From Faecalibacterium sp. CAG:1138 (GTDB taxonomy: Bacteria; Bacillota; Clostridia; Christensenellales; CAG-917): 64,000 nt of DNA. The notes below the pieces were generated by a model, which was given only the letters and a program-made list of their open reading frames with translations, did no database searches and was not told where the DNA came from. This document shows positions 1 through 64,000 of the stretch, one piece after another. The stretch covers positions 31,244 through 95,243 of the forward strand of contig HF988637.1 in assembly GCA_000434675.1 (NCBI GenBank), given 5' to 3'. Both the position numbers and the translations under genes were made by a program. Every line of letters starts with the position of its first letter. Position 1 is the stretch's first letter.

Positions 1-1
1 C

Positions 2-3000
2 TACAAGCTGTCCGTTTCCACCACCAAAACGAGAACCGAAGACTGGATCGCCGTCAAGGTCACTTCCACCAGAGGCACGCAGATCTGGGCAGGCACTCTG
101 GCTGAATACAAACACGCCGTGGAAACCGGTATTCTTACCGATACTTTCGAATACGGCACGACCGTGGAACTTACCGTCGCCGTTCCTGAAGATCAGAAAG
201 ACGTTTACAGCTTCGAAGCTTGGGTAAACGCTTACGTGGCGGAAACCTACGGCAAAGATACCACTTACAAATTCTCCCTCAACAAAGATATGTACGTCAA
301 GGCGCAATTCGGCGTCGAACAGTACAGCATCATTTGGGAAGGCAACGAAATCGACAAGGCAGAAAAGGGTAGCGCTTTCCGCATCACCAGAAAGGCTCCG
401 GAAAGAGAAGGCTACACCTTCGTCGGCTGGAAGCACGCCGCAACAGATGAACTCATCACCGACGCAAACGGCGAAGGCCTCGGCGCATTCATGTTCAACA
501 GCGACAGCAACGTGGAAGGCGAATTCTACATCGTCGTTAAGCCTGGCTTCGTTGCAAATACCTACAGAATCGACGTTTCCGTCAGCGACGCCGAAGCGGG
601 CACCGCTATTTTGGAAACCAGCACCGGAAACGACGGCGAAATCGTTTACGACGGCTCCTACACCCTGACTGCGGTGACCAACCCGGGATACACCTTCGTC
701 GGCTGGTTCAGCATCGTCAACGGAACTCGTCAGAAGGTTTCGGACGGCAACGTTTTCGAAGTGGAAAAAGTGAAGAGCACCTCCGACGTCAGCTATGAAG
801 CCGTCTGGGAAGCAAACCGCTATCTGGTTAAGGTCACTCAAAACGATGGCACAGTAAGCCTGTACGTTGCTATCTTCGGCAAGGAATACTTGCTCAAAAT
901 CGGTGCGGAAGACGAACTCGACAAAGTTCAGGACGTTCAGGCAAACAGAGTGTTCACGCTTGGCGCAGACGCGCGCGAATTCTATGAATTTATCGGCTGG
1001 AAATACTCGCTCAGCAACGTCTTCTATCGTCTGACCGACGAAACCGGCGCTTTCACCGAGGAAAAATGGCACGTGCTTTCCGGCGTCGAAGCCGTTCCTG
1101 TGTGGCGCTCGATATACAACATCGCCGAGGACGGCAGCCTTGCTGGGCTTACCGATTACGGCATTGCAAACTACACCGAAATCACCGTTCCGAGCGTCGT
1201 CGAGCTTACCGACGAAGAAAAACTGACGGTTTCCAAGGTTACCGTTACGCAAATTGCGGCTAACGCTTTCGAAAACTGCGCGTTCCTCACCAAAGTTACC
1301 TTGTCCAACGACATCGTGACTATCGGCGAAGCGGCGTTTGACGGCTGCGTTAATCTTGCGGAATTCGTTATCGGCACCGAAAACGCGGGCGTCAGCCTTT
1401 CCAAGCTCACCGAAGTCGGCGCCAACGCTTTCAGAAACGCTACGGCTTTGGAAGCTATCGCGTTCCCTGTTACGGTTTCCGCTTACGGCGACAGCGTGCT
1501 TTCGGGTTGCAGCGGTCTTAAAGAAGTGTCTTACAACGGCAATATGGCGTTCGGCAAACTCTTCGGTTCGGACTCGTACGAAAACAGCTACTCGGTCATT
1601 CAGAACGGCGTGAACTACTACGTTCCGAATGTTCTGGTCAGCATTAAGGTTACCGCGGGCATAAGCAAAATCGCAAACTACTGCTTCGCAAATCTTACGA
1701 AGGTTGAAAACATCACCTATCCGGACACCGTTACCAGCATCGGTACCGCGGCGTTCGAAAACAGCGGCATAACCGCAGTTGACTTTACAAACATTATATA
1801 TATCGGCGCAAACGCATTCAGCCACACAAATCTTTCGTCGGCAACGCTTTCCGACAAACTCGAGGTTTGGGGCAGCGGCGCGTTCAGCTTCTGCGAAGCG
1901 CTTACAAGCGTCGTTATAAATCATAATCCGTCGGAAATCCCGTCCAGCCTGTTCGAAGGCTGCAAAGCCTTGACGAGCGTTGAGGGTGTGGACAGCGTTA
2001 TCCGCGTCGGCAAGGCCGCATTCAAGGATACCGCGCTTACCTCGTTTGCAACCGTCAACAACGTGGTTGCGGTCGGCGACTATGCGTTCAAGGGCGTAAC
2101 GAGCCTCGCAACCGACGGCTTTACGAAGGTTGCCAGCATCGGCATCGAAGCTTTCGAAGCAACGGACGTTATCGGTCAGGTGTTCTACAAGGCTGCGGAC
2201 GCAAGCTCCGTTATTCCTGACGGCGTGCTGTACGTCGCGCCTCAAGCGTTCAAGGGCCTCGCGGTAACAAGCGTAGCTATCCCTGCTTCCATCATCGAAA
2301 TCGGCGAAGGCGCGTTTGAAAACTGCACGAGCCTTGCTTCCGTAACGTTTGCTGCGGCCGCAAGCATAAGATACATTTTGCCGAGAGCGTTCTACGGCTG
2401 CACGGCGCTTAACGGCTTCACCGTTCCGACGTCGGTAGTTCAGATCGGCTACGAAGCGTTTGCATCGTCGGGACTTCAGACAATAGATCTTGCCGCGGCA
2501 ACAGGCCTCAGAGTGGTTGGCGACAGAGCGTTTGCTTACTCCAAGCTTTCCGCAATCGTGCTGCCTGATAGCGTCAGGTCGCTCGGCACCGAAGCGTTCA
2601 GAGGCGTCGTAACCCTTTCAAGCGCAAACATCGGTTCGCTCACCGCTATCCCTGACGGCACCTTCAGAGGCTGCTCGAATCTTAACGAATTCACCGTAAA
2701 CGAAGCCATCGTTTCCATCGGCGACAAAGCGTTTGCCGAAAGCGGTATCGTGAAAGTGATCGTTGAAGGCGTGAGCGCAGACAAAGATGAAAGCGCGCTG
2801 GCGAAAATCGGCGAATTCGCATTCGAAAACGCAGAAAAGTTTACGGGCTTTGTCAGAAACGAATACACCAGACCAAAAAAGGATGCGGAAGGCAACCCTG
2901 TTTATGAAATGGAAGCCGACGGCGTTACCCCGAAAAAGGACGCAGACGGAAAGCCTATTCCTGTTATGGAAACCGTTTCCGGCGGCAGGGGACTTCCTGA

Positions 3001-3799
3001 AAAAGTCGAAAACGTAGGCAGCGGAGCGTTCAAAGGCAACGTCAAACTTGCGGAGTTTGCGGCAACGGGACTTAAGAAACTTGCAGACAATCTGTTTGCC
3101 GGTTGCGAGGCCTTGGAAGAAGTCAGAATCGGTCAGGTTACCGAAATCGGCGACTACGCGTTCTATAACTGCAAAGCGCTCACCGACATCTACTACGGCT
3201 CGGGCGACAAGGCTGTTATTAACAAGTTCGGCGCAAGCCTTGCTTCCATCGGCGACAGCGCGTTTGAAAACTGCGTGAACCTGTTCGATCAGAACATCAA
3301 TTCTTCGCTTACGGCACTCACCGAAATCGGAAACAAAGCGTTCTACGACAACAAGCTCATCACCGCTTTGGAAATTCCGCAAAAGGTTACCGTGATCGGC
3401 AGCGAAGCTTTCAGCGGCTGCAGCTCGGTGTCCACGCTCACTTTCCAGGAAGGCTCCGCGCTCACCACGATCGGCTACGAAGCGTTCCGCGGCTGCAGAG
3501 GTATCACCGAAGTTAAATTCGGCGACACGCTGTCCGTCATCGAAAGAGACGCGTTCGGCGGTTGCTCCTCGCTTGAAACCATCGTTTTCGGCAAGGGTAT
3601 CACCTCCATCGGCGCAAGAGCGTTCGCAGGAATCAAAGCAAACGCGAAGGTCAAATTCGTGGGCGAAAAAGCTCCTATTCTGGACGCTAACGCTTTCGAC
3701 CAAGACGCAGAACTTTCGGTCAAATGGCTGTACGAAGAAGCGTACAAATCCACCGAAGGCTGGGCAGGATACAACGTGGTTGTGTACTACGAAGTCTAA
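2..3799 (+). CDS. Cell-surface leucine-rich-repeat protein (BspA-like LRR) with N-terminal Listeria-Bacteroides-type repeats; the 5' end lies upstream of the window
   Basis: The frame is open from nt 2, with no stop before the listed M at 119. GYTFVGW/YEFIGW motifs repeat in the first ~330 aa. More than 20 degenerate ~23-aa repeats of the type I..IG..AF..C..L..V.IP follow. Stop TAA at 3797-3799. Confidence 0.8.
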   Translation, partial: YKLSVSTTKTRTEDWIAVKVTSTRGTQIWAGTLAEYKHAVETGILTDTFEYGTTVELTVAVPEDQKDVYSFEAWVNAYVAETYGKDTTYKFSLNKDMYVKAQFGVEQYSIIWEGNEIDKAEKGSAFRITRKAPEREGYTFVGWKHAATDELITDANGEGLGAFMFNSDSNVEGEFYIVVKPGFVANTYRIDVSVSDAEAGTAILETSTGNDGEIVYDGSYTLTAVTNPGYTFVGWFSIVNGTRQKVSDGNVFEVEKVKSTSDVSYEAVWEANRYLVKVTQNDGTVSLYVAIFGKEYLLKIGAEDELDKVQDVQANRVFTLGADAREFYEFIGWKYSLSNVFYRLTDETGAFTEEKWHVLSGVEAVPVWRSIYNIAEDGSLAGLTDYGIANYTEITVPSVVELTDEEKLTVSKVTVTQIAANAFENCAFLTKVTLSNDIVTIGEAAFDGCVNLAEFVIGTENAGVSLSKLTEVGANAFRNATALEAIAFPVTVSAYGDSVLSGCSGLKEVSYNGNMAFGKLFGSDSYENSYSVIQNGVNYYVPNVLVSIKVTAGISKIANYCFANLTKVENITYPDTVTSIGTAAFENSGITAVDFTNIIYIGANAFSHTNLSSATLSDKLEVWGSGAFSFCEALTSVVINHNPSEIPSSLFEGCKALTSVEGVDSVIRVGKAAFKDTALTSFATVNNVVAVGDYAFKGVTSLATDGFTKVASIGIEAFEATDVIGQVFYKAADASSVIPDGVLYVAPQAFKGLAVTSVAIPASIIEIGEGAFENCTSLASVTFAAAASIRYILPRAFYGCTALNGFTVPTSVVQIGYEAFASSGLQTIDLAAATGLRVVGDRAFAYSKLSAIVLPDSVRSLGTEAFRGVVTLSSANIGSLTAIPDGTFRGCSNLNEFTVNEAIVSIGDKAFAESGIVKVIVEGVSADKDESALAKIGEFAFENAEKFTGFVRNEYTRPKKDAEGNPVYEMEADGVTPKKDADGKPIPVMETVSGGRGLPEKVENVGSGAFKGNVKLAEFAATGLKKLADNLFAGCEALEEVRIGQVTEIGDYAFYNCKALTDIYYGSGDKAVINKFGASLASIGDSAFENCVNLFDQNINSSLTALTEIGNKAFYDNKLITALEIPQKVTVIGSEAFSGCSSVSTLTFQEGSALTTIGYEAFRGCRGITEVKFGDTLSVIERDAFGGCSSLETIVFGKGITSIGARAFAGIKANAKVKFVGEKAPILDANAFDQDAELSVKWLYEEAYKSTEGWAGYNVVVYYEV

Positions 3800-3821
3800 A
3801 TCAAAAACAAAAATCAAAACG

Positions 3822-3848
3822 AAAACCCCGCAAAACGCGGGGTTTTTT
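3822..3848. terminator. Bidirectional rho-independent terminator
   Basis: Hairpin CCCCGC-aaaac-GCGGGG is flanked by an A-run (3822-3825) and a T-run (3843-3848). It lies between convergent CDSs. Confidence 0.75.
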
Positions 3849-3865
3849 GTGCGAAAAAATTCGAA

Positions 3866-5059
3866 TTATTTTGAAGAAGGGGTCTCGGAAAGAGAAGAAG
3901 AGTTAAGTTCCTTGCGGTAGGCAAGCTTCAAAAGAATCGGCGTCATGATGCTTCCGACGATAACGAGAATTATCACGAACGGCATAAAGTCGGAGGAAAT
4001 CAAACCGGCGTTCACGCCTTTTTGAGTGGTGATGAGCGCAACTTCCGCCCTCGCCATCATACCGATGCCCACTTTGACGCTGTCTTCACCCGAAAAACCG
4101 CACATTTTTGCGCCTGCCGAGCAACCGATAAATTTGCCCGCAAAGCCCAGAAGAACCCATATAAGGCCGAAAGCAATCAGCTTGCTGTCGAAGTTCTGGA
4201 AGCGGCACGCAATGCTTATGTGCGCAAAGAAGATAGGCGAGAAGAGCATATAACTGCTTTGATCGACGCGGCGTTCGATATACTTTGCGTCCCTTGTGTC
4301 GCTGAAAATTACGCCGGCTATGAACGCGCCGACGATTTCGGCAAGCCCGAACAGATTTTCGGCCATAAACGCAAACAGCAAGCACGTGCAAAGCCCTAAA
4401 ATAGGAAGACGGCGGTGATGCTCGTATTTGTGTTCCATGATTTTGAAAACCTGATTTATGATGATGCCGACGGCAATCGCAATAACGAAGAAGAACAGGG
4501 TGTTGAGAACTGTGTCCGCAACTCGCGCGCCCGGAACGCTTTGCCCGATGACGACGGTGAGAATGATCAAGCCGATGACGTCGTCCAGAACCGCCGCAGA
4601 CAAAACGGAAGTGCCGACTTTGCCGTTAAGCTTGCCGAGTTCTTTGAGGGTGGCCACGGTGAGCGCTACGCTGGTGGCCGTCAGAATGACGCCGTAGTAA
4701 AGGTTCTGAATCATCTTTTCGCGGTCGCCGACTCCTCTGAACAGGCAGGCCGCGCCGAAGCCCAGAGCCATAGGCACGATTACGCCCAAAAGAGTGATGA
4801 CGACGGACGGTTTGCCGGCAGAGCGAATCCGCTTGAGGTCGGTTTCGAGACCTGCGGAAAACATTATGAAAACCACGCCGATTTGGGATATGCCGGAAAG
4901 CAGATCGCTGTCGCGCACCCAGCCCAAAAGGTTAGGCCCCAGAATAAGCCCCGCAAGAAGCGCGCCTATAACTTCGGGAAGCTTGAGCTTGCGCATAACA
5001 AGCCCCAACGCTTTTGACAAAAACAATATAAGCGCCAAGCTGAAAAAGATGGAATCCAT
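3866..5059 (-). CDS. Cation:proton antiporter (Na+/H+ exchanger, CPA family)
   Basis: 397 aa and hydrophobic throughout, with many predicted TM spans. The N-terminus LSKALGLVMRKLKLPEVIGALLAGLILGP is typical of Na_H_Exchanger family proteins. Confidence 0.85.
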   Translation of the reverse strand: MDSIFFSLALILFLSKALGLVMRKLKLPEVIGALLAGLILGPNLLGWVRDSDLLSGISQIGVVFIMFSAGLETDLKRIRSAGKPSVVITLLGVIVPMALGFGAACLFRGVGDREKMIQNLYYGVILTATSVALTVATLKELGKLNGKVGTSVLSAAVLDDVIGLIILTVVIGQSVPGARVADTVLNTLFFFVIAIAVGIIINQVFKIMEHKYEHHRRLPILGLCTCLLFAFMAENLFGLAEIVGAFIAGVIFSDTRDAKYIERRVDQSSYMLFSPIFFAHISIACRFQNFDSKLIAFGLIWVLLGFAGKFIGCSAGAKMCGFSGEDSVKVGIGMMARAEVALITTQKGVNAGLISSDFMPFVIILVIVGSIMTPILLKLAYRKELNSSSLSETPSSK

Positions 5060-5138
5060 AATATTTCTCCGATGTTTATTTACGATTGATAATTATATCA
5101 CCATAAAAAAACTTGTCAACAAATTGGCGAGCTTTTCG

Positions 5139-5167
5139 TTGCAAACTTAAAATATATTTGTTATACT
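5139..5167 (+). promoter_or_regulatory. Sigma-A-type promoter candidate (possibly giving a leaderless mRNA)
   Basis: TTGCAA (5139-5144), 17 nt spacer, TATACT (5162-5167). Only 6 nt separate the -10 from ATG 5174, and no Shine-Dalgarno is present. Confidence 0.4.
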
Positions 5168-5173
5168 AACATT

Positions 5174-6361
5174 ATGAGTAATACGATATACGACGTCATC
5201 GTGGTCGGCGGGGGAGCTTCGGGGCTTTTCCTTGCGGCGCGATTGGACGAAAAACTTAAGGTGCTGGTGCTGGAGAGCGGCGAAAAGGTAGGGAAGAAAA
5301 TCCTTGCCTCAGGCAACGGAAAATGCAATTTGTCAAACGTGGCAATCGACGTTTCCGAGTACAACAATCTTTTCGTCAAAAACGCTTTGGAAAGTTTCGA
5401 AACGCGTGATACGCTGAGTTTTTTTTCGAGCCTCGGACTTAAGGCGAAGGTTGACGAAGCGGGACGAATTTATCCGTACAGCGAAACCGCGTCGAGCGTG
5501 CTGGACGTTTTGAGAAAAAAACTCGAAAACAACAAAGTTACGACGATAACGGGCGTTAAGGTTGACAAAATAGAACATAAAGACCTCTTTATCGCAAAAT
5601 GCGGAAACGAGGTTTTTAAGGCGAAAACTCTGGTTCTGGCAACCGGAAGCAAGGCGGGGTTCGGGCTGAACAGTCAGGAGTTGCTGGTCTCTTTCGGGCA
5701 CAGCGTCAGGCCGCTTACGCCGTCGCTTGTGCCGCTTAAATGCGACGCGTCGAAAATCAGGGGCCTTGGGGGAGTCAGGGCAAAATGCAGAGCCACGCTC
5801 TATAAGGACGGCGCGCCAGTGCAATCGGAGAACGGGGAAGTGCTGTTTAAGGACTTCGGACTTTCGGGCATTGCGATTTTCAATCTGTCGGCTTCGGTGG
5901 CAAGAGTTTCGGGCGACTACGAAATCGGCCTGAACTTTTTGCCGGATATGGACGTTTCGGACGTTGCGGAATACTTTGTGGACCGATACGAAAAACTCGG
6001 GCTTAAAACTGCTGAGGAGTTTTTTGTGGGAGTGTTCCACAAAAACGTCGCCAAAAACATTTTTGCGGCGGCAGGAATCGAGGAGGTTTCCGAAAAAAAC
6101 ATTGCAAAACTGGTGAGAGCGGCGATCGACTTCAGGGTTAAGGTGATTGCGCCGTGCGATTTCAGTTTGGCGCAGGTGTCGTCCGGCGGGCTTAAAACCG
6201 CAGACTTCGACGAAAAAACTATGGAATCGAAACTGCAAAAAGGGCTTTACGCCGTGGGCGAAGCGTTGGACGTGGACGGCGTTTGCGGAGGATTCAATCT
6301 GCAATGGGCCTGGAGCAGCGCGGCCGCGGCGGCAAAGAGCATAAACGAAAATTTGAAATAG
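5174..6361 (+). CDS. NAD(P)/FAD-dependent oxidoreductase, HI0933/BaiN-like flavoprotein
   Basis: 395 aa. The N-terminal dinucleotide fold is YDVIVVGGGASGL...LVLE, followed by KILASGNGKCNLSN. The C-terminus GGFNLQWAWSSG-like is typical of the HI0933 family. Confidence 0.85.
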   Translation: MSNTIYDVIVVGGGASGLFLAARLDEKLKVLVLESGEKVGKKILASGNGKCNLSNVAIDVSEYNNLFVKNALESFETRDTLSFFSSLGLKAKVDEAGRIYPYSETASSVLDVLRKKLENNKVTTITGVKVDKIEHKDLFIAKCGNEVFKAKTLVLATGSKAGFGLNSQELLVSFGHSVRPLTPSLVPLKCDASKIRGLGGVRAKCRATLYKDGAPVQSENGEVLFKDFGLSGIAIFNLSASVARVSGDYEIGLNFLPDMDVSDVAEYFVDRYEKLGLKTAEEFFVGVFHKNVAKNIFAAAGIEEVSEKNIAKLVRAAIDFRVKVIAPCDFSLAQVSSGGLKTADFDEKTMESKLQKGLYAVGEALDVDGVCGGFNLQWAWSSAAAAAKSINENLK

Positions 6362-6364
6362 AAA

Positions 6365-6395
6365 ACGCGACGGAATTCCGTCGCGTATTTTTTTT
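6365..6395. terminator. Bidirectional rho-independent terminator
   Basis: Perfect 9-bp stem ACGCGACGG-aatt-CCGTCGCGT followed by T8 (6388-6395), with an A-run upstream. It lies between convergent CDSs. Confidence 0.8.
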
Positions 6396-6406
6396 GCCGT
6401 AAAACG

Positions 6407-7354
6407 CTATTGTCTGACGTCTTCGCCGTCGAATTCGAAAACGAAAGTGTTGTTTTTGTCCACGAGTCGGCTGAAAACTCTGTCGCCGTAAAAATCCTTG
6501 AGGCTGCCGTCTTTCAAGGAAAGATTTGAGGTGTAAACGGTGCATTTGCCGTGATTCTGCCTGGTGGAAAGCACTCGGAACAGATATTCCACGGTTACGT
6601 TTCGTATGCGTTGTTCGCTGCCCAGATCGTCAAGAACGAGAAGGTCGGAGCTTAAAATATCTTCGATATAGATCCCGCGATCGGAAATCGGGGTGGTGTG
6701 ATATTTGGTCATCAGCCTGGTGAAATCGAAGGCCGTCAGAAACATCACGGTGTAGCCTTTGTCCAGAACCGCGTTTGCAATGGCGGAAGCCACGCAGGTT
6801 TTGCCGGTGCCGGTGTTGCCCAGAATCAGAAAGTTTTTGTATTTTTTAGGCGGGAAACGGTCGGAATATTCGTGCGCGCGCTTGTAAAGCTTTTCCATCG
6901 AGGTGCGGTGTTCTGGGTTTTTGAAAACCGAAAAATCGCAATCGGAAAACTTGAAATCGGCGTTGACCAAAAGGCCTGCCGCTTGTTTGAGCTTTTCGGA
7001 ATAAAGCCTCTTGAAGCAGACGCAAAGCTCGCCGGACGGGGTTCTTCCCGTGTCGCCGCAAATGCTGCACTGAGGCTTTACGGAAAAGTAGTTTGCGGGA
7101 AGTCCCATTTCGGCCATAACCTTTTTGAGGGATTTTTCTGCCGCGGCAAGAGAGGAGATTTCCGCCTTGCAGTCCTTGCCCGAAACTTCTTTTTTGGCAA
7201 TTTCAAATTCCAGATCCCTTATTTTGTCGTCGAGGGCGCGAAAGTCGGCGTTCTTCCTTGCTTCGTCAAGGCGGAGAAGATATTCGGCTTTACGCTGTTT
7301 TTGCAGGTTTTCGTAGTGGGCGAAAACTTGCTCCAAAAGTTGACCTTTGTTCAT
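6407..7354 (-). CDS. dnaI: Replicative helicase loader, DnaI/DnaC-type AAA+ ATPase
   Basis: Walker A GNTGTGKTCV and Walker B LLVLDDLG are present. A Cys cluster CSICGDTG...CVCF lies upstream of the AAA+ core. The gene is directly downstream of a DnaD-domain gene, as in the B. subtilis dnaB-dnaI operon. Confidence 0.75.
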   Translation of the reverse strand: MNKGQLLEQVFAHYENLQKQRKAEYLLRLDEARKNADFRALDDKIRDLEFEIAKKEVSGKDCKAEISSLAAAEKSLKKVMAEMGLPANYFSVKPQCSICGDTGRTPSGELCVCFKRLYSEKLKQAAGLLVNADFKFSDCDFSVFKNPEHRTSMEKLYKRAHEYSDRFPPKKYKNFLILGNTGTGKTCVASAIANAVLDKGYTVMFLTAFDFTRLMTKYHTTPISDRGIYIEDILSSDLLVLDDLGSEQRIRNVTVEYLFRVLSTRQNHGKCTVYTSNLSLKDGSLKDFYGDRVFSRLVDKNNTFVFEFDGEDVRQ

Positions 7355-7362
7355 AGTTACTC

Positions 7363-8823
7363 CTAAAATTCCACGTCGTCGATGGTCGGACGATCGGAAA
7401 ATACCGAGCGAAGCTCCTCTTTGGTGTATTCGCGGTTTTCGATGTTTTTGTAGACGGTGCCGGCGGCAGAAGAATTAAAGCGCGGAGAAGACAGATATTC
7501 TTCCGCTTTTGCGGCTGTTTCGATTTTGTTTTCCTTAAGCTCGGCCAAGGTTTTGTTGATGCCGCCGAGGGTGTACTTGGACGCGCCGGAATGCGCCGCC
7601 GCAATTTTTATGACGTCGTCCGAAAAACCCCAGTCCATGCTCCACACGCGGTAGTAGTCGCGGTCCTTTTCGGTGACCGAGCGGGAGGAACCGGAAAGTT
7701 CCAGCACGCTTTTTAAGAAGCGGTCGTCGTCAAGAAGCTTGCCGATGTATTCGTTTATGCTGCGGGTGTTCCAAAGCCCCATTTTCAGGAACTTTTTGAC
7801 GTAGGAGTCCATGCCGTTTAAGGTGCGGATACCGGACATAAAGCAGTACTTTGCGACGGTTAAAACCGCTTCTTCGTCAAAACCCGACACAAGCCACGGC
7901 GCAATATAGGTTTCGATTTCGCCGTCCACGGACTCGTAGAAAACGCCGATTGCGGAGTTGACCTTTATGGCAAGATCCCTCATTTTTTCGCGCTCTGCGT
8001 TGTACGCTTTCATCTCTTTTTCGGAAAAAACGCTCAGGCGATAGAACTCGTCCAGAATCTGATCCAGCTTTTTGAAACCGCCTTTGCCTTTGACGCTTTT
8101 TGCGGCGTATATAACCGCGTCCACGGGGAAGCCCCAGTTTTTCGTCCATTTGACGAAGGCTTGCTTTTCTTCCAAATCCACGGAACCGGATTTTCGGCCG
8201 AGAGCTTTCAAAATTTCGCGCATGCTTTCGTCCAGAGCGTCGTATTCTTTGAGCTTGGCTTCGACGTCGGCGGCAGTGCGGACGCCGTCGGCCGCCCAGC
8301 TTCTCGCCACGGCCTGAACGTATTGAAGGCGTATGGACTGGCCCTTGAGCTGAATGCAGTATTGAATGATCATCAGCATGGCGTCGGGAAGTATGCCCGT
8401 CTGATCCATGGTTTCGTAGAGAAGGACAAACTCGTTCTGCACCAGCGCGCGGTCGGAAAACAGATCCTGCGCCTGAAGGTTGAAATCGTAATATTTTTCC
8501 GATTTGTATTTTTTCGGCGGTTGTTTTGCGCCTTTTAAGGACAAATATTTTACTTCCAGCGGATTTTGGGATATAATTTGAAGTAGGCCGTTGTCTTCCC
8601 AGAATTTGAAAACGGAATACAACTCGTCCGGCTTAAGGCCCAAAACGGCGGTGAGGTTTTCCTCCGAGCTGTCGGACGTCGGATTTGAGCAAAGATAGAG
8701 GCCGTAAAGATAGACCTTTATTTGATTTTCGGTTGCGGAAGGAAGGTATTCGTTGATGAACAGATTGTCCACCAAAGTGAACGTTTCCATAAGATAATCG
8801 CTTGAAAATTTGCAGACCGACAC
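7363..8823 (-). CDS. DnaD-domain replication initiation / membrane attachment protein (Firmicute DnaB type)
   Basis: 486 aa. GTG start at 8823 is preceded by GGAGGAG. The protein is helical and DnaD/DnaB_2-like, and the gene is co-oriented with and 8 nt upstream of the loader gene. Confidence 0.65.
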   Translation of the reverse strand: MSVCKFSSDYLMETFTLVDNLFINEYLPSATENQIKVYLYGLYLCSNPTSDSSEENLTAVLGLKPDELYSVFKFWEDNGLLQIISQNPLEVKYLSLKGAKQPPKKYKSEKYYDFNLQAQDLFSDRALVQNEFVLLYETMDQTGILPDAMLMIIQYCIQLKGQSIRLQYVQAVARSWAADGVRTAADVEAKLKEYDALDESMREILKALGRKSGSVDLEEKQAFVKWTKNWGFPVDAVIYAAKSVKGKGGFKKLDQILDEFYRLSVFSEKEMKAYNAEREKMRDLAIKVNSAIGVFYESVDGEIETYIAPWLVSGFDEEAVLTVAKYCFMSGIRTLNGMDSYVKKFLKMGLWNTRSINEYIGKLLDDDRFLKSVLELSGSSRSVTEKDRDYYRVWSMDWGFSDDVIKIAAAHSGASKYTLGGINKTLAELKENKIETAAKAEEYLSSPRFNSSAAGTVYKNIENREYTKEELRSVFSDRPTIDDVEF

Positions 8824-8896
8824 GGGAACTCCTCCAAAAAATTAGGTGCTTGTTTTGTAATATAGCATACATTGAAAACAAAAACAAGCGAATTTC

Positions 8897-8932
8897 AAAA
8901 AAAATGTCCCCTCCACTATATATAGTGGAAGG
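8897..8932 (-). terminator. Rho-independent terminator of queT
   Basis: Palindrome CCACTATA/TATAGTGG (8913-8928) extends to 8909-8932. On the minus strand it is followed by a U-run (A8 at 8897-8904 on the plus strand). Confidence 0.65.
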
Positions 8933-8966
8933 AAGGAAATCGGCCACAACTGCACACAATATATCG

Positions 8967-9425
8967 TCATTTAAGACGTTTTTCGAGAGCAATGACCAAC
9001 GGCTCGCCGAGAGCGTAAAGTATGACGCTTTCCGAGGCAAGAATACTTAAAAAATTGATTATCCACATTTCGTCCGAACCCATAAAATGCCACATCGTCG
9101 GAAGGACGACGGCGTTAAGAAGAACGGGCGGAAGCGGCGCGAGCCAGCGGTTTTTGATTTTTGAGGTTATAAGCGCCGCAACGAGCGTCGTCAAGGTGCC
9201 GAAAACCACGTCGTAGATGCCGAAAGCGGAGAACGCGTTCGTCAGCAGGCAGCCGAGCGTGACGCCCCATATAGCTTCGGGCATAAAAAAAGGAAGCAGC
9301 GTCAACGCTTCTGCAACACGGAACTGAACCGGTCCGTAGGTTATGACGGGTACGGCCGCCGACAGCGCAAAATACAGCGCCGCAATGACCGCGCCCCTCG
9401 TGAGACGCAATGTGCTTTTTTTCAT
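8967..9425 (-). CDS. queT: Queuosine-precursor transporter QueT
   Basis: Small multi-TM protein reading MKKSTLRLTRGAVIAALYFALS...FRVAEALTLLPFF. I chose the ATG at 9425 (SD GGAG 9 nt upstream) rather than the listed TTG at 9500. A preQ1 riboswitch lies directly upstream. Confidence 0.8.
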   Translation of the reverse strand: MKKSTLRLTRGAVIAALYFALSAAVPVITYGPVQFRVAEALTLLPFFMPEAIWGVTLGCLLTNAFSAFGIYDVVFGTLTTLVAALITSKIKNRWLAPLPPVLLNAVVLPTMWHFMGSDEMWIINFLSILASESVILYALGEPLVIALEKRLK

Positions 9426-9432
9426 AAAAACT

Positions 9433-9475
9433 ATCTCCGGTATTTTTTTGATGGGTAGCCGAATGAACCATCGCA
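9433..9475 (-). promoter_or_regulatory. preQ1-I riboswitch
   Basis: The minus strand reads UGCGAUGGUUCAUUCGGCUACCCAUCAAAAAAAUACCGGAGAU. P1 is GAUGG/CCAUC, the loop has UUC...CUAC, and an A-rich tail follows. Tail CCG can pair with loop CGG (P2) next to SD GGAG. The downstream gene is queT. Confidence 0.7.
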
Positions 9476-9536
9476 TAAAATATAACACAATTATTAACAA
9501 ATTTCAACCGATTTGACGTCGGCAAAAGGAGGCAAA

Positions 9537-10016
9537 ATGATAAATTTTAACGATATGGACAAATGTATGACTTCGGGGCTTAACTTCGGCAGTTTCGTTA
9601 CCTCGGGCAAAAAACCAAACGTCATGACGGCGTCGTGGGGCTTTTTCGGCGTTATGTGGCATAAAAAAATCGTCATCGTGCCGATAAGAGAATCACGCTT
9701 TACAAAGTCGTTCGTGGACGAAACGGGAGAGTTTACGCTCAGCATTCCGACAGAAGGCGACATGAAGGAAGCGCTTCATATCTGCGGAACCAAATCCGGC
9801 CGCGACACCGACAAAATAAGCGAGGCGCACCTCGATATGATCAAGGCCAAAAACGTCGATACCTACGTCGTGGGCGGGTGCGGAAAATATTTTGAGTGCA
9901 AAGTCATTCAGAAGGTGGAAATGCCGCACGAGCTGCCGGACGACATCCGCGCGCGTTGCTACAAGACTCCCGATTATCACACATACTATTTCGGCGAAGT
10001 GGTTGCCGAATACTAA
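9537..10016 (+). CDS. Flavin reductase family protein (FMN-binding split-barrel)
   Basis: ATG 9537 follows AAAGGAGG. The pattern VMTASWG...VIVPIRESR.T is typical of flavin reductase-like domain proteins. About 160 aa. Confidence 0.75.
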   Translation: MINFNDMDKCMTSGLNFGSFVTSGKKPNVMTASWGFFGVMWHKKIVIVPIRESRFTKSFVDETGEFTLSIPTEGDMKEALHICGTKSGRDTDKISEAHLDMIKAKNVDTYVVGGCGKYFECKVIQKVEMPHELPDDIRARCYKTPDYHTYYFGEVVAEY

Positions 10017-10041
10017 AAAAAGAGGCGGAAGCCTCTTTTTC
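10015..10041. terminator. Bidirectional rho-independent terminator
   Basis: A-run 10015-10020, hairpin AGAGGC-ggaa-GCCTCT (10021-10036), then T-run 10037-10040. It lies between convergent CDSs. Confidence 0.75.
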
Positions 10042-10046
10042 GTTTG

Positions 10047-10304
10047 TCAGTCCTTGACCAGTTCCACAAGCATATAGTCGAAGTGCACTTCTTCCATAAA
10101 GTCGCGCGGAAGATATTTTGTCAGGTTGAAAGAATTGAAATGCTTGAAATGGCTGCTGTGCGGCACGGGCGTGCCGACGTCAAGATCCATGCAGATTTTG
10201 TGCAGAGTTTCCTCGTAATACTCCCTGTTCAGAAATTTTTTAAGGGGAAGAATTCTGCTTTCGGTTACGACGTTGTCTTTTACCAGTTTTACCCAAATTT
10301 TCAT
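10047..10304 (-). CDS. Hypothetical small protein (85 aa)
   Basis: ATG is preceded by GGAAGGTG at 5-6 nt spacing. It ends at the shared terminator. I recognise no family. Confidence 0.5.
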   Translation of the reverse strand: MKIWVKLVKDNVVTESRILPLKKFLNREYYEETLHKICMDLDVGTPVPHSSHFKHFNSFNLTKYLPRDFMEEVHFDYMLVELVKD

Positions 10305-10420
10305 TTTGTCACCTTCCGTGTTTTTGCGTTTTTACCATAGCACAATCTTCGGGGTTTGTCAACGACGCCAAGGTATAAATTGCTATCGTATGCAAAAACT
10401 ACCTGAAATCGGAGGTGCTT

Positions 10421-10951
10421 ATGAAAAGCGGAATCGTAAGACGTATTGACGAACTGGGGAGAGTGGTCATACCCAAAGAAATAAGGAAAACCATGCGCAT
10501 CAGAGAAGGCGAGGAACTGGAAATTTTTGTGGACGACGACAAAAATCTGGTGCTTAAAAAATATTCGCCGTTTGCGGGACTTAAGGAAATTTCCGAAGCG
10601 TTCATTTCGGCAGTTCAGAAAACGACCGACTCAGAGGCCGTGGTTTTTGACACGCAAAAGGTGGTGGCGGCAACGGAAAAATATCGCTCTGCGCTTTTGG
10701 GGAAAGAAGTTTCGGACGAGCTTCAGAAAATTATTTCCGACCGAAAAAAGGTGGTGCTGAGAGGTTCGTCGTGCGTTTTTGTGGCGGACGAAAATTTTGA
10801 GGCGACCGAACAGATAATCTGCCCGATAAACTCGATGGGAGAACTGTTGGGCGGCGTTATGTTCTTCAGAACGGACGGAATTCTGGGCGGCTTGGACGTC
10901 AAGCTTTGCGATTTCACGGCGGACTTTTTCAGATGTATAAACGTTCAGTAA
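10421..10951 (+). CDS. spoVT: Stage V sporulation protein T (AbrB-family regulator with GAF-like C-domain)
   Basis: N-terminus MKSGIVRRIDELGRVVIPKEIRKTMRIREGEELEIF is the SpoVT/AbrB swapped-hairpin signature. About 176 aa. ATG 10421 follows GGAGG. Followed by a yabM-yabN-like pair, as in B. subtilis. Confidence 0.9.
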   Translation: MKSGIVRRIDELGRVVIPKEIRKTMRIREGEELEIFVDDDKNLVLKKYSPFAGLKEISEAFISAVQKTTDSEAVVFDTQKVVAATEKYRSALLGKEVSDELQKIISDRKKVVLRGSSCVFVADENFEATEQIICPINSMGELLGGVMFFRTDGILGGLDVKLCDFTADFFRCINVQ

Positions 10952-12507
10952 AAAAATCGGTTATGGGCGGCGCGGCCTATTTGGCGGCGGCTCTCGGGGC
11001 GGCGAAAGTCGTGAGCGCGGTGTTCAGGCTGGCTCTTACAAACGTTCTGGGAGCGGAAGGGTTGGGGCTTTACCAACTGGCGTTCCCCGTTTATTCGTTG
11101 CTCGTAACCGTTACGGCGACGTGTATGTCGGTTGCGGTGTCGAGGCTGGTGGCGGAAAAGGCGGCGTCGGGCGGGATAGGAAGAGAATATCTTTTGCCCG
11201 GCATCGTGCTTGCCGCGCTGCCAAGCGTTTTGCTCGGTGCGGCGGTGCTGCTGTTTTCCGATAAAATTGCGGCCGTTCAGGGCAATTCGGCCGTGAAAAC
11301 GGGATATTTTGCGATAATCCCCGCAGTGATTTTCGTTGCCGCGGGCAGCGTTTTTAAGGGTTGGTTTCAGGGAAGATTCAATCTTGTTCCGACGGCTTTT
11401 TCGGGAGTGTTTTCGCAGGCGGTGAAGCTTGTGGCGGGACTTGGCCTTGCCGTTTACCTCAAAAAGTACGGAACGGCAGGCGCCGTTTTCGGCGCGCTTA
11501 CGGGCGTGGCGATTTCGGAAGCCGCAGGCTGCGTTTATCTCGCGTTCCGTTATTTTAAGGAAACAAAATGCTTGCCTGAACTTGACAGAAAAACTTGTGC
11601 AAAAGACGTTTACAAAGAACTTTTCAAAACGGTGGTTCCGATTATGCTCGGAAGCGTCATATTGCCGATTTCCGGGTTTATCGACACATTTTTGGTTGTT
11701 AACGTGTTAAAAGCGCAGGGTTTGACGACGGAAATTGCCACTTCGGAATACGGATTGATGTCGGGCGCGGTGTCGAGTCTGGTGGGGCTTCCGGTGGCGC
11801 TTGCCGTCGCGTTTTCGGTGGCGGTGGTGCCGGCAGTTGCGGCGTCGGGGGCAGAAAGGAATCTCGACGCCGTTATATCAAAATGCAAAACCTCCGTTAA
11901 GCTTGCCTACCTTGTGGGCGTGCCGGCCACGGCTTTGTTTTTCGCGCTTTCGGGGAACATCATCGCGCTGTTTTATCCGAACCTTTCCGCGGAGGAATCG
12001 GGCCTTGCTGTAAGGCTTTTGACGGTGGCGTGTTTTTCGGCCACGCCGCTGACGCTGCTGCAAATTTACAATTCCATTTTGCAGGCGCTCGGGCGCACTC
12101 TTGACTCGGTGTGGAATATGGTTTTTGCCGTGGCTTTGAAAATTATGCTGTCCGTCGCGCTTATATATACGTCGGGAATAATAGGCTTTGCGGTGGCAAG
12201 TCTGGCGTTTTCGGCGGTTGCCGCGGGGCTTGGCAGGTGGCGAATAAGAAAACTTTTGGGAAACGGCGTAAAACTTTTGAAAAATGCGTACGAAATCGTG
12301 CTGAGTGGTGTTATAATAGGCGTAGCGGCATATTTCGTGCAAAAGGCGTTTCAGCGGCCGATTCTTTCGGTGGCGTTTGCGGCGGTTGCCGCAGGGGCGC
12401 TTTACGTCGTTTGCGTCTTTGCATTCAAAGTGCTTGACGAAGAGGAAATGTCGTCGTTGCCGCTATTTGGAAAACGATCGAAAAAAATTGGAGAGGAAGA
12501 CTTATGA
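10933..12507 (+). CDS. MOP-superfamily flippase (SpoVB / YabM-like polysaccharide or lipid II flippase)
   Basis: About 525 aa with ~14 TM spans. The N-terminus has the ...GAEGLGLYQLAFPVY pattern of the MurJ/SpoVB family. Start chosen at ATG 10933, overlapping the spoVT end. Synteny is spoVT-yabM-yabN. Confidence 0.8.
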   Translation: MYKRSVKKSVMGGAAYLAAALGAAKVVSAVFRLALTNVLGAEGLGLYQLAFPVYSLLVTVTATCMSVAVSRLVAEKAASGGIGREYLLPGIVLAALPSVLLGAAVLLFSDKIAAVQGNSAVKTGYFAIIPAVIFVAAGSVFKGWFQGRFNLVPTAFSGVFSQAVKLVAGLGLAVYLKKYGTAGAVFGALTGVAISEAAGCVYLAFRYFKETKCLPELDRKTCAKDVYKELFKTVVPIMLGSVILPISGFIDTFLVVNVLKAQGLTTEIATSEYGLMSGAVSSLVGLPVALAVAFSVAVVPAVAASGAERNLDAVISKCKTSVKLAYLVGVPATALFFALSGNIIALFYPNLSAEESGLAVRLLTVACFSATPLTLLQIYNSILQALGRTLDSVWNMVFAVALKIMLSVALIYTSGIIGFAVASLAFSAVAAGLGRWRIRKLLGNGVKLLKNAYEIVLSGVIIGVAAYFVQKAFQRPILSVAFAAVAAGALYVVCVFAFKVLDEEEMSSLPLFGKRSKKIGEEDL

Positions 12508-13919
12508 TAACCGTAGTTGGACTTGGAATTTTGGAAAATCAGATTACGCTGGAGGGCGCGGAAGCCGTGAAGGCCGCGGACAAGGTTTTCGTTAAAACCG
12601 CGTTGACGCCTACCTATAAATATTTTGAAAACAACGGAGTTGCGGCGGAAAGTTTCGACGGCGTTTTTGAAACGGCCGAAAACTTTGACGAGCTGGACGA
12701 GAAAATCATCGAAAGGCTTATTAAAGAGGGTGAAAGCAAAAACGTTGCTTTCTGCGTGAACGGCGACGGCGCGTCGGACGGGACGGCGGCGAAGCTTTTA
12801 GAAAGACGAGAAGGCGTCAGGCTGGTGCCCGGGATTTCCGTTGCGGCGGTGGCAAGAGCGTTTGCGCCGTCCACTTCGGGGGCGGAGTATGCCGCTTCTG
12901 ACGTTGTGGCGAAATCCGATTTTTCGACAGACAAACGTGTCCCTTTGACAATCAGGGAAATCGACGACAAGTTTATGGCGAGCGAAGTGAAAGAAAAGCT
13001 TGCCGACTGTTACGGCTACGGCGAAACCTGCTACATACTTAAAACGAAAAACGGAAAAATCGTTTCCGAAAAAATCACGGTTGACGACATAGACAAGGGC
13101 GACGGGTTCGACTGTTCGACCGCCGTTATTCTGCCGCCTACCGACCTTTTGAAAAGCGAAAGATACGGCTTTTACGATTTGCTTCAGATTATGGACAGAC
13201 TGCTTGCCGAAGACGGTTGCCCGTGGGATCGGGCGCAAACGCATAAGAGCATAAGGAAAAGTCTGATCGAGGAAGCGTACGAGCTTTGCGACGCAATTTC
13301 CGAGGACGATCTGGAAAATATGGTAGAGGAGACCGGCGACGTTATGTTGCAGGCGGTTTTCCACGGAAAGCTTGGGGAAAAGGACGGAGAGTTCGACGTT
13401 GCCGACACCATCACGGGGCTTTGCAAAAAACTGATTTCCCGTCATACGCACGTTTTCGGCGACGTGAAGGTTTCGACGGGGGAAGAGGCCTTGAAAGTCT
13501 GGGAACAGAACAAGGCCGTCGAAAAGAAAACGGAAACCGCATCTCAAAAAATCGACAAAATCGCAAAGAGTCTGCCGAGCTTAAGTTACGCCGAAAAAGT
13601 GTTGAAATACGCCGCAAAGGACGGCTTCGAGTGGACGCAGGACGACAGCTACTACGACAAGGTGGCAGAGGAGCTTAACGAGCTCAGAACCGCTTCTCCG
13701 GAAGACGCCGAAATGGAAGCGGGGGATTTGCTGCTGTCGGTGCTGAATCCGTTGAGGCATCTGCACATCAATCCCGAAGTTGCCTTGAGAGTTGCGACTC
13801 AAAAATTTATAAATCGTTTCAAGCACGTGCAGGCGGCCATGACGCGCGACGGACTTAAAATCGACGATCCCGAGGTCTTTGACAGATACTGGGACGAAGC
13901 AAAAAAGGTTTACAGATGA
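12504..13919 (+). CDS. yabN: YabN-type fusion: tetrapyrrole-methylase-like domain + MazG nucleotide pyrophosphohydrolase
   Basis: N-terminus MITVVGLG...AE.VKAADKVFVKT is TP-methylase-like. The C-half has two MazG motifs (EEAYELCDAI...EETGDVMLQ, and EELNEL...EAGDLLLS). ATGA overlap with the upstream gene. Confidence 0.85.
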   Translation: MITVVGLGILENQITLEGAEAVKAADKVFVKTALTPTYKYFENNGVAAESFDGVFETAENFDELDEKIIERLIKEGESKNVAFCVNGDGASDGTAAKLLERREGVRLVPGISVAAVARAFAPSTSGAEYAASDVVAKSDFSTDKRVPLTIREIDDKFMASEVKEKLADCYGYGETCYILKTKNGKIVSEKITVDDIDKGDGFDCSTAVILPPTDLLKSERYGFYDLLQIMDRLLAEDGCPWDRAQTHKSIRKSLIEEAYELCDAISEDDLENMVEETGDVMLQAVFHGKLGEKDGEFDVADTITGLCKKLISRHTHVFGDVKVSTGEEALKVWEQNKAVEKKTETASQKIDKIAKSLPSLSYAEKVLKYAAKDGFEWTQDDSYYDKVAEELNELRTASPEDAEMEAGDLLLSVLNPLRHLHINPEVALRVATQKFINRFKHVQAAMTRDGLKIDDPEVFDRYWDEAKKVYR

Positions 13920-14860
13920 AAATAGGCGACGTACAACTTGAAAACAATCTTCTTCTGGCGCCGCTTGCAGGGTTCACGGACGTCGGGTTCAGAAGGCTTG
14001 CCGCTTCTTTCGGCGCAGGACTAACGTGCACGGAAATGGTCAGCGCGAAGGGCTTGGTGAAAAATCCGAAGGCCGCAAAACCGCTTTTGGCCGTGTCGGA
14101 AGAAGAAAAAACGGTGGCGGTTCAGATATTCGGCGCAGAGCCTGAGTATATGTATCGAGCGGCAAAGCACGAGTTTTTGGAAAGATTTGACGTTATAGAC
14201 ATAAACGCGGGTTGCCCGGTGGCAAAAGTGGTCGGAAACGGCGAGGGCAGCGCGCTGCTCAAGGATCCGATAAGGCTGTCGGAAGTCGTGGCCGCAACGG
14301 TTGAGGGCGCGGGGAAAAGGCCCGTTACCGTAAAGATGCGCCTGGGCTTTTCAGGCGGTGATTTTTGCGCGGACAAAAACGCGGAAATTGTCGAAAAAGC
14401 GGGAGCAAAGGCCGTAACCGTGCACGGAAGAACGAGGAGCCAGTTTTATTCGGGCGAGGCGAATTACGAGCTTATCGCCGAAGTGAAAAAGGCGGTGAAT
14501 ATCCCCGTCGTCGCTAACGGCGACGTAACGGACAAAAAAAGCCTCAAAAGGTGTCTGGAGATAACGGGCGCGGACGCCGTGGCGATAGGGAGAGGCGCGC
14601 TCGGCAGGCCGTGGATATTTGCAGAACTTATGGATAAAGAGCCGATTTTCGACCTTGAAACCCTTATTTTGCAACATATCGAGGATTTGAGAAGCATTTA
14701 CGGCGACTATGTTGCCGCAAACGAAATGAAGAAACACGTCTGCTGTTACCTTAAGGGAAGACGAGGCGTGTCCGCCCTCAAGAACAAGTTTATGACGCTT
14801 AAAAACGTTGAGGAAGAAATAGAAGCGGTGAAGGCCGTTTTCGGGGAGGGAGCTTTATGA
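13916..14860 (+). CDS. dusB: tRNA-dihydrouridine synthase
   Basis: Motifs LAPLAGFTD, IDINAGCP, VTVKMRLG and VTVHGRT are all Dus-family motifs. 314 aa. ATGA overlap with the upstream gene. Confidence 0.85.
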   Translation: MKIGDVQLENNLLLAPLAGFTDVGFRRLAASFGAGLTCTEMVSAKGLVKNPKAAKPLLAVSEEEKTVAVQIFGAEPEYMYRAAKHEFLERFDVIDINAGCPVAKVVGNGEGSALLKDPIRLSEVVAATVEGAGKRPVTVKMRLGFSGGDFCADKNAEIVEKAGAKAVTVHGRTRSQFYSGEANYELIAEVKKAVNIPVVANGDVTDKKSLKRCLEITGADAVAIGRGALGRPWIFAELMDKEPIFDLETLILQHIEDLRSIYGDYVAANEMKKHVCCYLKGRRGVSALKNKFMTLKNVEEEIEAVKAVFGEGAL

Positions 14861-15336
14861 ACGTGGTTTTGTTTGAACCCGAAATACCGCAAAATACCGG
14901 AAACATCGTCAGAACCTGCGCGGCGACGGGCACGAGATTGCACCTTATAAAACCGCTTGGGTTCGAGCTGTCGGACAAGTATCTTAAGCGCGCGGGGCTG
15001 GACTATTGGGCGGACTGCGACATAAAGATTTACGAAAATTTCGACGAATTCAAAACGCAAAATCCGGGACGGTATTTTTACGCCAGCACGAAGTCGCAAA
15101 AGCGTTACGACGCGGTGAAATTCGAGCCGTCCGACTACGTGATTTTCGGGCCGGAAACGCGCGGACTTCCCGAGGAAATGCTGCACGGAAGCTACGACAG
15201 GTGCATAAGAATTCCGATGATCGGAAGCACCAGAAGCCTGAATTTGTCCAACAGCGTGGCCATAATTTTGTACGAGGCTTTGCGCCAGCAAAATTTTGAC
15301 GGACTTAACGAAATCGGTCATCTGACGAAATATTGA
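14857..15336 (+). CDS. trmL: tRNA (cytidine/uridine-2'-O)-methyltransferase TrmL (SpoU/TrmH family)
   Basis: 159 aa. Contains LFEPEIPQNTGNIVRTCAATG..LHLI.PLGF and C-terminal IPM....RSLNLSNSVAI, the SPOUT knot motifs. Confidence 0.85.
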   Translation: MNVVLFEPEIPQNTGNIVRTCAATGTRLHLIKPLGFELSDKYLKRAGLDYWADCDIKIYENFDEFKTQNPGRYFYASTKSQKRYDAVKFEPSDYVIFGPETRGLPEEMLHGSYDRCIRIPMIGSTRSLNLSNSVAIILYEALRQQNFDGLNEIGHLTKY

Positions 15337-15340
15337 CGTA

Positions 15341-15364
15341 AGCCGCCTTTCGGGGCGGTTTTTG
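15341..15364 (+). terminator. Rho-independent terminator after trmL
   Basis: Stem CCGCC/GGCGG (15343-15347 / 15354-15358) with flanking A-T and G-U pairs, followed by T5. Confidence 0.6.
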
Positions 15365-15388
15365 TGTGCGAAAAATGCGGTGGAATTG

Positions 15389-15417
15389 TTGCATAATTTA
15401 AGTATATATGATATAAT
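15389..15417 (+). promoter_or_regulatory. Sigma-A-type promoter of the glycolytic operon
   Basis: TTGCAT (15389-15394), 17 nt spacer, TATAAT (15412-15417), about 40 nt upstream of the pgk ATG. Confidence 0.5.
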
Positions 15418-15458
15418 AGCTGACAGATTAAAAAGAATATCAATAAGGAGATATTTTT

Positions 15459-16775
15459 ATGAATAAAAAAACAATCAGAGACGTTGACGTCAAAGGCAAA
15501 AGATGCTTGGTCAGGTGCGACTTTAACGTGCCTATGAAAGACGGCGTTATCACCGATGAAAACCGCATCAACGGCGCGCTTCCTACCATCAAATATTTGA
15601 TCGAACACGGCGCGAAAGTTATTCTTTGCTCCCACATGGGCAAACCTCACAACGTTTTGTCGGAAGGCTGGGGCCTGAACAAAAAAGAAAAAGCAAAGCT
15701 CGAAGCTATGCCTGAGGGCGAAAGAGAAGCCGCAAAAGCGGATATGATGAAAAAAGCGGCGAAGGATCGCGAAAAATATTCCCTCCGTCCGGTTGCTGAA
15801 AAACTGTCGGAAAAACTGGGACAGGAAGTTAAGATGAGCGACGATTTCGTCGGCCCTTGCAGCGATAAACTGGTGGAAAACATCAAGGACGGCGAAGTGA
15901 TTTTGCTTGAAAACACCCGTTTCGACAAAGGCGAAGAGAAGAGGGACGAAGCGCTTTGCAAGAAGCTTGCTTCCTACTGCGATATCTACGTCAACGACGC
16001 GTTCGGCACCGCTCACAGAAGCCACGCCACCACTGCGGCTATCGCCGAATACGGTTTCGTCAAAACCGCCGTTTGCGGATTTTTGATCGAAAAAGAACTG
16101 TCGGTTATGGCAGACACGCTGGAACATCCGGTTCGTCCGTTCGTGGCAATCCTCGGCGGCGCGAAAGTTGCCGACAAGCTTAACGTTATCGACAACCTGC
16201 TCACCAAGTGCGACACCCTTATCATCGGCGGCGGCATGAGCTATACGTTCGCAAAAGCGCAGGGCTACGAAATCGGCCTGTCCCTTTGCGACGACAGCAA
16301 AATCGACTACTGCAAAGAAATGCTTAAAAAAGCAAAGGATCTCGGCAAAAAACTGCTGCTTCCGGTTGACGCCGTTTGCACAAAGGTTTTCCCTGATCCT
16401 ATCGACGCCGAAATCGAAACCACAACCGTGGATATCGACAAAATCCCTGCGGACATGATGGGTATGGACATCGGCCCGAAGACCGCAAAACTTTACGCGG
16501 ACGAAATCAAGAGCGCAAAATCCGTTATCTGGAACGGACCTATGGGCGTTTTTGAAAATCCTATCCTTGCAAAGGGAACGATTGCCGTTGCCAAAGCGCT
16601 TGCGGAAGCTACGGACGCAACCACCATCATCGGCGGCGGCGACAGCGCGGCGGCGGCCTTGCAGCTCGGATTTGCCGACAAGATGACTCACATCTCCACC
16701 GGCGGCGGAGCAAGCCTCGAGCTGTTCGAGGGCAAGGTTCTGCCGGGCATCGCGTGCCTTAACGACAAGGACTAA
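15459..16775 (+). CDS. pgk: Phosphoglycerate kinase (carries a ~35-40 aa insertion)
   Basis: N-terminus ...[12 protein letters not shown]...ITD..RI and C-terminus ...[24 protein letters not shown]. 438 aa versus about 395-400 aa typical. Confidence 0.95.
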
Positions 16776-16923
16776 GACCATGGCTATGTCTAACGACAGC
16801 GCTTCGGCCGGCGCCGCGTTGTTTGCGGCCACGAACATGTCGATGTTTGCCATGATAGAGGCGAACCGAGCGGCTCAAAGGCAGCAAACGATTATGGCCG
16901 TTATTAATAATAAGGAGTACGTT

Positions 16924-17124
16924 ATGGACAACAAATTGCTTCAACAGCTTAAAGACGAAGGTATCGAAATTACCGTTACCGTTATGGACAATTTCGGAAT
17001 CAAAGGCCGCATCGCCGATTTCGACGACTGCTTCATTCGTCTCGAATCCGATCAAAGAAACTTCAAGAAAAAAGTTCAGCTTCTTAACCGTCTTTTCATC
17101 ACCAAAATCGTGGTAAAAGAATAA
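16924..17124 (+). CDS. Sm-like / Hfq-like small protein (66 aa)
   Basis: ATG 16924 lies 6 nt after AAGGAG. The pattern IEITVTVMDNFGIKGRIADFDDCFIRLES....KKKVQLLNRLFITKIVV resembles the Sm1/Sm2 beta-strand pattern of Hfq (V.I.L.NG..L.G.I..FD.F.I.L). The listed 114-aa ORF starts upstream at 16780. Confidence 0.5.
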   Translation: MDNKLLQQLKDEGIEITVTVMDNFGIKGRIADFDDCFIRLESDQRNFKKKVQLLNRLFITKIVVKE

Positions 17125-17180
17125 AAAATTTAAAATTCTCGCCTTAGGGCGTTACAAAAATAATAAAAGAGGTATTAAAA

Positions 17181-17936
17181 ATGAGAAAACCAATAATTGC
17201 CGGCAACTGGAAAATGAACAACACGATAGCGGCCACCAAGGCTCTTATCACCGACCTTCTTCCGCTTGTTAAGGACGCAAAATGCGACGTGGTTATCTGC
17301 ACTCCGTACACCGATTTGGCTACCGCGGTCGAAATGACCAAGGGCAGCAACGTCAAAGTGGGCGCCGAAAACGTGCACTGGGCGGAAAAGGGAGCTTTCA
17401 CCGGTGAAATTTCCGCAGATATGCTTTTGGAACTCGGCGTCGAATACGTCATCATCGGCCACAGCGAACGCCGTCAATATTTCGGCGAAACCGATCAGAC
17501 CGTAAATATGAGGGTTAAAACCGCTCTCGCAAAAGGCCTCAAACCTATCGTTTGCGTCGGAGAAACTCTGGAAGAAAGAGAAGGCGGCAAGGTGGAAGAA
17601 GTGCTCGTTCGCCAAACCACCGAGGCTTTGAAAGACGTCGCTTCGGCAGACCTTGACAGAGTGGTTATCGCTTACGAACCTGTCTGGGCTATCGGCACCG
17701 GCAAAACCGCAACCGCAGAAGTTGCCAACGACACCATCAAAATCATTCGCGACACCGTCAGGAATCTTTACTGCGCAAACTGCGCCGAAAACAAGGTTCG
17801 TATTCAGTACGGCGGCAGCATGAATCCTAAAAACGTCAAAGAACTTATGGCCATGCCTGAAATCGACGGCGGCCTCATCGGCGGAGCAAGCCTTAAGGCG
17901 GTTGACTTCAGCCTCGTCGTAAACTACGACGCATAA
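17181..17936 (+). CDS. tpiA: Triosephosphate isomerase
   Basis: Contains IAGNWKMN, GHSERR and AYEPVWAIGTGKTAT. 251 aa. Confidence 0.95.
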   Translation: MRKPIIAGNWKMNNTIAATKALITDLLPLVKDAKCDVVICTPYTDLATAVEMTKGSNVKVGAENVHWAEKGAFTGEISADMLLELGVEYVIIGHSERRQYFGETDQTVNMRVKTALAKGLKPIVCVGETLEEREGGKVEEVLVRQTTEALKDVASADLDRVVIAYEPVWAIGTGKTATAEVANDTIKIIRDTVRNLYCANCAENKVRIQYGGSMNPKNVKELMAMPEIDGGLIGGASLKAVDFSLVVNYDA

Positions 17937-18060
17937 CCTAAATTAATCATTCGTTTGGTTGCCCTTGCTTTGCAAGGGCAGACCGAGCGGAAAAATCTGC
18001 CGGGTTTCCGGCCTTACTTTGAAAATGAATTCCGTTCCGAAAGGGACGGCGGAGGCATAT

Positions 18061-19599
18061 ATGAACAACAGATTTTGCGGCCTTATCATTATGGACGGTT
18101 TCGGCATTTCCCCTGAGCACAAAGGAAACGCCATTTACCTAGAAGGCACGCCTTATATCAAAGAACTCGTTTCGCGCTACAGCCACACTCAAATCGGCGC
18201 GAGCGGCATGGACGTCGGTCTTCCCGACGGACAAATGGGCAACAGCGAAGTCGGCCACCTCAATATGGGCGCCGGCCGCATAGTTTATCAGGAACTGACG
18301 AAAATAACCAAAGCAATCTCCGACGGCGACTTTTTTGAAAACAAAGCTTTTCTGGACGCCATGGAAAACGCCAAGAAAAACGGCAAAAAACTGCACGTTA
18401 TGGGGCTTTTGGGTAACGGCGGCGTGCATAGCCACATCACGCATCTGAAAGCGCTTATCGAAATGGCCAAAAAACAAGGCCTCGAAAACGTTTACGTCCA
18501 TTGCTTTATGGACGGCAGGGACGTTCCGCCTACTTCCGGTCTGGGATTTGTGAAAGAGCTGGAAGCGTATATGAAAGAAATCGGCATCGGCGAAATCGCC
18601 ACGCTTGCCGGAAGATATTACCCGATGGACCGCGACAACCGCTGGGACAGAGTGGAAAAAGGCTTCGACGCAATGACCTTGGGCGAAGGGCTGAAATTTG
18701 CAAGCGCAGAAGAGGCAATCGAAGACAGCTATAAGCGCGGCGTTACCGACGAATTCGTGGTGCCGAGCGTGGTGGTGAGGGCAAACGGCGAACCGGTTGC
18801 AAAAATCGAAAAGGGCGACAGCGTGATTTTCTTTAACTTCCGTCCGGACAGAGCGAGAGAAATCACCAGAGCGTTTACGTTTGAGGACTTTTCGAGCTTC
18901 GAAAGAAAGTGCGGCTATCTCGGCGTGAAATACGTTTCCATGACGCAATACGATGCCACCTTCGACAATCTGGAAGTGGCATTCAAACCGCAGAGCCTCA
19001 AAAACACTTTGGGAGAATACTTTGCGGCAAACGGCATAAAGCAGTTGAGAATCGCGGAAACGGAAAAATACGCGCACGTTACCTTCTTCTTCAACGGCGG
19101 CGTGGAAGCTCCGAACGAAGGAGAGGACAGAATTCTGGTGCCGTCTCCGAAAGTGGCAACCTACGATCTGAAGCCTGAAATGAGCGCTTACGAAGTGGCC
19201 GAAAAGGCCGCCGCGGCAATAAGAAGCGGCAAATACGGCGCAATGATACTCAATTTTGCAAACTGCGACATGGTCGGACACACCGGCGTTCTGGAAGCTG
19301 CGGAAAAAGCGGTGGCGGCGGTTGAGGCTTGTCTCAAAATCGTGCTGGACGCAATAAGAGAAGTGGGCGGCATGGCTATAGTTACCGCAGACCACGGCAA
19401 TGCGGACAAAATGATCGCGGAAGACGGCAGTCCGTTTACCGCGCATACCACGAATCCCGTGCCGGTTATTCTGGTTGACGACAAAAAAGAGTACGGAAAA
19501 CTCAGGGACGGCGGAAGATTGTCAGATCTCGCCCCTACTATGCTTAAAATGATGGAGCTGCCGGTTCCGGAAGAAATGACCGGCAAGGCGTTGTTCTGA
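18061..19599 (+). CDS. gpmI: 2,3-bisphosphoglycerate-independent phosphoglycerate mutase
   Basis: ATG 18061 follows GGAGG. Contains LIIMDGFG, GNSEVGHLNMGAGR and TADHGNA. The listed start at 17959 would add a non-homologous 34-aa extension. Confidence 0.95.
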   Translation: MNNRFCGLIIMDGFGISPEHKGNAIYLEGTPYIKELVSRYSHTQIGASGMDVGLPDGQMGNSEVGHLNMGAGRIVYQELTKITKAISDGDFFENKAFLDAMENAKKNGKKLHVMGLLGNGGVHSHITHLKALIEMAKKQGLENVYVHCFMDGRDVPPTSGLGFVKELEAYMKEIGIGEIATLAGRYYPMDRDNRWDRVEKGFDAMTLGEGLKFASAEEAIEDSYKRGVTDEFVVPSVVVRANGEPVAKIEKGDSVIFFNFRPDRAREITRAFTFEDFSSFERKCGYLGVKYVSMTQYDATFDNLEVAFKPQSLKNTLGEYFAANGIKQLRIAETEKYAHVTFFFNGGVEAPNEGEDRILVPSPKVATYDLKPEMSAYEVAEKAAAAIRSGKYGAMILNFANCDMVGHTGVLEAAEKAVAAVEACLKIVLDAIREVGGMAIVTADHGNADKMIAEDGSPFTAHTTNPVPVILVDDKKEYGKLRDGGRLSDLAPTMLKMMELPVPEEMTGKALF

Positions 19600-21083
19600 T
19601 GAAAGAGAAAAACAAAAAACTTATCGTATTGTTGCTTATCACCGTCATAACCGTTTCGTCGGCCGTGGCGATGGTGGTCATTTTCCGGGCTGAGGACAAG
19701 CCTCAGCCGGTTTCGGTAAGCTCTTTGTCGGTCAAAAGCTATCTTACCAAAAAATACTATCTCCCGAACGAACAAGTGCTTTTCGACGGCTGCGTGCTTA
19801 CCATAAACTATTCCGACGGCAAAACCGAAGACGTTACGTTGTCGGACGAACGACTTTCCGTCAGAACGACGGGCACCGCCGTGGACGAAAAAGTCGGGTT
19901 TGTGAAGGTTACGCTGGACGGAGCGACGGCTTCGGTGCCGTATATGGTTTCCACCAAATACGATCAGGTTACGTTTGACACCGAAGGGCTGCAAACCGTT
20001 TACACGGTGGGCAATTCCGTTGCCTGGGGCGCTTCGAAGTTCGACATCAAAAAAAGAGGTTCGACGTCCACTACCACGGTGCGCGCATCGGCCGCGGCAG
20101 GAAAATCCGGCTACAACTTTTCGCTTGACGGCTTTTCGACGGAAATCCCCGGCGTATATAAGATGAAAATCACCTTTATGGCCGAAGTTTACGAAACGGA
20201 ATATAAGGTGGTGGGACACTCGTTCGTGAAATCGGTGGCTTTGTCGGGAACTCCGAGAACCGTTTACCTTATGGGCGAAGAACTGGACGTTGGGAACCTC
20301 AAAATCATGACGGAAACGAGCACCGGCGAAACGGCAGAGGTTGAGGTTACGAAGGATATGTTCTCCGGCTTCGACACTTCCGAAGTCGGCGAGAACAAGG
20401 CTATGAAGCTGTTCTACAAGCCGACGCTCAGCGAGGACGACAAGACCTTTGAAATCACCTTTGGCTACACCGTTTACGACGAAAACCGCATCGAAAGCGT
20501 GGATTTCGTGGCGTCGGCAGGGGAGCTTAACTATTACGTGGGCGACGAAATCAAGCTGTCGCAAAGCAAACTGCGCGTGAAATTTGCGGGCGGAGTTATT
20601 GCGGAGATTTCCGTTACCGATCCGTCGGTGAAGATTGACGAGAGCACTTTCGACACCTCCAAGGGCGGAAGATATAAGCTGAAAATCATTTACACTACGC
20701 CTAACGGCACCGAATTCGTGAGCGAAACGGAATACGTCGTTACCGCGAGAGTGGTGAAAATGGAAATTAAGAACGCGGAAAGCATGAAGGGCTTCTATCA
20801 GGCGGCAGACGGCAAAGTTACGCTGGCCTACCGCGCGGGCGATACCTTCGGTTTCGGCGACGCTTACGTGCTGGTGACTTACGACGACGGCAGCGAAGCG
20901 CAATTTAATCTGCAGGAACAACTGGAAAAAGAAGAAGGCAGAATGGTGATTCTGCTGTCGATGCCTGACAGGAAAAAGCTTACCGTTTCGGGCATCGATA
21001 TGACCACGCAACGCGAAAACGAAATTTACATCGGCTGGGCAGGCGGCAAACTGCTCGAGGTGGTTTACGTCATCACCGCTTAA
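19599..21083 (+). CDS. Membrane-anchored protein with repeated bacterial Ig-like domains
   Basis: N-terminal TM LIVLLLITVITVSSAVAMVVIF. About five repeats of the pattern Y..G(D/E)....(G/S)..L.V.Y.DG....V.(V/L). The start overlaps the gpmI stop (TGATG). Confidence 0.7.
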   Translation: MKEKNKKLIVLLLITVITVSSAVAMVVIFRAEDKPQPVSVSSLSVKSYLTKKYYLPNEQVLFDGCVLTINYSDGKTEDVTLSDERLSVRTTGTAVDEKVGFVKVTLDGATASVPYMVSTKYDQVTFDTEGLQTVYTVGNSVAWGASKFDIKKRGSTSTTTVRASAAAGKSGYNFSLDGFSTEIPGVYKMKITFMAEVYETEYKVVGHSFVKSVALSGTPRTVYLMGEELDVGNLKIMTETSTGETAEVEVTKDMFSGFDTSEVGENKAMKLFYKPTLSEDDKTFEITFGYTVYDENRIESVDFVASAGELNYYVGDEIKLSQSKLRVKFAGGVIAEISVTDPSVKIDESTFDTSKGGRYKLKIIYTTPNGTEFVSETEYVVTARVVKMEIKNAESMKGFYQAADGKVTLAYRAGDTFGFGDAYVLVTYDDGSEAQFNLQEQLEKEEGRMVILLSMPDRKKLTVSGIDMTTQRENEIYIGWAGGKLLEVVYVITA

Positions 21084-21130
21084 CTAAATAACAACGCGCC
21101 CCAAAGCGGGGCAGATACAGAGGAGCAATT

Positions 21131-24100
21131 ATGTATAAAAAAGTCGACACGGGCCTCGATTTCGTGGAAAGAGAAAAAGAGGTTCTGGAGTTTTGGAAAG
21201 AAAACGACATCTTCAAGAAAAGCATTGAAAAGAACGAAGGACATCCCGAATTCAGTTTTTACGACGGCCCTCCTACGGCCAACGGCAAACCGCATATCGG
21301 ACATATCCTGACGCGCGTTATGAAGGACATCGTTCCGCGCTACAAGACAATGAAGGGCTATCACGTTTTGAGAAAAGCGGGGTGGGATACTCACGGATTG
21401 CCGGTTGAACTGGAAGTGGAAAAAATGCTCGGCATCGACGGTAAGCCGGAAATAGAAAAATACGGCGTAGAACCGTTCATTCAAAAGTGCAAGGAAAGCG
21501 TTTGGAAATATAAGCACGAATGGGAAGTTATGTCCGACAGAGTCGGCTATTGGGCCGATATGGACAATCCGTACGTCACCTACGACGACAACTACATAGA
21601 GTCCGTCTGGTGGAGCCTTAAAGAAATAGACAAAAAAGGCCTCATTTACAAGGGACATAAGGTCGTTCCGTATTGCCCGCGCTGCGGCACCGCTTTGTCG
21701 AGCCACGAGGTTGCGCAAGGCTACAAGGATGTTCAGGACACTTCCGCCTTCGTCAAATTTAAGGTGAAGGGCGAAGAAAACACCTATTTTTTGGCTTGGA
21801 CGACCACGCCGTGGACGCTCCCTTCCAACGTCGCTTTGTGTATGAACGCAAAAATCGACTACGTAAAAATCAAAGCGAACGGAGAATATTATATTCTCGC
21901 AAAACCGCTTGTGAACAGCTTGTTCGAGGACTACGAAATCGTCGACACCAGAAAAGGCAAAGACTACGAATACGTCGAATACGAACCGCTTTTCGACTTC
22001 TATAAGGAAGGGAAGAAGGCATTTTTCGTTACAAACGCCGAATACGTTACCACCACCGACGGCACCGGTGTGGTGCATATCGCGCCTGCGTTCGGCGAGG
22101 ACGACACTCAGGTCGGCAGAGCGTATAATCTGCCGCTCGTGCAGTTCGTCGACGCAAGAGGACGCTTGACGGCAGATTGCGGCAGCGACCTCGAGGGACT
22201 TTTCGTCAAGGACGCCGACAAGGTGGTTTTGAGAAAGCTGAAAGAGAATGGACTTTTGTTCAAAAAGGCCGAATTTACGCACAACTATCCGTTCTGCTGG
22301 AGATGCGACACTCCGCTCATTTACTTTGCAAGAAGCAGCTGGTTCATCAAAATGACCGCCGTCAGAGATAAGCTTCTGAAAAACAACGACACCGTCAACT
22401 GGATGCCGCCTTCCATCAAGAACGGCCGTTTCGGCAACTTCCTGGAAAACGTCATCGACTGGGGCTTCAGCAGAGAAAGATATTGGGGCACGCCGCTTCC
22501 TATCTGGATTTGCGACAAGTGCGGAAAAAGACACGTCGTCGGAAGCAGAAAAGAGCTTTGCGAACTGGCAGGGCTGGAAAAAGCGCCCGAACTTCATAAA
22601 CCGTATCTCGACCCTATCACCTGGGGTTGCGAGTGCGGCGGCACTTTTAAGAGAACGCCGGAAGTTATGGACTGCTGGTACGACAGCGGCAGTATGCCGT
22701 TTGCGCAATGGCACTATCCGTTTGAAAATAAGGACATATTTGAAAAGGTTTTCCCTGCAGACTTCATTTCGGAGGCAGTCGATCAGACGAGAGGTTGGTT
22801 CTACACTCTTATGGCAATTTCCACGTTGCTGTTCGACAAGAGCCCGTTTGAAAACTGCATAGTGCTTGGCCACGTCAACGACAAAAACGGCATCAAAATG
22901 AGCAAGCATAAGGGCAACGTCGTCGATCCGTTCAGCGTGCTTGACGCGCAGGGCGCAGACGCGGTAAGGTGGTATTTCTACACCGCAAGCGCTCCTTGGC
23001 TGCCGTCCAGATTCTCGGCGGACAACGTTTCGGAGGCGCAGCGCAAGTTTATGGGCACACTCTGGAACACCTATGCGTTTTACGTGCTGTACGCCGACAT
23101 CGACAAGTTCAATCCGGCGGAGCATAAGCTCGAAGACCAGAAGCTCACCATAATGGACAAGTGGATTTTGTCTGCTTTGAACAGCCTTATCGCTTACGTT
23201 GACGAGGCTTTGAACGAATACAAAATCACCGAAAGCGCCAGAGCAATCGAAGCGTTTGTGGACGACCTTTCCAACTGGTACGTCCGCCGCTCGAGAGAAC
23301 GTTTCTGGGGCAGCGATATGACCGAGGACAAGGAAGCGGCCTACACCACCTTGTCGCACGTTCTCATCGAGCTGTCCAAGATTCTCGCGCCGTTCACGCC
23401 GTTTATGGCAGAACAGATTTATCAGAATCTCGTCAGGAACTTTGACGAAAACGCGCCGCTTTCCGTACACCTTTGCGCTTTCCCTACGGCAGACGAAAAG
23501 GCCGTAGACAAAAAACTTGAGGACGGAATGAAGGAAGTTATCAACGTGGTTACGCTCGGCCGCGCCGCAAGAAACAAGGCCAACGTCAAAAACCGTCAGC
23601 CGCTTTCCGTTTTGTACGTGAAAGGTAAACCTTTGACCGAAGAACTGAAAACTCTGGTTGCAGACGAACTTAACGTCAAGAAGGTTTCGGAGAGCATTTC
23701 GGACAGGGATTTCATCACCTACGAGCTTAAACCGCAGCTTAAAACTATCGGCCCGAAATACGGTCCGTTGCTTGGAAAAATCAAAGCGTTTTTGGCAGAA
23801 GCCGACGGATTTGAAATTGTGGACGCAGTGGAAAACGGCGTTTACACCACCGAAATTGACGGAAAAACCGTTGAATTTGCAAAAGACGACTTGCTGGTTG
23901 CCGTGAAAGACAGACCGGGATTTGCGGCCGAAACCGAAGGCGACATCACGGTTATTTTAAATACCGACGTTACGCCGGAACTCGTTTCGGAGGGACTTGC
24001 AAGAGAAGTGGTTTCGAAAGTTCAGACCATGAGAAAGGAAGCCGGATTCGAGGTTGTGGACCATATCGTCATCGGCCTTAAAGCTTCGGACGAAGTGAAA

Positions 24101-24235
24101 AAAGCGGTGCAGGATAACGCCTTCGTCAAGAAGGTTACCCTCGCAGACGCCGTTTCGGACGAACTTGACGGCTACGTCAAGGAATGGGATTTCGGCGGCG
24201 AAACGGTTACGCTTTCCGTCAAAAAGGTCAAATAG
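21131..24235 (+). CDS. ileS: Isoleucine--tRNA ligase (long type-2 form)
   Basis: HIGH motif PTANGKPHIGH and KMSKS motif KMSKHKGN. Also WTTTPWTLPSN and the CP1 editing region. 1034 aa. Confidence 0.95.
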   Translation: MYKKVDTGLDFVEREKEVLEFWKENDIFKKSIEKNEGHPEFSFYDGPPTANGKPHIGHILTRVMKDIVPRYKTMKGYHVLRKAGWDTHGLPVELEVEKMLGIDGKPEIEKYGVEPFIQKCKESVWKYKHEWEVMSDRVGYWADMDNPYVTYDDNYIESVWWSLKEIDKKGLIYKGHKVVPYCPRCGTALSSHEVAQGYKDVQDTSAFVKFKVKGEENTYFLAWTTTPWTLPSNVALCMNAKIDYVKIKANGEYYILAKPLVNSLFEDYEIVDTRKGKDYEYVEYEPLFDFYKEGKKAFFVTNAEYVTTTDGTGVVHIAPAFGEDDTQVGRAYNLPLVQFVDARGRLTADCGSDLEGLFVKDADKVVLRKLKENGLLFKKAEFTHNYPFCWRCDTPLIYFARSSWFIKMTAVRDKLLKNNDTVNWMPPSIKNGRFGNFLENVIDWGFSRERYWGTPLPIWICDKCGKRHVVGSRKELCELAGLEKAPELHKPYLDPITWGCECGGTFKRTPEVMDCWYDSGSMPFAQWHYPFENKDIFEKVFPADFISEAVDQTRGWFYTLMAISTLLFDKSPFENCIVLGHVNDKNGIKMSKHKGNVVDPFSVLDAQGADAVRWYFYTASAPWLPSRFSADNVSEAQRKFMGTLWNTYAFYVLYADIDKFNPAEHKLEDQKLTIMDKWILSALNSLIAYVDEALNEYKITESARAIEAFVDDLSNWYVRRSRERFWGSDMTEDKEAAYTTLSHVLIELSKILAPFTPFMAEQIYQNLVRNFDENAPLSVHLCAFPTADEKAVDKKLEDGMKEVINVVTLGRAARNKANVKNRQPLSVLYVKGKPLTEELKTLVADELNVKKVSESISDRDFITYELKPQLKTIGPKYGPLLGKIKAFLAEADGFEIVDAVENGVYTTEIDGKTVEFAKDDLLVAVKDRPGFAAETEGDITVILNTDVTPELVSEGLAREVVSKVQTMRKEAGFEVVDHIVIGLKASDEVKKAVQDNAFVKKVTLADAVSDELDGYVKEWDFGGETVTLSVKKVK

Positions 24236-24236
24236 T

Positions 24237-25097
24237 ATGAAAGTTAACAACGAATGGACCGATTATTCCGTTTTAGCCACGGGCGACGGTGAAAAATTGG
24301 AACGCTGGGGTAAGTACGTGCTGCTTCGACCGGATCCGCAGGTTATCTGGCCTCAGGCGTTTCCGCTGAAAGATTATAAGGGGCTGACGGCCTACTACAC
24401 CAGAAGCGAAACGGGCGGAGGTGCCTGGCACTATAACCAAAAGATGCCGTCCGACTTCACGGTGGGGTGGAGAAATCTGAAATTCAAGCTCAAGCTTATG
24501 GGGTTCAAGCATACGGGACTGTTTCCGGAGCAAGCCGTGAACTGGGCGAGAATGATAGATCTGATCTCGAACGCGGGCAGGCCTATTGAAGTGCTGAATC
24601 TGTTTGCGTACACGGGCGGCGCCACGGTGGCGTGTCTGTCGGCGGGCGCAAAGGTCTGCCACGTGGACAGCGCAAAAGCCATGGTGGAAAGAGCGGGCGA
24701 AAACGTCAGGCTCTCGGGACTGGAGGACAGGCCCGTTCGCTATATAATCGACGACTGCGAAAAGTTTGTCAGACGCGAAATCAGGCGCGGCAGAAAATAC
24801 GACGCAATCATCATGGATCCGCCGAGCTTCGGAAGAGGCCCGAACGGCGAAACCTGGAAAATCGAGGACAGCATTTTCGGTTTGGTCAAGCTGACGAAGG
24901 AACTGCTGTCGGATAAGCCGCTCTTTTATCTTATCAACAGCTACACCACCGGTCTTCAACCGACCGTTATGGCCAACATCCTCGCAAGGGCGCTCGGCAT
25001 CGAGGCGGATAGAATCGACGCCGACGAAATCGGCCTCCCGACCGAAGAAAAAGACGTCGTTCTGCCGGCAGGCGCAAGCGCGTTCGCAACGTTTTAG
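24237..25097 (+). CDS. Class I SAM-dependent (rRNA) methyltransferase, RlmI-C-terminal-like
   Basis: ATG 24237 is 1 nt after the ileS stop. Motif I is LNLFAYTGG and motif IV is AIIMDPPSFGRG. Confidence 0.8.
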   Translation: MKVNNEWTDYSVLATGDGEKLERWGKYVLLRPDPQVIWPQAFPLKDYKGLTAYYTRSETGGGAWHYNQKMPSDFTVGWRNLKFKLKLMGFKHTGLFPEQAVNWARMIDLISNAGRPIEVLNLFAYTGGATVACLSAGAKVCHVDSAKAMVERAGENVRLSGLEDRPVRYIIDDCEKFVRREIRRGRKYDAIIMDPPSFGRGPNGETWKIEDSIFGLVKLTKELLSDKPLFYLINSYTTGLQPTVMANILARALGIEADRIDADEIGLPTEEKDVVLPAGASAFATF

Positions 25098-25115
25098 ACG
25101 ACAAAGGAGAAATAT

Positions 25116-25835
25116 ATGGACTACAAAGATATAAGTGTCGTATATGAAGACAATCATATTCTCGTGGCGGTCAAGCCGCAGAACGTACCCGTTCAGGCGG
25201 ACAGCAGCGGCGACGACGATATGCTTTCGATGCTGAAAAAATATTTGCAGGAAAAATACGACAAACCTGGAGAGGCATATCTGGGACTCGTGCAGAGGCT
25301 GGACCGTCCGACGGGCGGCGTTATGGTCTTTGCAAAAACGTCGAAAGCCGCGGCAAGGCTCTGCAAAGCTATAACCGACGGCGAAGTGGACAAAAAATAC
25401 CTCGCGGTGGTTTACGGCGTGCCGAAAGACAGGCAGGCGCATTTGTCGAATTATCTGAAAAAGGATCCTGCGTCAAACGTGGTGTCCGTGGTTCCGATGC
25501 TCACCGAGGGCGCAAAAAGAGCGGAACTGGATTACAAACTTTTGTGCAGCGACGAAGGCGGCAGGATAAGCCTCGTTATGGTTAAGCTGGACACCGGCAG
25601 AAGCCATCAGATCAGAGTTCAGATGGCAAACATCGGGCATCCGCTGGTGGGGGACGTCAAGTACGCGGGTTCCATGCCGAAAGCAAATTGCAATCTCGCG
25701 CTTTGGGCAACGGAATTGAGGTTCAAACACCCCGTGAAAGACGCGCAGATGGTGTTCAGAGTGTATCCGCCTGAGGACGAAAAACCTTGGAAATATTTCA
25801 ACGTGGATACTTTTTTGTCGGAAGGCAGAAAATAA
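25116..25835 (+). CDS. RluA-family pseudouridine synthase
   Basis: Catalytic-Asp motif LVQRLDRPTGGVMVFAK and motif GRSHQIRVQMA..GHPLVGD.KY. Confidence 0.85.
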   Translation: MDYKDISVVYEDNHILVAVKPQNVPVQADSSGDDDMLSMLKKYLQEKYDKPGEAYLGLVQRLDRPTGGVMVFAKTSKAAARLCKAITDGEVDKKYLAVVYGVPKDRQAHLSNYLKKDPASNVVSVVPMLTEGAKRAELDYKLLCSDEGGRISLVMVKLDTGRSHQIRVQMANIGHPLVGDVKYAGSMPKANCNLALWATELRFKHPVKDAQMVFRVYPPEDEKPWKYFNVDTFLSEGRK

Positions 25836-25850
25836 AAGGAGCGGTGGAAT

Positions 25851-26174
25851 ATGTATAAGAATGTCGAAAAACAAAAAGTCATCACGCTTAAAAGCCTCGT
25901 GGACTATATGCCGGGGCAGGTGGTGAGCAAAACTTTGGCGCAAAACGACAAGGTTATAGTTACCGTTTTCAGCTTCGACAAGGGCGAAGAAATTTCCACT
26001 CACGCGGCGGGCGGCGACGCCATGGGAACGGTGCTTGAAGGCGTGGGGAAATTTACGGTGGACGGCGTGGAATATCACGTCAGAGAAGGCGAAACCCTCG
26101 TTATGCCGCAGAACATACCTCACGCGGTTTTCGGAGAGGAACGCTTTAAGATGCTGCTCACCGTTTCGTTCTGA
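25851..26174 (+). CDS. Cupin-domain protein
   Basis: 107 aa. The spacing G(X)5H.H...(E)...G......P...PH.. (ISTHAAGGDAM...GE.LVMP.NIPHAV) is typical of the cupin_2 family. Confidence 0.75.
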   Translation: MYKNVEKQKVITLKSLVDYMPGQVVSKTLAQNDKVIVTVFSFDKGEEISTHAAGGDAMGTVLEGVGKFTVDGVEYHVREGETLVMPQNIPHAVFGEERFKMLLTVSF

Positions 26175-26187
26175 AAAATAACGGTTT

Positions 26188-26223
26188 CCGCAAATCGGCA
26201 TAAGTCGGTTTGCGGTTTTTTTT
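26188..26223 (+). terminator. Rho-independent terminator after the cupin gene
   Basis: Arms CCGCAAA (26188-26194) and TTTGCGG (26209-26215) followed by T8. Confidence 0.7.
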
Positions 26224-26379
26224 GCCAAAAATCGGCAAATATCAAAACAATATTGCTTTTTTTGAGTTAATTTTTAGATAATCGTCAAAATCAGACATTA
26301 TAATTTCGGCCTCGACAAGTTTCGACAAAACCTTGCTAAAAATGTCAAAAAATATACCCCGAAAATGCGTCATAAAAGT

Positions 26380-26409
26380 TTGACAAATGGCGTTTTGCGG
26401 GGTTAATAT
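26380..26409 (+). promoter_or_regulatory. Sigma-A-type promoter candidate for the phage-module regulator
   Basis: TTGACA (26380-26385), 17-18 nt spacer, TTAATA/TAATAT (26403-26409). Confidence 0.45.
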
Positions 26410-26525
26410 ACTCTCGGCGCAGCGATAAAACATATTTTTGAGAGACATTCAACCTTCCCTGAATTTGGGTAGGTTGAATTTTTACATCGAATTGCTGTGA
26501 ATTATTTAGGGAAGGAGAATTACTT

Positions 26526-27035
26526 ATGACAAACAAATCGCAAAATTGCCACACGGCAGAGGAAATCGAAGACTGCAAAATAATATTGCGCGTTTATGCG
26601 AAATCGAACTCTGCGGTCAGAGCTATCGAAAAACAGATTCTGAAAGAGGCATTGGGAAGTTTTTATTACAAAAGAGGCTCGTCGACTCTTGATCAGTGCA
26701 ACAGAATCATCGATATGATCGAAACCAAAGAAGGCTACCTGACGCTCAGGGAAAAAACGGAAAAAGTTTTGGGAACATTGAAAGCAAGCGACCGTGAATT
26801 TCTGACAATGCGATTTGTGAACAAAATGCAATTTTCAGACATCGCCGACTATTTCGGTTGGTCGCTCAGAAACTGCTTCCGCAGATACGACGGAGCTGCG
26901 CGGGCGTTTTGCGAGGCTATGAAAAACGATGAGTTTTTCGAAAGCGAGAAAGAGACGGTGAGGGCGCTGCCACTTTACGTATTGGAAAAAAGAAAGTCGG
27001 ACGAGAGGAGGGCGGAAGCGTTTTCGAGGGAATGA
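26526..27035 (+). CDS. Sigma-70-region-4-like HTH protein, ArpU/RinA-type phage late-gene activator candidate (a small-terminase role is not excluded)
   Basis: 169 aa. The C-terminal segment L..SDREFLTMRFVNKMQFSDIADYFGWSLRNCFRRYDGAARAF has the sigma r4/ArpU pattern. SD AAGGAG. It lies upstream of the terminase, as late activators do in Firmicute phages. Confidence 0.5.
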   Translation: MTNKSQNCHTAEEIEDCKIILRVYAKSNSAVRAIEKQILKEALGSFYYKRGSSTLDQCNRIIDMIETKEGYLTLREKTEKVLGTLKASDREFLTMRFVNKMQFSDIADYFGWSLRNCFRRYDGAARAFCEAMKNDEFFESEKETVRALPLYVLEKRKSDERRAEAFSRE

Positions 27036-27057
27036 AAAACCACGCCCGAAAGCGTGG
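27035..27057 (-). terminator. Terminator hairpin between convergent genes (U-run only on the minus strand)
   Basis: Hairpin CCACGC-ccgaaa-GCGTGG (27040-27057) is preceded by A5 on the plus strand. That gives hairpin plus U-run for the minus-strand gene. Confidence 0.5.
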
Positions 27058-27064
27058 CTGAAAG

Positions 27065-28060
27065 TTAATAGCGGTCGCCCGGGTAGTCGCGGTCGTTTCT
27101 GCGGTCTCGCCCGTCCGAGTAGCCGCGGCGATCGTAGTAGTCGTCACGACGGTAACGGCGATCGTAATAGTCGTCGTCGCGATAACGGCTGCGCGGTTCG
27201 TCGTAAGGAGAAGGGCCTACGTCGTAGTTGCGGTTGCGGTCGTAGTCGTAGCCGCCGCGCTTTTTTGCGGCAGGCTTGAACAGCAAAAATATGATGATGA
27301 CTGCCGGAAGAACTATGCCGATTATGAGCAGAATTCGGAGCACGTTGTTGTCGACGCTTAGAAGATTGTTCTTTTTGTCGCCGCCGTTTGAAGGATCTTC
27401 GGGATTGACGATTTCAACGGGAGGCCTCGAATAGAAGTGCTGAGGAATGACGTAGGTCGAAAGTTTGGCGGAAGCCACAGTTTTGCCCTCGACGGACGTA
27501 ACCAGCAGAACGTCTGACGGAACGTACCAGAACGCGCCGTCCGCGGCCTTGACGAATGCGTATTTCACGTCCTGATAGGTGAGAAAACCTAAAAACGTGA
27601 AGGCGGTGCCGGCGGTGAAATCTTCGGCGGTCGGAGCAGACTTTTTGCCGTTTTTGTTGCTCTTTATGACAAGTACGCTTACGTCGAGCACGTCGGTGAC
27701 AACGGTGAGATCCAGATTTGGATTTTTGTCGGTTTCGGCATTTTCAAAGTTGCTGTCGGTTTGCTTTGCAAGCTTCTTGACGTCGGCGTCGGAAAGAGTC
27801 CCTTCGACGTCCATATATCTGAACAAGTTCACTTCCGCGTCTTCGTCGTAGCCGAGATACTGGACGTAGTAGGTGGCGGGAACGGCCATGATTTCGTTTC
27901 GGTTGAAGCTGGCGGAAATGAGGGTTACGTCCTCGGTAACTTTAAGATATTCCCCCGCAACGAGCGTCACGGTTTCGTCTGCAAACGTCGCCCCCGCAGG
28001 GAACGAAAAACAGCCGATCAGCACGACAAGAATGAGTGAGAAATATAAAATTCGCTTCAT
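27065..28060 (-). CDS. Single-pass membrane protein with signal peptide and an Arg/Asp/Tyr-rich cytoplasmic tail
   Basis: Signal peptide MKRILYFSLILVVLIGCFSFPAGA. TM ILLIIGIVLPAVIIIFLLF. The 70-aa tail reads ...RSRYRDDDYYDRRYRRDDYYDRRGYSDGRDRRNDRDY. SD GAGGT. Confidence 0.7.
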   Translation of the reverse strand: MKRILYFSLILVVLIGCFSFPAGATFADETVTLVAGEYLKVTEDVTLISASFNRNEIMAVPATYYVQYLGYDEDAEVNLFRYMDVEGTLSDADVKKLAKQTDSNFENAETDKNPNLDLTVVTDVLDVSVLVIKSNKNGKKSAPTAEDFTAGTAFTFLGFLTYQDVKYAFVKAADGAFWYVPSDVLLVTSVEGKTVASAKLSTYVIPQHFYSRPPVEIVNPEDPSNGGDKKNNLLSVDNNVLRILLIIGIVLPAVIIIFLLFKPAAKKRGGYDYDRNRNYDVGPSPYDEPRSRYRDDDYYDRRYRRDDYYDRRGYSDGRDRRNDRDYPGDRY

Positions 28061-28137
28061 ATATACCTCGATAAATACTTATACACAATAAATTATATAC
28101 CAAAATTCGGTAAAAATAAAGCATTTTTAGGATTATT

Positions 28138-29571
28138 ATGAACAATTCGGAAAAAGAAAGGATTTTGAAACTTATAAAAATCGAAAAAGAACTGGGCAAA
28201 CGGCGCGGTAAAAAACGACTTCAGACATATAATTCGGGCGAAAAGGTGCACGAAAAACAGCTGGCGTTTCACAAATGTCTAAAACGCAACAGGTGGGTTT
28301 TCGGGGGTAACAGAAGCGGGAAAACCGAATGCGGAGCGGTGGAAACGGTGTGGATGCTGAGGGGAATCCATCCGTACAGAGAAAATAAGCCGAACGTTTC
28401 GGGCTGGGCGGTGTCGGTCAGCTACGAGGTGCAAAGGGACGTGGCGCAGCAGAAAATTCTGTCGTATCTGTCGAAGGACTGGATTGCGGAAATCGTTATG
28501 CAATCGGGGAAAAAGGACAGCCCGGAGACGGGCGTTATCGACCAGATCGTGGTGAAAAACGTTTTCGGAGGGCTTTCGAGGCTGGGGTTTAAGTCGGCGG
28601 ATCAGGGAAGAGAAAAATTTCAGGGCGCAAGCCTGGACTTCGTCTGGTTTGACGAGGAGCCGCCCGAGGACGTTTACAGGGAATGTCAGATGCGCGTTCT
28701 GGACAAAAAGGGCGACATTTTCGGAACCATGACGCCGCTTAAGGGGCAAACCTGGGTTTACGACGAAATTTATCTGAACAAGGGACAAAGCCCCGAAGTG
28801 TGGTACGAGCAGATGGAGTGGGCGGACAACCCGTATCTGGACGAAAAAGAGGTGGAAATGCTGTCTAATTCGCTGTCGGACGACGTGAAAGATTCCAGAC
28901 GATACGGAAGATTCAAAACCTACAACGGGTTGGTTTATCCGGAGTTCGACGTAAACGTCCACGTTATCGAGCCGTTTTCGGTGCCTGAGGAATGGCAGGC
29001 GGACATTTCGATAGACCCGGGACTCAACAATCCGCTGTCGTGCCATTTTTACGCGGTGGACGGCGACGGAACGGTTTACGTGGTGGCAGAGCATTTCGAA
29101 GCGGGAAAAGAAGTGGATTATCACGTCCGAAAAATCAACGAGCTGGCGGGAAAAATCGGTTGGAAGAGGGACGCGAGAGGACGACTGCACGCGCTTATCG
29201 ACAGTGCGGCAAACCAAAAAACACTGGCGTCGTCGAAAAGCGTGACGGAGCTTTTTGTGGAAAAAGGAATCGTGGTGAACCCAAAGGTCAACAAGGATTT
29301 GTTTTCGGGCATTGCAAAAATAAAGAATATGCTGGCTGCAAGACCGCCTAAAATTTTGATTTTCTCTTCCTGCGTCAACCTTATCCGAGAACTGAAAAGC
29401 TACGCCTGGGCCGAGGGCGACAGACCTAAAAAGTTCGACGACCACGCTTTGGACGAGCTCAGATATTTCGTGATGTCGGGAGCACTTCCGCAGGCTGTGA
29501 AGCCGCAAAAAACCGAAATACAAAAGGACATCGAGAGCCTCATTAAACTACAAAAAAGGAACAGACAATGA
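28138..29571 (+). CDS. Phage terminase large subunit
   Basis: Walker A FGGNRSGKTECG and Walker B LDFVWFDEEP. The C-terminal RNaseH-like nuclease region has ...SIDPG... and DDHALDELRY. 477 aa. Confidence 0.9.
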   Translation: MNNSEKERILKLIKIEKELGKRRGKKRLQTYNSGEKVHEKQLAFHKCLKRNRWVFGGNRSGKTECGAVETVWMLRGIHPYRENKPNVSGWAVSVSYEVQRDVAQQKILSYLSKDWIAEIVMQSGKKDSPETGVIDQIVVKNVFGGLSRLGFKSADQGREKFQGASLDFVWFDEEPPEDVYRECQMRVLDKKGDIFGTMTPLKGQTWVYDEIYLNKGQSPEVWYEQMEWADNPYLDEKEVEMLSNSLSDDVKDSRRYGRFKTYNGLVYPEFDVNVHVIEPFSVPEEWQADISIDPGLNNPLSCHFYAVDGDGTVYVVAEHFEAGKEVDYHVRKINELAGKIGWKRDARGRLHALIDSAANQKTLASSKSVTELFVEKGIVVNPKVNKDLFSGIAKIKNMLAARPPKILIFSSCVNLIRELKSYAWAEGDRPKKFDDHALDELRYFVMSGALPQAVKPQKTEIQKDIESLIKLQKRNRQ

Positions 29572-29861
29572 ACAACATTTCAAAAAAACTCAAGGCTGCT
29601 TTGACCAAAAAAGCTACGGGTTTTACCGCCGACGAGGTGGTTGAGGAATACGGAATCAACCCCGACGGCGAGTTTACGCTTCTGAAAAGAAAGGTTACGA
29701 AAAAATATTATCCTCCCGACACGTCGGCCATAAGCAAGGTGCAGGAGCAATGGGAGGCGGAGGAAAATTTGAGCAACCTCTCGGAAAGTCAACTTTTGGA
29801 GGAAAAAAGCAGATTGCTTGCCGAACTTAAGCTCGGCGACGAAAAAAAGGAGAAAAAATGA
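29568..29861 (+). CDS. Small phage protein; resembles only the C-terminal part of small terminase subunits
   Basis: 97 aa. The segment GFTADEVVEEY...KKVTKKYYPPDTSAI recalls the ...E..Y.....K..KK..PPD..A pattern near TerS C-termini. There is no N-terminal HTH. ATGA overlap with the terminase gene. Confidence 0.45.
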   Translation: MNNISKKLKAALTKKATGFTADEVVEEYGINPDGEFTLLKRKVTKKYYPPDTSAISKVQEQWEAEENLSNLSESQLLEEKSRLLAELKLGDEKKEKK

Positions 29862-31720
29862 AAGAACAACAAAATCAATTTCAGGAACAACTTGTGGCGG
29901 ACGTTAAGGCGGATTTCGAAAAAAGACGTCAGGCAAGACTTAGTATCGAACAGGCCTGGAGGCTTAATATGAACTTCATGGTCGGCAATCAATTCAGCGA
30001 AATCAACGCAAAAGGCGACATCGACGAAACCTGCAAACAGTTTTATTGGCAGGAAAGATCGGTGTTTAACCATATCGCGCCGATCGTCGAAACGAGGCTG
30101 GCCAAGCTGTCCAGAGTCAGAAGCGGCGTTACCGTGCGGCCGCTTACCACCGACGAGCAGGACGTGTCGGCCGCCAAATTCAGCACGGCCATACTAAACA
30201 GTATCATCGCCGAAAACAAACTGCCGAATCTTTTAAACACGGCAAACGCCTGGAGCGAGATTTGCGGCACGGTGTTTTATAAGGTGGTGTGGGACGGCGA
30301 AAAGGGTACGAAATACACCTTTAACGGCAAAACCGCCTCGGACGGCGACGTGTCGGTTATGGTTGTGCCGCCGTTTGAAATTTATCCCGAATCGCTTGAA
30401 GGAGATCTGGACAGTCAGTCGTCGATTATGCACGTCAAGGCGTATTCGGCGAGCGAAGTTAAGGACCTTTGGGGCGTGGACGTCAAACCGCAGAAGGTGA
30501 ACGTTTTCAATATGCAAAACGCCGTAGTTTCCGGCGGATTCGGCTACAATTCGACGGTGCCGAACGTTTCGGAGGAAATCAAGGACGACGCGGTGGTGGT
30601 TATCGAAAAATTCGAACTGCCGACGGCGGAATTCCCTAATGGCAGGCACGTTATCGTTGCGGGGGGCCGGCTTGTCTACATGGGCGAGCTGCCGTACGAA
30701 AACGGGGAAGAAGGCAAACGCAAATTCCCGTTTGTAAGGCAGGTGTCGCTGGATAACACGGGCGCGTTTTTCGGCGCGAGCGTGGTGGAAAGATGTATTC
30801 CGGTGCAGAGGGCGTACAACGCCGTGAAAAACCGAAAACTGGAATTTCTTAACCGAATCGCAATGGGAGTTCTGGCCGTCGAGGACGGAAGCGTCGATAC
30901 CGAACAGCTTGCAGACGAAGGACTTTGCCCGGGGAAAATTTTGGTGTATCGCCAGGGTTCGACGCCGCCGGTTATGATGAACGCGGGAAGCGTTCCGACC
31001 GATTTCCAACGTGAAGAAGACAGGCTTTTGCAGGAATTCACCATGATTTCCGGCGTGTCGGAGGTTATGGGCTACAGCAGAGTGCCCGAAAACGTTACGA
31101 GCGGCACGGCGATAAGCCTCATCATCGAACAGGACGACACCAGAATGAGCATAACCGCAAACAATCTGAGGGCGGCTATTCTGGAAATAGGAAAACAGAT
31201 TCTGAGACTGTACAAACAATTTGCAACCACCCGACGCTTAAAGCGCATAGCGGGCGAAAACGGAGAAGTGGACCTCGTGTATTTCACGGGCAACGACCTT
31301 ACGTCCGACGACATAGCGTTCGACACCGAAAACGATTTGTCGGACACGGCGGCGTCAAGGAGAAACATGGTTATGCAGATACTTTCGATGGGCCTACTTA
31401 ACGACGAAAACGGAACGCTGTCGCCGAGAAACAAGGCGAGAGTGCTGGAAATTCTGGGCTTCGGCAACTGGGAAAGCAGCAAAGACATCGAGGAACTGAA
31501 CATCAAAAAAGCTATGAGGGAAAACCTCAAAATGAAAGACGGCGGCGAAGCGCTCGTGCCCGATGAAACCGACGAGCACAGCATTCACATTGCCGAACAT
31601 ACCAAATTTATTCTGTCCCAGGAATACGACGGCGCTTGCGACGTTAAGAGCCGCGTGCTGGAACACATCACCTTGCACCGCCAGGCGCAGGAGATGGCAA
31701 ATCAAATCAAAAACGTTTAG
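29858..31720 (+). CDS. Phage portal protein (by position and size)
   Basis: 620 aa, immediately after the terminase with an ATGA overlap. It is followed by scaffold-like and capsid-like genes. I can cite no diagnostic motif. Confidence 0.65.
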   Translation: MKEQQNQFQEQLVADVKADFEKRRQARLSIEQAWRLNMNFMVGNQFSEINAKGDIDETCKQFYWQERSVFNHIAPIVETRLAKLSRVRSGVTVRPLTTDEQDVSAAKFSTAILNSIIAENKLPNLLNTANAWSEICGTVFYKVVWDGEKGTKYTFNGKTASDGDVSVMVVPPFEIYPESLEGDLDSQSSIMHVKAYSASEVKDLWGVDVKPQKVNVFNMQNAVVSGGFGYNSTVPNVSEEIKDDAVVVIEKFELPTAEFPNGRHVIVAGGRLVYMGELPYENGEEGKRKFPFVRQVSLDNTGAFFGASVVERCIPVQRAYNAVKNRKLEFLNRIAMGVLAVEDGSVDTEQLADEGLCPGKILVYRQGSTPPVMMNAGSVPTDFQREEDRLLQEFTMISGVSEVMGYSRVPENVTSGTAISLIIEQDDTRMSITANNLRAAILEIGKQILRLYKQFATTRRLKRIAGENGEVDLVYFTGNDLTSDDIAFDTENDLSDTAASRRNMVMQILSMGLLNDENGTLSPRNKARVLEILGFGNWESSKDIEELNIKKAMRENLKMKDGGEALVPDETDEHSIHIAEHTKFILSQEYDGACDVKSRVLEHITLHRQAQEMANQIKNV

Positions 31721-31731
31721 GAGGAACGAAT

Positions 31732-32337
31732 ATGAAAGATCAAATTTCTGAAACGGAAGCTGCCGTAACCGAGGATAAAACCGAGGTCAAAACGGCTGAC
31801 TTAAGGAAAGAAAACATCGGAAAATTTCCAAACAAAGAAGAACTTTATGCGGCCTACAATGCGCTGGAAAAAGAGTTTACGCGTCGCAGTCAGCGACTTA
31901 AAACCCTTGAAAGGCAAATTGACGACCTGAATAAAGCAAGCCTTCGGAAAGAGGAAAACGCGGAAAAGGCCGCAAAATTTTTAGAGCAGGCGGTGGAAAA
32001 CTATCCGTCGCTTCTGCCGCTTAAAAGCGAGCTGGCGGAGGCTCTTGCGGCGATAAATCCGGAGGACGAAACGTCGCTTTGGAAAATCGCTTTTCAGGTT
32101 GTGGCCGCGGCTTACCGTTCCCCCGACGACATAATGGCGGACGAAGATTTTTTGAACGAACGCGTTTATTCCAACGACGACGTGTTGACCGCCTGCGCGG
32201 AAAAATTTTTCGGCGCAAAAAGCGGCGCGAAAAGTCCGAGAACCGTCGGCTCTTGCGGCAGAGCCGTTATCACTTTGCCAAAAAAACCGTCTTCCCTTAA
32301 GGAAGCCAAGGAAATGGCAGAACATTTGTTCAAATAG
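31732..32337 (+). CDS. Scaffolding-protein candidate
   Basis: 201 aa, acidic and helical. It lies between the portal and capsid genes. Confidence 0.45.
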   Translation: MKDQISETEAAVTEDKTEVKTADLRKENIGKFPNKEELYAAYNALEKEFTRRSQRLKTLERQIDDLNKASLRKEENAEKAAKFLEQAVENYPSLLPLKSELAEALAAINPEDETSLWKIAFQVVAAAYRSPDDIMADEDFLNERVYSNDDVLTACAEKFFGAKSGAKSPRTVGSCGRAVITLPKKPSSLKEAKEMAEHLFK

Positions 32338-32367
32338 CCGCAAATAAAAAATTAAAAGGAGAAAAAC

Positions 32368-33552
32368 ATGATCAACTTTCAAACTGCCGAAAAAGCACTC
32401 AAATCTTTTTATCTTTCGGTGATTGCCGAACAACTTAACACCAAAATCAATCCGCTTCTTTCTAAAATCGAACAAACTTCTTCGGACGTTGCGGGAAAAG
32501 AAATCGTCAAGCTTTGCACTTACGGCGTGAACGGCGGCGTGGGCGCAGGCAGCGAAACCGGCACTTTGCCGACTTCCGGCGAAAACTCTTACGAACAGTT
32601 CAGACTGACTCTTAAGAACTTCTTCGGAAAGCTCGAAATTTCCGACAAAGCCCTGAGGGCGTCTCAAACCGACGGCGGCGCGTTCGTCAACCTTTTGAAC
32701 GCTGAAATGGACGGCTTGCTCAAAGCCAGCAAAATGAACTTCGGCCGTATGCTTTACGGCGACGGCAGCGGTAAGCTTGCAACCGTCGTTGCCAAAGAAA
32801 CGTCCGACACTTCTACAAACGACTACATCAAAGTGGACGACGTTTCCAAATTCGTTCTGGGCATGACCATCGACATCGCTACCACCTCGGGCGTTATCGC
32901 CGCAGCAGGCAAAAACAAACGCATCATCGGCATCGACAGAGCAAACAAGGTTATCCGCATTTCCGTTTGCCCGACCACCGCGTTTGCGGCAAACAGCACC
33001 GTGTACGTTCAGAACAGCAAGGACGCGGAGCTCACCGGCCTCGAAGCAATTTTCGGCAACAGCGAAACCTTGTACGGTCTTACCAGAGCCAACTTCGACT
33101 TTTTGAAACCGTACGTCAAATCTTCCTGCGGCAAGCTTACCGTGGACGCTATGCAAAGCGCAATCGATCAGGCAGAAATCGCTTCCGGCGGCGAAATCAA
33201 CTTCATCACCGCAAGCTACGACGTAAGACGTAACTACGTCGCAACGGTTACCGCAAAAGCAACCAACGTGGACGTTATGAACGTTGACGGCGGCTATAAA
33301 GCAATAAGCTACAGCGGAATTCCTATGGTGGCGGACAGATACGTTCCGGCAGGAACCATGTATATGCTCAACACCGACGACTTCAAACTGCATCAGCTTT
33401 GCGACTGGAGATGGATCGAAGGCGAAGGCGGTTCCGTGCTTCATCAGCTGGCAGGCACCCCTAATTATTACGCTACGCTCGTCAAATACGCAGATCTGCT
33501 TTGCGAAAGACCGAGCGGTCAGGTCAAAATCAGCGGCATAACCGCAGAATAA
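32368..33552 (+). CDS. Major capsid protein candidate
   Basis: 394 aa with a strong SD (AAAGGAGAAAAAC ATG). Its position follows the scaffold, and its composition is glycine- and beta-rich. The call rests on gene order and size only. Confidence 0.6.
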   Translation: MINFQTAEKALKSFYLSVIAEQLNTKINPLLSKIEQTSSDVAGKEIVKLCTYGVNGGVGAGSETGTLPTSGENSYEQFRLTLKNFFGKLEISDKALRASQTDGGAFVNLLNAEMDGLLKASKMNFGRMLYGDGSGKLATVVAKETSDTSTNDYIKVDDVSKFVLGMTIDIATTSGVIAAAGKNKRIIGIDRANKVIRISVCPTTAFAANSTVYVQNSKDAELTGLEAIFGNSETLYGLTRANFDFLKPYVKSSCGKLTVDAMQSAIDQAEIASGGEINFITASYDVRRNYVATVTAKATNVDVMNVDGGYKAISYSGIPMVADRYVPAGTMYMLNTDDFKLHQLCDWRWIEGEGGSVLHQLAGTPNYYATLVKYADLLCERPSGQVKISGITAE

Positions 33553-33574
33553 TTTCAAAAGGAGGAATTGGCCC

Positions 33575-33961
33575 GTGTCGTTTTTGATACAAGACGTGAC
33601 GGACGGCAAACTCGTTAAAATTGCCGAGGACGCATTGGACGTGGCGGACAGAATCCGCGAAATAGACTAAGGGTACGAGATCTATTATAACAGGGCGAAA
33701 AACCGATTCGAAATTTACAAAAAAGGAGAACGTCAGGCGGTTCTGCCGTTTGACGAACTGGACGAAAGAACCGTGACGTATCTTAGAAAAACCAGAATCG
33801 AAAACGCCGAGGAACTGATTGAGGAAATAGACTCGGAAAACCTGAAAAGAGAACAATCGATCGAGCGCGCAAAAAAAGACGAGAGAGAATACAAGCTCGG
33901 ACACCTTGTGAAATACCTCGAAAACGACAGGGCCTACGTTCCTCGATACGACGAATTATAG
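33575..33961 (+). pseudogene. 128-codon reading frame interrupted by one in-frame TAA (33668-33670): either a disrupted gene or a 31-aa ORF plus a 62-aa GTG-start ORF
   Basis: GTG 33575 lies 9 nt after GGAGG. After the TAA the same frame continues GYEIYYNRAKNRFEIY... with no ATG or SD until GTG 33773. Confidence 0.35.
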
Positions 33962-33970
33962 GAGGACGAT

Positions 33971-34513
33971 ATGACTGTAAAAGAAGTGATATCCGCCGCG
34001 CTTTTCAAGATGGGCTACGGAGAAGTCGACTTCGACGAAATGACCTCCGAAGAAAGCGCGTTGGTTCAGAAAATGCTGAAGTGCCTGAATCTGGTTTATC
34101 AACAAATAGAAACGGAATACTTGCCGCTGACGAAAAAAGAAACCAAAAACTTTTCGGGAGGGACGCTTGAAATTTCAACGCTGTCCAAGCCGCTTTTGTA
34201 CGTCGTAGGCATAAAAAAAGACGGCGTTGCCAAAAGCTTTAAGACGAAAGCAAGCTACATAGAAACCACCTTCGACGGCGACGCGGAGATAGAATACGCA
34301 TATCTTGCCGACGACTTTTTGCTCACCGGCGAAATTGCGGACAAAAGGCTTGCAAAATGGCTGATTGCGGACGGAGTGGTCGCGGAATTCTGCTACGCGG
34401 AGAATATGCCGGTCGAGGCGGCCGCGGCTTACAAACGGTTTACGGACGGACTTAAGTATCTGAAAAACAAAAGTCTGAGGCTTACGGTGCTGGCAAGGAG
34501 GTGGCCGCAGTGA
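33971..34513 (+). CDS. Phage structural protein (head-completion / connector candidate)
   Basis: 180 aa. SD GGAGGA. The stop overlaps the next start (GTGA). The assignment rests on position only. Confidence 0.5.
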   Translation: MTVKEVISAALFKMGYGEVDFDEMTSEESALVQKMLKCLNLVYQQIETEYLPLTKKETKNFSGGTLEISTLSKPLLYVVGIKKDGVAKSFKTKASYIETTFDGDAEIEYAYLADDFLLTGEIADKRLAKWLIADGVVAEFCYAENMPVEAAAAYKRFTDGLKYLKNKSLRLTVLARRWPQ

Positions 34514-35975
34514 AGGGTTCGACCACAAGACGAGTCAGACTGAAAATATCCGAATTCAAGGGAACGGATACGACCACCGAGAAAAAACTTCTGTCCCCCG
34601 AATACAGCCCCGACACCTACAATTTTACTTTCACCGGCGGTGCGCTTAAGGCGGAAATCGGCGTGGACGTGGCGATGCTCGGCATCCTTACCGACAAAAA
34701 TTTCTGGCACTATCTGCCGGAGCTTCCCGAAGGCGAAAGTGTGGCAAATCTGCATTTCTACCGCAAATACGACTTTACCAACAAAAAACGCGACGATAAA
34801 ATCGTGGTTAAGGGAAGTTCGGGAAATTACTACGTCGCGCCGTTCTGGGAAACGGGGACGTTTGAAAAGATACCGAACATATTCGTTTCCAGTTTGGACT
34901 CGAGCGTGAACTACCGCTACAACGGGAACGACGTCCTTATCATTGCGGGCACGGGCGGCGGCGTTTACATCTACGACGGCACGAAAATCACCTACGTCAA
35001 AAACGCCCCTACCATAACCAGCATGTGCGTGCATTACGAAAGAATTTACGCAACGGTTTCGGGCGAGGCGAACAGCTTGTGGTTTTCCGACGACTTCAAC
35101 CCCGTAAACTGGAACGCTTCGCTTACGGAGGGCGGCTTCATAAACTTCGACGACGACGGAGGAAGAGTGATTAAGGCCGTGAGTTTTCTGGACCACGTTT
35201 ACGTTTTCAGAGATTACGGCATCGTCAGGCTTACGGCGTACGGCTCGCAGGAGAACTACACCGTTTCGAAGGTTTACGTTTCGGCGTCCAGAATCCTGCC
35301 GGATACCATTGCCTGCTGCGGCGACAGAATTATCTTTCTGACCGACGAAGGGCTGTTTTCCTTCAACGGCTACACCATGACGATGATTGCAAAAGAAATA
35401 ACCAACCTTTTCCACCGCGATCGCTCGGCCGCGAAAGGCGCGTACGTCAGGGCAATTACTATCTTTGCTGCAGACTTCGTCAGGACACGGGCAAGGTGCT
35501 TTGCGAGGAGCAACCGGGATTTATAAACAATTCTGTCGTGCGCGTTGACGTAAGAACCGGCAAGGTGGACATTTTCAGAGGCGTGGACGTCAAGGGTATG
35601 ACCGCGATGGAAAGCTTGCATATCGGCGAAGTGCTGTTGTTTTTCAGAGGGCAATACTCCACGCAAATGGGCATGATGTCCAAGTCCGGCAAGCTGTTTG
35701 ACATTCTCGCGCCGAAGCACTGGGAATGCGCCGAAACGGATCTTGGGCGCCCGGATACCGAAAAAACCGTCAGGACGGTTTGGCTGACGACCGCCACGGA
35801 TTGCACGCTGACCGTCGTTTTGGACGGAAAGAAATTCGCATACGAGGTTAAAGGCGGCTCGGAACCGAAAAAAGTCGTCGTCAATCGCCGCGGAAGCACC
35901 GTGGGATTTATGATCGATACCGACAAAAAATCGCCGGTTATTTCCGGACTTACCGCGGAGGTGGATATCAAATGA
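34510..35975 (+). pseudogene. ~490-aa beta-rich phage structural protein split by a -1 frame change near 35446-35452
   Basis: Frame 1 (...AAKGAYV) and frame 0 (QGNYYLCCRLRQDTGKVLCEEQPGF...) overlap for more than 150 nt. Joined, they give one plausible protein. Start GTG 34510 lies 9 nt after AAGGAG. I see no slippery heptamer. Confidence 0.5.
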
Positions 35976-36103
35976 CGGACGTCAGAATTTTGGAGCTTAT
36001 CGCCACCGTGGAAAGACTGGCGAGGCAGATCGCCTTGCTGGAAAACAGAATTAAAGTTTTAGAACAAACGGAGGTACAAAATGTCAATTTGGGACAAAAT
36101 TGA
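35972..36103 (+). CDS. 43-aa leucine-zipper-like peptide (below the ORF-track cutoff)
   Basis: The ATG overlaps the upstream TGA (ATGA). The heptad pattern is ILELIATVERLARQIALLENRIKVLEQ. Its end overlaps the next gene. Confidence 0.35.
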   Translation: MTDVRILELIATVERLARQIALLENRIKVLEQTEVQNVNLGQN

Positions 36104-37109
36104 GGATCTATTTAAGACCAAAGAAGAAATCGCCGACGAAGAAGCGCAACGCGCGGGCGCGGCTGTCGAGGGCGAAACCACGAGCGGTCTGGTGGACGCT
36201 TTGAAAAATCTCGAGGACGAGCTTAACAAAAAAAATACGGTTGAAGAACCGGACTACGACAAGCTGTTTCCCGAGGTGAAGCTGGAGAAAAAGGAATACA
36301 CTCCCGCAACAGACGAGGAAATCGAGAAAAGAGCGCAGGACGAAACGGCAGGCGACTATCAGAAAAAAACGCAGAATCTTTTGGACTCGGCTAAGAAAAA
36401 AGGCGAGGAGCTTTCAGACTACAACAAACAGCTTTCCGAAAAGAAAACCGCTTCGCTTGCAGACGCCGAATCGGCGGTTGAAAGAGCAAAGGAAACCGCA
36501 TCCGACGATATGCTGAAAAGAGGCCTCGGGCGAAGCAGCATCGTTGCGGGCATCTTGGGCGAATACGACAAAGCGGGGCTTGAAAAAGCCGCGGAAATAA
36601 TGAATTCGTACGACTCGAAAATCGCAGACGTGGAAAAGGAAATTTCGGGGCTTGAATACGAAAAGAAAAAAAGCCTCGACGAACTCGACCTTGCGCATGC
36701 AAAGGAGGTTTCTGACAGAATCGCCGAGCTTAAGGCGGAAAGATTGAAGCTGTCGAACGAAGCTATCGCCGAAAACAACAAAATCGCCCAGAAGCAGGCG
36801 GATCTCGACGCCGAAAGGCTTAAAGACATCGAAAAATACAAAGAGGATCGAAAGAAAAAGGCCGAGGACGAGGCTAAACAGCTGGCCGAATACGAGAAAA
36901 AATACGGCTATTCCGGCGAAAAACAGCAGAACTACGCCAAACGCTACGAGCTGGCTTTGAGATATTATCTCACCGTGGATAGCGACATCGCGCTTAAGGC
37001 GCTGGAGTCGAGCGCAAACATGAAATACTATTTGGGAAACTATTACGACAAGCTTAAGTCGGTGCTCACCGATCGCGCGAACAACACCGACAGATACGGC
37101 ATAACTTGA
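36081..37109 (+). CDS. Lys/Glu-rich coiled-coil phage protein
   Basis: 342 aa. SD GGAGG. Long charged helical segments precede a C-terminal Tyr-rich globular end. Confidence 0.6.
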   Translation: MSIWDKIEDLFKTKEEIADEEAQRAGAAVEGETTSGLVDALKNLEDELNKKNTVEEPDYDKLFPEVKLEKKEYTPATDEEIEKRAQDETAGDYQKKTQNLLDSAKKKGEELSDYNKQLSEKKTASLADAESAVERAKETASDDMLKRGLGRSSIVAGILGEYDKAGLEKAAEIMNSYDSKIADVEKEISGLEYEKKKSLDELDLAHAKEVSDRIAELKAERLKLSNEAIAENNKIAQKQADLDAERLKDIEKYKEDRKKKAEDEAKQLAEYEKKYGYSGEKQQNYAKRYELALRYYLTVDSDIALKALESSANMKYYLGNYYDKLKSVLTDRANNTDRYGIT

Positions 37110-37369
37110 CGGAAATTCTGAAGCTGGCCACCGCCAACGGAATATGGGCCGCGCTGTTTGTGTTCTTGTTCTTTTACCAGCTTAAAGACGGCAAACAACG
37201 CGAGCAAAAATACACGGAAACCATTTCGGCCTTGTCCAAAAGTCTGTCGCAGTCCACGGACATTAAGGAGGACATCGAGGACATAAAGGACAGCTTGGAC
37301 GAAATCAAAACCTATTCGCAAAACCGGTACTCGAAAAAGAGTGCGGCAAAAAAGGAGAACGCAACGTGA
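37106..37369 (+). CDS. BhlA/UviB-like holin-type peptide
   Basis: 87 aa. A single N-terminal TM (GIWAALFVFLFFYQL) is followed by KDGKQREQKY and a charged helical tail, the architecture of the BhlA/UviB family. The TTG start overlaps the upstream TGA. Confidence 0.55.
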   Translation: MTEILKLATANGIWAALFVFLFFYQLKDGKQREQKYTETISALSKSLSQSTDIKEDIEDIKDSLDEIKTYSQNRYSKKSAAKKENAT

Positions 37370-37578
37370 AAATTCCCGACAAAATGAAGAGCAAAACTTT
37401 TTGGCTGGCGCTTGCGGGAGCCGTGGTCGTCTTTTTGCAGACGGCGGGAGTTAAGGTTGACGCGCCGTACGTCAACGAACTCGTTACGGCTCTATGCGCG
37501 GTGCTGGTTGTTTTAGGCATCGTCAAAGACGACAAAAAGGGCGGCGGACCGAGTGAAGGAGAAGCCCAGGTAGTATAA
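37366..37578 (+). CDS. Phage holin (phi LC3-family-like)
   Basis: 70 aa. KSKTFWLALAGAVVVFLQ is followed by a second TM LVTALCAVLVVLGIV and a basic or charged C-terminus. GTG start lies 8 nt after AAGGAG and overlaps the upstream TGA. Confidence 0.6.
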   Translation: MKIPDKMKSKTFWLALAGAVVVFLQTAGVKVDAPYVNELVTALCAVLVVLGIVKDDKKGGGPSEGEAQVV

Positions 37579-37579
37579 G

Positions 37580-37609
37580 AAAAACCCACCGAAATTCGGT
37601 GGGTTTTTT
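37580..37609. terminator. Bidirectional rho-independent terminator closing the phage module
   Basis: Arms CCCACCGAA and TTCGGTGGG (37585-37603) are flanked by an A-run and T6. Confidence 0.8.
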
Positions 37610-37621
37610 ACGTTAGGTAGC

Positions 37622-38965
37622 TTATTGCCGCATGTCGGACGGGCGCAGAACGAAGACGTCGGAATCGCCGAAAGAACTTTGGAAAAAGCCGTTTTTGGCC
37701 GTGCCGCAAAACGCGTACGCGCCGTTCACCGAAACTCCGCCGGACGCTCCTTCGAACGAATGGGTTACGTTAAGCTTGCCGCCCGAAAACGTGCCGTAAA
37801 CGAGTTTGCCATCGGACGAAAAGCACAGCGTTTCGCCACCTATGCCCTTGGTGTGGAAGCAAAGCTCGTCGCACGTCATATCGACGTCTGCGCGGACGAC
37901 GAAGTCAAGGTGCTCGCAAAATAGCAGCCATTTGGTTTCGCCGCCCAAAGCGGTCAGCACAAGAAAACCGTTTTCCACAGGGACGGAAAAAGCTTTTTCG
38001 GGTTTGTCGAGGGTGGTTTTTTTGATGACGGAGAAACTGCCGTCAAGCGTGCAAAGAAGAAGCGCGTCGGAGGTTTCGGCCTGATAAAAATAGCATTGTT
38101 TTCCGTCGGATACGAAAGGTTCGAAATTGCATAAACGCGCGTTTACGTTCAGCTTTTCGCCGACGAAACCGTCGGTTCGGTTGAAATCAAAAACTTTGAA
38201 GCAGTCGTTTGAGGCGGCTACGACGTTGAACGACGACTTTTCGGGAAGCACCGAAAATATTTTTTCCGCGCCTGAAAACGTTACGCTTGTCGTTCGAAGC
38301 ACGTCCAACGAATAGGAAAAGACCTTCACGGCAAGTTTGTCGTTTTGCGCCAGAAAGCAAAGTATTTCGCTGTCCGAAAGATACGTAAAAACGCTTTTGG
38401 ATTTGTCGGAAAAGACGGAGGAGCGCACTTCGCCGTCGAAGCTTACGTCGTAGAATCTGTCGAATTCGTCGCCGGAGGTTGCCACGAAAAAGCCGTTCGG
38501 CGTGATTTTTACGGACAAAAAGCTTTCGGATTTTGCGATGACGGAAACGTATTCCAAAGTGAGGTTTGAGGATACCTTTGCCATAACCGCCGATTTTTTG
38601 GCGCCGTCGGAGTTCACGTCGTAGCTGTCGGACGCGCTGTCGAAAAACAGATAGTAGCCGTCCGAAGAATCATAGACTTCGAAAAGCTGCTCTTTGCCGA
38701 GGCCGCCGACGTTTTGCGCGGCCATGTTCTCGTAAACGCTGGGCTTTCGGGGAAATTCGTTGTAAACCGTTTTGGGTTTGTCGGCGTCGTCGGTAGCGGG
38801 TTCGTCGGGCTTTGGCCCTGCAGGTTCTGCAGGTTCGGCCTGCGCGGGATTGTCGGGAACGGTCGGCTTGTCGCCTGAAAAATATTGATCGTAAAGGGCA
38901 AAGCACAGCACGCTGAGACCGATAAGAAAGGTCACCAGCAGCCATTTGCCGGTAGAGTTTTTCAT
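37622..38965 (-). CDS. Membrane-anchored hypothetical protein (Pro-rich linker + beta-rich ectodomain)
   Basis: ATG 38965 lies 9 nt after GGAGG. TM WLLVTFLIGLSVLCFAL is followed by PDNPAQAEPAEPAGPKPDEPATDD and about 370 aa of beta-rich sequence. Confidence 0.7.
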   Translation of the reverse strand: MKNSTGKWLLVTFLIGLSVLCFALYDQYFSGDKPTVPDNPAQAEPAEPAGPKPDEPATDDADKPKTVYNEFPRKPSVYENMAAQNVGGLGKEQLFEVYDSSDGYYLFFDSASDSYDVNSDGAKKSAVMAKVSSNLTLEYVSVIAKSESFLSVKITPNGFFVATSGDEFDRFYDVSFDGEVRSSVFSDKSKSVFTYLSDSEILCFLAQNDKLAVKVFSYSLDVLRTTSVTFSGAEKIFSVLPEKSSFNVVAASNDCFKVFDFNRTDGFVGEKLNVNARLCNFEPFVSDGKQCYFYQAETSDALLLCTLDGSFSVIKKTTLDKPEKAFSVPVENGFLVLTALGGETKWLLFCEHLDFVVRADVDMTCDELCFHTKGIGGETLCFSSDGKLVYGTFSGGKLNVTHSFEGASGGVSVNGAYAFCGTAKNGFFQSSFGDSDVFVLRPSDMRQ

Positions 38966-39044
38966 AATAAAACGCCTCCTTTTCCCACATTGTAGCATGG
39001 AGAAAAAGAGGCGAAAGCGGCTTTTCAAATTAAGTCAAAAAAAG

Positions 39045-40082
39045 CTATCGGACGTTTCCGTTTGCCACGGCAAAAAGAATATCGGCGATTTTTTTGTTCG
39101 CAGGCGGCGACATCGGTCGCATTTTGACAGATTTTGCTTCCGCTATGGCCGAAAGCAGAGTTTGGGTGGAAAGGTCCGCTTGCTCCAAAACGACTGCGCC
39201 GTACTTTTTGGCGTAATAGGCGTTGTCGAGTTGGTCGCCGCGGCTTGCGCCCGCGGGAAGCGGAATGAGAACCGCGGATTTTTCGAGCGCGGAAAGCTCG
39301 GACACTGCGCCTGCCCCCGCGCGGGATACGACGACGTCGGCAAGGGCGTAAAGATTTTCGATGGCCTCGGAGTAGGCGATAGGCTTATAGTGCGGCGAAT
39401 CGGAATAGCGTAGGCTGTTTTTTCCCATAACGTGAACGACGTCGTAGGTTTCGAGAAGCTTTGGAAGAGCGGCCTTTACGGCTTCGTTTATCGCGACGGA
39501 ACCCGACGAGCCGCCCACGACGAGAAGCACGGGCCTCGAGCCGTCGAATTCCAAAAACCTTGCGGCGCGTTCCTTTTGTCCCGTAAACAGGCTGTCGCGG
39601 AGCGGAAATCCCACGAAAATTCTGGACGGGTTTTCGGCCGCCGTTTCGGGATAAGCGGTGAGGACCTTTGCCCCGAAATGCTTTTCGGCAATTTTGTTTG
39701 CAAGCCCTAAGGAAAAATCGCTTTCGTGAACGACGACGGGTATGCCCAGTTTTTTGGCCGCAATGACGGACGGCAGAGAAACGTAGCCGCCTTTTCCGAA
39801 AACTACGGCAGGTTTAAGGCGCTTTAAGTGTTCGGTTGCTTCTTTTACGCCTTTTATCAGTTTGAACGGTATGGCGAAATTCTTAAGCGACAGACTTCGC
39901 CTGAATTTTGCCGTTTCCGTTTCAAAATAGGGAAGCTCGGCGTCCATAGCCAAAGTTTTTTCGACGCCGCTTCCGCCTATATAACAAATTCGGTCGAATT
40001 TTTTTTTAAGTTCGGGGACGATTGCAAGGGCGGGCAGAACGTGCCCCGCCGTTCCGCCTCCCGTAAGTACTATGGTTTTCAT
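39045..40082 (-). CDS. murG: UDP-GlcNAc--undecaprenyl-PP-MurNAc-pentapeptide GlcNAc transferase
   Basis: MKTIVLTGGGTAGHV..ALA is the MurG G-loop. The C-domain has ...GGS.GS..IN... and ADVVVSRAGAGAVSEL. Start chosen at ATG 40082, after GAGGT. Confidence 0.9.
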   Translation of the reverse strand: MKTIVLTGGGTAGHVLPALAIVPELKKKFDRICYIGGSGVEKTLAMDAELPYFETETAKFRRSLSLKNFAIPFKLIKGVKEATEHLKRLKPAVVFGKGGYVSLPSVIAAKKLGIPVVVHESDFSLGLANKIAEKHFGAKVLTAYPETAAENPSRIFVGFPLRDSLFTGQKERAARFLEFDGSRPVLLVVGGSSGSVAINEAVKAALPKLLETYDVVHVMGKNSLRYSDSPHYKPIAYSEAIENLYALADVVVSRAGAGAVSELSALEKSAVLIPLPAGASRGDQLDNAYYAKKYGAVVLEQADLSTQTLLSAIAEAKSVKMRPMSPPANKKIADILFAVANGNVR

Positions 40083-40337
40083 AACGTTACCTCGCATCAG
40101 GGTATGATTTTTTGGTTATATTGTTTCCAAAACCTCGGCCGCGTAAACTGCTTTTTTGGGGGTGATTTTCGGCGGAGTGTGTCAAAAATCACGATAAACG
40201 TGTCAGAAATTCCGCCATGTGGCGAGAAAAAATTTTTTCTAAAAAACAATTTGGCCGAAAATCCGCTATCTTTTTGGAAAATAATGTGCTACAATGATTA
40301 AGTTATTATTTTTATTTTAGCCATCGGGGGTTTATAC

Positions 40338-42302
40338 ATGGCAGATTATAAGGCAAAAGATATACAGGTTCTGGAAGGTCTGGACGCAGTGAGAATGCGT
40401 CCGGGTATGTACATCGGTACTACGGGAAACAAGGGCCTTCATCATATACTTTGGGAAATCATCGACAACGGCATAGACGAAATCACCAACGGCCACGGAA
40501 ACAGGGTGGAAGTGGAACTTTTGGACGACAACGTCATGCGCGTTACGGATAACGGCCGCGGCGTTCCGGTGGACAAGCACCCAAAACTCGGGATTTCGGG
40601 CGTAGAGGTGGTTTACACCCAGCTCCACGCAGGCGCGAAATTCGACAACGAAAGCTACGGTTTTTCGGGCGGTTTGCACGGCGTCGGCGCGTCGGTTACC
40701 AACGCGCTCAGCGAATGGATGACCGTTGAGGTTTTCAAGGACGGAAACCACTATCGGCAGGACTTCCACAGCCCAGAAGTGAACGGCAAAATCAAGTCGG
40801 GCGTCAAGCTGTCCGATCTCAAGGTCGTGGGAAAAACCAAGGAAACGGGAACGCGCGTTACGTTTAAGGCGGACGAAAGAGTTTTCGGCTCGGAAAAATA
40901 CGATTACGACGTCATTGCGGAGAGGCTGAGGGAAATCGCCTTTTTAAACAAACAGGTTACCCTCGTCCTTAAGGACGAAAGACTGCCGTTTTTCGGCGGC
41001 ACGGGCAAATTCGACACCTTCCGCTTCGAGGGCGGCGTTTCGGATTTCGTGGCCTACCTCAACGAGGAAAAGGACGCAATTTACCGCAATCCTATTCTGC
41101 TTGAGGGCAAGGACGGCAACTTTATCGTTTCGGTGGCGTTTCAGCACACCGATTCCTACTCGGAAAACATCATAAGCTACGTCAACAACATTCCTACCTC
41201 CGACGGCGGCACTCACGAAGTCGGCTTCAAGTCGGCAATCACAAGAGTGCTTAACGACTACGCCAGAAAGAGCGGTTTTCTGAAAGATAAGGACGCAAAC
41301 TTTTTGGGCGAGGATTTCAGGGAAGGCATGACGGCGGTTCTGTCCATAAAAATGCAGAACATTCAGTTCGAAGGGCAGACAAAAACCAAGCTCGGCAACC
41401 CCGAAGCAAAGCTTCTGACGGAACAAATCGTCAGCCAGAAGCTGGACGAATATATAAACCTCAAGTCCTCCAAATCCGTCGTGGACAAAATTCTGAATAA
41501 GGCTTCCGGCGCGGCGAAAACCCGTGAAAGCGTGAAAAAGGCCAAGGAAATAAGTCGCAAAAAGAACAGTCTGGACGGCGCGCCGCTTATCGGCAAGCTG
41601 GCAAGTTGCAGCGGCAGAAAACCGGAGTTTAACGAGCTTTTCATCGTTGAGGGCGATTCTGCAGGAGGCAGCGCAAAACAGGGACGCGACAGGAGAACGC
41701 AGGCGATTCTGCCGCTTAAGGGCAAGCCGCTTAACGTTGAAAAACAGTCTATCGACAAAATTCTGGACAACGACGAAATAAGGACCATAATCACCGCTTT
41801 GGGCACGGGAATCGACGACGATTTCGACATCAACGACCTTAGGTACCACAAAGTCATCATCCTGGCCGACGCGGACTACGACGGCGCGCACATAAGGGCT
41901 TTGCTCTTGACCTTCTTCTTCAGACACATGAAGGAACTGGTGCTTGGCGGGCACGTCTATATGGGTATGCCGCCGCTCTATAAGCTTTCGAAGAAAGACC
42001 TCGTCAGATATTGCTACGACGACGAGGAACTTGAAGAAGCCAGAAAAGATTTCGGCAGAAACTATAATTTGCAACGCTATAAAGGTCTCGGCGAAATGAA
42101 CCCGGAGCAGCTTTGGGAAACCACTTTGGATCCGACCAAGCGCTCGCTGGTCAGAGTTACCATTCAGGACGCCGCGCTTGCCGATAAGCGTATCACCACG
42201 CTTATGGGCGACAAGGTGGAGCCGAGAAAGGAATACATTTTCAAGTATGCAAACTTCAACAAAGAGGACAATTTCGACAAACCGACGGGAGGTAACAAAT
42301 AA
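40338..42302 (+). CDS. parE: Type IIA topoisomerase subunit B (ParE-like; GyrB not excluded)
   Basis: GHKL N-box [25 protein letters not shown], Toprim [10 protein letters not shown] and [11 protein letters not shown]. 654 aa. It is not next to dnaA/dnaN/recF. Confidence 0.6.
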
Positions 42303-44737
42303 TGGCTAAAGAAAAAATTATCGAAGCGGATAATTCGGTCGTTTTCGAAAAACCTCTCGAGCAGGTTTTGCACGAAAGTATGATTCCGTATTCGGAATCG
42401 GTTATTCTCGAACGCGCTTTGCCGCGCGTGGAGGACGGGCTTAAGCCCGTTCAGAGAAGGGTGCTTTACAGCATGTACGAACTGGACGTAACCCCCGACA
42501 AGCCGCACAGAAAGTGCGCGCGTATAGTCGGCGATTGTTTGGGTAAATATCACCCTCACGGCGACAGCAGCGTTTACGGCGCGCTTGTCAGAATGGCGCA
42601 ATCGTTCAGCATGAGAATGCCGCTCGTGGACGGGCACGGCAACTTCGGCAGCGTGGACGGCGACGGACCTGCGGCTATGCGTTACACGGAAGCAAGGCTT
42701 ATGCCGCTTGCCGTGGAAATGCTTAAAGATCTGGACAAAGACACCGTCGAAATGCAATGGAACTTCGACGACACCATAAAAGAACCGGTTACGCTTCCGG
42801 CAAGGTTCCCGAACCTTCTGGTGAACGGAGTGGAGGGCATAGCGATAGGACTTTCGTCGCACATTCCGCCGCACAATCTCGGCGAGGTTATCGACGGCAC
42901 GGTGGCGCTTATCGACAAGCCTAAAATGAAGCTCGAGGAAATTATGACCTACATCAAGGGGCCGGATTTCCCGACGGGCGGAACCATAGTGATGGGGCCG
43001 GAGCTCGTGCAAGCGTACGAAACGGGCAAAGGCAAGGTGAAGGTCCGCGCAAAGGCGTTTATCGAGGACGACACCGGCGACAAAAAGAACATCGTCATAA
43101 CAGAAATTCCGTATCAGCTGAAAAAATCGGACATTCTCACCAAAATTCTGAAACTGAGAGAGGCCAAAAAGGAAAGCTGTCTGCAATATATATCCGACAT
43201 CGTGGACGAAAGCGACAGGACGGGTATGAGAGCCGTCATCAAGGTTAAAAAGGACGGCAACGCAGAACAGATTCTGAGGTACCTTTTCAAGCAGACCGAC
43301 CTCGAAATCAACTATAATTTCAATATGGTGGCCATAGCCGGCGGCAAACCGTGCCAGCTGGGGCTTATCGAAATTCTGCAATATTACGTCGATTATCACC
43401 GTCAGGTCATCGTCAGACGCGCGACTTACGATCTTAAGGCGGCCAGGCTCCGCGCGGAGATCGTGGAAGGATTGCTGATTGCGATAAAGAACATCGACGA
43501 AGTTATAAAAATCATCAAAAAATCCCCGACGACGGCGGCGGCCTCGGAAGCGCTGAAAAAACGTTTCGAGCTTACCGATCGTCAGACGCAGGCCATTTTG
43601 GAAATGAAGCTCAGAAGGCTTACGGGGCTTGACGTCAAATCGCTTGAGGACGAACTGGTCGAACAGAAAAAGAGAATAGAAGATCTGACCGCGCTTTTGC
43701 AAAGCCGCAGACGCCAGAACTCTTTGATGCAAAAAGAGCTTCTGGAAATCAAAAAAACCTACAAATCGCCGCGCCTCACCGACATAAAGGCAGAGGGAAC
43801 CGACATCGAAGTGTCGTATCACAGAGAAGACGAGGTGGCGTATAAAGAGGGCGTTCTGGTTCTGGGCGAAAACGGCGGACTTAAATTCGTAACCAACCGC
43901 AGTTTCGGCGGCGCACAGAGGAGGGCGGCGGACAACGATCAGTCTTCCGTCGTAAAGCAAGCCGTTTCGGCCAACAACAAGCAGAAGATTTTTGCTTTTT
44001 CCGACCTCGGAAACTGCTTCAGACTGAGCCTCGACGAGCTTCCGGAAAAGAAGTGGCGCGAACAGGGCGCAAGCATAGGCAAGCTGAATAAGGCCGCGGG
44101 AGCGAACGAAAAAATCGTCAAAGTGTTTGCGGTGGACGTTATTCCGGAGGGCGACGCGGTTATGTTTACGGCTTCGGGCATGGTGAAGCGCACCCCTTGG
44201 CAGGAGCTTGACGTTCAGAAAAACGTATATAAGGTTATCAATCTTTCTGACGGCGACAATCTGATGTCGGTGGAAACGGTGGAGCCCGAATACAGAGTGT
44301 TTATGGCCACCGAGCAAGGCATGTGCTTAACTTACGAAAACGACGAAATCCCGACGCAGGGCAGAAACGCTTCGGGCGTCAAGGGCATCAAGCTTTCCGA
44401 CGGCGACAGGTTGCTGGCGGCAATGGAGATAAACGACGAGGGCGAAATCGTGGTCGTCACCGACGGAGGATACGCAAAACGCGTTCTGGCGTGGAGCTTC
44501 GATTCCTCAAAACGCTACAACAAAGGCGTGAAACTGGTCGATTTGCCTGACAAAACCAAGGTTGCGCTGGTAAGCTACGTCAAATTCCCTTACGACGTGA
44601 TGCTGGTTTCGGGCGAGAACGTTTACGGATTCTCCACCGACGACATCGCTCTGGACAGCAGGACGGGAAGAGGCAAGGCTTTGATCAAAGGCAAAAACGT
44701 GAAAGCATACAAACACGTCGCGGACGTTTTAAGATAA
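42302..44737 (+). CDS. parC: Type IIA topoisomerase subunit A (ParC-like; GyrA not excluded)
   Basis: Active-site region [10 protein letters not shown]. 811 aa. No clear GyrA box (QRRGGKG) opens the C-terminal domain. [19 protein letters not shown] resembles the ParC pattern ELP..(K/R)W(K/R)D.G. Confidence 0.6.
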
Positions 44738-44752
44738 ATTTCGGAGGGACAA

Positions 44753-46237
44753 ATGAAAACGGGATTCGATTCCAAATTATACATGAAGAAGCAATACGAG
44801 CACATTCTGGAGCGCATCGATATGGCGGGCGGCAAGCTTTACCTCGAATTCGGCGGCAAGCTGTTTGACGACTTGCACGCGTCGAGGGTGCTTCCCGGCT
44901 TCGACTGCAACGCGAAGATAAAACTTCTTCAAAAGCTCAAGGACAAAGCGGAAATCATTTTCGCCATTTCCGCCGACGACATCGAACGCAACAAAATCCG
45001 CGCCGACTACGGCATAACCTACGGCACCGAAATCATGCGTCTTATCGACGTTATGGGCGACATGGGCATCATGGTGAACAGCGTCGTCATCACCAAATTC
45101 AAGGAACAGCCTCAGGCGGTTATTTACAAGACAAAACTTGAAAACCGCGGCATAAAAGTGTACACTCACACTCTCACCAAAGGCTATCCTACTGACGTTG
45201 ACACCATAGTCAGCGACGAAGGCTACGGCAAAAACGCTTACATAGAAACGACGAGGCCGCTCGTCGTCGTCAACGCGCCGGGGCCTAACAGCGGGAAGCT
45301 TGCCACCTGTCTGTGCCAGCTTTATCACGAATACAAGAGGGGAGTTAAGGCGGGCTACGCCAAATTCGAAACTTTCCCCGTGTGGAATCTGCCGCTCAAA
45401 CACCCGGTGAACATCGCTTACGAGGCGGCCACCGCGGATATAAAAGACGTCAACATGATCGACTACTTCCATCTGGAAGCCTACGGCGTCACCACCGTCA
45501 ACTACAACCGCGACATCGAGGTTTTTCCGGTGGTAAGGTCGATTCTCTCCAAAATTTCCGACAACAATCTGGACTATAAGTCCCCGACGGATATGGGCGT
45601 GAACATGGCGGGCTACGCCATAACCGACGACGAGGTTTGCCGCGAGGCGTCCTCGCAGGAAATTATCCGCCGCTATTATAAAGGTCTCTGCGACCACAAA
45701 AACGGACTTGTGGACAAGGAAACCGTTGAAAAACTGGAGCTTCTGATGGGCGAACTGGGCCTTAAACCTACAGACAGAAAGGTGGTGGGGCCGGCGCTTG
45801 AAAAGGAAGAAAAGTGCGGGGAAGCGGCGTGCGCGCTGGAACTTGAGGACGGCACCGTCGTTACCGGCAAAAACACCAAACTTATGACGGCTCCCGCAAG
45901 CTGCATATTGAACGCGGTGAAGACGCTTGCAAACGTCCCCGATCGCTTCAAGCTGCTTGCGCCGAACGTTCTGGAGCCTATCACAAAGCTTAAACAGCGC
46001 ACTCTGGGCGACAAAAACTTCCGCCTGAATCTGGAAGAAGTGCTTATCGCGCTCAGCATCTGCGCCGCAACGAACGATATCGTAAGAGATACCGTCGAAA
46101 AGCTGGAGGAACTTAAGGGGGCGGAACTGCACTCGTCCCGCATGCTGCATCCGACCGACGAAAACATTTTGAGAAAGCTCAAAATCAACGTTACCTCGGA
46201 GCCTCGGTTCACCAGTCAGAATTTATACGATAACTAA
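44753..46237 (+). CDS. DUF1846 / UPF0371 family protein
   Basis: 494 aa. The N-terminus GFDS.LY...Q...I.ERI......LYLEFGGKLFDD.HASRVLPGF is as I recall for UPF0371 proteins of Firmicutes. Confidence 0.75.
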   Translation: MKTGFDSKLYMKKQYEHILERIDMAGGKLYLEFGGKLFDDLHASRVLPGFDCNAKIKLLQKLKDKAEIIFAISADDIERNKIRADYGITYGTEIMRLIDVMGDMGIMVNSVVITKFKEQPQAVIYKTKLENRGIKVYTHTLTKGYPTDVDTIVSDEGYGKNAYIETTRPLVVVNAPGPNSGKLATCLCQLYHEYKRGVKAGYAKFETFPVWNLPLKHPVNIAYEAATADIKDVNMIDYFHLEAYGVTTVNYNRDIEVFPVVRSILSKISDNNLDYKSPTDMGVNMAGYAITDDEVCREASSQEIIRRYYKGLCDHKNGLVDKETVEKLELLMGELGLKPTDRKVVGPALEKEEKCGEAACALELEDGTVVTGKNTKLMTAPASCILNAVKTLANVPDRFKLLAPNVLEPITKLKQRTLGDKNFRLNLEEVLIALSICAATNDIVRDTVEKLEELKGAELHSSRMLHPTDENILRKLKINVTSEPRFTSQNLYDN

Positions 46238-46253
46238 TAAAGGAGATATTTTT

Positions 46254-48038
46254 ATGGCAAAAGTTCTTGAAAGAAAAAAAGTCAACGACCGCTACAAATG
46301 GAAGGTCTCTCACATTGTTGAAAACGACGAAGTCTGGAACGAGAAGTTTCAGGCAATCGTGGCGGAATTTCAGATTCTCCCGACCTACAAAGGCAAGCTC
46401 GGCGACGACGCCACTTTGCTGGAGTTTTTGAAAAAACAGGACGAACTGACCATCGAATTGATCAAACTGTACCTCTACGCGCACATGAATTCCGACGCGG
46501 ACACCAGAGACGACAACTATCAGCAAATGCAACGTCGCATTCAGTCGGCGCTCGTTATGATTTCCAGCTCCTTAAGCTTTGTGGAAACGGAAATCTGCCT
46601 GCGCTCGGAACAGCAGCTTCTGGCGCTTTCCGAAAAGCCGGAATTTTCGGACTACAGCTATATGCTCGAAAAACTCGCCAAGGACAAAAAACACGTTCTT
46701 TCGGAGGAAGTGGAAAAGGTTCTGGCGGACGTAGGCAGCTTTTCGGGCGGATTCAGGGAAGCTTTCTCGATGTTCGACAACGCAGACGTTAAATTCAAAA
46801 AAATCACCATCGACGGCGTCGAAACCGAAATGAGCCACGGCGTGTACGGCTACGCTCTGCAATGCGCCGATCAGGCAACCCGTCAGGCGGCTTTCGAAAG
46901 CATGTTCGGCGCTTATAAGGATCATATCAACACCATCGCGGCGCTCTACGGAAACCACGTCAAAAAGGACGCTTTCTACGCAAAAACCAAAAAATACGAC
47001 AGCTGTCTGTCGATGGCGTTGGAGCAAAACGACGTCGATCCTGCGGCATACGAAAACCTTATCAAAATGGTGGACGAAAACTGCAAATACATGCACAAAT
47101 ATATGGCTTTCAGAAAGAAGGCTTTGGGCGTAGAGAAGCTGAATATGTGGGATTTGCACACCTCCATCGTCAAGGACGTGGACATTGCCGTTCCTTACGA
47201 AAAGGCTTACAAAATGGTCAAAGAGGCTTTGAAACCGCTTGGCGAAGAATATCAGGGACTTCTGACCGAAGCCTACGAAAACGGCTGGATTGACGTTTGC
47301 GAAACCAAAGGCAAGAGAAGCGGCGCTTACAGCACTTCAACCTACGGTTGCCACCCGTTCGTTTTGCTTAACTATCAGCAGACGAGCCACGACATTTTCA
47401 CCATCGCTCACGAACTCGGCCACGCTATGCACAGCCACTACAGCCAGGAAAATCAGCCGTTTTCAAAGAGCGACTACGTCATTTTCGTTGCCGAAATCGC
47501 CAGCACCGTGAACGAAGTTCTGATGCTTAAGTACCTCATTTCCAAAACCAAAGACGTGGAAATGAAAAAATATCTGCTCAGCTACTACCTCGACATGTTC
47601 CGCACCACGCTGTTCAGACAAACCATGTTTGCCGAATTCGAACTCGAGGCTCACAAGCTGGCCGAGGCCGACGCTCCTATCACCGCAAACGCTTTGAGCG
47701 AGATTTACTATAACCTTAACAAAAAATACTACGGCAAAGCGGTTACCCACAACGACCTCATCAGATACGAATGGGCGCGTATTCCGCACTTCTACACCAG
47801 CTTCTACGTCTATCAGTACGCAACCGGCATCACGGCGGCAATCTCCATTGCAAACAACATTTTGAAGAACGGAGAAAAGGCGTTTAAGGGCTACAAACAG
47901 TTCCTTTCCGCAGGCGGCAGCATGCCTCCTATCGAAATTCTTAAACTCGCGGGCGTGGATCTCACCACCGAGGAGCCGTTTAAGGTTGCGATGAAAGAAT
48001 TCAAGGATACCTTGAACGAACTTATCAAAATATATTGA
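46254..48038 (+). CDS. pepF: Oligoendopeptidase F (M3B)
   Basis: Zinc motif HELGHAMH with a downstream E. 594 aa. The N-terminus ...RYKWKVSHI... has the typical PepF length and layout. Confidence 0.9.
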   Translation: MAKVLERKKVNDRYKWKVSHIVENDEVWNEKFQAIVAEFQILPTYKGKLGDDATLLEFLKKQDELTIELIKLYLYAHMNSDADTRDDNYQQMQRRIQSALVMISSSLSFVETEICLRSEQQLLALSEKPEFSDYSYMLEKLAKDKKHVLSEEVEKVLADVGSFSGGFREAFSMFDNADVKFKKITIDGVETEMSHGVYGYALQCADQATRQAAFESMFGAYKDHINTIAALYGNHVKKDAFYAKTKKYDSCLSMALEQNDVDPAAYENLIKMVDENCKYMHKYMAFRKKALGVEKLNMWDLHTSIVKDVDIAVPYEKAYKMVKEALKPLGEEYQGLLTEAYENGWIDVCETKGKRSGAYSTSTYGCHPFVLLNYQQTSHDIFTIAHELGHAMHSHYSQENQPFSKSDYVIFVAEIASTVNEVLMLKYLISKTKDVEMKKYLLSYYLDMFRTTLFRQTMFAEFELEAHKLAEADAPITANALSEIYYNLNKKYYGKAVTHNDLIRYEWARIPHFYTSFYVYQYATGITAAISIANNILKNGEKAFKGYKQFLSAGGSMPPIEILKLAGVDLTTEEPFKVAMKEFKDTLNELIKIY

Positions 48039-48766
48039 AAACGTCAAAAAAACTGAAATTTTTCGCGCTTGCGGCGCTGCTGACGCTTTTTGCGCTCACG
48101 GCCGCGGGCTGCGCGGAAATTACTTTCCGTTACACCGACGACGGAGTGAAAAAATATCAGACGGTAACGGTTAAAATCGACGGGGAGTATCTCGAACGGA
48201 ACGGCTACGACAAAACGGAAGTGCTTTCCGCGGTTTCGGACGCTTTTTTGGAAGAGGGCTACGAAACGGAAATCGTAGAGAAAAGCGACACCGTCATCGC
48301 AAAACTGGAGCTGACCGAAGACCACGAAGGCATCGTAGGTTCGGGCTACGTCGAGGACAGGGTTACGGAGAAAAAACGCTTTTTCTACACCGATTTCGTG
48401 CACGAAGGGCACACCGCGTTTTCGCCGTCGGAGGACGGAGTTTACAACTACGTCTATTTCACCGTTCTGCAAAAGAGCTTGCAAATTTCGGGCGGGCAGG
48501 ATATAATAGAAATCGACAAATTGAAGATTTATTTCGAATACGCCACGATTTTCCGTCAGACCTTTGCCGAAAACGGCGAGGAATACTTTGACGGCGAGCT
48601 TAAGGTTCTGCGTTACGACACGTCCTCGGACGCCGCCGTAACGTACAGATACCGTCGGTTCGACAGGTGGGCATGGTACGGCACGCTTGCCGCGGTTTCC
48701 GTGGCGTTCGCGACGTGGATTGTCATCGCCAAAATCAAAAAAACCAAAATTAAAAAATCGATCTGA
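48035..48766 (+). CDS. Putative lipoprotein with C-terminal TM anchor
   Basis: The TTG start overlaps the pepF stop. The signal peptide has lipobox LTAAGC. C-terminal TM WAWYGTLAAVSVAFATWIVIA. Confidence 0.6.
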   Translation: MKTSKKLKFFALAALLTLFALTAAGCAEITFRYTDDGVKKYQTVTVKIDGEYLERNGYDKTEVLSAVSDAFLEEGYETEIVEKSDTVIAKLELTEDHEGIVGSGYVEDRVTEKKRFFYTDFVHEGHTAFSPSEDGVYNYVYFTVLQKSLQISGGQDIIEIDKLKIYFEYATIFRQTFAENGEEYFDGELKVLRYDTSSDAAVTYRYRRFDRWAWYGTLAAVSVAFATWIVIAKIKKTKIKKSI

Positions 48767-48787
48767 CAAACGTCAGGGGAGGACAAA

Positions 48788-50518
48788 ATGCCAAAGAATA
48801 CAAACGCCAACAAAGTGGTTACGGCAAAACAGCTTCCGTACAACAGCGCAAACGAAGCCGCGCTTTTGGGTTGCTTTTTAATCGACGGAGAAGTGTGCAA
48901 CGACCTCGTTTCGGGCATCAACGCAAACTACTTTTTCATCGAGGCGCACAAAAATATCTACGACGCCTGTTTTTCGCTCTATAAGGAAGGCAAGCCGGTT
49001 GACATCGTAACCGTCAGCGACTGGTTGGAAAAAGCGGGCAAGCTGGAGCAATCGGGCGGTATGGAATATCTTTACAACATCACCGAAAACATTGCTTCGT
49101 CCGTCGGCGCAAAAACCTACCTTGACAACATCTATCGCGACTATCTGACTAGGCGCGTCATTCGTTGCGGCGTGGACATTTCGGAGTACGGCTATCGTTC
49201 GGAAAGCGGCGAAGCCGCTTTGAGAAACGCCGAAAGATGCGTGTTCGACATTTCGGAAAGTCTGGACAAATCCGATCTGGAGCAAATTTCCACGGTCAGC
49301 AATCTTGCCTACGACCGCATCGAAAGGATTCAGAAAGGGCATCTGGACGACAAGGGACTTTCCACGGGCTTTGACAACGTGGACGAGCTTATCGGCGGTC
49401 TGAGGCCGGGGACCTTCAACCTTATCGCGGCGCGTCCGGGCGTCGGCAAAACGGCGTTTGCCTTGAGCGTGGCCACCCACCTCGGCGTCGGCGAAGGCAA
49501 GCATATCGCCATTTTCAACCTCGAAATGAGCAAGCAAGAGCTTGTCGGACGTATGCTTACGCAGCTTTCGGGCATACCTAAAAAATATCAGGAAACGCCG
49601 AGAGCGCTTGCTCCGTCGCAGATTAAGAAGCTTTACGAGGTCAACGTCGCTTTGGGAAACAGCGAAATCTACATAGACGTCAGCGTCGAAAACACGCCTG
49701 CGTCTATACTTTCCAAGTGCAGAAGAATGAAGGTTCAGCACGGTCTGGATCTGGTCATAATAGACTATTTGCAGCTTATGAGCTCGGAAAACGCCGCCGA
49801 CAGAAGAGAAGGCAGACAACAGGAAGTTTCCGACATGAGCCGCAACATCAAAAAGTACGCCAAAGAATTGGACGTGCCGTTTTTGGTGCTGTCCCAGCTT
49901 AACCGCGCGGGCGAAGTAAGGGGAGGCGAGCCGAAGCTTTCGGATCTTAGAGAATCGGGCAGTATCGAGCAGGACGCCGACTTCGTCGCATTTTTGCAGC
50001 GCTACAATCCTGCCGAGCAAAACGGCGAAAACGTGCCGGCTGCAAAAGCGGTGCAATCGGTGTACAGCGTGCCGAACGTGGTGGAAATGTACGTCAAGAA
50101 AAACCGCCACGGAGAACTTGGGAAACTTGCTTTCGAATGGCAGGGACATCTGCAAAGATTCGTGCCTATCGAGGTGCCTGATTCGGACAACTACAAGCCT
50201 GTTTTGAAGCAATCCGAAAAAGAGGATAAACCACCGAAAGCCACTGATGAAACGCCGAAAATGCCTGAAAAAGTGGCGATTTTGCAAAAACCACAAACCT
50301 CTGCGGACATTTCGGCAGACGCCGAAATCGTGCTTAAACCGGTTGTGGACGACGCGCCTTTCGACGTGGCGGAAGACGCCGCGGCGGACGTTCCGTTCCC
50401 GACCGACAGCGACTTTTCGGAGGAAACCTTCGACACCTTCGACGAAGCTTCGTTCGGCTCGGTTTTCGACGACGAAAACCTAAAGCCCGTGACTGACGAC
50501 GGCGATATAGAATTCTGA
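48788..50518 (+). CDS. dnaB: Replicative DNA helicase DnaB with a ~117-aa acidic C-terminal extension
   Basis: N-domain PYNSANEAALLGCFL, Walker A IAARPGVGKTAFAL, Walker B VIIDYLQLM, and LRESGSIEQDAD. 576 aa versus about 450 aa typical. Confidence 0.9.
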   Translation: MPKNTNANKVVTAKQLPYNSANEAALLGCFLIDGEVCNDLVSGINANYFFIEAHKNIYDACFSLYKEGKPVDIVTVSDWLEKAGKLEQSGGMEYLYNITENIASSVGAKTYLDNIYRDYLTRRVIRCGVDISEYGYRSESGEAALRNAERCVFDISESLDKSDLEQISTVSNLAYDRIERIQKGHLDDKGLSTGFDNVDELIGGLRPGTFNLIAARPGVGKTAFALSVATHLGVGEGKHIAIFNLEMSKQELVGRMLTQLSGIPKKYQETPRALAPSQIKKLYEVNVALGNSEIYIDVSVENTPASILSKCRRMKVQHGLDLVIIDYLQLMSSENAADRREGRQQEVSDMSRNIKKYAKELDVPFLVLSQLNRAGEVRGGEPKLSDLRESGSIEQDADFVAFLQRYNPAEQNGENVPAAKAVQSVYSVPNVVEMYVKKNRHGELGKLAFEWQGHLQRFVPIEVPDSDNYKPVLKQSEKEDKPPKATDETPKMPEKVAILQKPQTSADISADAEIVLKPVVDDAPFDVAEDAAADVPFPTDSDFSEETFDTFDEASFGSVFDDENLKPVTDDGDIEF

Positions 50519-50523
50519 TTTTT

Positions 50524-50553
50524 GCGGCGACATAGTGTCGCCGCTATTTTTTT
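50524..50553 (+). terminator. Rho-independent terminator after dnaB
   Basis: Stem GCGGCGAC-atagt-GTCGCCGC followed by TATTTTTTT. Confidence 0.75.
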
Positions 50554-50588
50554 GGCATACCGAAAAATTTGACGGAATATGCTTTACT

Positions 50589-50846
50589 ATGTTTGACGTA
50601 AAAATTTCGGATATTCTAAAAAGAGCGGGCGAAGATTTTTGCCCGTCTAAGGTTTCGCTTGCGGGAAATCGCGTTGCGCTAGTGGAGGGGCAGAAGGGGA
50701 TTTTGTCCTTTTCGGACGTTTCGGTGAAATTCAAAATGCCCGACGGCACTCTGGAGGTGTCGGGCGAAAAACTGGTTATCGAAGAAATTTCAAAAACCGC
50801 GGCCATAGTGTCGGGGAAGATTTCGGGAGTTTTTTATGAAAGGTAA
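50589..50846 (+). CDS. yqfC: Sporulation protein YqfC (YabP/YqfC family)
   Basis: About 85 aa. The pattern ...VSLAGNRVALVEGQKGILSFSDVSVKF....G.LEVSGEKLVIEEIS...A.VSGKISG matches the YqfC/YabP fold. Start moved to ATG 50589, downstream of the terminator. Confidence 0.8.
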   Translation: MFDVKISDILKRAGEDFCPSKVSLAGNRVALVEGQKGILSFSDVSVKFKMPDGTLEVSGEKLVIEEISKTAAIVSGKISGVFYER

Positions 50847-51948
50847 AAACCTCGTTTGCTTTGAAATTTTCGAGCTTAATCACGGGCGTATTCTGTCAAA
50901 AATCAGGGCAGAGGGAATTTACGTCGAAAAGGCCGTTTCCAAGGGCAGAAGTCTGCTGGTTTATTGTCGAAAAAAACAGTTGTCAAATATTATTGCTTTA
51001 TTTGACAGAATGTGTTATAATTATAAATCGGTGGAGTATGAAAGCTCCGTCGGCAGACTTTTAAGGCGCGTCAAATCGGGCGGGATATTTGCCGCCGCGG
51101 CCGTTTACGCCGCGCTGGCGCTTTACGCAAACGGACTTGTGCTTGACGTCAACGTCAGGTCGGAAACCGTTCCGAGGACGGAGGTTGTCGAAGTTCTGAA
51201 AAACCTCGGCGTCGAAGAAGGGAAGCGCCTCACCGTTTCCGAAACGGAAATGGAAAACGCCATAATAAAAAATATCGACGGCGTGTCGTTTGCAAGCGTC
51301 AAAAAGTCGGGTTGCAGACTGAACGTTACGGTGAAGGAAAGTCTGGACGGCGAACGATTTTTCGACTTTGACAAAAGCGTGATCCGCGCGTCGAAAAGCG
51401 CGGTGGTTACGAGGGTTATAGTCTGGTCGGGGACGGCCGAGTGCTCCGTCGGGAAAGCCGTGAAAGAGGGCGACGTCCTCATCGGCGGCTACTACACGGT
51501 CGGCGACGAAAAAGTGGGGACGGCGGCGTCCGGCGAGGTTTACGGCAAGTGCTATTTCACCGCCGAAACCTTTTACGGACCGAACGTCAAAACCGCAAGG
51601 CGCACGGGGCGGTCGAGGAAAAAGACCTTTCTGTCGTTTTTCGGCAAAAAGCAGGCGAGTTTCGATCCGGGCTTTCAGTCTTACGAAACGGTGATTACCG
51701 AAAAAACCGCGGGCATATTTTTGCCGTACAAATACGTTACCGTGGAGTGCTTCGAAACGGAATACGTTTTGCCTGCGCCGGATTTCGAGGTTGTAAGAGA
51801 GCGGCTTGAGCAGGAGGCTATGGCCCTTTGCTCGCAAAAAATTCCGCCGTCCGCGATCGTTTCGGGCGGGTGGACGGAAGTTAGAAAAGTTATGGACGGC
51901 TACGTCGTCAGGGCTACCGTGGAAGCGGAAATGCGCATTGACTCGTAG
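50836..51948 (+). CDS. yqfD: Sporulation protein YqfD
   Basis: 370 aa. The start overlaps the yqfC end. It has a central TM segment, and yqfC-yqfD synteny is conserved in endospore formers. Confidence 0.8.
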   Translation: MKGKNLVCFEIFELNHGRILSKIRAEGIYVEKAVSKGRSLLVYCRKKQLSNIIALFDRMCYNYKSVEYESSVGRLLRRVKSGGIFAAAAVYAALALYANGLVLDVNVRSETVPRTEVVEVLKNLGVEEGKRLTVSETEMENAIIKNIDGVSFASVKKSGCRLNVTVKESLDGERFFDFDKSVIRASKSAVVTRVIVWSGTAECSVGKAVKEGDVLIGGYYTVGDEKVGTAASGEVYGKCYFTAETFYGPNVKTARRTGRSRKKTFLSFFGKKQASFDPGFQSYETVITEKTAGIFLPYKYVTVECFETEYVLPAPDFEVVRERLEQEAMALCSQKIPPSAIVSGGWTEVRKVMDGYVVRATVEAEMRIDS

Positions 51949-51972
51949 CGACAAAAAACATAAGGAGAAAAA

Positions 51973-53412
51973 ATGGAAAACACTTCGTTAAAAACGACGG
52001 GCAAAGACTTTGTCAAAACGTTTTTGCTGAGCCTGTTTCTGATCTGCGTCTTCGCGGGGCTTCTGACGACTTTCGTCGCGGCCTGGTACGGGGCGACGCC
52101 GGCGGAAGGGTTCGGGTCGGACAAGTTTTTCGAAAACATGGCGCTGTTTGCGATAATGGCGTTCATATTCGTTGCGGTGTACGCTTACATGCACTATTTC
52201 GAAGCAAAGCACCTCACCGTGAAGAATATGACCATCGTCTATCTCAACATGGTGCTTGCCATAGTGATAAGCTGCATTTGCTCGGATATGCTGAACATTT
52301 ACGTTATGCCTATTCAGCTTTGCGCGATTATGGTGTGCCTGCTGGTGGCTCCGGGCGTTGCCGCGGTGTCCAACATTTCGCTTGTGCCGCTGATGCTTAT
52401 CATATTTTTCGTCAAGGCTCCGTATTCGTCGGAGACCATGGCCGCCGTGGTGGCCAGCGTTTTCTGCGGCTGTATAGGCGGCTTCGTGCTGCTGTATCTC
52501 GGCTCGCTGAGGCTGACGAGGATGAAATTTATCGGGGCAGGCATGGGCGTAGGCTTTTTGTTCGCGCCGTTCTCGGCGATACTTACCCTTGCTTTGGGGC
52601 AACGCGGTTCGGAAATTCTGTCGAACGCTTTGTGGGTTGTGGTGTCAAACTCCGTGGCGATAATTTTGCAAATGCCGCTGGTGCCTATTTTCGAAACCGT
52701 TTTCAACGCGGTTACCGATTATAAGCTGGACGAGCTTTGCAGCTATTCCAGCCCGCTTATAAAACGGCTTTCCGAGGAGGCTCCGGGAACCTTCAATCAC
52801 AGCGTAATCGTTGGCAATCTGGCCGAAAAATGCGCGCTCGCCATAGGCGAAAACACTCACATGGCAAGGGCGGCGGCCTACTATCACGACGTGGGCAAAT
52901 TGAAATCGCCGGCGTTCTTCATCGAAAATCAGGCGGGCGGACACAACCCGCACGACGACCTCATTCCGGACGTCAGCGTGTCGGTTATTTCCAAACACAC
53001 CAAAAACGGCGCGCAGATAATTCGAGAAAATCGTTTGCCGGAGGAACTGGCCAAGGTCGCTTTGGAGCATCACGGCACCACGCCTATCAAAGCCTTCTAT
53101 TATAAGGCCTTAAAGCTCACCGACGGCGGCGGACTGGACGACGATATGTATCGTTACGACGGGCCTAAACCTTCCACCAAAATCGCGGCTATCATCATGA
53201 TATGCGACTCGGTCGAGGCGGCGGCAAGGGCAATGAATCTGCATAGGCCTGAAGAAATCGAGGATCTTGCAAGGAAAATCGTGAACGAAAGGATAAACGA
53301 CGGTCAGTTCGACGAATGCGACATCACGATGAGCGACCTTTCGAAAATCATCGAGGCAATCGTGTCGGTGCTGGCAGGCGCATTCCACACCAGAGTGGAG
53401 TACAAAAAATAG
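51973..53412 (+). CDS. yqfF: 7TM-HD (HDIG) membrane phosphohydrolase, YqfF-like
   Basis: Seven TM spans are followed by an HD domain (HSVIVGNLAE...AAYYHDVGK...EHHG). It occupies the yqfF position of the yqfC...era cluster. At 479 aa it is shorter than B. subtilis YqfF. Confidence 0.8.
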   Translation: MENTSLKTTGKDFVKTFLLSLFLICVFAGLLTTFVAAWYGATPAEGFGSDKFFENMALFAIMAFIFVAVYAYMHYFEAKHLTVKNMTIVYLNMVLAIVISCICSDMLNIYVMPIQLCAIMVCLLVAPGVAAVSNISLVPLMLIIFFVKAPYSSETMAAVVASVFCGCIGGFVLLYLGSLRLTRMKFIGAGMGVGFLFAPFSAILTLALGQRGSEILSNALWVVVSNSVAIILQMPLVPIFETVFNAVTDYKLDELCSYSSPLIKRLSEEAPGTFNHSVIVGNLAEKCALAIGENTHMARAAAYYHDVGKLKSPAFFIENQAGGHNPHDDLIPDVSVSVISKHTKNGAQIIRENRLPEELAKVALEHHGTTPIKAFYYKALKLTDGGGLDDDMYRYDGPKPSTKIAAIIMICDSVEAAARAMNLHRPEEIEDLARKIVNERINDGQFDECDITMSDLSKIIEAIVSVLAGAFHTRVEYKK

Positions 53413-53413
53413 T

Positions 53414-53887
53414 ATGATAAATTTCTACAACACACCTGAAAAACAACAAAAGCTTATGAAGGCGGTTTATAGAGCCGCCCTCAAACATTTTTCGCAGCCT
53501 GACATCTTTTCGGTTGAAATCGAAATCGTTTCGGCGGACGAAATCCGCGAGGTGAACAAAAACGAAAGGGGAGTGGACAAGGTTACCGACGTTTTGTCGT
53601 TTCCGACGCTCGTCATAAAAAGCCTGCCCGTAACCAAAAAACAGTTTCCGACGGACATCGACTACGAAAGCGGCAAGCTTATGCTCGGCGACATCATAAT
53701 CTGCTATGAAAAAGTCAGGGAGCAGGCCGCCGAATACGGTCATTCGGAGGAAAGGGAAGCGGCGTATCTGACTTTGCACGGAATTTTGCATCTTCTGGGC
53801 TTCGATCACATCGAGGACGAGGACAGAGTCGTTATGCGCAAACACGAAGAAGAAATTTTGAATTCGCTCGGAATAACGCGAGACTAA
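53414..53887 (+). CDS. ybeY: rRNA maturation endoribonuclease YbeY
   Basis: Zinc motif HGILHLLGFDH. 157 aa. Confidence 0.9.
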   Translation: MINFYNTPEKQQKLMKAVYRAALKHFSQPDIFSVEIEIVSADEIREVNKNERGVDKVTDVLSFPTLVIKSLPVTKKQFPTDIDYESGKLMLGDIIICYEKVREQAAEYGHSEEREAAYLTLHGILHLLGFDHIEDEDRVVMRKHEEEILNSLGITRD

Positions 53888-53901
53888 CTTAAGAGGACAT
53901 T

Positions 53902-54795
53902 ATGAAATCGGGTTTTATCACAGTGGTCGGCAAGCCTAACGCCGGAAAATCCACGCTTGTAAACGCGCTCGTCGGGGAGAAAGTGGCAATCGTTTCCTGG
54001 CGCCCGCAAACCACTAGAAACAAAATTACGGGCATTATGCACGGCGACGGCTATCAGGCTATCTTTTTGGATACACCGGGGCTGCATACCGCCAAAAACC
54101 ACCTCGGCGATTATATGATGAAGAGCGTCAAATCGGCGTTAAACGACGTTGACGCCGTTTGCTACGTCGTGAACGCCGAAAAAGGCATGGACGACTATGA
54201 CGCCGACTATATTCGAAAAAGCGTGAAAAGCGGCACCAAAACGCTCGTCGTGGTCAACAAAATCGACGCGGTCGCGCCGGAAAACGTGCTTGCAGTTCTT
54301 GCCAAGCTCACAGAAATCGAAGGGCTTTACTCCGTGGTTCCCGTCAGCGCAAAACGCGGCGACGCCGTGGACGAACTGAGGGACGTCATCGTCAAAATGC
54401 TGCCGGAGGGAGAAGAGTATTACCCCGACGACGTTTTCACCGATCGCTCGGTGAGGTTTATGGCGGCGGAAATCATCAGAGAAAAGGCGCTTAAACTGCT
54501 GGATAAGGAAATTCCTTACGGCATCGGCGTGTACGTCAACAAGTTCGAAACTCGCCCCGACGGCCTCGTAACCGACGTGGACGCCGACATTATCTGCGAA
54601 AAACAGAGCCACAAAGCCATCATCATCGGAAAGAAGGGCGAAATGCTCAAACGCATTGCCACCGAAGCCAGAAAGGACATCGAAGAAATGCTTGACGGCA
54701 AGGTCTATCTGACGCTGTGGGTGAGGGTGAAAGAAGAGTGGCGCGACAGCGATTTTATGCTCAAAGAACTGGGCTACGATTCCACCGATCTGTAA
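53902..54795 (+). CDS. era: GTPase Era
   Basis: G1 GKPNAGKST, G3 DTPG, G4 NKID, and a C-terminal KH domain (...IICEKQSHKAIIIGKKG..LK). Confidence 0.95.
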   Translation: MKSGFITVVGKPNAGKSTLVNALVGEKVAIVSWRPQTTRNKITGIMHGDGYQAIFLDTPGLHTAKNHLGDYMMKSVKSALNDVDAVCYVVNAEKGMDDYDADYIRKSVKSGTKTLVVVNKIDAVAPENVLAVLAKLTEIEGLYSVVPVSAKRGDAVDELRDVIVKMLPEGEEYYPDDVFTDRSVRFMAAEIIREKALKLLDKEIPYGIGVYVNKFETRPDGLVTDVDADIICEKQSHKAIIIGKKGEMLKRIATEARKDIEEMLDGKVYLTLWVRVKEEWRDSDFMLKELGYDSTDL

Positions 54796-54857
54796 AAATT
54801 TTTCAAACTTTTGAATAACTTTTCAAATTTTGCAGACGCTACTTTCGAGGTGATACT

Positions 54858-54968
54858 ATGGAAACCGAAAAAGTTATTTGGAAGCTGTTTGAAAAAACGG
54901 GAAATCCGTGCTACTACCGACTTTTTAAGGCGGTGGAAAAACAATCGAAAGACGACTTTAACGAATAA
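54858..54968 (+). CDS. yqzL: YqzL-family small protein (36 aa; below the ORF-track cutoff)
   Basis: The sequence METEKVIWKLFEKTGNPCYYRLFKAVEKQ... matches the W.LFE.TG....Y..... pattern of YqzL. It sits between era and recO, as in Bacilli/Clostridia. The stop overlaps the recO ATG (TAATG). Confidence 0.6.
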   Translation: METEKVIWKLFEKTGNPCYYRLFKAVEKQSKDDFNE

Positions 54969-55678
54969 TGGAAGTTAAATTAAACGCGCTTTGCGTCAGA
55001 ACGATAGATTATAGGGATAACGACAGATTGCTGTCGCTGTGCAGTGTGGAAGGCGGAAAAATTCTTGCCAAAATCCGCGGCTGCAAGTCCCCCAAATCCA
55101 AACTTCGTTTTGCCGCAAGCCCTTTTTGCTTCGGGGAGTACATACTTAATTCTTCCCCGAGCGGACACTATACGGTGACTGGCTGTTCGGCGTACGATTG
55201 CTTTTCGGAACTGACTGCGGATATATCCAAATATTACGCGGGTTTTTTCGTTCTGGAGGTTACGGAAAAGCTGTCGTCGGAAGACGTGGAAAGCACCGCA
55301 AAATTGGTTCTTAAAGCCGTGGAATGTCTGAAAGAACTTTGCTACGGCGACGACGAAAGGCCGGAAAAAACCTTGATAAAATACGTCAAGGACGTGCTTG
55401 CCGTTTCGGGTTACGAACTGAACACGGACGTTTGCGCGGTGAGCGGCAAACCGCTTTCGGGGAACGTGGGCTTCGACCTCGTGTCGGGCGGTTTCGTGAA
55501 CAGGGAATACAAGACTGTCGACAACGTTACGGTGTCTGCCGCGGCTTTTCACGCTATAAAAGACGTAACGGACGCCGGCGAAGCGGAAGCGTCGGCGGCG
55601 TTTAGGGCGGTGGCCACCATTTTGTCCAGAGTAACCGGAATCAAGCTTTCAAATCTCGACGAATTTATGCGACTGTGA
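54968..55678 (+). CDS. recO: DNA repair protein RecO
   Basis: 236 aa with an N-terminal OB-fold pattern (...A.V....DY.DNDRLL.L....G). It follows era/yqzL in the conserved order. Confidence 0.85.
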   Translation: MEVKLNALCVRTIDYRDNDRLLSLCSVEGGKILAKIRGCKSPKSKLRFAASPFCFGEYILNSSPSGHYTVTGCSAYDCFSELTADISKYYAGFFVLEVTEKLSSEDVESTAKLVLKAVECLKELCYGDDERPEKTLIKYVKDVLAVSGYELNTDVCAVSGKPLSGNVGFDLVSGGFVNREYKTVDNVTVSAAAFHAIKDVTDAGEAEASAAFRAVATILSRVTGIKLSNLDEFMRL

Positions 55679-55698
55679 CGGTCGCATAATTTATTTTT
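55667..55698 (+). terminator. Rho-independent terminator after recO
   Basis: Stem ATGCGAC-tgtgacg-GTCGCAT overlaps the stop codon. A T-rich tract AATTTATTTTT follows. Confidence 0.6.
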
Positions 55699-55728
55699 GT
55701 CAAATTTTGCGGCAGGGCGGCAATTTAG

Positions 55729-55757
55729 TTGCCAAATTTCTTATTTTAGTATAAAAT
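55729..55757 (+). promoter_or_regulatory. Sigma-A-type promoter candidate for ppdK
   Basis: TTGCCA (55729-55734), 17 nt spacer, TAAAAT (55752-55757). Confidence 0.4.
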
Positions 55758-55849
55758 TTTTACGGTATAAATATATAGCGAACATCGTATAATAATTTTT
55801 TTCGACAAAAAACAAAAACATACACAATTTTTAGGAGGATTTATATTCT

Positions 55850-58495
55850 ATGGCAAAGAAGTTTGTTTACAAATTTTCCGAAGGCAACAAGGATATGCGC
55901 AACCTGCTCGGCGGCAAAGGCGCTAACCTTGCCGAAATGACTCATATCGGTTTGCCTGTTCCGTTCGGCTTCACCATCACCACCGAAGCTTGCACTCAGT
56001 ACTATGAGGACGGCAAACAAATCAACGACGAAATCAAAGCGGAAATCCTTGAAAACGTCAAAATGCTGGAAGAAAAAGCCGGCATGAAATTCGGAGATAA
56101 AGAAAACCCACTTCTCGTATCCGTCCGTTCCGGTGCAAGGGCTTCTATGCCGGGCATGATGGACACCATTCTGAACCTCGGTCTTAACGACGACGTGGTT
56201 GAAGTTCTGGCCAAAAAATCCGGCAATCCGAGATGGGCTTGGGACTGCTACAGGCGCTTCATTCAAATGTTCAGCGACGTCGTTATGGAAGTCGGCAAGA
56301 AATATTTTGAAGCTCTCATCGACGAACTCAAAGAAAAGAAGGGCGTTACCTTCGACGTAGAACTCACCGCAGACGACCTCAAGGAACTGGCCGGCAAGTT
56401 CAAAGCGGAATATCAGGCAAAAATCGGCAAACCGTTCCCGTCCGATCCGAAAGAACAACTCTTCGAAGCCATCAAAGCCGTTTTCCGCAGCTGGGATAAC
56501 CCGCGCGCAAACATCTATCGTATGGACCACGACATCCCTTACAGCTGGGGCACCGCAGTCAACGTACAGATGATGGCTTTCGGCAACATGGGCGACGATT
56601 GCGGCACCGGCGTTGCGTTCACTCGTAACCCTGCCACCGGCGAACCGGGCCTCATGGGCGAATTTTTGATGAACGCGCAGGGCGAAGACGTCGTTGCAGG
56701 CGTTCGCACCCCGATGCCTATTTCCGAAATGGCAAAAGTTCTGCCGGAAGTTTACGCTCAATTCCAGGACGTTTGCAAAATCCTTGAAAACCACTACAGG
56801 GATATGCAGGATATGGAATTCACCATTCAGCAGAAAAAACTTTATATGCTTCAAACCCGTAACGGCAAACGTACCGCATCTGCCGCTATAAGAATCGCTT
56901 GCGACCTTATCGACGAAGGTATGATCACCGAAAAAGAAGCTCTTCTCCAAATCGACGCGAAAACCCTGGATATGCTTCTGCACGATCAATTCGACGCAAA
57001 AGCTCTTAAGTCCGCCGACAAAGAAAACGTCGTCGGCAAAGGTATCGCAGCTTCTCCGGGCGCCGCTGCAGGCACCATCGTCTTCACTCCGGCAGACGCC
57101 GTAAAACTCGGAAAAGAAGGCAAGAAGGTTATTCTCGTTCGTTTGGAAACCTCTCCTGAAGATATCGAAGGCATGAAATACGCTCAAGGTATCCTCACCG
57201 TTCGCGGCGGTCAGACCTCTCACGCGGCAGTCGTCGCAAGAGGCATGGGCACTTGCTGCGTTTCCGGTTGCGGCGACATCAAAATGCACGAAGAAGAGAA
57301 ATGGTTCGAACTCGGCGGAAAAGTTTTCCACGAAGGCGACAACCTTTCCCTCGACGGCAGCACCGGCAACATCTACGACATCGCTATCAAAACCGTTCCG
57401 GCAGACCCAAGCAGCGGCTACTTCGGACGCATCATGCAGCTTGCAGACAAATATAAAGCTCTCGGCGTAAGAACCAACGCCGACACTCCGGAAGACGCTA
57501 AACGCGCGGCCGACCTCGGCGCACAAGGCATCGGTCTCTGCCGCACCGAACACATGTTCTTCGGACCGGGCAGAATAGACAAATTCCGCGAGATGATTTG
57601 CTCCGAAACCGTCGAAGAAAGAGTTAAGGCTCTGGACGCAATCGAACCTATGCAACAAGCTGACTTCGAAGGCCTTATGGAAGCTTTGAAAGGTCATCCT
57701 GTTACCATTCGTTTCCTCGATCCGCCTCTTCACGAATTCGTTCCGACCGCAGAAAAGGACATCGCAGAACTTGCAAAAGCAAAGGGAAAAACCGTTCAGG
57801 AAATCAAACTTCTTTGCGACAGTCTGCACGAATTCAACCCTATGATGGGCCACCGCGGTTGCCGTCTGGCAGTTACCTATCCGGAAATTGCCGTTATGCA
57901 GACCAAGGCTATCATCAAGGCCGCCATCGCAGTGAAACAACGTCATCCTGACTGGAACATCGTTCCTGAAATCATGATCCCGCTTATCGGCGAAATCAAA
58001 GAACTCGTGTTCTGCAAAAAGACCGTTGTCGAAACCGCAGACGCAGTTATCAAAGAAGCAGGCGTCGATCTCAAATACGAAGTCGGCACCATGATCGAAA
58101 TTCCAAGGGCAGCGCTCACCGCGGACGAAATCGCAAAAGAAGCCGAATTCTTCTGCTTCGGCACCAACGACCTCACCCAGCTTACTTTCGGCTTCAGCCG
58201 TGACGACGCAAGCAAGTTCCTCCCGAGCTACTACGCCGCCAAGATCTACGAATCCGATCCGTTTGCAAGGCTCGACACCGTCGGCGTAGGCAAACTTATG
58301 AAGATGGGCGTCGAACTCGGCCATGCAACCCGTAAGAACCTGCATTGCGGTATATGCGGCGAACACGGCGGCGATCCTTCCAGCATCGAATTCTGCCACG
58401 ATATCGGCATCGATTACGTTTCTTGCTCTCCGTTCCGCGTTCCAATCGCAAGGCTCGCAGCGGCGCAGGCTAATATCCGTAATCCGAGGGGCTAA
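55850..58495 (+). CDS. ppdK: Pyruvate, phosphate dikinase
   Basis: Contains GGKGANLAEM, the phosphohistidine loop GGQTSHAAVVARGMG, and C-terminal GTNDLTQ...CGEHGGDP. 881 aa. Confidence 0.95.
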   Translation: MAKKFVYKFSEGNKDMRNLLGGKGANLAEMTHIGLPVPFGFTITTEACTQYYEDGKQINDEIKAEILENVKMLEEKAGMKFGDKENPLLVSVRSGARASMPGMMDTILNLGLNDDVVEVLAKKSGNPRWAWDCYRRFIQMFSDVVMEVGKKYFEALIDELKEKKGVTFDVELTADDLKELAGKFKAEYQAKIGKPFPSDPKEQLFEAIKAVFRSWDNPRANIYRMDHDIPYSWGTAVNVQMMAFGNMGDDCGTGVAFTRNPATGEPGLMGEFLMNAQGEDVVAGVRTPMPISEMAKVLPEVYAQFQDVCKILENHYRDMQDMEFTIQQKKLYMLQTRNGKRTASAAIRIACDLIDEGMITEKEALLQIDAKTLDMLLHDQFDAKALKSADKENVVGKGIAASPGAAAGTIVFTPADAVKLGKEGKKVILVRLETSPEDIEGMKYAQGILTVRGGQTSHAAVVARGMGTCCVSGCGDIKMHEEEKWFELGGKVFHEGDNLSLDGSTGNIYDIAIKTVPADPSSGYFGRIMQLADKYKALGVRTNADTPEDAKRAADLGAQGIGLCRTEHMFFGPGRIDKFREMICSETVEERVKALDAIEPMQQADFEGLMEALKGHPVTIRFLDPPLHEFVPTAEKDIAELAKAKGKTVQEIKLLCDSLHEFNPMMGHRGCRLAVTYPEIAVMQTKAIIKAAIAVKQRHPDWNIVPEIMIPLIGEIKELVFCKKTVVETADAVIKEAGVDLKYEVGTMIEIPRAALTADEIAKEAEFFCFGTNDLTQLTFGFSRDDASKFLPSYYAAKIYESDPFARLDTVGVGKLMKMGVELGHATRKNLHCGICGEHGGDPSSIEFCHDIGIDYVSCSPFRVPIARLAAAQANIRNPRG

Positions 58496-58550
58496 GAATT
58501 AGCGCCAAAAAGCGGTAAAAATTCAATTTTTAATTAAAAAATAAGGTTTT

Positions 58551-58586
58551 AGTAGTCATTCTTCTCGGAGAGTGACTACTTTTTTT
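58551..58586 (+). terminator. Rho-independent terminator after ppdK; last host-like sequence before the AT-rich island
   Basis: Long stem AGTAGTCA...TGACTACT (58551-58580) followed by T6. Confidence 0.8.
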
Positions 58587-58706
58587 CTCTTAGAAATCTC
58601 TTGCCAAGTCAAAAATCTGTCAAAAAAACGGGGTGGTTCCTCAAATTTTACATTTTTCTGTATCTACCGCTATGGGTAAAAAAGGGCGATAAAAAGGAGG
58701 TTTTTT

Positions 58707-59252
58707 ATGAAAAATTACAAATTAATCATTGAATATTACAAAAAAGGCAATAAACAAGAGCAAATCGCTACCCTTTGCAGTTGTTCTCGAATGACTGTTT
58801 TTACTGTGCTAAAGCGTTTTCGAACTCTAGAACTTAATTATGATGACGTAAAGTCAATGAGTGAAGAAGAAATTTCTTCTTTATTATTCCCCGAAAGGGC
58901 GAAAGCCGGGGAAGGGTATTTAATTCCCGATTTTAAGTGGGAAGAGTTTCAAATGTGTAAACATCAATCGTCTATAAGGCTTTGTTGGCGTAGGTATTGC
59001 AAACGTGCCGCAAAACAAAACTTGATGGCATACAGTTGGAAATGCTTTATAACTTTATATAATGCTTATCGCAGACCCAAAATAGTAGTCGAAGACCCAA
59101 ACGACAAGATTCGCAACAAACTAAAAGATTTTAACTTTTTATTATCTTGTTGCCAGCGTGGAAGTATAAACTATCAAGTAATCCAACGTAAAAAGGAAGA
59201 GTGGCTCAAATCCTTAAAACTCGAAGAAGATAAAATTTTGGACGACGAGTAA
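58707..59252 (+). mobile_element. IS21-family transposase (IstA) remnant: N-terminal HTH part only, no DDE domain
   Basis: The sequence NYKLIIEYYKKG..QEQIATLCSCSRMTVFTVLKRF...S.EEISSLLFPE....(Y)LIPDF..........LCW..YC follows the N-terminal ~125 aa pattern of Firmicute IS21 IstA. It then diverges and stops at 181 aa. Confidence 0.6.
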
Positions 59253-59264
59253 TTGAATAATCAA

Positions 59265-59304
59265 CTAAAAGGTTAGGACAAAGACGTTCTAACCTTTTAG
59301 TTTA
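59265..59304 (+). terminator. Rho-independent terminator after the IS remnant
   Basis: Perfect 12-bp arms CTAAAAGGTTAG and CTAACCTTTTAG with a 12-nt loop, followed by TTTA. Confidence 0.7.
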
Positions 59305-59469
59305 TGTATTGTTTTAACTAAACTCACACGAAACACTTGTTCAACGTAGTGTTTTGTGTAAAAACAGTTAAAAACTATATCTTTTAAACCTAAAATGCTT
59401 GAAAAACGTCGTTTTTTCTTCGGAAATCAAGCAAATTAGGTATAGTATTACTAAATATTAACCAAATCT

Positions 59470-59509
59470 ACACAAACCACTTGACTTTTTTAGTGTTTTA
59501 TATTAAAAT
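59470..59509 (+). promoter_or_regulatory. abiE promoter overlapped by an inverted repeat (putative AbiEi operator)
   Basis: TTGACT (59481-59486), 17 nt spacer, TAAAAT (59504-59509). The IR arms are ACACAAACCACT (59470-59481) and AGTGTTTTATAT (59492-59503), matching 9/12. A similar IR lies at 59326-59359. Confidence 0.45.
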
Positions 59510-59537
59510 GGTTAAAATTAGTTTTGAGGATATGAAA

Positions 59538-60275
59538 ATGGCAAAATTTATCCCTTATACGTTTACAAAAAAGGACGTAATAGGCAATTTTATAAATGAT
59601 AAACAATACGAAAATTGGATAGCGGGGCAAGTTCGTTCCAAAAAAATTGTTAAGGTTCGCAACGGTTTATACGTTCACGTTGACGTGTCGGGATATCCAC
59701 TTACAACAAAGTTTGAACTTGCTACAAAAATTGCTGAAGATGCTTTCGTGTGCTATCATTCTGCCTTTGAATATTTTGGCGTGGCTAATCAAGTTTTTAA
59801 TACCGTAACGGTGGGTAGTAAAAAGCGTTTCAACGATTTTACTTTTGACGATATCGACTATGTTCGTAAGCCTCTAAAACACGACGTTCAAATTATGAAT
59901 ATAGTAACCGCCGCGGTTCGTGTGACTTCTCTTGAACGTACGGTTGTTGACTGCCTTGACGATATTGACGCAGGTGGTGGAATTGATGAAATCTTAAATG
60001 CGCTTGACCAAATTCGTGTTTTAGACGAAACAAAACTACTTGAAACGTTAAAAGCCTACGATTCGGTATTCCTATATCAAAAAGCGGGCTACGTGTTAGA
60101 ACATTTTCAAGACAAATTTATGTTGACCGATTCGTTTTTTGAAGAATGTAAAAGCAAACTAACCAATCAGATAAAGTATTTTTTACAAGACGAGTATAAA
60201 GATATAGAGTTTAATTCTAAGTGGAAACTTATGGCGCCTAAAAATCTTAAATCTCGACTAAACGGAGGATATTAA
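59538..60275 (+). CDS. abiEi: Type IV toxin-antitoxin / abortive infection antitoxin AbiEi-family protein
   Basis: About 245 aa. The N-terminal wHTH-like part has ...KKIVKVRNGLYV.... The C-domain reads AFVCYHSAFEYFG.AN.....V.V... . Start set at ATG 59538, 7 nt after GAGGA. TAATG overlap with the NTase toxin gene. Confidence 0.75.
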   Translation: MAKFIPYTFTKKDVIGNFINDKQYENWIAGQVRSKKIVKVRNGLYVHVDVSGYPLTTKFELATKIAEDAFVCYHSAFEYFGVANQVFNTVTVGSKKRFNDFTFDDIDYVRKPLKHDVQIMNIVTAAVRVTSLERTVVDCLDDIDAGGGIDEILNALDQIRVLDETKLLETLKAYDSVFLYQKAGYVLEHFQDKFMLTDSFFEECKSKLTNQIKYFLQDEYKDIEFNSKWKLMAPKNLKSRLNGGY

Positions 60276-61213
60276 TGGAATTTTCAAGACAATACTTGAC
60301 GAGACTTGCCCAAGAATCCAACTTTATAAAAGATACTTTGGAAAAAGTTTTACGTCTTTCTGAAATATTAAAATTTTTAAATAGCGACGTTGTCTTTAAG
60401 GATAAACTTGCTCTTAAAGGTGGTACGGCTATAAATCTAACTGCAGTAGAGCTTCCGCGCCTTTCGGTTGATATTGATTTGGATTTTACCGTAAACGTTA
60501 GCAGGGACGAGCTGCCTGAAATAAAAGAAAAGTTCAAAAAGCGCCTAACCGACTATATGTGGCAAGAAGGTTATTCTCTTGCAGATTCTCGCGACCATTT
60601 CGCTTTAACGTCTTTCTTGTTTAATTATATTAATAATGCAGGCAATCGTGATAATATAAAGGTTGAAATCAACTTCTTGGATAGATGCCACGTTTTACCG
60701 CTTGAAAAGAAAAAGATTTTAACGAAAGGTATCGTAGAAGATTTTGAAGTTTTAGCCTTAAACACTACTGAACTATATGCAAGTAAAATCAACGCTCTTC
60801 TATCACGTGCTACGCCAAGAGATTTATATGACGTTAACGCTATGATAGAAAATAACGTTATAACGGACACCGAGCTTTTAAGAAAATGTCTTGTATTTTA
60901 TAACGCTATTGGCGGTGATTATGATATTCAAGATTTAGACTATAAAAACGTTGAAAGATTAGATTATAGGAAGTATAAAACTCAATTAAAACCCGTTGTA
61001 TCAAAAGACGATAAGTTTGATATTGAAAAGGCAAAAGAAAAAGTTCTGGCGTACGTAAAAGATTTACTTGTTTTAACGGACGGCGAAAAAGAGTTTCTAA
61101 GTAAATTAAAAGATAAAACTTATGCGCCCGAATTATTATTCGACAACGAAGAAATCGTAGCGAATATAAAACATCACCCAGCATCCTTATGGCGCATAAG
61201 AGAAAATATATAA
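60275..61213 (+). CDS. abiEii: Nucleotidyltransferase toxin AbiEii/AbiGii family (DUF1814)
   Basis: Contains LALKGGTAINL....LPRLSVDIDLDF, the pol-beta NTase G[GS]-x9-13-DxD motif. It also has the later ...ELYASKINALLSRATPRDLYD pattern typical of AbiEii. 312 aa. Confidence 0.85.
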   Translation: MEFSRQYLTRLAQESNFIKDTLEKVLRLSEILKFLNSDVVFKDKLALKGGTAINLTAVELPRLSVDIDLDFTVNVSRDELPEIKEKFKKRLTDYMWQEGYSLADSRDHFALTSFLFNYINNAGNRDNIKVEINFLDRCHVLPLEKKKILTKGIVEDFEVLALNTTELYASKINALLSRATPRDLYDVNAMIENNVITDTELLRKCLVFYNAIGGDYDIQDLDYKNVERLDYRKYKTQLKPVVSKDDKFDIEKAKEKVLAYVKDLLVLTDGEKEFLSKLKDKTYAPELLFDNEEIVANIKHHPASLWRIRENI

Positions 61214-61277
61214 GAATATTGACTATTTGCCCAACAGAAAAAGAAGATAAAATTTAGTCATTTCAAAGGAGAAAATC

Positions 61278-62807
61278 ATGGCTGAAATAGAAATTGGTAA
61301 ATTTACATTAGAATCCTTGACGACGGGTATGTATAACAATCCCGAAATTGTTTATAGAGAATATATTCAAAACGCTGTAGATTCATTTGATAATGCAGTA
61401 TCAAAGAAGTTAATGAAACTTGACGACTGCAGAATTGAGATAATTGTTGACGCAGATAGGCAAGAGATTAGTATTAAAGATAATGGTACGGGTATCGGAA
61501 AAGAACTTGCTGTAAAAACCTTGTTGGATATAGGCAATTCTACTAAAACACATACAAGCAACAGAGGTTTTAGAGGAATTGGTCGTTTGGGTGGATTATC
61601 TTATTGTAAAAAATTAAGTTTTTGCACCTCTGCTCAAAATGAACCGGAAAAAACATTAGTTACTTTTGATTGTGCGAAGTTAAAAGAATTGCTAATCCCT
61701 GGACAAGCTACTGAATATAATTTGCAAAAAGTTATTTCTGCTGTTACTGAAGTAAAGGTATTGTCTGAGCAAGCGTCGGCTCATTACTTCATAGTAAAAA
61801 TGGAAGGGGTCGACGATATTTCCACATTGCTTGATATTGAATTTGTTAAGGATTATATCGCTCAAGTGGCGCCTGTTCCATTTAGAGACCGTTTTTATTG
61901 GGGGAGAGAACTTAAAAACGAATTTGCAAAAAGCAATTTTAATGTTGCCGAATATGCTGTGTTTGTTGGTGATTCTTTTGAGACATTGTCCCAAGTATAT
62001 AAACCTTATAAAATTACAATAGATGTTTCTGCTCGAGCTGGGGTGGCGAAAGATGAAATTCAAGGGATATCATATTTTGATATCAAAGATTCTTCCGATA
62101 AAGTATTAGCTATTGGTTGGTATGGTGAGCTTGATTTTTATGGGACAATTGCCGATGAAAAAGTCTCTGGTATTAGAATTAGACAAGGAAATATTCTAAT
62201 TGGTGACAATAAAACGTTATCCCCATATTTTATAGAAGCGAGATTTAACAACTGGTGCGTTGGTGAATTGTATATAATTTCTGATGATTTAATACCGAAT
62301 GCAAGAAGGGACGGGTTTGAAAGCAATAAGGCATTTTCTGAGTTTTGCGATTGTTTTAAGATGACAGTTGGTGTTGAGTTAGGATTAAAGATAAGGACAG
62401 CGTCTAAAACTCGAAATAATCCAATGAAGAAAGCCTTAACCAAAACTGAGAAAACTATTGTCGCTGTTGAAAAGGTTTTAGAAAGTGGTTTTAATTCTTC
62501 TTTTGAGAAAGAACAAATAGCCAAAAGTTTAGAAGGTGCAAGAAAAGACCTTTATGTTATACCTAAGGACGCACCAACAGAGATTGCTACTCAAAAGGCT
62601 GAATTAATGGGGAAATTGACTGAATTAACAACTGAAGTTGACGAGTCAAATAACTATAAAACAAAGAAAGATATTCCTTCGGACTTTTCAAAAGCGGAAA
62701 AGAAAATAATACAGGCAATGTTAGAAGTACTAACGAAAAATTTTGAAAGACCGATAGTGGATAGCTTATATAAAGAATTTTTACAAGAACTAAAGAAAAA
62801 GGGCTAA
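61278..62807 (+). CDS. GHKL-superfamily (MORC/HATPase_c_3-like) ATPase
   Basis: The Bergerat-fold motifs appear in order: N-box REYIQNAVDSFDNA, G1 IKDNGTGIG, G2 NRGFRGIGRLGGLSYC. 509 aa. SD AAAGGAG. Confidence 0.8.
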   Translation: MAEIEIGKFTLESLTTGMYNNPEIVYREYIQNAVDSFDNAVSKKLMKLDDCRIEIIVDADRQEISIKDNGTGIGKELAVKTLLDIGNSTKTHTSNRGFRGIGRLGGLSYCKKLSFCTSAQNEPEKTLVTFDCAKLKELLIPGQATEYNLQKVISAVTEVKVLSEQASAHYFIVKMEGVDDISTLLDIEFVKDYIAQVAPVPFRDRFYWGRELKNEFAKSNFNVAEYAVFVGDSFETLSQVYKPYKITIDVSARAGVAKDEIQGISYFDIKDSSDKVLAIGWYGELDFYGTIADEKVSGIRIRQGNILIGDNKTLSPYFIEARFNNWCVGELYIISDDLIPNARRDGFESNKAFSEFCDCFKMTVGVELGLKIRTASKTRNNPMKKALTKTEKTIVAVEKVLESGFNSSFEKEQIAKSLEGARKDLYVIPKDAPTEIATQKAELMGKLTELTTEVDESNNYKTKKDIPSDFSKAEKKIIQAMLEVLTKNFERPIVDSLYKEFLQELKKKG

Positions 62808-62811
62808 TAAT

Positions 62812-64000
62812 ATGGAAATTTATCCTGAAAAATATGACCAGCTTGAATTAACATCTAATGAAAGGTCGTTTTTACGTACAGTAAGCAGGGCGTTTAACGA
62901 GGACGAGCTTGGTTATTACGTATTACATATTAATCCAAGAAAAATTGGGCTCGAAGGTGGTAAACCGGAATTATTCAATCTTCTAATTTGCAAAGAAGGT
63001 TTACTTTTGTTGCGTTTTTTTGATGTTGATAATGTTAATGCAGTAAAAATGACTATAGAGCTTAATGCACAAAGAGGTGTTTTTGACAAGATTGAAAATG
63101 ATATTTATGAAAAATTAAAAGGTAGTAGATATCTTCTAGATTTTTCAGGAGAATTATTGTTTAATTTTAATATCTGTTTTGTTTTCCCTGAAGTAGAAAG
63201 TTCACAAGTTTTATCACAATTGACACCAAATGGTAGATCATTTGTAACAAAGCATGTTTTATTTAAGGATACAATTTTAGCTGTTAGAAAAGAAGGAGAA
63301 AGCGTTCTTAAAAGGTATATTTCCAGAAGAAATTTTATTGAAGAAAAAATAATTAACAATATTTTTCAAAGGCTTTGTCCAGAAATTACTATTGCTAGAA
63401 AATATATTTTAAGTGACGACGTGTCAGTAACTACTCACGATAAGGGTGTGGATGGTTCTGATAGGTCAGTGTTGTCGTATAGGCTTGATTCCTCTCAAAT
63501 TAATATAATCAACAAGATTAAAAAGGGGGACCAGCTAATTTTGGCGTGTGCTGGTAGTGGAAAAAGCGTTTTGCTGATATCGAAGTGCTTTAAGTTGGCG
63601 AGCTTAAATCCTGCTGAAGATTTCTTAATTACTTGTTATAATAGAAATCTAAACAACTATTATCAATGGGCGATAGCTCAGGCAGGCTTTTTAAATAGAA
63701 ATGTAAAGTGTCAAACTTTCTTTGGCTTGTTGAGACATTTGTTAGAAAGTAACCATATTCCAATACCAACTGTATATAACGGAGATACAAACGAGTATTT
63801 TGATGCGCTTTTTAAAGTTGCGAATGACGCCTTAGCAAAAGGAAGAATTAAAGAAAGATTTACGGGAATTTTTATTGACGAAATACAAATATTCAAACCT
63901 GAGTGGTATAGATTTTGTTTCAATTTATTAAAGAACAAAAACCCTGAAAATCATTTCTTCGTTATTGCTGGGGATAAGTCTCAAGATATAAAAAATCATA
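62812..64000 (+). CDS. NERD-like N-terminal domain + UvrD/Rep-type SF1 helicase (3' end beyond the window)
   Basis: My own translation from ATG 62812 is open to nt 64000 (396 codons). Motifs: ...PELFNLLICKEGLLLLRFFD (NERD-like), Q-motif/Walker A LDSSQ...ILACAGSGKSVLL, and Walker B GIFIDEIQIF. It starts 4 nt after the ATPase stop. Confidence 0.8.
   Translation, partial: MEIYPEKYDQLELTSNERSFLRTVSRAFNEDELGYYVLHINPRKIGLEGGKPELFNLLICKEGLLLLRFFDVDNVNAVKMTIELNAQRGVFDKIENDIYEKLKGSRYLLDFSGELLFNFNICFVFPEVESSQVLSQLTPNGRSFVTKHVLFKDTILAVRKEGESVLKRYISRRNFIEEKIINNIFQRLCPEITIARKYILSDDVSVTTHDKGVDGSDRSVLSYRLDSSQINIINKIKKGDQLILACAGSGKSVLLISKCFKLASLNPAEDFLITCYNRNLNNYYQWAIAQAGFLNRNVKCQTFFGLLRHLLESNHIPIPTVYNGDTNEYFDALFKVANDALAKGRIKERFTGIFIDEIQIFKPEWYRFCFNLLKNKNPENHFFVIAGDKSQDIKNH

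Follow-up and report, generated by a model that had tools for sequence, protein, structure and literature searches.

What is a compact block of phage-like genes doing among the housekeeping genes of a gut bacterium? In the 64-kb stretch of DNA analysed here (the window), about 11 kb of such genes lie between a cupin gene and rluD on the left and murG and parE/parC on the right, ordinary chromosomal flanks just as the first-pass annotation of the sequence had described them. That annotation left three options standing: an element resembling a gene transfer agent (GTA), a capsid-forming satellite that borrows tails, or a prophage in decay. Our analysis favours the GTA-like option, does not support the satellite, and finds decay to be wrong for the family and right for the window copy. 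We put at roughly 0.7 the probability that the block descends from a short-tailed, P22-like phage, has been domesticated and passed on vertically, and has kept only the genes for building particles, filling them and opening the membrane.

Table 1. Features of the block and its left border (window coordinates).
Feature	Position	Strand	Evidence or remark
Terminator-like hairpin closing the preceding host gene	26188-26215		
Promoter-like site (TTGACA, 18 nt, TAATAT) 5' of the regulator gene	26380-26409	+	Consensus match alone; such sites across the region do not exceed shuffle expectation
Putative particle-operon activator, 169 aa, sigma-70 region-4-like	26526-27035	+	PHROG 36, 5.4e-9
Terminator-like hairpin separating the convergent regulator and membrane-protein genes	27038-27059	.	
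Single-pass membrane protein, 331 aa, divergent from TerL	27065-28060	-	
Large terminase (TerL)	28138-29571	+	PF03237, 2.9e-11; phrog_2, 3.4e-29
Conserved 97-aa ORF, motif KRKVTKKYYPPD	29568-29861	+	phrog_309 'terminase small subunit', 1.3e-5, weak
Portal protein, P22-type	29858-31720	+	PF16510, 1.5e-25; phrog_156, 2e-42
Scaffold-like helical protein, 201 aa	31732-32337	+	Portal-capsid interval, as in P22
Major capsid protein	32368-33552	+	NF033394 capsid_maj_Podo, 2.9e-86; phrog_14242, 2.1e-57
Conserved 128-aa gene, pseudogene in the window	33575-33961	+	GAA to TAA at 33668 (codon 32)
Candidate head-to-tail adaptor, 180 aa	33971-34513	+	Position and weak matches
Tail nozzle (hub) gene, disrupted in the window	34510-35975	+	1-nt deletion after 35448 (AA to A)
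Conserved coiled-coil micro-ORF, 43 aa, between nozzle and DUF7934 genes	35972-36103	+	
DUF7934 protein	36081-37109	+	PF25588, 3.4e-134
BhlA-family holin	37106-37369	+	PF10960, 2.7e-16
Second holin, Phage_holin_1	37366-37578	+	PF04531, 24.2 bits (cut-off 22); phrog_297, 2.6e-10

Much of the earlier description of the gene content stands. The TerL, portal, scaffold-like and capsid ORFs, as well as the two holins, are where the first-pass annotation had placed them, and its late-activator-like protein resembles sigma-70 region 4. The portal also matches that of phage GP4 (8jov, 4.4e-6), the capsid has more than 5,900 homologues, and both share at most 30% identity with any of 50,697 phage genomes. 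The 201-aa scaffold-like protein gave weak coiled-coil-type matches only, and its position is kept across loci. The 97-aa ORF, found in most related loci, is possibly a small terminase-like subunit, judging from its profile match. As had been claimed, no integrase, repressor, replication or endolysin gene was matched when every ORF between 26526 and 37578 was scanned against Pfam, PHROG and NCBIfam. Ejection proteins, a tailspike, an endolysin, and lysogeny or replication modules were not found in or adjoining the block, a search for att-like repeats flanking it found none, and the 64 kb contains no fibre, receptor-binding or endolysin genes. One detail needs correcting: rather than nearly every junction being translationally coupled, genes overlap at seven of the 11 junctions and are separated by 9-30 nt at the remaining four.

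The description of the block as head-only, with no tail component, did not survive structure prediction. The 341-aa and 159-aa ORFs of the window are a single frameshifted gene, and the AF2 model of its intact conspecific orthologue (488 aa, pLDDT 92.8) was matched by Foldseek to podovirus nozzles, the best being 9nwi_Y (3.6e-22, TM 0.75), followed by 8jov, 8zkk, 7z4b, 9jg6, 7sg7 and 7ey7. The phages concerned are Pa223, GP4, VP1, SU10, P22, Sf6 and T7. By its predicted fold, this protein encoded 3' of the capsid is a podovirus-type tail nozzle. The 180-aa ORF before it is a candidate head-to-tail adaptor: it occupies the position of P22 gp4 and of the 'adaptor' RCH50847 of FpGTA, the gene transfer agent of Faecalibacterium prausnitzii (Borodovich et al., Nat Commun 2026, PMC12946183), one of six orthologues matches phrog_2377 'head-tail adaptor Ad1' (5e-4), and hhalign aligns its N-terminus weakly with P22 gp4 (E 0.0036, probability 9%). 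The block is therefore not head-only; it encodes a short-tail core of an adaptor-like protein and a nozzle.

Behind the nozzle, the DUF7934 protein matches PF25588 over residues 7-339 (447.8 bits, cut-off 30) and occupies the position of the P22 needle/ejection genes. Its AF2 model (pLDDT 90) is a long helical hairpin with a small C-terminal helical domain; it has no match in the PDB, and the best in BFVD is an uncharacterised Podoviridae protein (2.8e-4). Among 1.84 billion representatives, the family falls into at least 1,232 clusters (50% identity), and neither it nor the nozzle has a match among the 50,697 phage genomes.

Two conserved members of the module, the 331-aa membrane-protein gene and the 43-aa ORF, had been overlooked by the first-pass annotation. 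The membrane protein comprises a signal peptide, an ectodomain, a TM helix and a cytoplasmic tail rich in Arg, Asp and Tyr; Pfam, PHROG and NCBIfam scans gave no family match. Counterparts of like position and architecture are present in four loci (L001, L004, L007 and L010), with a tail content of these residues of 0.63-0.83, and dN/dS of the gene is 0.19. The micro-ORF has counterparts of 30-43 aa in L001, L004, L007 and L008. The 169-aa regulator, which Pfam Sigma70_r4 and r4_2 match at about 2e-4, below the cut-off, has an orthologue in L007 with 58% identity and a dN/dS of 0.18. In L023, L024, L029 and L033, Sigma70_r4_2-type proteins stand at the position of the regulator and signal-peptide/TM proteins at that of the membrane protein, two of the latter with SH3_3 domains.

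The first-pass annotation had proposed asking whether the module sits at the same site in relatives and whether its dN/dS is below 1, and both hold. In all ten conspecific contigs, the block occupies the same locus with every structural gene intact. It adjoins murG/parE in a sister species and in a Clostridia MAG of 38% GC: in L007 (capsid 85% identical) and L008 (63%), the membrane protein, murG and parE of the window locus are all its neighbours. Moreover, the layout (regulator and divergent membrane protein, then TerL with a small ORF, portal, scaffold and capsid, a second small ORF, the adaptor-like and nozzle genes, the coiled-coil micro-ORF, DUF7934 and two holins) is collinear in all 25 further loci, 15 of them non-conspecific with a GC of 28-51%, and none of the 25 has integrase, replication or lysogeny genes belonging to the module. 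Among the loci are L001-L009, from six lineages that carry the labels Acutalibacteraceae, 'Acidaminococcus sp.', Faecalibacterium sp., Clostridia and Christensenellaceae, and 15 from IMG/VR (L020-L034, GC 28-49%). Between species, dN/dS of the module genes is 0.085-0.27 (0.10 for TerL), compared with 0.05-0.27 for the flanking housekeeping genes, and piN/piS within the species is mostly below 0.13. The composition is host-like, as had been noticed before: GC is 0.498 in the block and 0.507 in the flanks, and the tetranucleotide distance of the block is inside the host range, unlike that of the island at 58.6 kb, which scores 0.64. In L021 and L022, the module is interrupted by elements carrying serine recombinases.

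The two ORF disruptions of the window copy reported earlier are both real, and none of the ten conspecifics has either of them; the 128-aa gene is also intact in L007 and L008. Changes private to the window lineage number only about seven across the module, so these knock-outs arose recently and not through long drift. In another conspecific (L018), the regulator is frameshifted. These inactivating mutations indicate that selection on the module is not absolute. P22 particles without gp10, the protein at the nozzle position, leak their packaged DNA. With its 128-aa gene truncated and its nozzle gene frameshifted, the particle system of the window strain is very probably non-functional.

These damaged genes, together with the lack of a lysogeny or replication module, speak for a plain prophage remnant that is on its way to being lost and has been retained only by chance. 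We consider this very unlikely for the family: the structural genes are whole in every conspecific, the site is occupied in the sister species and the distant MAG, dN/dS is that of housekeeping neighbours, an identical compact gene set recurs in 15 non-conspecific loci of widely differing GC, and the knock-outs are recent. Less probable still is a capsid-forming satellite mobilised by a helper phage and using its tails. The block is about 11 kb long and, like the cf-PICIs, brings its own terminase, portal and capsid without tail fibres. Such satellites, however, have an integrase, att sites, a replication module and a presence that varies between strains, and none of this was seen here; neither was an excisionase or a primase. 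Instead, the block matches its host in composition and sits at one fixed site in every conspecific as well as in related genera, and it encodes its own nozzle, so the tail tube of a helper is not needed.

A more serious rival, unlikely in our view, accepts the same domesticated particle operon and gives it a purpose other than gene transfer, such as PBSX-like killing of competitors, programmed lysis releasing DNA or public goods, or a terminal cell fate. The two holins conserved in the module and the operon's lack of a receptor-binding protein would suit this idea, as would the elements inserted in L021 and L022, a kind of interruption that can be tolerated in genes which only terminally differentiating cells use. 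Furthermore, the authors of the FpGTA study leave open whether the packaged DNA is delivered to recipients (PMC12946183). Against it, the short podovirus tail core comes without an obvious killing apparatus, and strong purifying selection acts on TerL, portal and capsid alike, implying that the packaging of DNA is itself under selection.

We return to the GTA-like element, the reading favoured by the evidence. It draws on the fixed locus, a dN/dS far below 1, the ameliorated composition, the lack of mobility and replication genes, and a gene order like that of FpGTA operon I. Two of the characteristics of a GTA were found here: a structural cluster without replication, integration or lysogeny genes of its own, and a fixed locus that is inherited vertically and under purifying selection. 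A GTA in the full sense would, in addition, pack random host DNA in pieces too short to hold the cluster and deliver them to recipient cells. The RcGTA-type GTAs found in Alphaproteobacteria and the PBSX element of Bacillus subtilis are likewise domesticated phage structural clusters, each at a fixed locus, inherited vertically under purifying selection and released by lysis; they derive, however, from siphoviruses or myoviruses and have long tails and head modules of HK97 type, whereas the block is podovirus-derived and unrelated to them in sequence. PBSX, too, is switched on by a sigma-like protein, Xpf. The block is collinear with the late operon of P22 through gp10 (TerL, PF16510 portal, scaffold, capsid, small ORF, a roughly 170-aa adaptor position and a roughly 480-aa nozzle of gp10 fold), and a coiled-coil protein stands at the gp26 position. 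Sequence similarity, in contrast, is not detectable beyond the portal and TerL domains, and the block is without the ejection proteins gp7, gp20 and gp16, the tailspike, an upstream pac-type TerS, and the lysogeny, replication and endolysin genes.

The closest likeness is to FpGTA, whose particles of about 40 nm are filled with random pieces of host DNA of about 9 kb (8.4-8.9 kb, compared with an operon of 10.5 kb). Its operon I runs from TerL and portal through an unknown gene, capsid and a second unknown to adaptor, nozzle, one further gene and a 'TolA'-annotated protein; operon II, which encodes fibre, RBP, holin and endolysin, is separated from it by about 125 kb in F. prausnitzii and was undetected in seven of 12 strains (PMC12946183). 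Compared by gene order and assigned functions alone, with the accession order of RCH50844-RCH50852 and the functions given in the proteomics table set against the gene maps of the window and L010, our block likewise has TerL, portal, a scaffold-position gene, capsid, a small unknown, a candidate adaptor, nozzle, a small gene and a coiled-coil protein. Each is a chromosomal operon, about 10 kb long with about ten ORFs, that lacks replication and lysogeny genes and sits in a gut bacterium labelled Faecalibacterium, and both encode a podovirus-type nozzle 3' of the capsid, recognised here from the AF2 model and Foldseek. For the window organism, the label Faecalibacterium sp. is attached to near-identical ParE proteins. 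There are also differences. The F. prausnitzii capsid is annotated 'N4-gp56 family' whereas ours matches NF033394 only; the two capsids may belong to different lineages. Among the homologue matches listed, none bore the name F. prausnitzii. The window operon includes two holins, while those lysis genes of FpGTA, holin and endolysin, reportedly belong to operon II, of whose fibre/RBP/lysin cluster the 64 kb has no counterpart. Finally, the window copy is mutationally inactivated, and the authors report their operon in Faecalibacterium only, whereas the module family described here spans many Clostridia lineages.

How might such a module work where it is intact? We propose that the sigma-like protein would switch on the operon in a subpopulation of cells, from the AT-rich divergent intergenic region. 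Procapsids would form on the portal with the help of the scaffold, TerL would fill them with host DNA by a headful mechanism, presumably at random, and adaptor and nozzle would then seal the portal. The holins would let the particles out with the aid of a lysin whose gene lies elsewhere, and any fibres or receptor-binding proteins would come from a second locus, the arrangement reported for the collinear FpGTA.

It is tempting to speculate further, with a little less than even confidence, that the module is an ancient viriform, marked by DUF7934 and inherited vertically through much of the gut-associated Clostridia, beyond Faecalibacterium. If so, its core would include two unrecognised partners, the sigma-70 region-4-like activator and the divergent single-pass membrane protein, and it could lie behind the GTA-type packaging that has been reported from Christensenellaceae, Oscillospiraceae and other Ruminococcaceae. 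The private knock-outs of the window strain and L018, together with the insertions in L021 and L022, would then be the signature of a costly trait, expressed in terminal cells only.

The module at window positions 26380-37610 is, by our verdict, an additional case of the FpGTA-type particle operon, a recently described kind of element. FpGTA, the particle-making system of Faecalibacterium prausnitzii (Borodovich et al., PMC12946183), has an operon I of 10.5 kb and ten ORFs, whose order by accession is TerL, portal, unknown, capsid, unknown, adaptor, nozzle, one gene and a 'TolA'-annotated protein of high abundance. Its particles measure ~40 nm, with no tail to be seen, and contain random host DNA of ~9 kb, and a second operon ~125 kb away encodes fibres, RBP, holin and endolysin (PMC12946183). 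The gene order of operon I equals that of the module position for position, and the whole module operon is collinear with the late operon of P22 through gp10. From this order we infer homology to FpGTA, with the caution that the capsid annotation labels differ between the two. Because no protein named F. prausnitzii occurred among the matches of our cluster look-ups and homologue searches, the link to FpGTA rests on architecture. ParE proteins near-identical to this organism's carry the label Faecalibacterium sp. Close relatives are labelled Faecalibacterium sp., but host GC is only ~50% and the window has SpoVT-like and YqfD-like sporulation genes, and that label may be loose.

Six-frame ORFs and family scans of the window bore out most of the genes listed by the first-pass annotation, and among the ORFs of the block the scans likewise matched no integrase, repressor, replication protein or endolysin. 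The host-like composition also held: block GC is 0.498 vs 0.507-0.508 in the flanks, and its tetranucleotide distance to the host lies within the host's own range, with the 58.6-kb island far outside. The statement that nearly every junction is translationally coupled was too strong, since seven of the 11 long-operon junctions overlap and the other four are gapped by 9-30 nt. A repeat search found no att-like flanking direct repeats around the block, an Rfam scan gave no match above the gathering score, and promoter and terminator sites were not enriched in number vs shuffles. Long antisense ORFs (e.g. 31981-33609, minus strand) were treated as spurious. The rest of the 64-kb window holds housekeeping genes, with no fibre or lysin cluster.

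Features of the window, with the family match or position by which they were placed
Feature	Window coordinates	Match or position
1,226-aa surface protein	119-3799
SpoVT-like sporulation gene	10415-10951
Sigma-70 region-4-like protein, 169 aa	26526-27035	family scans
331-aa membrane protein	27065-28060 (-)	divergent from TerL
TerL	28138-29571	family scans
P22-type portal	29858-31720	PF16510, 1.5e-25
Helical scaffold-like protein	31732-32337	ORF/family scans
Major capsid protein	32368-33552	NF033394, 2.9e-86
128-aa gene	33575-33961
180-aa gene	33971-34513	just before nozzle gene
Nozzle gene	34510-35975	downstream of capsid gene
Coiled-coil micro-ORF, conserved, 30-43 aa across loci	35972-36103	directly after nozzle gene
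DUF7934 protein	36081-37109	after micro-ORF; PF25588, 3.4e-134
BhlA holin and Phage_holin_1 holin	37106-37578	family scans
468-aa membrane-anchored protein	37622-39028 (-)	between module and murG
YqfD-like sporulation gene	50836-51948
AT-rich island	58600-64000
HTH_23 protein	58707-59252	in AT-rich island
AbiEii-type nucleotidyltransferase toxin	60275-61213	in AT-rich island
GHKL-ATPase protein	61278-62807	in AT-rich island

The block had been described as head-only, which is not borne out, as a tail nozzle gene is present. The window's ORFs of 341 and 159 aa together make up a single gene, which encodes 472-493 aa in related loci. Modelled with AlphaFold2 (pLDDT 92.8, pTM 0.91), the intact protein of a conspecific is a beta-propeller whose structure matches are podovirus tail nozzle/hub proteins: that of Pseudomonas phage Pa223 (E 3.6e-22, TM 0.75) and those of GP4, VP1, SU10, P22 gp10, Sf6 and T7 gp12. 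It was structure prediction, one of the checks proposed for cryptic tail folds, that alone revealed the nozzle; when this protein, DUF7934 and the 180-aa protein were searched as profiles against PDB sequences, nothing useful came back. The 180-aa protein appears adaptor-like by position and weak matches: its gene occupies the place of P22 gp4 and of the FpGTA 'adaptor', one of six orthologues matches a head-tail adaptor PHROG (5e-4), and the N-terminus weakly resembles P22 gp4. Alignments with hhalign to P22 gp4, gp10 and gp26 were not significant. DUF7934 gave a confident model, a long helical hairpin, with no relative among solved structures and none convincing elsewhere; its single weak structural match is an uncharacterised podovirus protein. 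From its position, one could guess at a needle, plug or internal protein.

Could the module be a plain remnant of a prophage, as its two disrupted ORFs had suggested, or a satellite? More than 5,900 capsid homologues exist, many ~60% identical, and in every readable context a compact set of genes recurs, unchanged in content and order, with housekeeping flanks. The contexts compared carry Acutalibacteraceae, 'Acidaminococcus sp.', Faecalibacterium sp., Clostridia and Christensenellaceae labels or are among 15 IMG/VR contigs of 28-49% GC; a scan of genome contigs, F. prausnitzii not included, gave only three loci. We consider the 'Acidaminococcus sp.' label of L004-L006 an unreliable MAG label (cf. 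'Acidaminococcus sp. CAG:917') and do not claim presence in Negativicutes. As for the locus, the block lies at exactly the same place with all structural genes intact in 10/10 conspecific contigs (~99% identical), and it keeps murG, parE and the same membrane-protein gene as neighbours both in a sister species, where the capsid is 85% identical, and in a 38%-GC Clostridia MAG (capsid 63%). In L009, another compared locus, the module is downstream of parC, not upstream of parE; we count the neighbourhood, but not the insertion point, as shared. When the species is compared with its sister, module genes have a dN/dS of 0.085-0.27 and flanking genes one of 0.05-0.27, ratios that are approximate as dS is saturated; within the species, piN/piS is mostly < 0.13. 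The comparative checks proposed earlier, for a shared locus in related species and dN/dS below 1, thus came out positive, and given this conservation, fixed locus and low dN/dS we reject both the plain-remnant and the satellite readings for the family.

Among 1.84 billion representatives, DUF7934 accounts for 1,232 clusters at 50% identity, and neither it nor the nozzle was detectable in 50,697 phage genomes; capsid and portal are <= 30% identical to any phage, and those phages are all actinobacteriophages. Many capsid homologues, including an Acutalibacteraceae-labelled group and L001:10001-11401, end in a further domain of ~70 aa, a Listeria-Bacteroides repeat (Flg_new) at the C-terminus, which the window capsid protein lacks and which is probably an outward-facing decoration.

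The 331-aa gene had been overlooked. Its product has a signal peptide, an ectodomain, one TM helix and an Arg/Asp/Tyr-rich tail, and its position and architecture are kept in distant loci. The trio of sigma-70 region-4-like gene, divergent signal-peptide/TM protein and TerL recurs in four IMG/VR loci, two of these divergent proteins having SH3_3 domains. The tail differs in length between taxa, and the 3' part of the gene holds two tandem 30-nt copies, 80% identical (27126-27185). The 468-aa protein has no family match and is kept in position in the sister species (53%) and the 38%-GC MAG (28%).

On the assembled sequence, the module is mutationally inactivated in the window strain. Both ORF disruptions set this assembly apart from all ten conspecifics: GAA -> TAA at 33668 truncates the 128-aa gene at codon 32, and a 1-nt deletion after 35448 (AA -> A, no long homopolymer) frameshifts the nozzle gene. 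The other private substitutions of this lineage in the module are only four synonymous and one missense, so that two of ~7 private changes are knock-outs and the inactivation looks recent rather than the outcome of long drift. In the conspecific L018 (4160-4668; window 26697), a 1-nt deletion splits the regulator into 63-aa and 106-aa ORFs, a second independent disruption of the module within the species. Such strain-private knock-outs are natural negative controls, and they hint that the trait may be costly to individual cells.

Two IMG/VR loci appear interrupted. L021:1228-5100 (IMGVR_UViG_3300029711_000209) retains no more of TerL than residues 280-476, and immediately before them lie two large genes for serine recombinases (510 and 536 aa); the TerL gene of the module thus seems to have received an inserted element, reminiscent of the intervening elements in sporulation genes. 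In L022:12-9120 (IMGVR_UViG_3300010163_003556), a prophage end with tail-fibre proteins, a holin and two serine integrases (519 and 535 aa) adjoins the 128-aa-gene homologue, and the 9 kb upstream lack the capsid-side half of the module, which points to an insertion between capsid and downstream genes.

Elsewhere in the window, the AT-rich island (GC 0.33 vs 0.51) has the look of a defence or TA island gained by horizontal transfer. The large surface protein combines seven BspA-type leucine-rich repeat stretches with Listeria-Bacteroides repeat domains. An indel polymorphism within 25851-25870, at 25859, lies just past the cupin start codon: 3/10 conspecifics lack one G there and their cupin is called from an upstream start (128 vs 107 aa). 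Most of the cupin region appears to be missing in the sister species.

Taking these genes together, we propose that the sigma-like protein would activate the operon, procapsids would, with the scaffold's help, assemble on the portal, and TerL would pack host DNA by headful. Adaptor and nozzle would then seal the portal, and holins with an unlinked lysin would release the particles, fibres, if any, coming from another locus.

Our analysis goes beyond the published description in showing that the family is more widely distributed, that regulator and membrane protein are conserved as a pair, and that the operon can carry insertions. Annotation pipelines now call such elements viral, fifteen of them in IMG/VR, and DUF7934 together with the nozzle is a practical marker for separating them from prophages. 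Should the operons, like FpGTA, produce particles filled with DNA, a single conserved gene family could account for much of the Clostridia DNA that is packaged in capsids in human gut viromes; the capsid, the nozzle, DUF7934 and the regulator would then offer a defined genetic handle with which to test gene flow among abundant, hard-to-manipulate commensals.

Follow-up and report, generated by a model that had tools for sequence, protein, structure and literature searches.

An eight-gene operon with a DrmA/DrmB-like core, a radical SAM enzyme and two Hsp90-like ATPases is probably a DISARM-related defence system

Introduction

DISARM classes 1 and 2, as defined by Ofir et al. in 2018, reportedly consist of DrmA, DrmB, DrmC, DrmMI or DrmMII, and DrmD or DrmE. 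It has previously been shown that DrmAB is activated by 5'-overhang single-stranded DNA, which releases a trigger loop, and that DISARM can restrict phages without methylation sites, with DrmAB discriminating by DNA structure (Bravo et al. 2022, PMC9142583). The DISARM-like clade includes many uncharacterized classes (Bell et al. 2025, bioRxiv 10.1101/2025.09.15.676423). Among the systems defined in that work, ARMADA requires a BrxHII-like helicase, a PglX-like methylase and a YprA-Vsr nuclease fusion, BRIGADE requires 7-deazaguanine genes, and TALON requires TPR-CSD and TBP genes. Additionally, the GHKL ATPases of the MORC/paraMORC type were proposed to act as ATP-driven DNA clamps or looping engines (Iyer, Abhiman and Aravind 2008, PMC2292703).

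Here we analysed a 64,000-nucleotide stretch of DNA from Faecalibacterium sp. CAG:1138, referred to as the window. The original prediction for its right end was that a GHKL ATPase gene and the following helicase gene might form a distinct two-gene (or larger) system. The larger alternative proved to be the right one, since the two genes did not make up a stand-alone pair but opened a cassette of eight genes built around DrmA-like and DrmB-like proteins. This operon is probably a DISARM-related anti-phage defence, and no prior description of it was found in the literature.

Results

Near position 58500 the GC content of the window dropped from about 0.52 to about 0.33 in the composition profile. 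The left part of this low-GC island (58500..64000) contained an ORF with a helix-turn-helix match, the AbiEi and AbiEii genes and the beginning of the cassette. At a related locus (L044) the low GC content stopped at the stop codon of GHKL2, the last cassette gene. AbiEi (59481-60275, + strand; PADLOC 8e-77) and AbiEii (60275-61213, + strand; PADLOC 6e-109, Pfam AbiEii 1e-27) were adjacent with a one-base overlap, and both components of AbiE were thus present. These values bore out the predicted AT-rich defence-island setting downstream of an AbiE pair. The pair itself is a toxin-antitoxin/abortive-infection module that neighbours the cassette but is separate from it, and in other genomes it was not found beside the cassette. 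The IS remnant predicted in the same region was weakly indicated: a 181-aa ORF had an HTH_23 match, whereas the matches to IS630, IS21 and IS66 stayed under the cut-offs. A scan of the 64-nt gap between AbiEii and GHKL1 detected no consensus promoter on the + strand, no terminator and nothing above the shuffled background. The limits of the cassette transcription unit are therefore tentative.

The first gene of the cassette, GHKL1 (61278..62807, + strand), encoded a protein of 509 aa and was preceded by the Shine-Dalgarno sequence AAGGAG (61266..61271, + strand), 6 nt 5' of its ATG. Its identification as a GHKL ATPase with a full set of Bergerat motifs was upheld by a Pfam HATPase_c_3 match (5e-11) and by the presence of the N-box (REYIQNAVD), G1 (DxGxG, here DNGTGIG) and G2 (NRGFRGIGRLGG). 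The Bergerat motif residues did not vary across an alignment of 18 homologues. Residues E28, N32, D35, D68-N-G-x-G72 and R96-G-F-R-G-I-G-R-L were invariant in both GHKL1 and its cassette paralogue GHKL2. Against PDB profiles GHKL1 matched the N-domains of Hsp90/HtpG (1e-6), and its sequence profile matched no other family. The AF2 model (pLDDT 76.7) resembled the N and middle domains of Hsp90/TRAP1, with E about 1e-10 and about 300-320 residues aligned. Thus, as compared by sequence profile and predicted fold, GHKL1 appeared to be closer to Hsp90/HtpG (N and middle domain) than to MORC/paraMORC proteins, which combine GHKL with an S5-fold transducer domain and motifs of their own.

There was nevertheless a likeness in the genomic setting to the MORC/paraMORC ATPases linked to restriction-modification systems, namely a restriction-like operon in which an active GHKL ATPase is encoded next to helicases and nucleases (PMC2292703). 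On the other hand, the paper on those proteins stressed SF2 helicases, methylases and restriction-fold nucleases and mentioned neither radical SAM nor DUF1998, and the cassette GHKLs were most similar to the Hsp90 N and middle domains and came as two paralogues per operon. The only PADLOC match of GHKL1 was a type II restriction enzyme model (0.004), and no GajA match was obtained. The protein had more than 4,253 homologues; after clustering at 50% identity, 646 clusters reached E<=1e-30. In the phage GenBank collection, one unannotated 8.9-kb contig carried a GHKL gene at 37% identity.

The GHKL1 stop codon TAA (62805-62807) was followed by TAAT and then by the ATG of Hel1 at 62812, so that the helicase frame did begin 4 nt downstream, as predicted. 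This frame (62812..64000, + strand) continued without a stop to base 64000 and comprised the first 396 of 655 codons. Translation, Pfam and PADLOC agreed on an SF1/UvrD-type helicase. Its SF1 identity, also part of the original prediction, was confirmed by the motifs ACAGSGKS and FIDEIQ and by a Pfam UvrD-helicase match of the window fragment at 1e-6. The PADLOC model 'NERD+UvrD' (C3a187) matched the fragment at 2e-19 and the full-length protein at 1.4e-29. Hel1 also matched Pfam UvrD_C and, in the PDB, UvrD at 1.6e-4, and SF1 motifs I-VI (AGSGKS, FIDExQ, GDxSQ, NYRN, GLDF, CTRAK) were invariant in 14 homologues.

The NERD-like N-terminus ascribed to this helicase found no statistical support. 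The sole indication of NERD in Hel1 was the description attached to the PADLOC model. Pfam NERD did not match Hel1, and residues 1-220 contained no invariant acidic or lysine residue and no D...ExK in the 14 homologues. By hhalign the Hel1 N-domain was not significantly similar to the NERD of Hel2 (probability <1%, E 0.7). A NERD nuclease in Hel1 was accordingly rejected after alignment, hhalign with the whole protein and with the N-domain alone, and a database search with the N-domain. An intact NERD was located downstream, in Hel2.

Extension of the contig past 64000 was possible with the near-identical contig L001, which carried the window sequence onward with one mismatch in 12,723 bases. 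There Hel1 was complete (655 aa) and ended at window-equivalent 64779, and it was followed by X (421 aa), a DrmA-like protein (1155 aa), a DrmB-like protein (623 aa) and Hel2. The full order was GHKL1, Hel1, X, DrmA-like, DrmB-like, Hel2, radical SAM enzyme (674 aa) and GHKL2, over about 15.3 kb, and the same layout was present in more than 25 other genomes. At a Christensenellaceae locus (L023, 97% identical) and at L044-L049, Hel2 was followed by the radical SAM gene, GHKL2 and then a gene on the opposite strand. The radical SAM and GHKL2 genes downstream of the pair were found only in relatives 90-97% identical to the window strain; for the strain's own copies, look-ups of P0121 and P0122 gave only short, unrelated contigs. 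The gene order was kept in assemblies of Bacillota, Desulfovibrio, Bacteroidota and Thermoguttaceae, with DrmA identities of 42-69%. Cassette genes overlapped or were separated by about 1-40 nt, mostly less than 15. No additional conserved genes were found flanking the cassette. Each component had thousands of metagenome homologues, gut Bacillota being the source of many, and the cassette was also present in several sequenced isolates.

These contexts bear on the possibility that GHKL1 and Hel1 alone form a two-gene Gabija-like defence in which a GHKL ATPase takes the place of GajA. The 4-nt gene spacing would fit it, as would the weak and partial GajB matches of Hel1 in PADLOC (1e-7 to 1e-12) and a plasmid-borne GHKL of similar type that forms a two-gene unit with a PIN-like protein. 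However, the pair stood alone in no context examined, and DrmA always came after Hel1, with X between them or not. GHKL1-type homologues (43-100% identity) occupied the 5' end of a DrmA/DrmB-centred cassette in every context examined, and more distant homologues belonged to other GHKL branches in different modules. The two genes were neighbours in these contexts, but inside a longer cassette and not by themselves. Moreover, the pair had no obvious effector since Hel1 lacked nuclease residues. We regard a stand-alone pair as extremely unlikely.

Gabija was also rejected as an assignment for the pair, for which PADLOC gave weak GajB fragments and no GajA. The GajB matches (E 1e-7 to 1e-12) were far weaker than those to the 'NERD+UvrD' and 'RTasNERD-Hel' models. 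Hel1 and Hel2 did share with Gabija the character of UvrD-like SF1 helicases with weak GajB matches, and Hel2 was a nuclease-helicase fusion like Nhi. In contrast to Gabija, the cassette had no OLD-family GajA, and its helicases were placed within a DrmAB operon. The original prediction that no canonical named system fits the pair held even beyond the window, where both GajA and a methylase were missing.

The core of the cassette related it to DISARM. The DrmA-like protein matched the PADLOC DrmA model PDLC02576 at 4e-166 over residues 12-1152, nearly its full length, and the only PDB match of its profile was DrmA (7S9V_A, 4e-60). It was an SF2 helicase with invariant Walker A and DExH motifs, as is DrmA of DISARM. 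Likewise, the DrmB-like protein matched PADLOC DrmB (1e-57) and Pfam MZB (1e-7), and its only PDB sequence match was DrmB (7S9V_B, 2e-5). The NCBIfam model DISARM_DrmAS scored 375 bits on the DrmA-like protein against a cut-off of 950, and DrmB_fam scored 94 bits on the DrmB-like protein against 240. Since both scores were under the curated DISARM cut-offs, the cassette core represents a divergent branch. As in DISARM, a split YprA-type DrmA SF2 helicase was followed by a separate DrmB DUF1998/zinc protein in a multi-helicase operon within defence islands.

The accessory genes were different. Pfam and PADLOC detected neither a DrmC/PLD nuclease nor a DNA methyltransferase (DrmMI/DrmMII) in any of the eight proteins, and the cassette gave no PADLOC match to DrmD or DrmE and no Pfam SNF2 match. 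The position after Hel2 was occupied by the radical SAM gene and not by a methyltransferase. Thus, compared with DISARM, the cassette lacked DrmC, the methyltransferase, the SNF2 protein DrmD and DrmE. Instead it encoded a pair of SF1 helicases of the NERD/UvrD type, the two Hsp90-like GHKL ATPases, the radical SAM enzyme and a beta-solenoid protein. The latter, X, was similar to bactofilin/FapA, with variable Tudor or KH additions. Hel2, the sixth gene and beyond the window, joined a NERD PD-(D/E)xK nuclease and an SF1 helicase in one protein (Pfam NERD 2.4e-11), and its catalytic residues D55, E69 and K71 (D55...E69-x-K71) were invariant in 14 homologues. Its nearest solved relative in the PDB was HelD (DNA helicase IV), in entries of RNA polymerase complexes.

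Several of these relationships would be compatible with a machine that travels on a mobile island and serves DNA repair, replication restart or transcription conflicts, rather than with immunity. Namely, the repair helicase MrfA is a member of the YprA family, HelD was the closest solved relative of Hel2, and in some lineages X bore a Tudor domain of the PcrA/UvrD kind. However, DrmA and DrmB matched the defence branch specifically (PADLOC DrmA 4e-166). The distribution was patchy and resembled that of horizontally transferred genes, in low-GC islands near AbiE, a Thoeris-like TIR, McrBC and GmrSD, and at other cassette loci the neighbours were ThsB-TIR with an integrase, GmrSD, McrBC and DndB. 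A machine of this kind is very unlikely, and immunity is the reading that we retain.

ARMADA, BRIGADE and TALON were rejected for the cassette because their required genes, as defined by Bell et al. 2025 (bioRxiv 10.1101/2025.09.15.676423), were missing. In particular, no matches to BrxHII, PglX or Vsr were found in the cassette and the helicase was split as in DISARM, which did not agree with ARMADA. All three systems were similar to the cassette in being YprA-family defence operons with additional helicases. Furthermore, ARMADA type II ends in a GajB-like UvrD helicase with an N-terminal nuclease-type domain, and TALON has a NERD nuclease of its own, comparable with Hel2. The main text of Bell et al. 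2025 mentioned neither a radical SAM enzyme nor a GHKL ATPase, and the text-form part of its supplement did not mention radical SAM, GHKL or NERD.

Not all parts of the cassette appeared together everywhere. A six-gene form without GHKL1 and X existed, and GHKL2 was not seen at two loci (L032 and L024); therefore, the parts are not all obligatory. In an archaeal relative, DrmAB occurred without Hel1 and without Hel2. Such forms would suit a conserved array in which GHKL1-Hel1-X, DrmAB-Hel2 and a unit of the radical SAM enzyme and GHKL2 make up two or three independent systems that move as a group. The radical SAM and GHKL pair was also found in quite different neighbourhoods, and conserved multi-system arrays such as Zorya-Druantia-ARMADA are known. 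Against this, the strict order, the overlapping or near-abutting junctions and co-conservation at 42-69% identity in several phyla are typical of one operon. In about 40 loci there was no case of GHKL1-Hel1-X or of DrmAB-Hel2 occurring by itself, and by the standards of DISARM a DrmAB that lacked a nuclease or modification partner would not be complete. We consider independent systems unlikely and treat the eight genes as a single operon.

The radical SAM enzyme matched Pfam Radical_SAM at 7e-7, slightly over the gathering score, and the three cysteines of its CX3CX2C motif for the [4Fe-4S] cluster (C159, C163 and C166) were invariant in two alignments, of 10 and of 37 homologues. Its model (pLDDT 81.5) had TsrM (5e-4) and AprD4 (1e-3) as the best PDB folds, with low TM-scores of 0.33-0.45. 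AprD4 itself is not known to contain cobalamin. There were weak NCBIfam matches to B12-type radical SAM and RimO models, while the sequence search of the PDB gave only a non-significant GapR-like match in the C-terminal helices. The BFVD viral fold library yielded one borderline match, a COG1032 protein. Judged by the model, the 674-aa enzyme was laid out similarly to B12-type (class B) enzymes, and cobalamin binding by the N-terminal Rossmann-like domain typical of that class is putative.

Viral contigs often carried relatives of the radical SAM gene (at least 492 contigs in IMG/VR; phrog_9298 at 7e-37), and a phage homologue adjoined a pyrophosphatase gene. On alpha-proteobacterial plasmids, the radical SAM and GHKL pair (39% identity, E 9e-103) was located with DGQHR (DndB/DpdB-like) and PIN-like genes, and elsewhere beside ParB_N and SNF2 genes. 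This recalls Dnd and Dpd, in that plasmid and island relatives of the radical SAM and GHKL pair adjoined DGQHR/DndB/DpdB-like or ParB_N genes. These neighbours suggest a Dnd/Dpd-type logic, in which a modification module is combined with a multi-helicase restriction module. A DUF1998 helicase is also used by Dpd. On the other hand, the cassette lacked DndACDE, SspABCD, DpdA/TGT and the queuosine-pathway genes, and its chemistry would depend on a radical SAM enzyme. As a precedent, a phage enzyme of this superfamily has been described that works on DNA after replication (PMC8989533).

It is tentatively possible that the radical SAM enzyme and GHKL2 constitute a novel DNA-modification module that provides the self mark for the DrmAB/NERD-helicase machine, and that the short phage genes of the phrog_9298 type are a counter-defence that copies this mark. 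Nucleotide, RNA or protein substrates could also be conceived. The operon could be the same but its radical SAM enzyme not self-marking: its product could be a modified nucleotide or an antiviral small molecule, or its target RNA or protein, and self would be decided by DNA structure alone. This fits the ability of DISARM to restrict phages without methylation sites and of DrmAB to read DNA structure (PMC9142583). Radical SAM effectors of defence exist as well, such as Ophion, and the pyrophosphatase beside the phage homologue would agree with nucleotide chemistry. However, the radical SAM and GHKL pair was repeatedly found near DndB/DpdB-like DGQHR and ParB_N genes, which are hallmarks of DNA modification, and the radical SAM fold resembled class B methylase-type enzymes and not viperin. 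Radical SAM homologues in phages also fit a modification common to both sides. A non-marking enzyme is unlikely, and DNA marking is kept in the scheme proposed below.

Discussion

It is likely that GHKL1 and Hel1 open an eight-gene operon encoding a DISARM-related two-part system against phages or other mobile genetic elements. Homology and gene context suggest its defence role, the marking of DNA and the following division of labour. The radical SAM enzyme together with ATP-driven GHKL2 would put a covalent mark on host DNA, replacing the missing methyltransferase. This mark might be made by radical chemistry, possibly as cobalamin-type C-methylation or as another adduct. DrmAB would load onto invading DNA, as in DISARM with its 5'-overhang single-stranded DNA and trigger loop. 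It would then work with Hel2, the likely nuclease effector, and unmarked DNA would be restricted. GHKL1 and Hel1, with X as a scaffold, may serve as an ATP-dependent module for recruitment or regulation.

DISARM-type systems are widespread, and this cassette keeps the DrmAB core while its accessory parts are all exchanged. The position of the methylase is taken by a radical SAM enzyme, NERD-helicases replace the PLD nuclease, and two Hsp90-like ATPases are added. Marking of DNA by the radical SAM enzyme, if real, would amount to a novel epigenetic chemistry in bacteria and would provide a cellular restriction-modification-like system with the first 'M' component based on radical SAM, and the phage homologues would suggest mimicry. 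Even without DNA marking, the cassette is a natural experiment on the partner functions that DrmAB requires.

Genes at the window edge

The 509-aa GHKL1 ORF occupied positions 61278-62807 on the plus strand and matched Pfam HATPase_c_3 (5e-11), and an AAGGAG ribosome-binding site could be read from the sequence 6 nt ahead of its ATG. The ATP-binding motifs comprised the N-box (REYIQNAVD), DNGTGIG and NRGFRGIGRLGG, and the same residues were invariant among 18 homologues. The TAA stop codon (62805-62807) was followed by TAAT and then by the ATG of Hel1 at 62812 on the same strand. The Hel1 ORF ran for 396 codons in the window and was open to base 64000. This fragment contained the ACAGSGKS and FIDEIQ motifs and matched Pfam UvrD-helicase (1e-6) and the PADLOC model C3a187 'NERD+UvrD' (2e-19). 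Judging by the ORFs, motifs and database matches, the GHKL ATPase and the adjoining SF1 helicase ORF without a stop codon in the window were real, as had been predicted.

The window composition changed from a GC content of ~0.52 to ~0.33 near 58500. A complete AbiEi/AbiEii pair (59481-61213; PADLOC 8e-77 and 6e-109, respectively) was located directly upstream of GHKL1, and no terminator was detected between AbiEii and this gene. The AT-rich island beside AbiE was confirmed, and the surroundings pointed to a defence setting, as proposed. We did not find the AbiE pair adjoining homologous loci in other genomes. An insertion sequence remnant had also been suggested at this place. Only a 181-aa ORF with an HTH_23 match was present within 58707-59302, ahead of AbiE, followed by a hairpin with a 17-bp stem (59263-59302); its IS630-, IS21- and IS66-TnpA-like matches were weak and all below cut-offs. 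This ORF may be a transposase fragment at the left edge of the island. Further upstream, an 852-aa ORF on the minus strand (55841-58399) overlapped the plus-strand gene for pyruvate phosphate dikinase (55850-58495) in antisense; we interpreted it as a shadow ORF in the high-GC coding region and not as a gene.

An eight-gene cassette related to DISARM

The exact GHKL1 protein was present on 22 public contigs. One of them, a 130-kb contig (L001, ERZ1314534 NODE_9), could be used as the continuation of the window because it differed at 1 of 12,723 overlapping bases. This extension past 64000 recovered the full-length Hel1 of 655 aa and, after it, four more genes that were spaced 2-10 nt apart or overlapped by one base. 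These encoded an unannotated 421-aa protein (X), a DrmA-like helicase of 1155 aa (PADLOC DrmA 4e-166, nearly full length), a DrmB-like protein of 623 aa (PADLOC DrmB 1e-57; Pfam MZB/DUF1998) and a second helicase, Hel2, with Pfam NERD (2.4e-11) and SF1 helicase domains. In a 97%-identical locus of a Christensenellaceae MAG (L023), the two genes after Hel2 encoded a radical SAM protein of 674 aa and then a second GHKL ATPase of 493 aa, GHKL2. The full order was therefore GHKL1, Hel1, X, DrmA, DrmB, Hel2, radical SAM and GHKL2. In the close relatives L044-L049, the gene after GHKL2 was on the opposite strand, and in L044 the low GC content stopped at the GHKL2 stop codon. It was very probable that the eight genes, ~15.3 kb in all, formed one operon.

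With respect to DISARM, the cassette had the DrmA and DrmB components but lacked DrmC, the methyltransferase and DrmD/E, and it did not reach the NCBIfam DISARM cut-offs. It encoded neither a methylase nor a PLD nuclease. ARMADA, BRIGADE and TALON were also considered, as were Gabija and Dpd, and the cassette fitted none of them. Thus, the original statements that no canonical named system fitted and that no methylase was present held for the full cassette too. Radical SAM and GHKL proteins were both unmentioned in the text and supplementary text of Bell et al. Full-text searches of the openly available literature gave no description of this architecture, and an earlier description is possible.

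Conservation and variants of the cassette

A scan with a DrmA alignment over one genome per GTDB species gave 27 loci, on which homologues of each gene were placed by phmmer and HMM searches. The complete set of eight genes was found in 12 loci at the species level, with representatives in Desulfosporosinus, Saccharofermentans, Oscillospiraceae and Lachnospiraceae. Most other loci, among them Desulfovibrio, Bacteroidota and Thermoguttaceae assemblies, kept the order as far as the contig reached. Flavonifractor and Selenomonadaceae had a six-gene version lacking GHKL1 and X, no GHKL2 was seen in two loci, and an archaeal relative had DrmAB only. The GHKL1-Hel1 pair was conserved, inside the longer DrmAB cassette, and was never seen without DrmAB among the loci examined. 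Accordingly, the idea of a self-contained two-gene GHKL-helicase system gave way to an eight-gene DISARM-related unit.

A GHKL1 homologue at only 43% identity also headed the same cassette on a metagenome contig (L133, 2243-9783). The island around it was dense and also contained GmrSD, McrBC and RelA_SpoT genes, and GHKL1 was immediately preceded by a DndB-family gene. In a Desulfotomaculum MAG (L014, 5569-7390), two ThsB-type TIR genes and a phage integrase were located upstream of the cassette. IMG/VR listed one 38,409-nt contig (L052) as a viral genome. Since the model scores of every cassette gene were identical, we took it to be the Desulfosporosinus sp. Tol-M contig of 38,409 nt (L016); therefore, prophages may at times carry the cassette or lie next to it. 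Some copies were interrupted: of the two Saccharofermentans assemblies, one had both DrmA and DrmB broken into a pair of ORFs (L012, 14590-20073, compared with L011), and Hel2 was split in another locus (L022, 15349-16988). Either pseudogenisation or assembly errors could account for these cases.

Proteins of the cassette

GHKL1 and GHKL2 were paralogues with ~36% identity, and all ATP-binding motifs were kept in both. The original prediction compared GHKL1 to MORC-like ATPases; its closest matches by sequence and predicted fold were Hsp90-like. Sequence-profile matches in the PDB were to Hsp90/HtpG N-domains (1e-6), and ~300-320 residues of the GHKL1 AlphaFold model (pLDDT 76.7) aligned to the N and middle domains of Hsp90/TRAP1 (E ~1e-10); the C-terminal region after them was helical. 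The family comprised 646 clusters (50% identity) at E<=1e-30. In a BLAST score matrix, GHKL2 was nearer to plasmid GHKLs adjacent to radical SAM genes, and the position of GHKL1 was ambiguous.

Hel1 kept every SF1 motif. The NERD-like N-terminus that had been attributed to it was not demonstrable: in the homologue alignment its N-terminal 220 residues contained no conserved acidic or lysine residues, and the region gave no significant alignment to the NERD domain of Hel2. In Hel2, D55...E69-x-K71 was invariant and the helicase motifs were intact, making it the best nuclease candidate of the cassette. The single PDB sequence match of the DrmA-like profile was DrmA of the Serratia DISARM complex 7S9V (4e-60), and the DrmB-like protein matched DrmB of the same complex (2e-5).

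X diverged fast (18-43% identity) and was predicted from its sequence to be a bactofilin/FapA-like beta-solenoid. The Bactofilin model gave weak matches in 15 of the 16 members, one of them over the gathering score (2.9e-7). The beta-solenoid core was constant and the C-terminal additions were exchanged: long forms, including that of the window lineage (L001, 13505-14770), carried a PcrA/UvrD Tudor insert, and one lineage had KH domains (Fusibacter, L039, 8416-9972). These changing additions hinted at variable contacts with nucleic acid or RNA polymerase.

A portable radical SAM and GHKL pair

The radical SAM protein matched Pfam Radical_SAM (7e-7), and its CX3CX2C motif was invariant among homologues. 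Its model (pLDDT 81.5) best matched TsrM, a cobalamin-type methyltransferase, and AprD4, an enzyme with a B12 domain, although the TM-scores were low. Residues ~550-620 in the helical C-terminus of the L023 protein (17002-19026) had a weak, non-significant similarity to GapR/UPF0335, a DNA-binding protein (E 0.02).

As a module, the radical SAM and GHKL genes were portable. Alpha-proteobacterial plasmids encoded a homologue of the cassette radical SAM protein (39% identity, E 9e-103) between DGQHR (DndB/DpdB-like) and GHKL genes, and a second GHKL on these plasmids was paired with a PIN-like protein. Both Novosphingobium pNL1 (L050, 12016-22418) and an Agrobacterium plasmid (L051, 3190-13578) had these two groups and a further large DGQHR protein; the RefSeq labels at these loci were no more specific than 'ATP-binding protein' and 'radical SAM protein'. 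We considered these loci a candidate for a different system built from the same parts. The third context of the module was a ParB_N/SNF2 neighbourhood: the pair was beside ParB_N and SNF2-helicase genes in two contigs viral according to IMG/VR (L053, 6007-13479; L054, 8296-14244), and a related GHKL fusion protein had such neighbours in a metagenome-run contig (L136, 7112-12154).

The cassette enzyme also fell in the PHROG family phrog_9298 (7e-37), and at least 492 IMG/VR contigs encoded relatives, typically of ~305 aa. This short phage family was 25-31% identical to the cassette enzyme (~490 IMG/VR loci besides L078, among L054-L131). In L078, the phrog_9298 gene (9971-10894) neighboured a pyrophosphatase gene (phrog_9236). 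Counter-defence by mimicry was a possible role of the phage proteins.

Proposed mechanism

By homology, the DrmAB-like core would be an ATP-dependent complex autoinhibited by a trigger loop, which in DrmAB is released by DNA with a 5' overhang (PMC9142583). GHKL1-Hel1 and X could act as one ATP-gated unit for recruitment or regulation, in analogy to the PIN-like and GHKL pair on plasmids. Hel2 would be the likely nuclease-translocase effector, a role to which we gave even chances. The radical SAM enzyme and GHKL2 were read as a putative DNA-modifying module because the pair recurred beside DndB/DpdB/ParB-like proteins and had homologues in phages. A single precedent is provided by an enzyme of the radical SAM type from a phage, which installs a DNA modification post-replication (PMC8989533). 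That the cassette enzyme marks DNA was a tentative proposal, and a radical-SAM-based self-mark on DNA seemed somewhat doubtful. As a whole, the cassette probably has a defence function.
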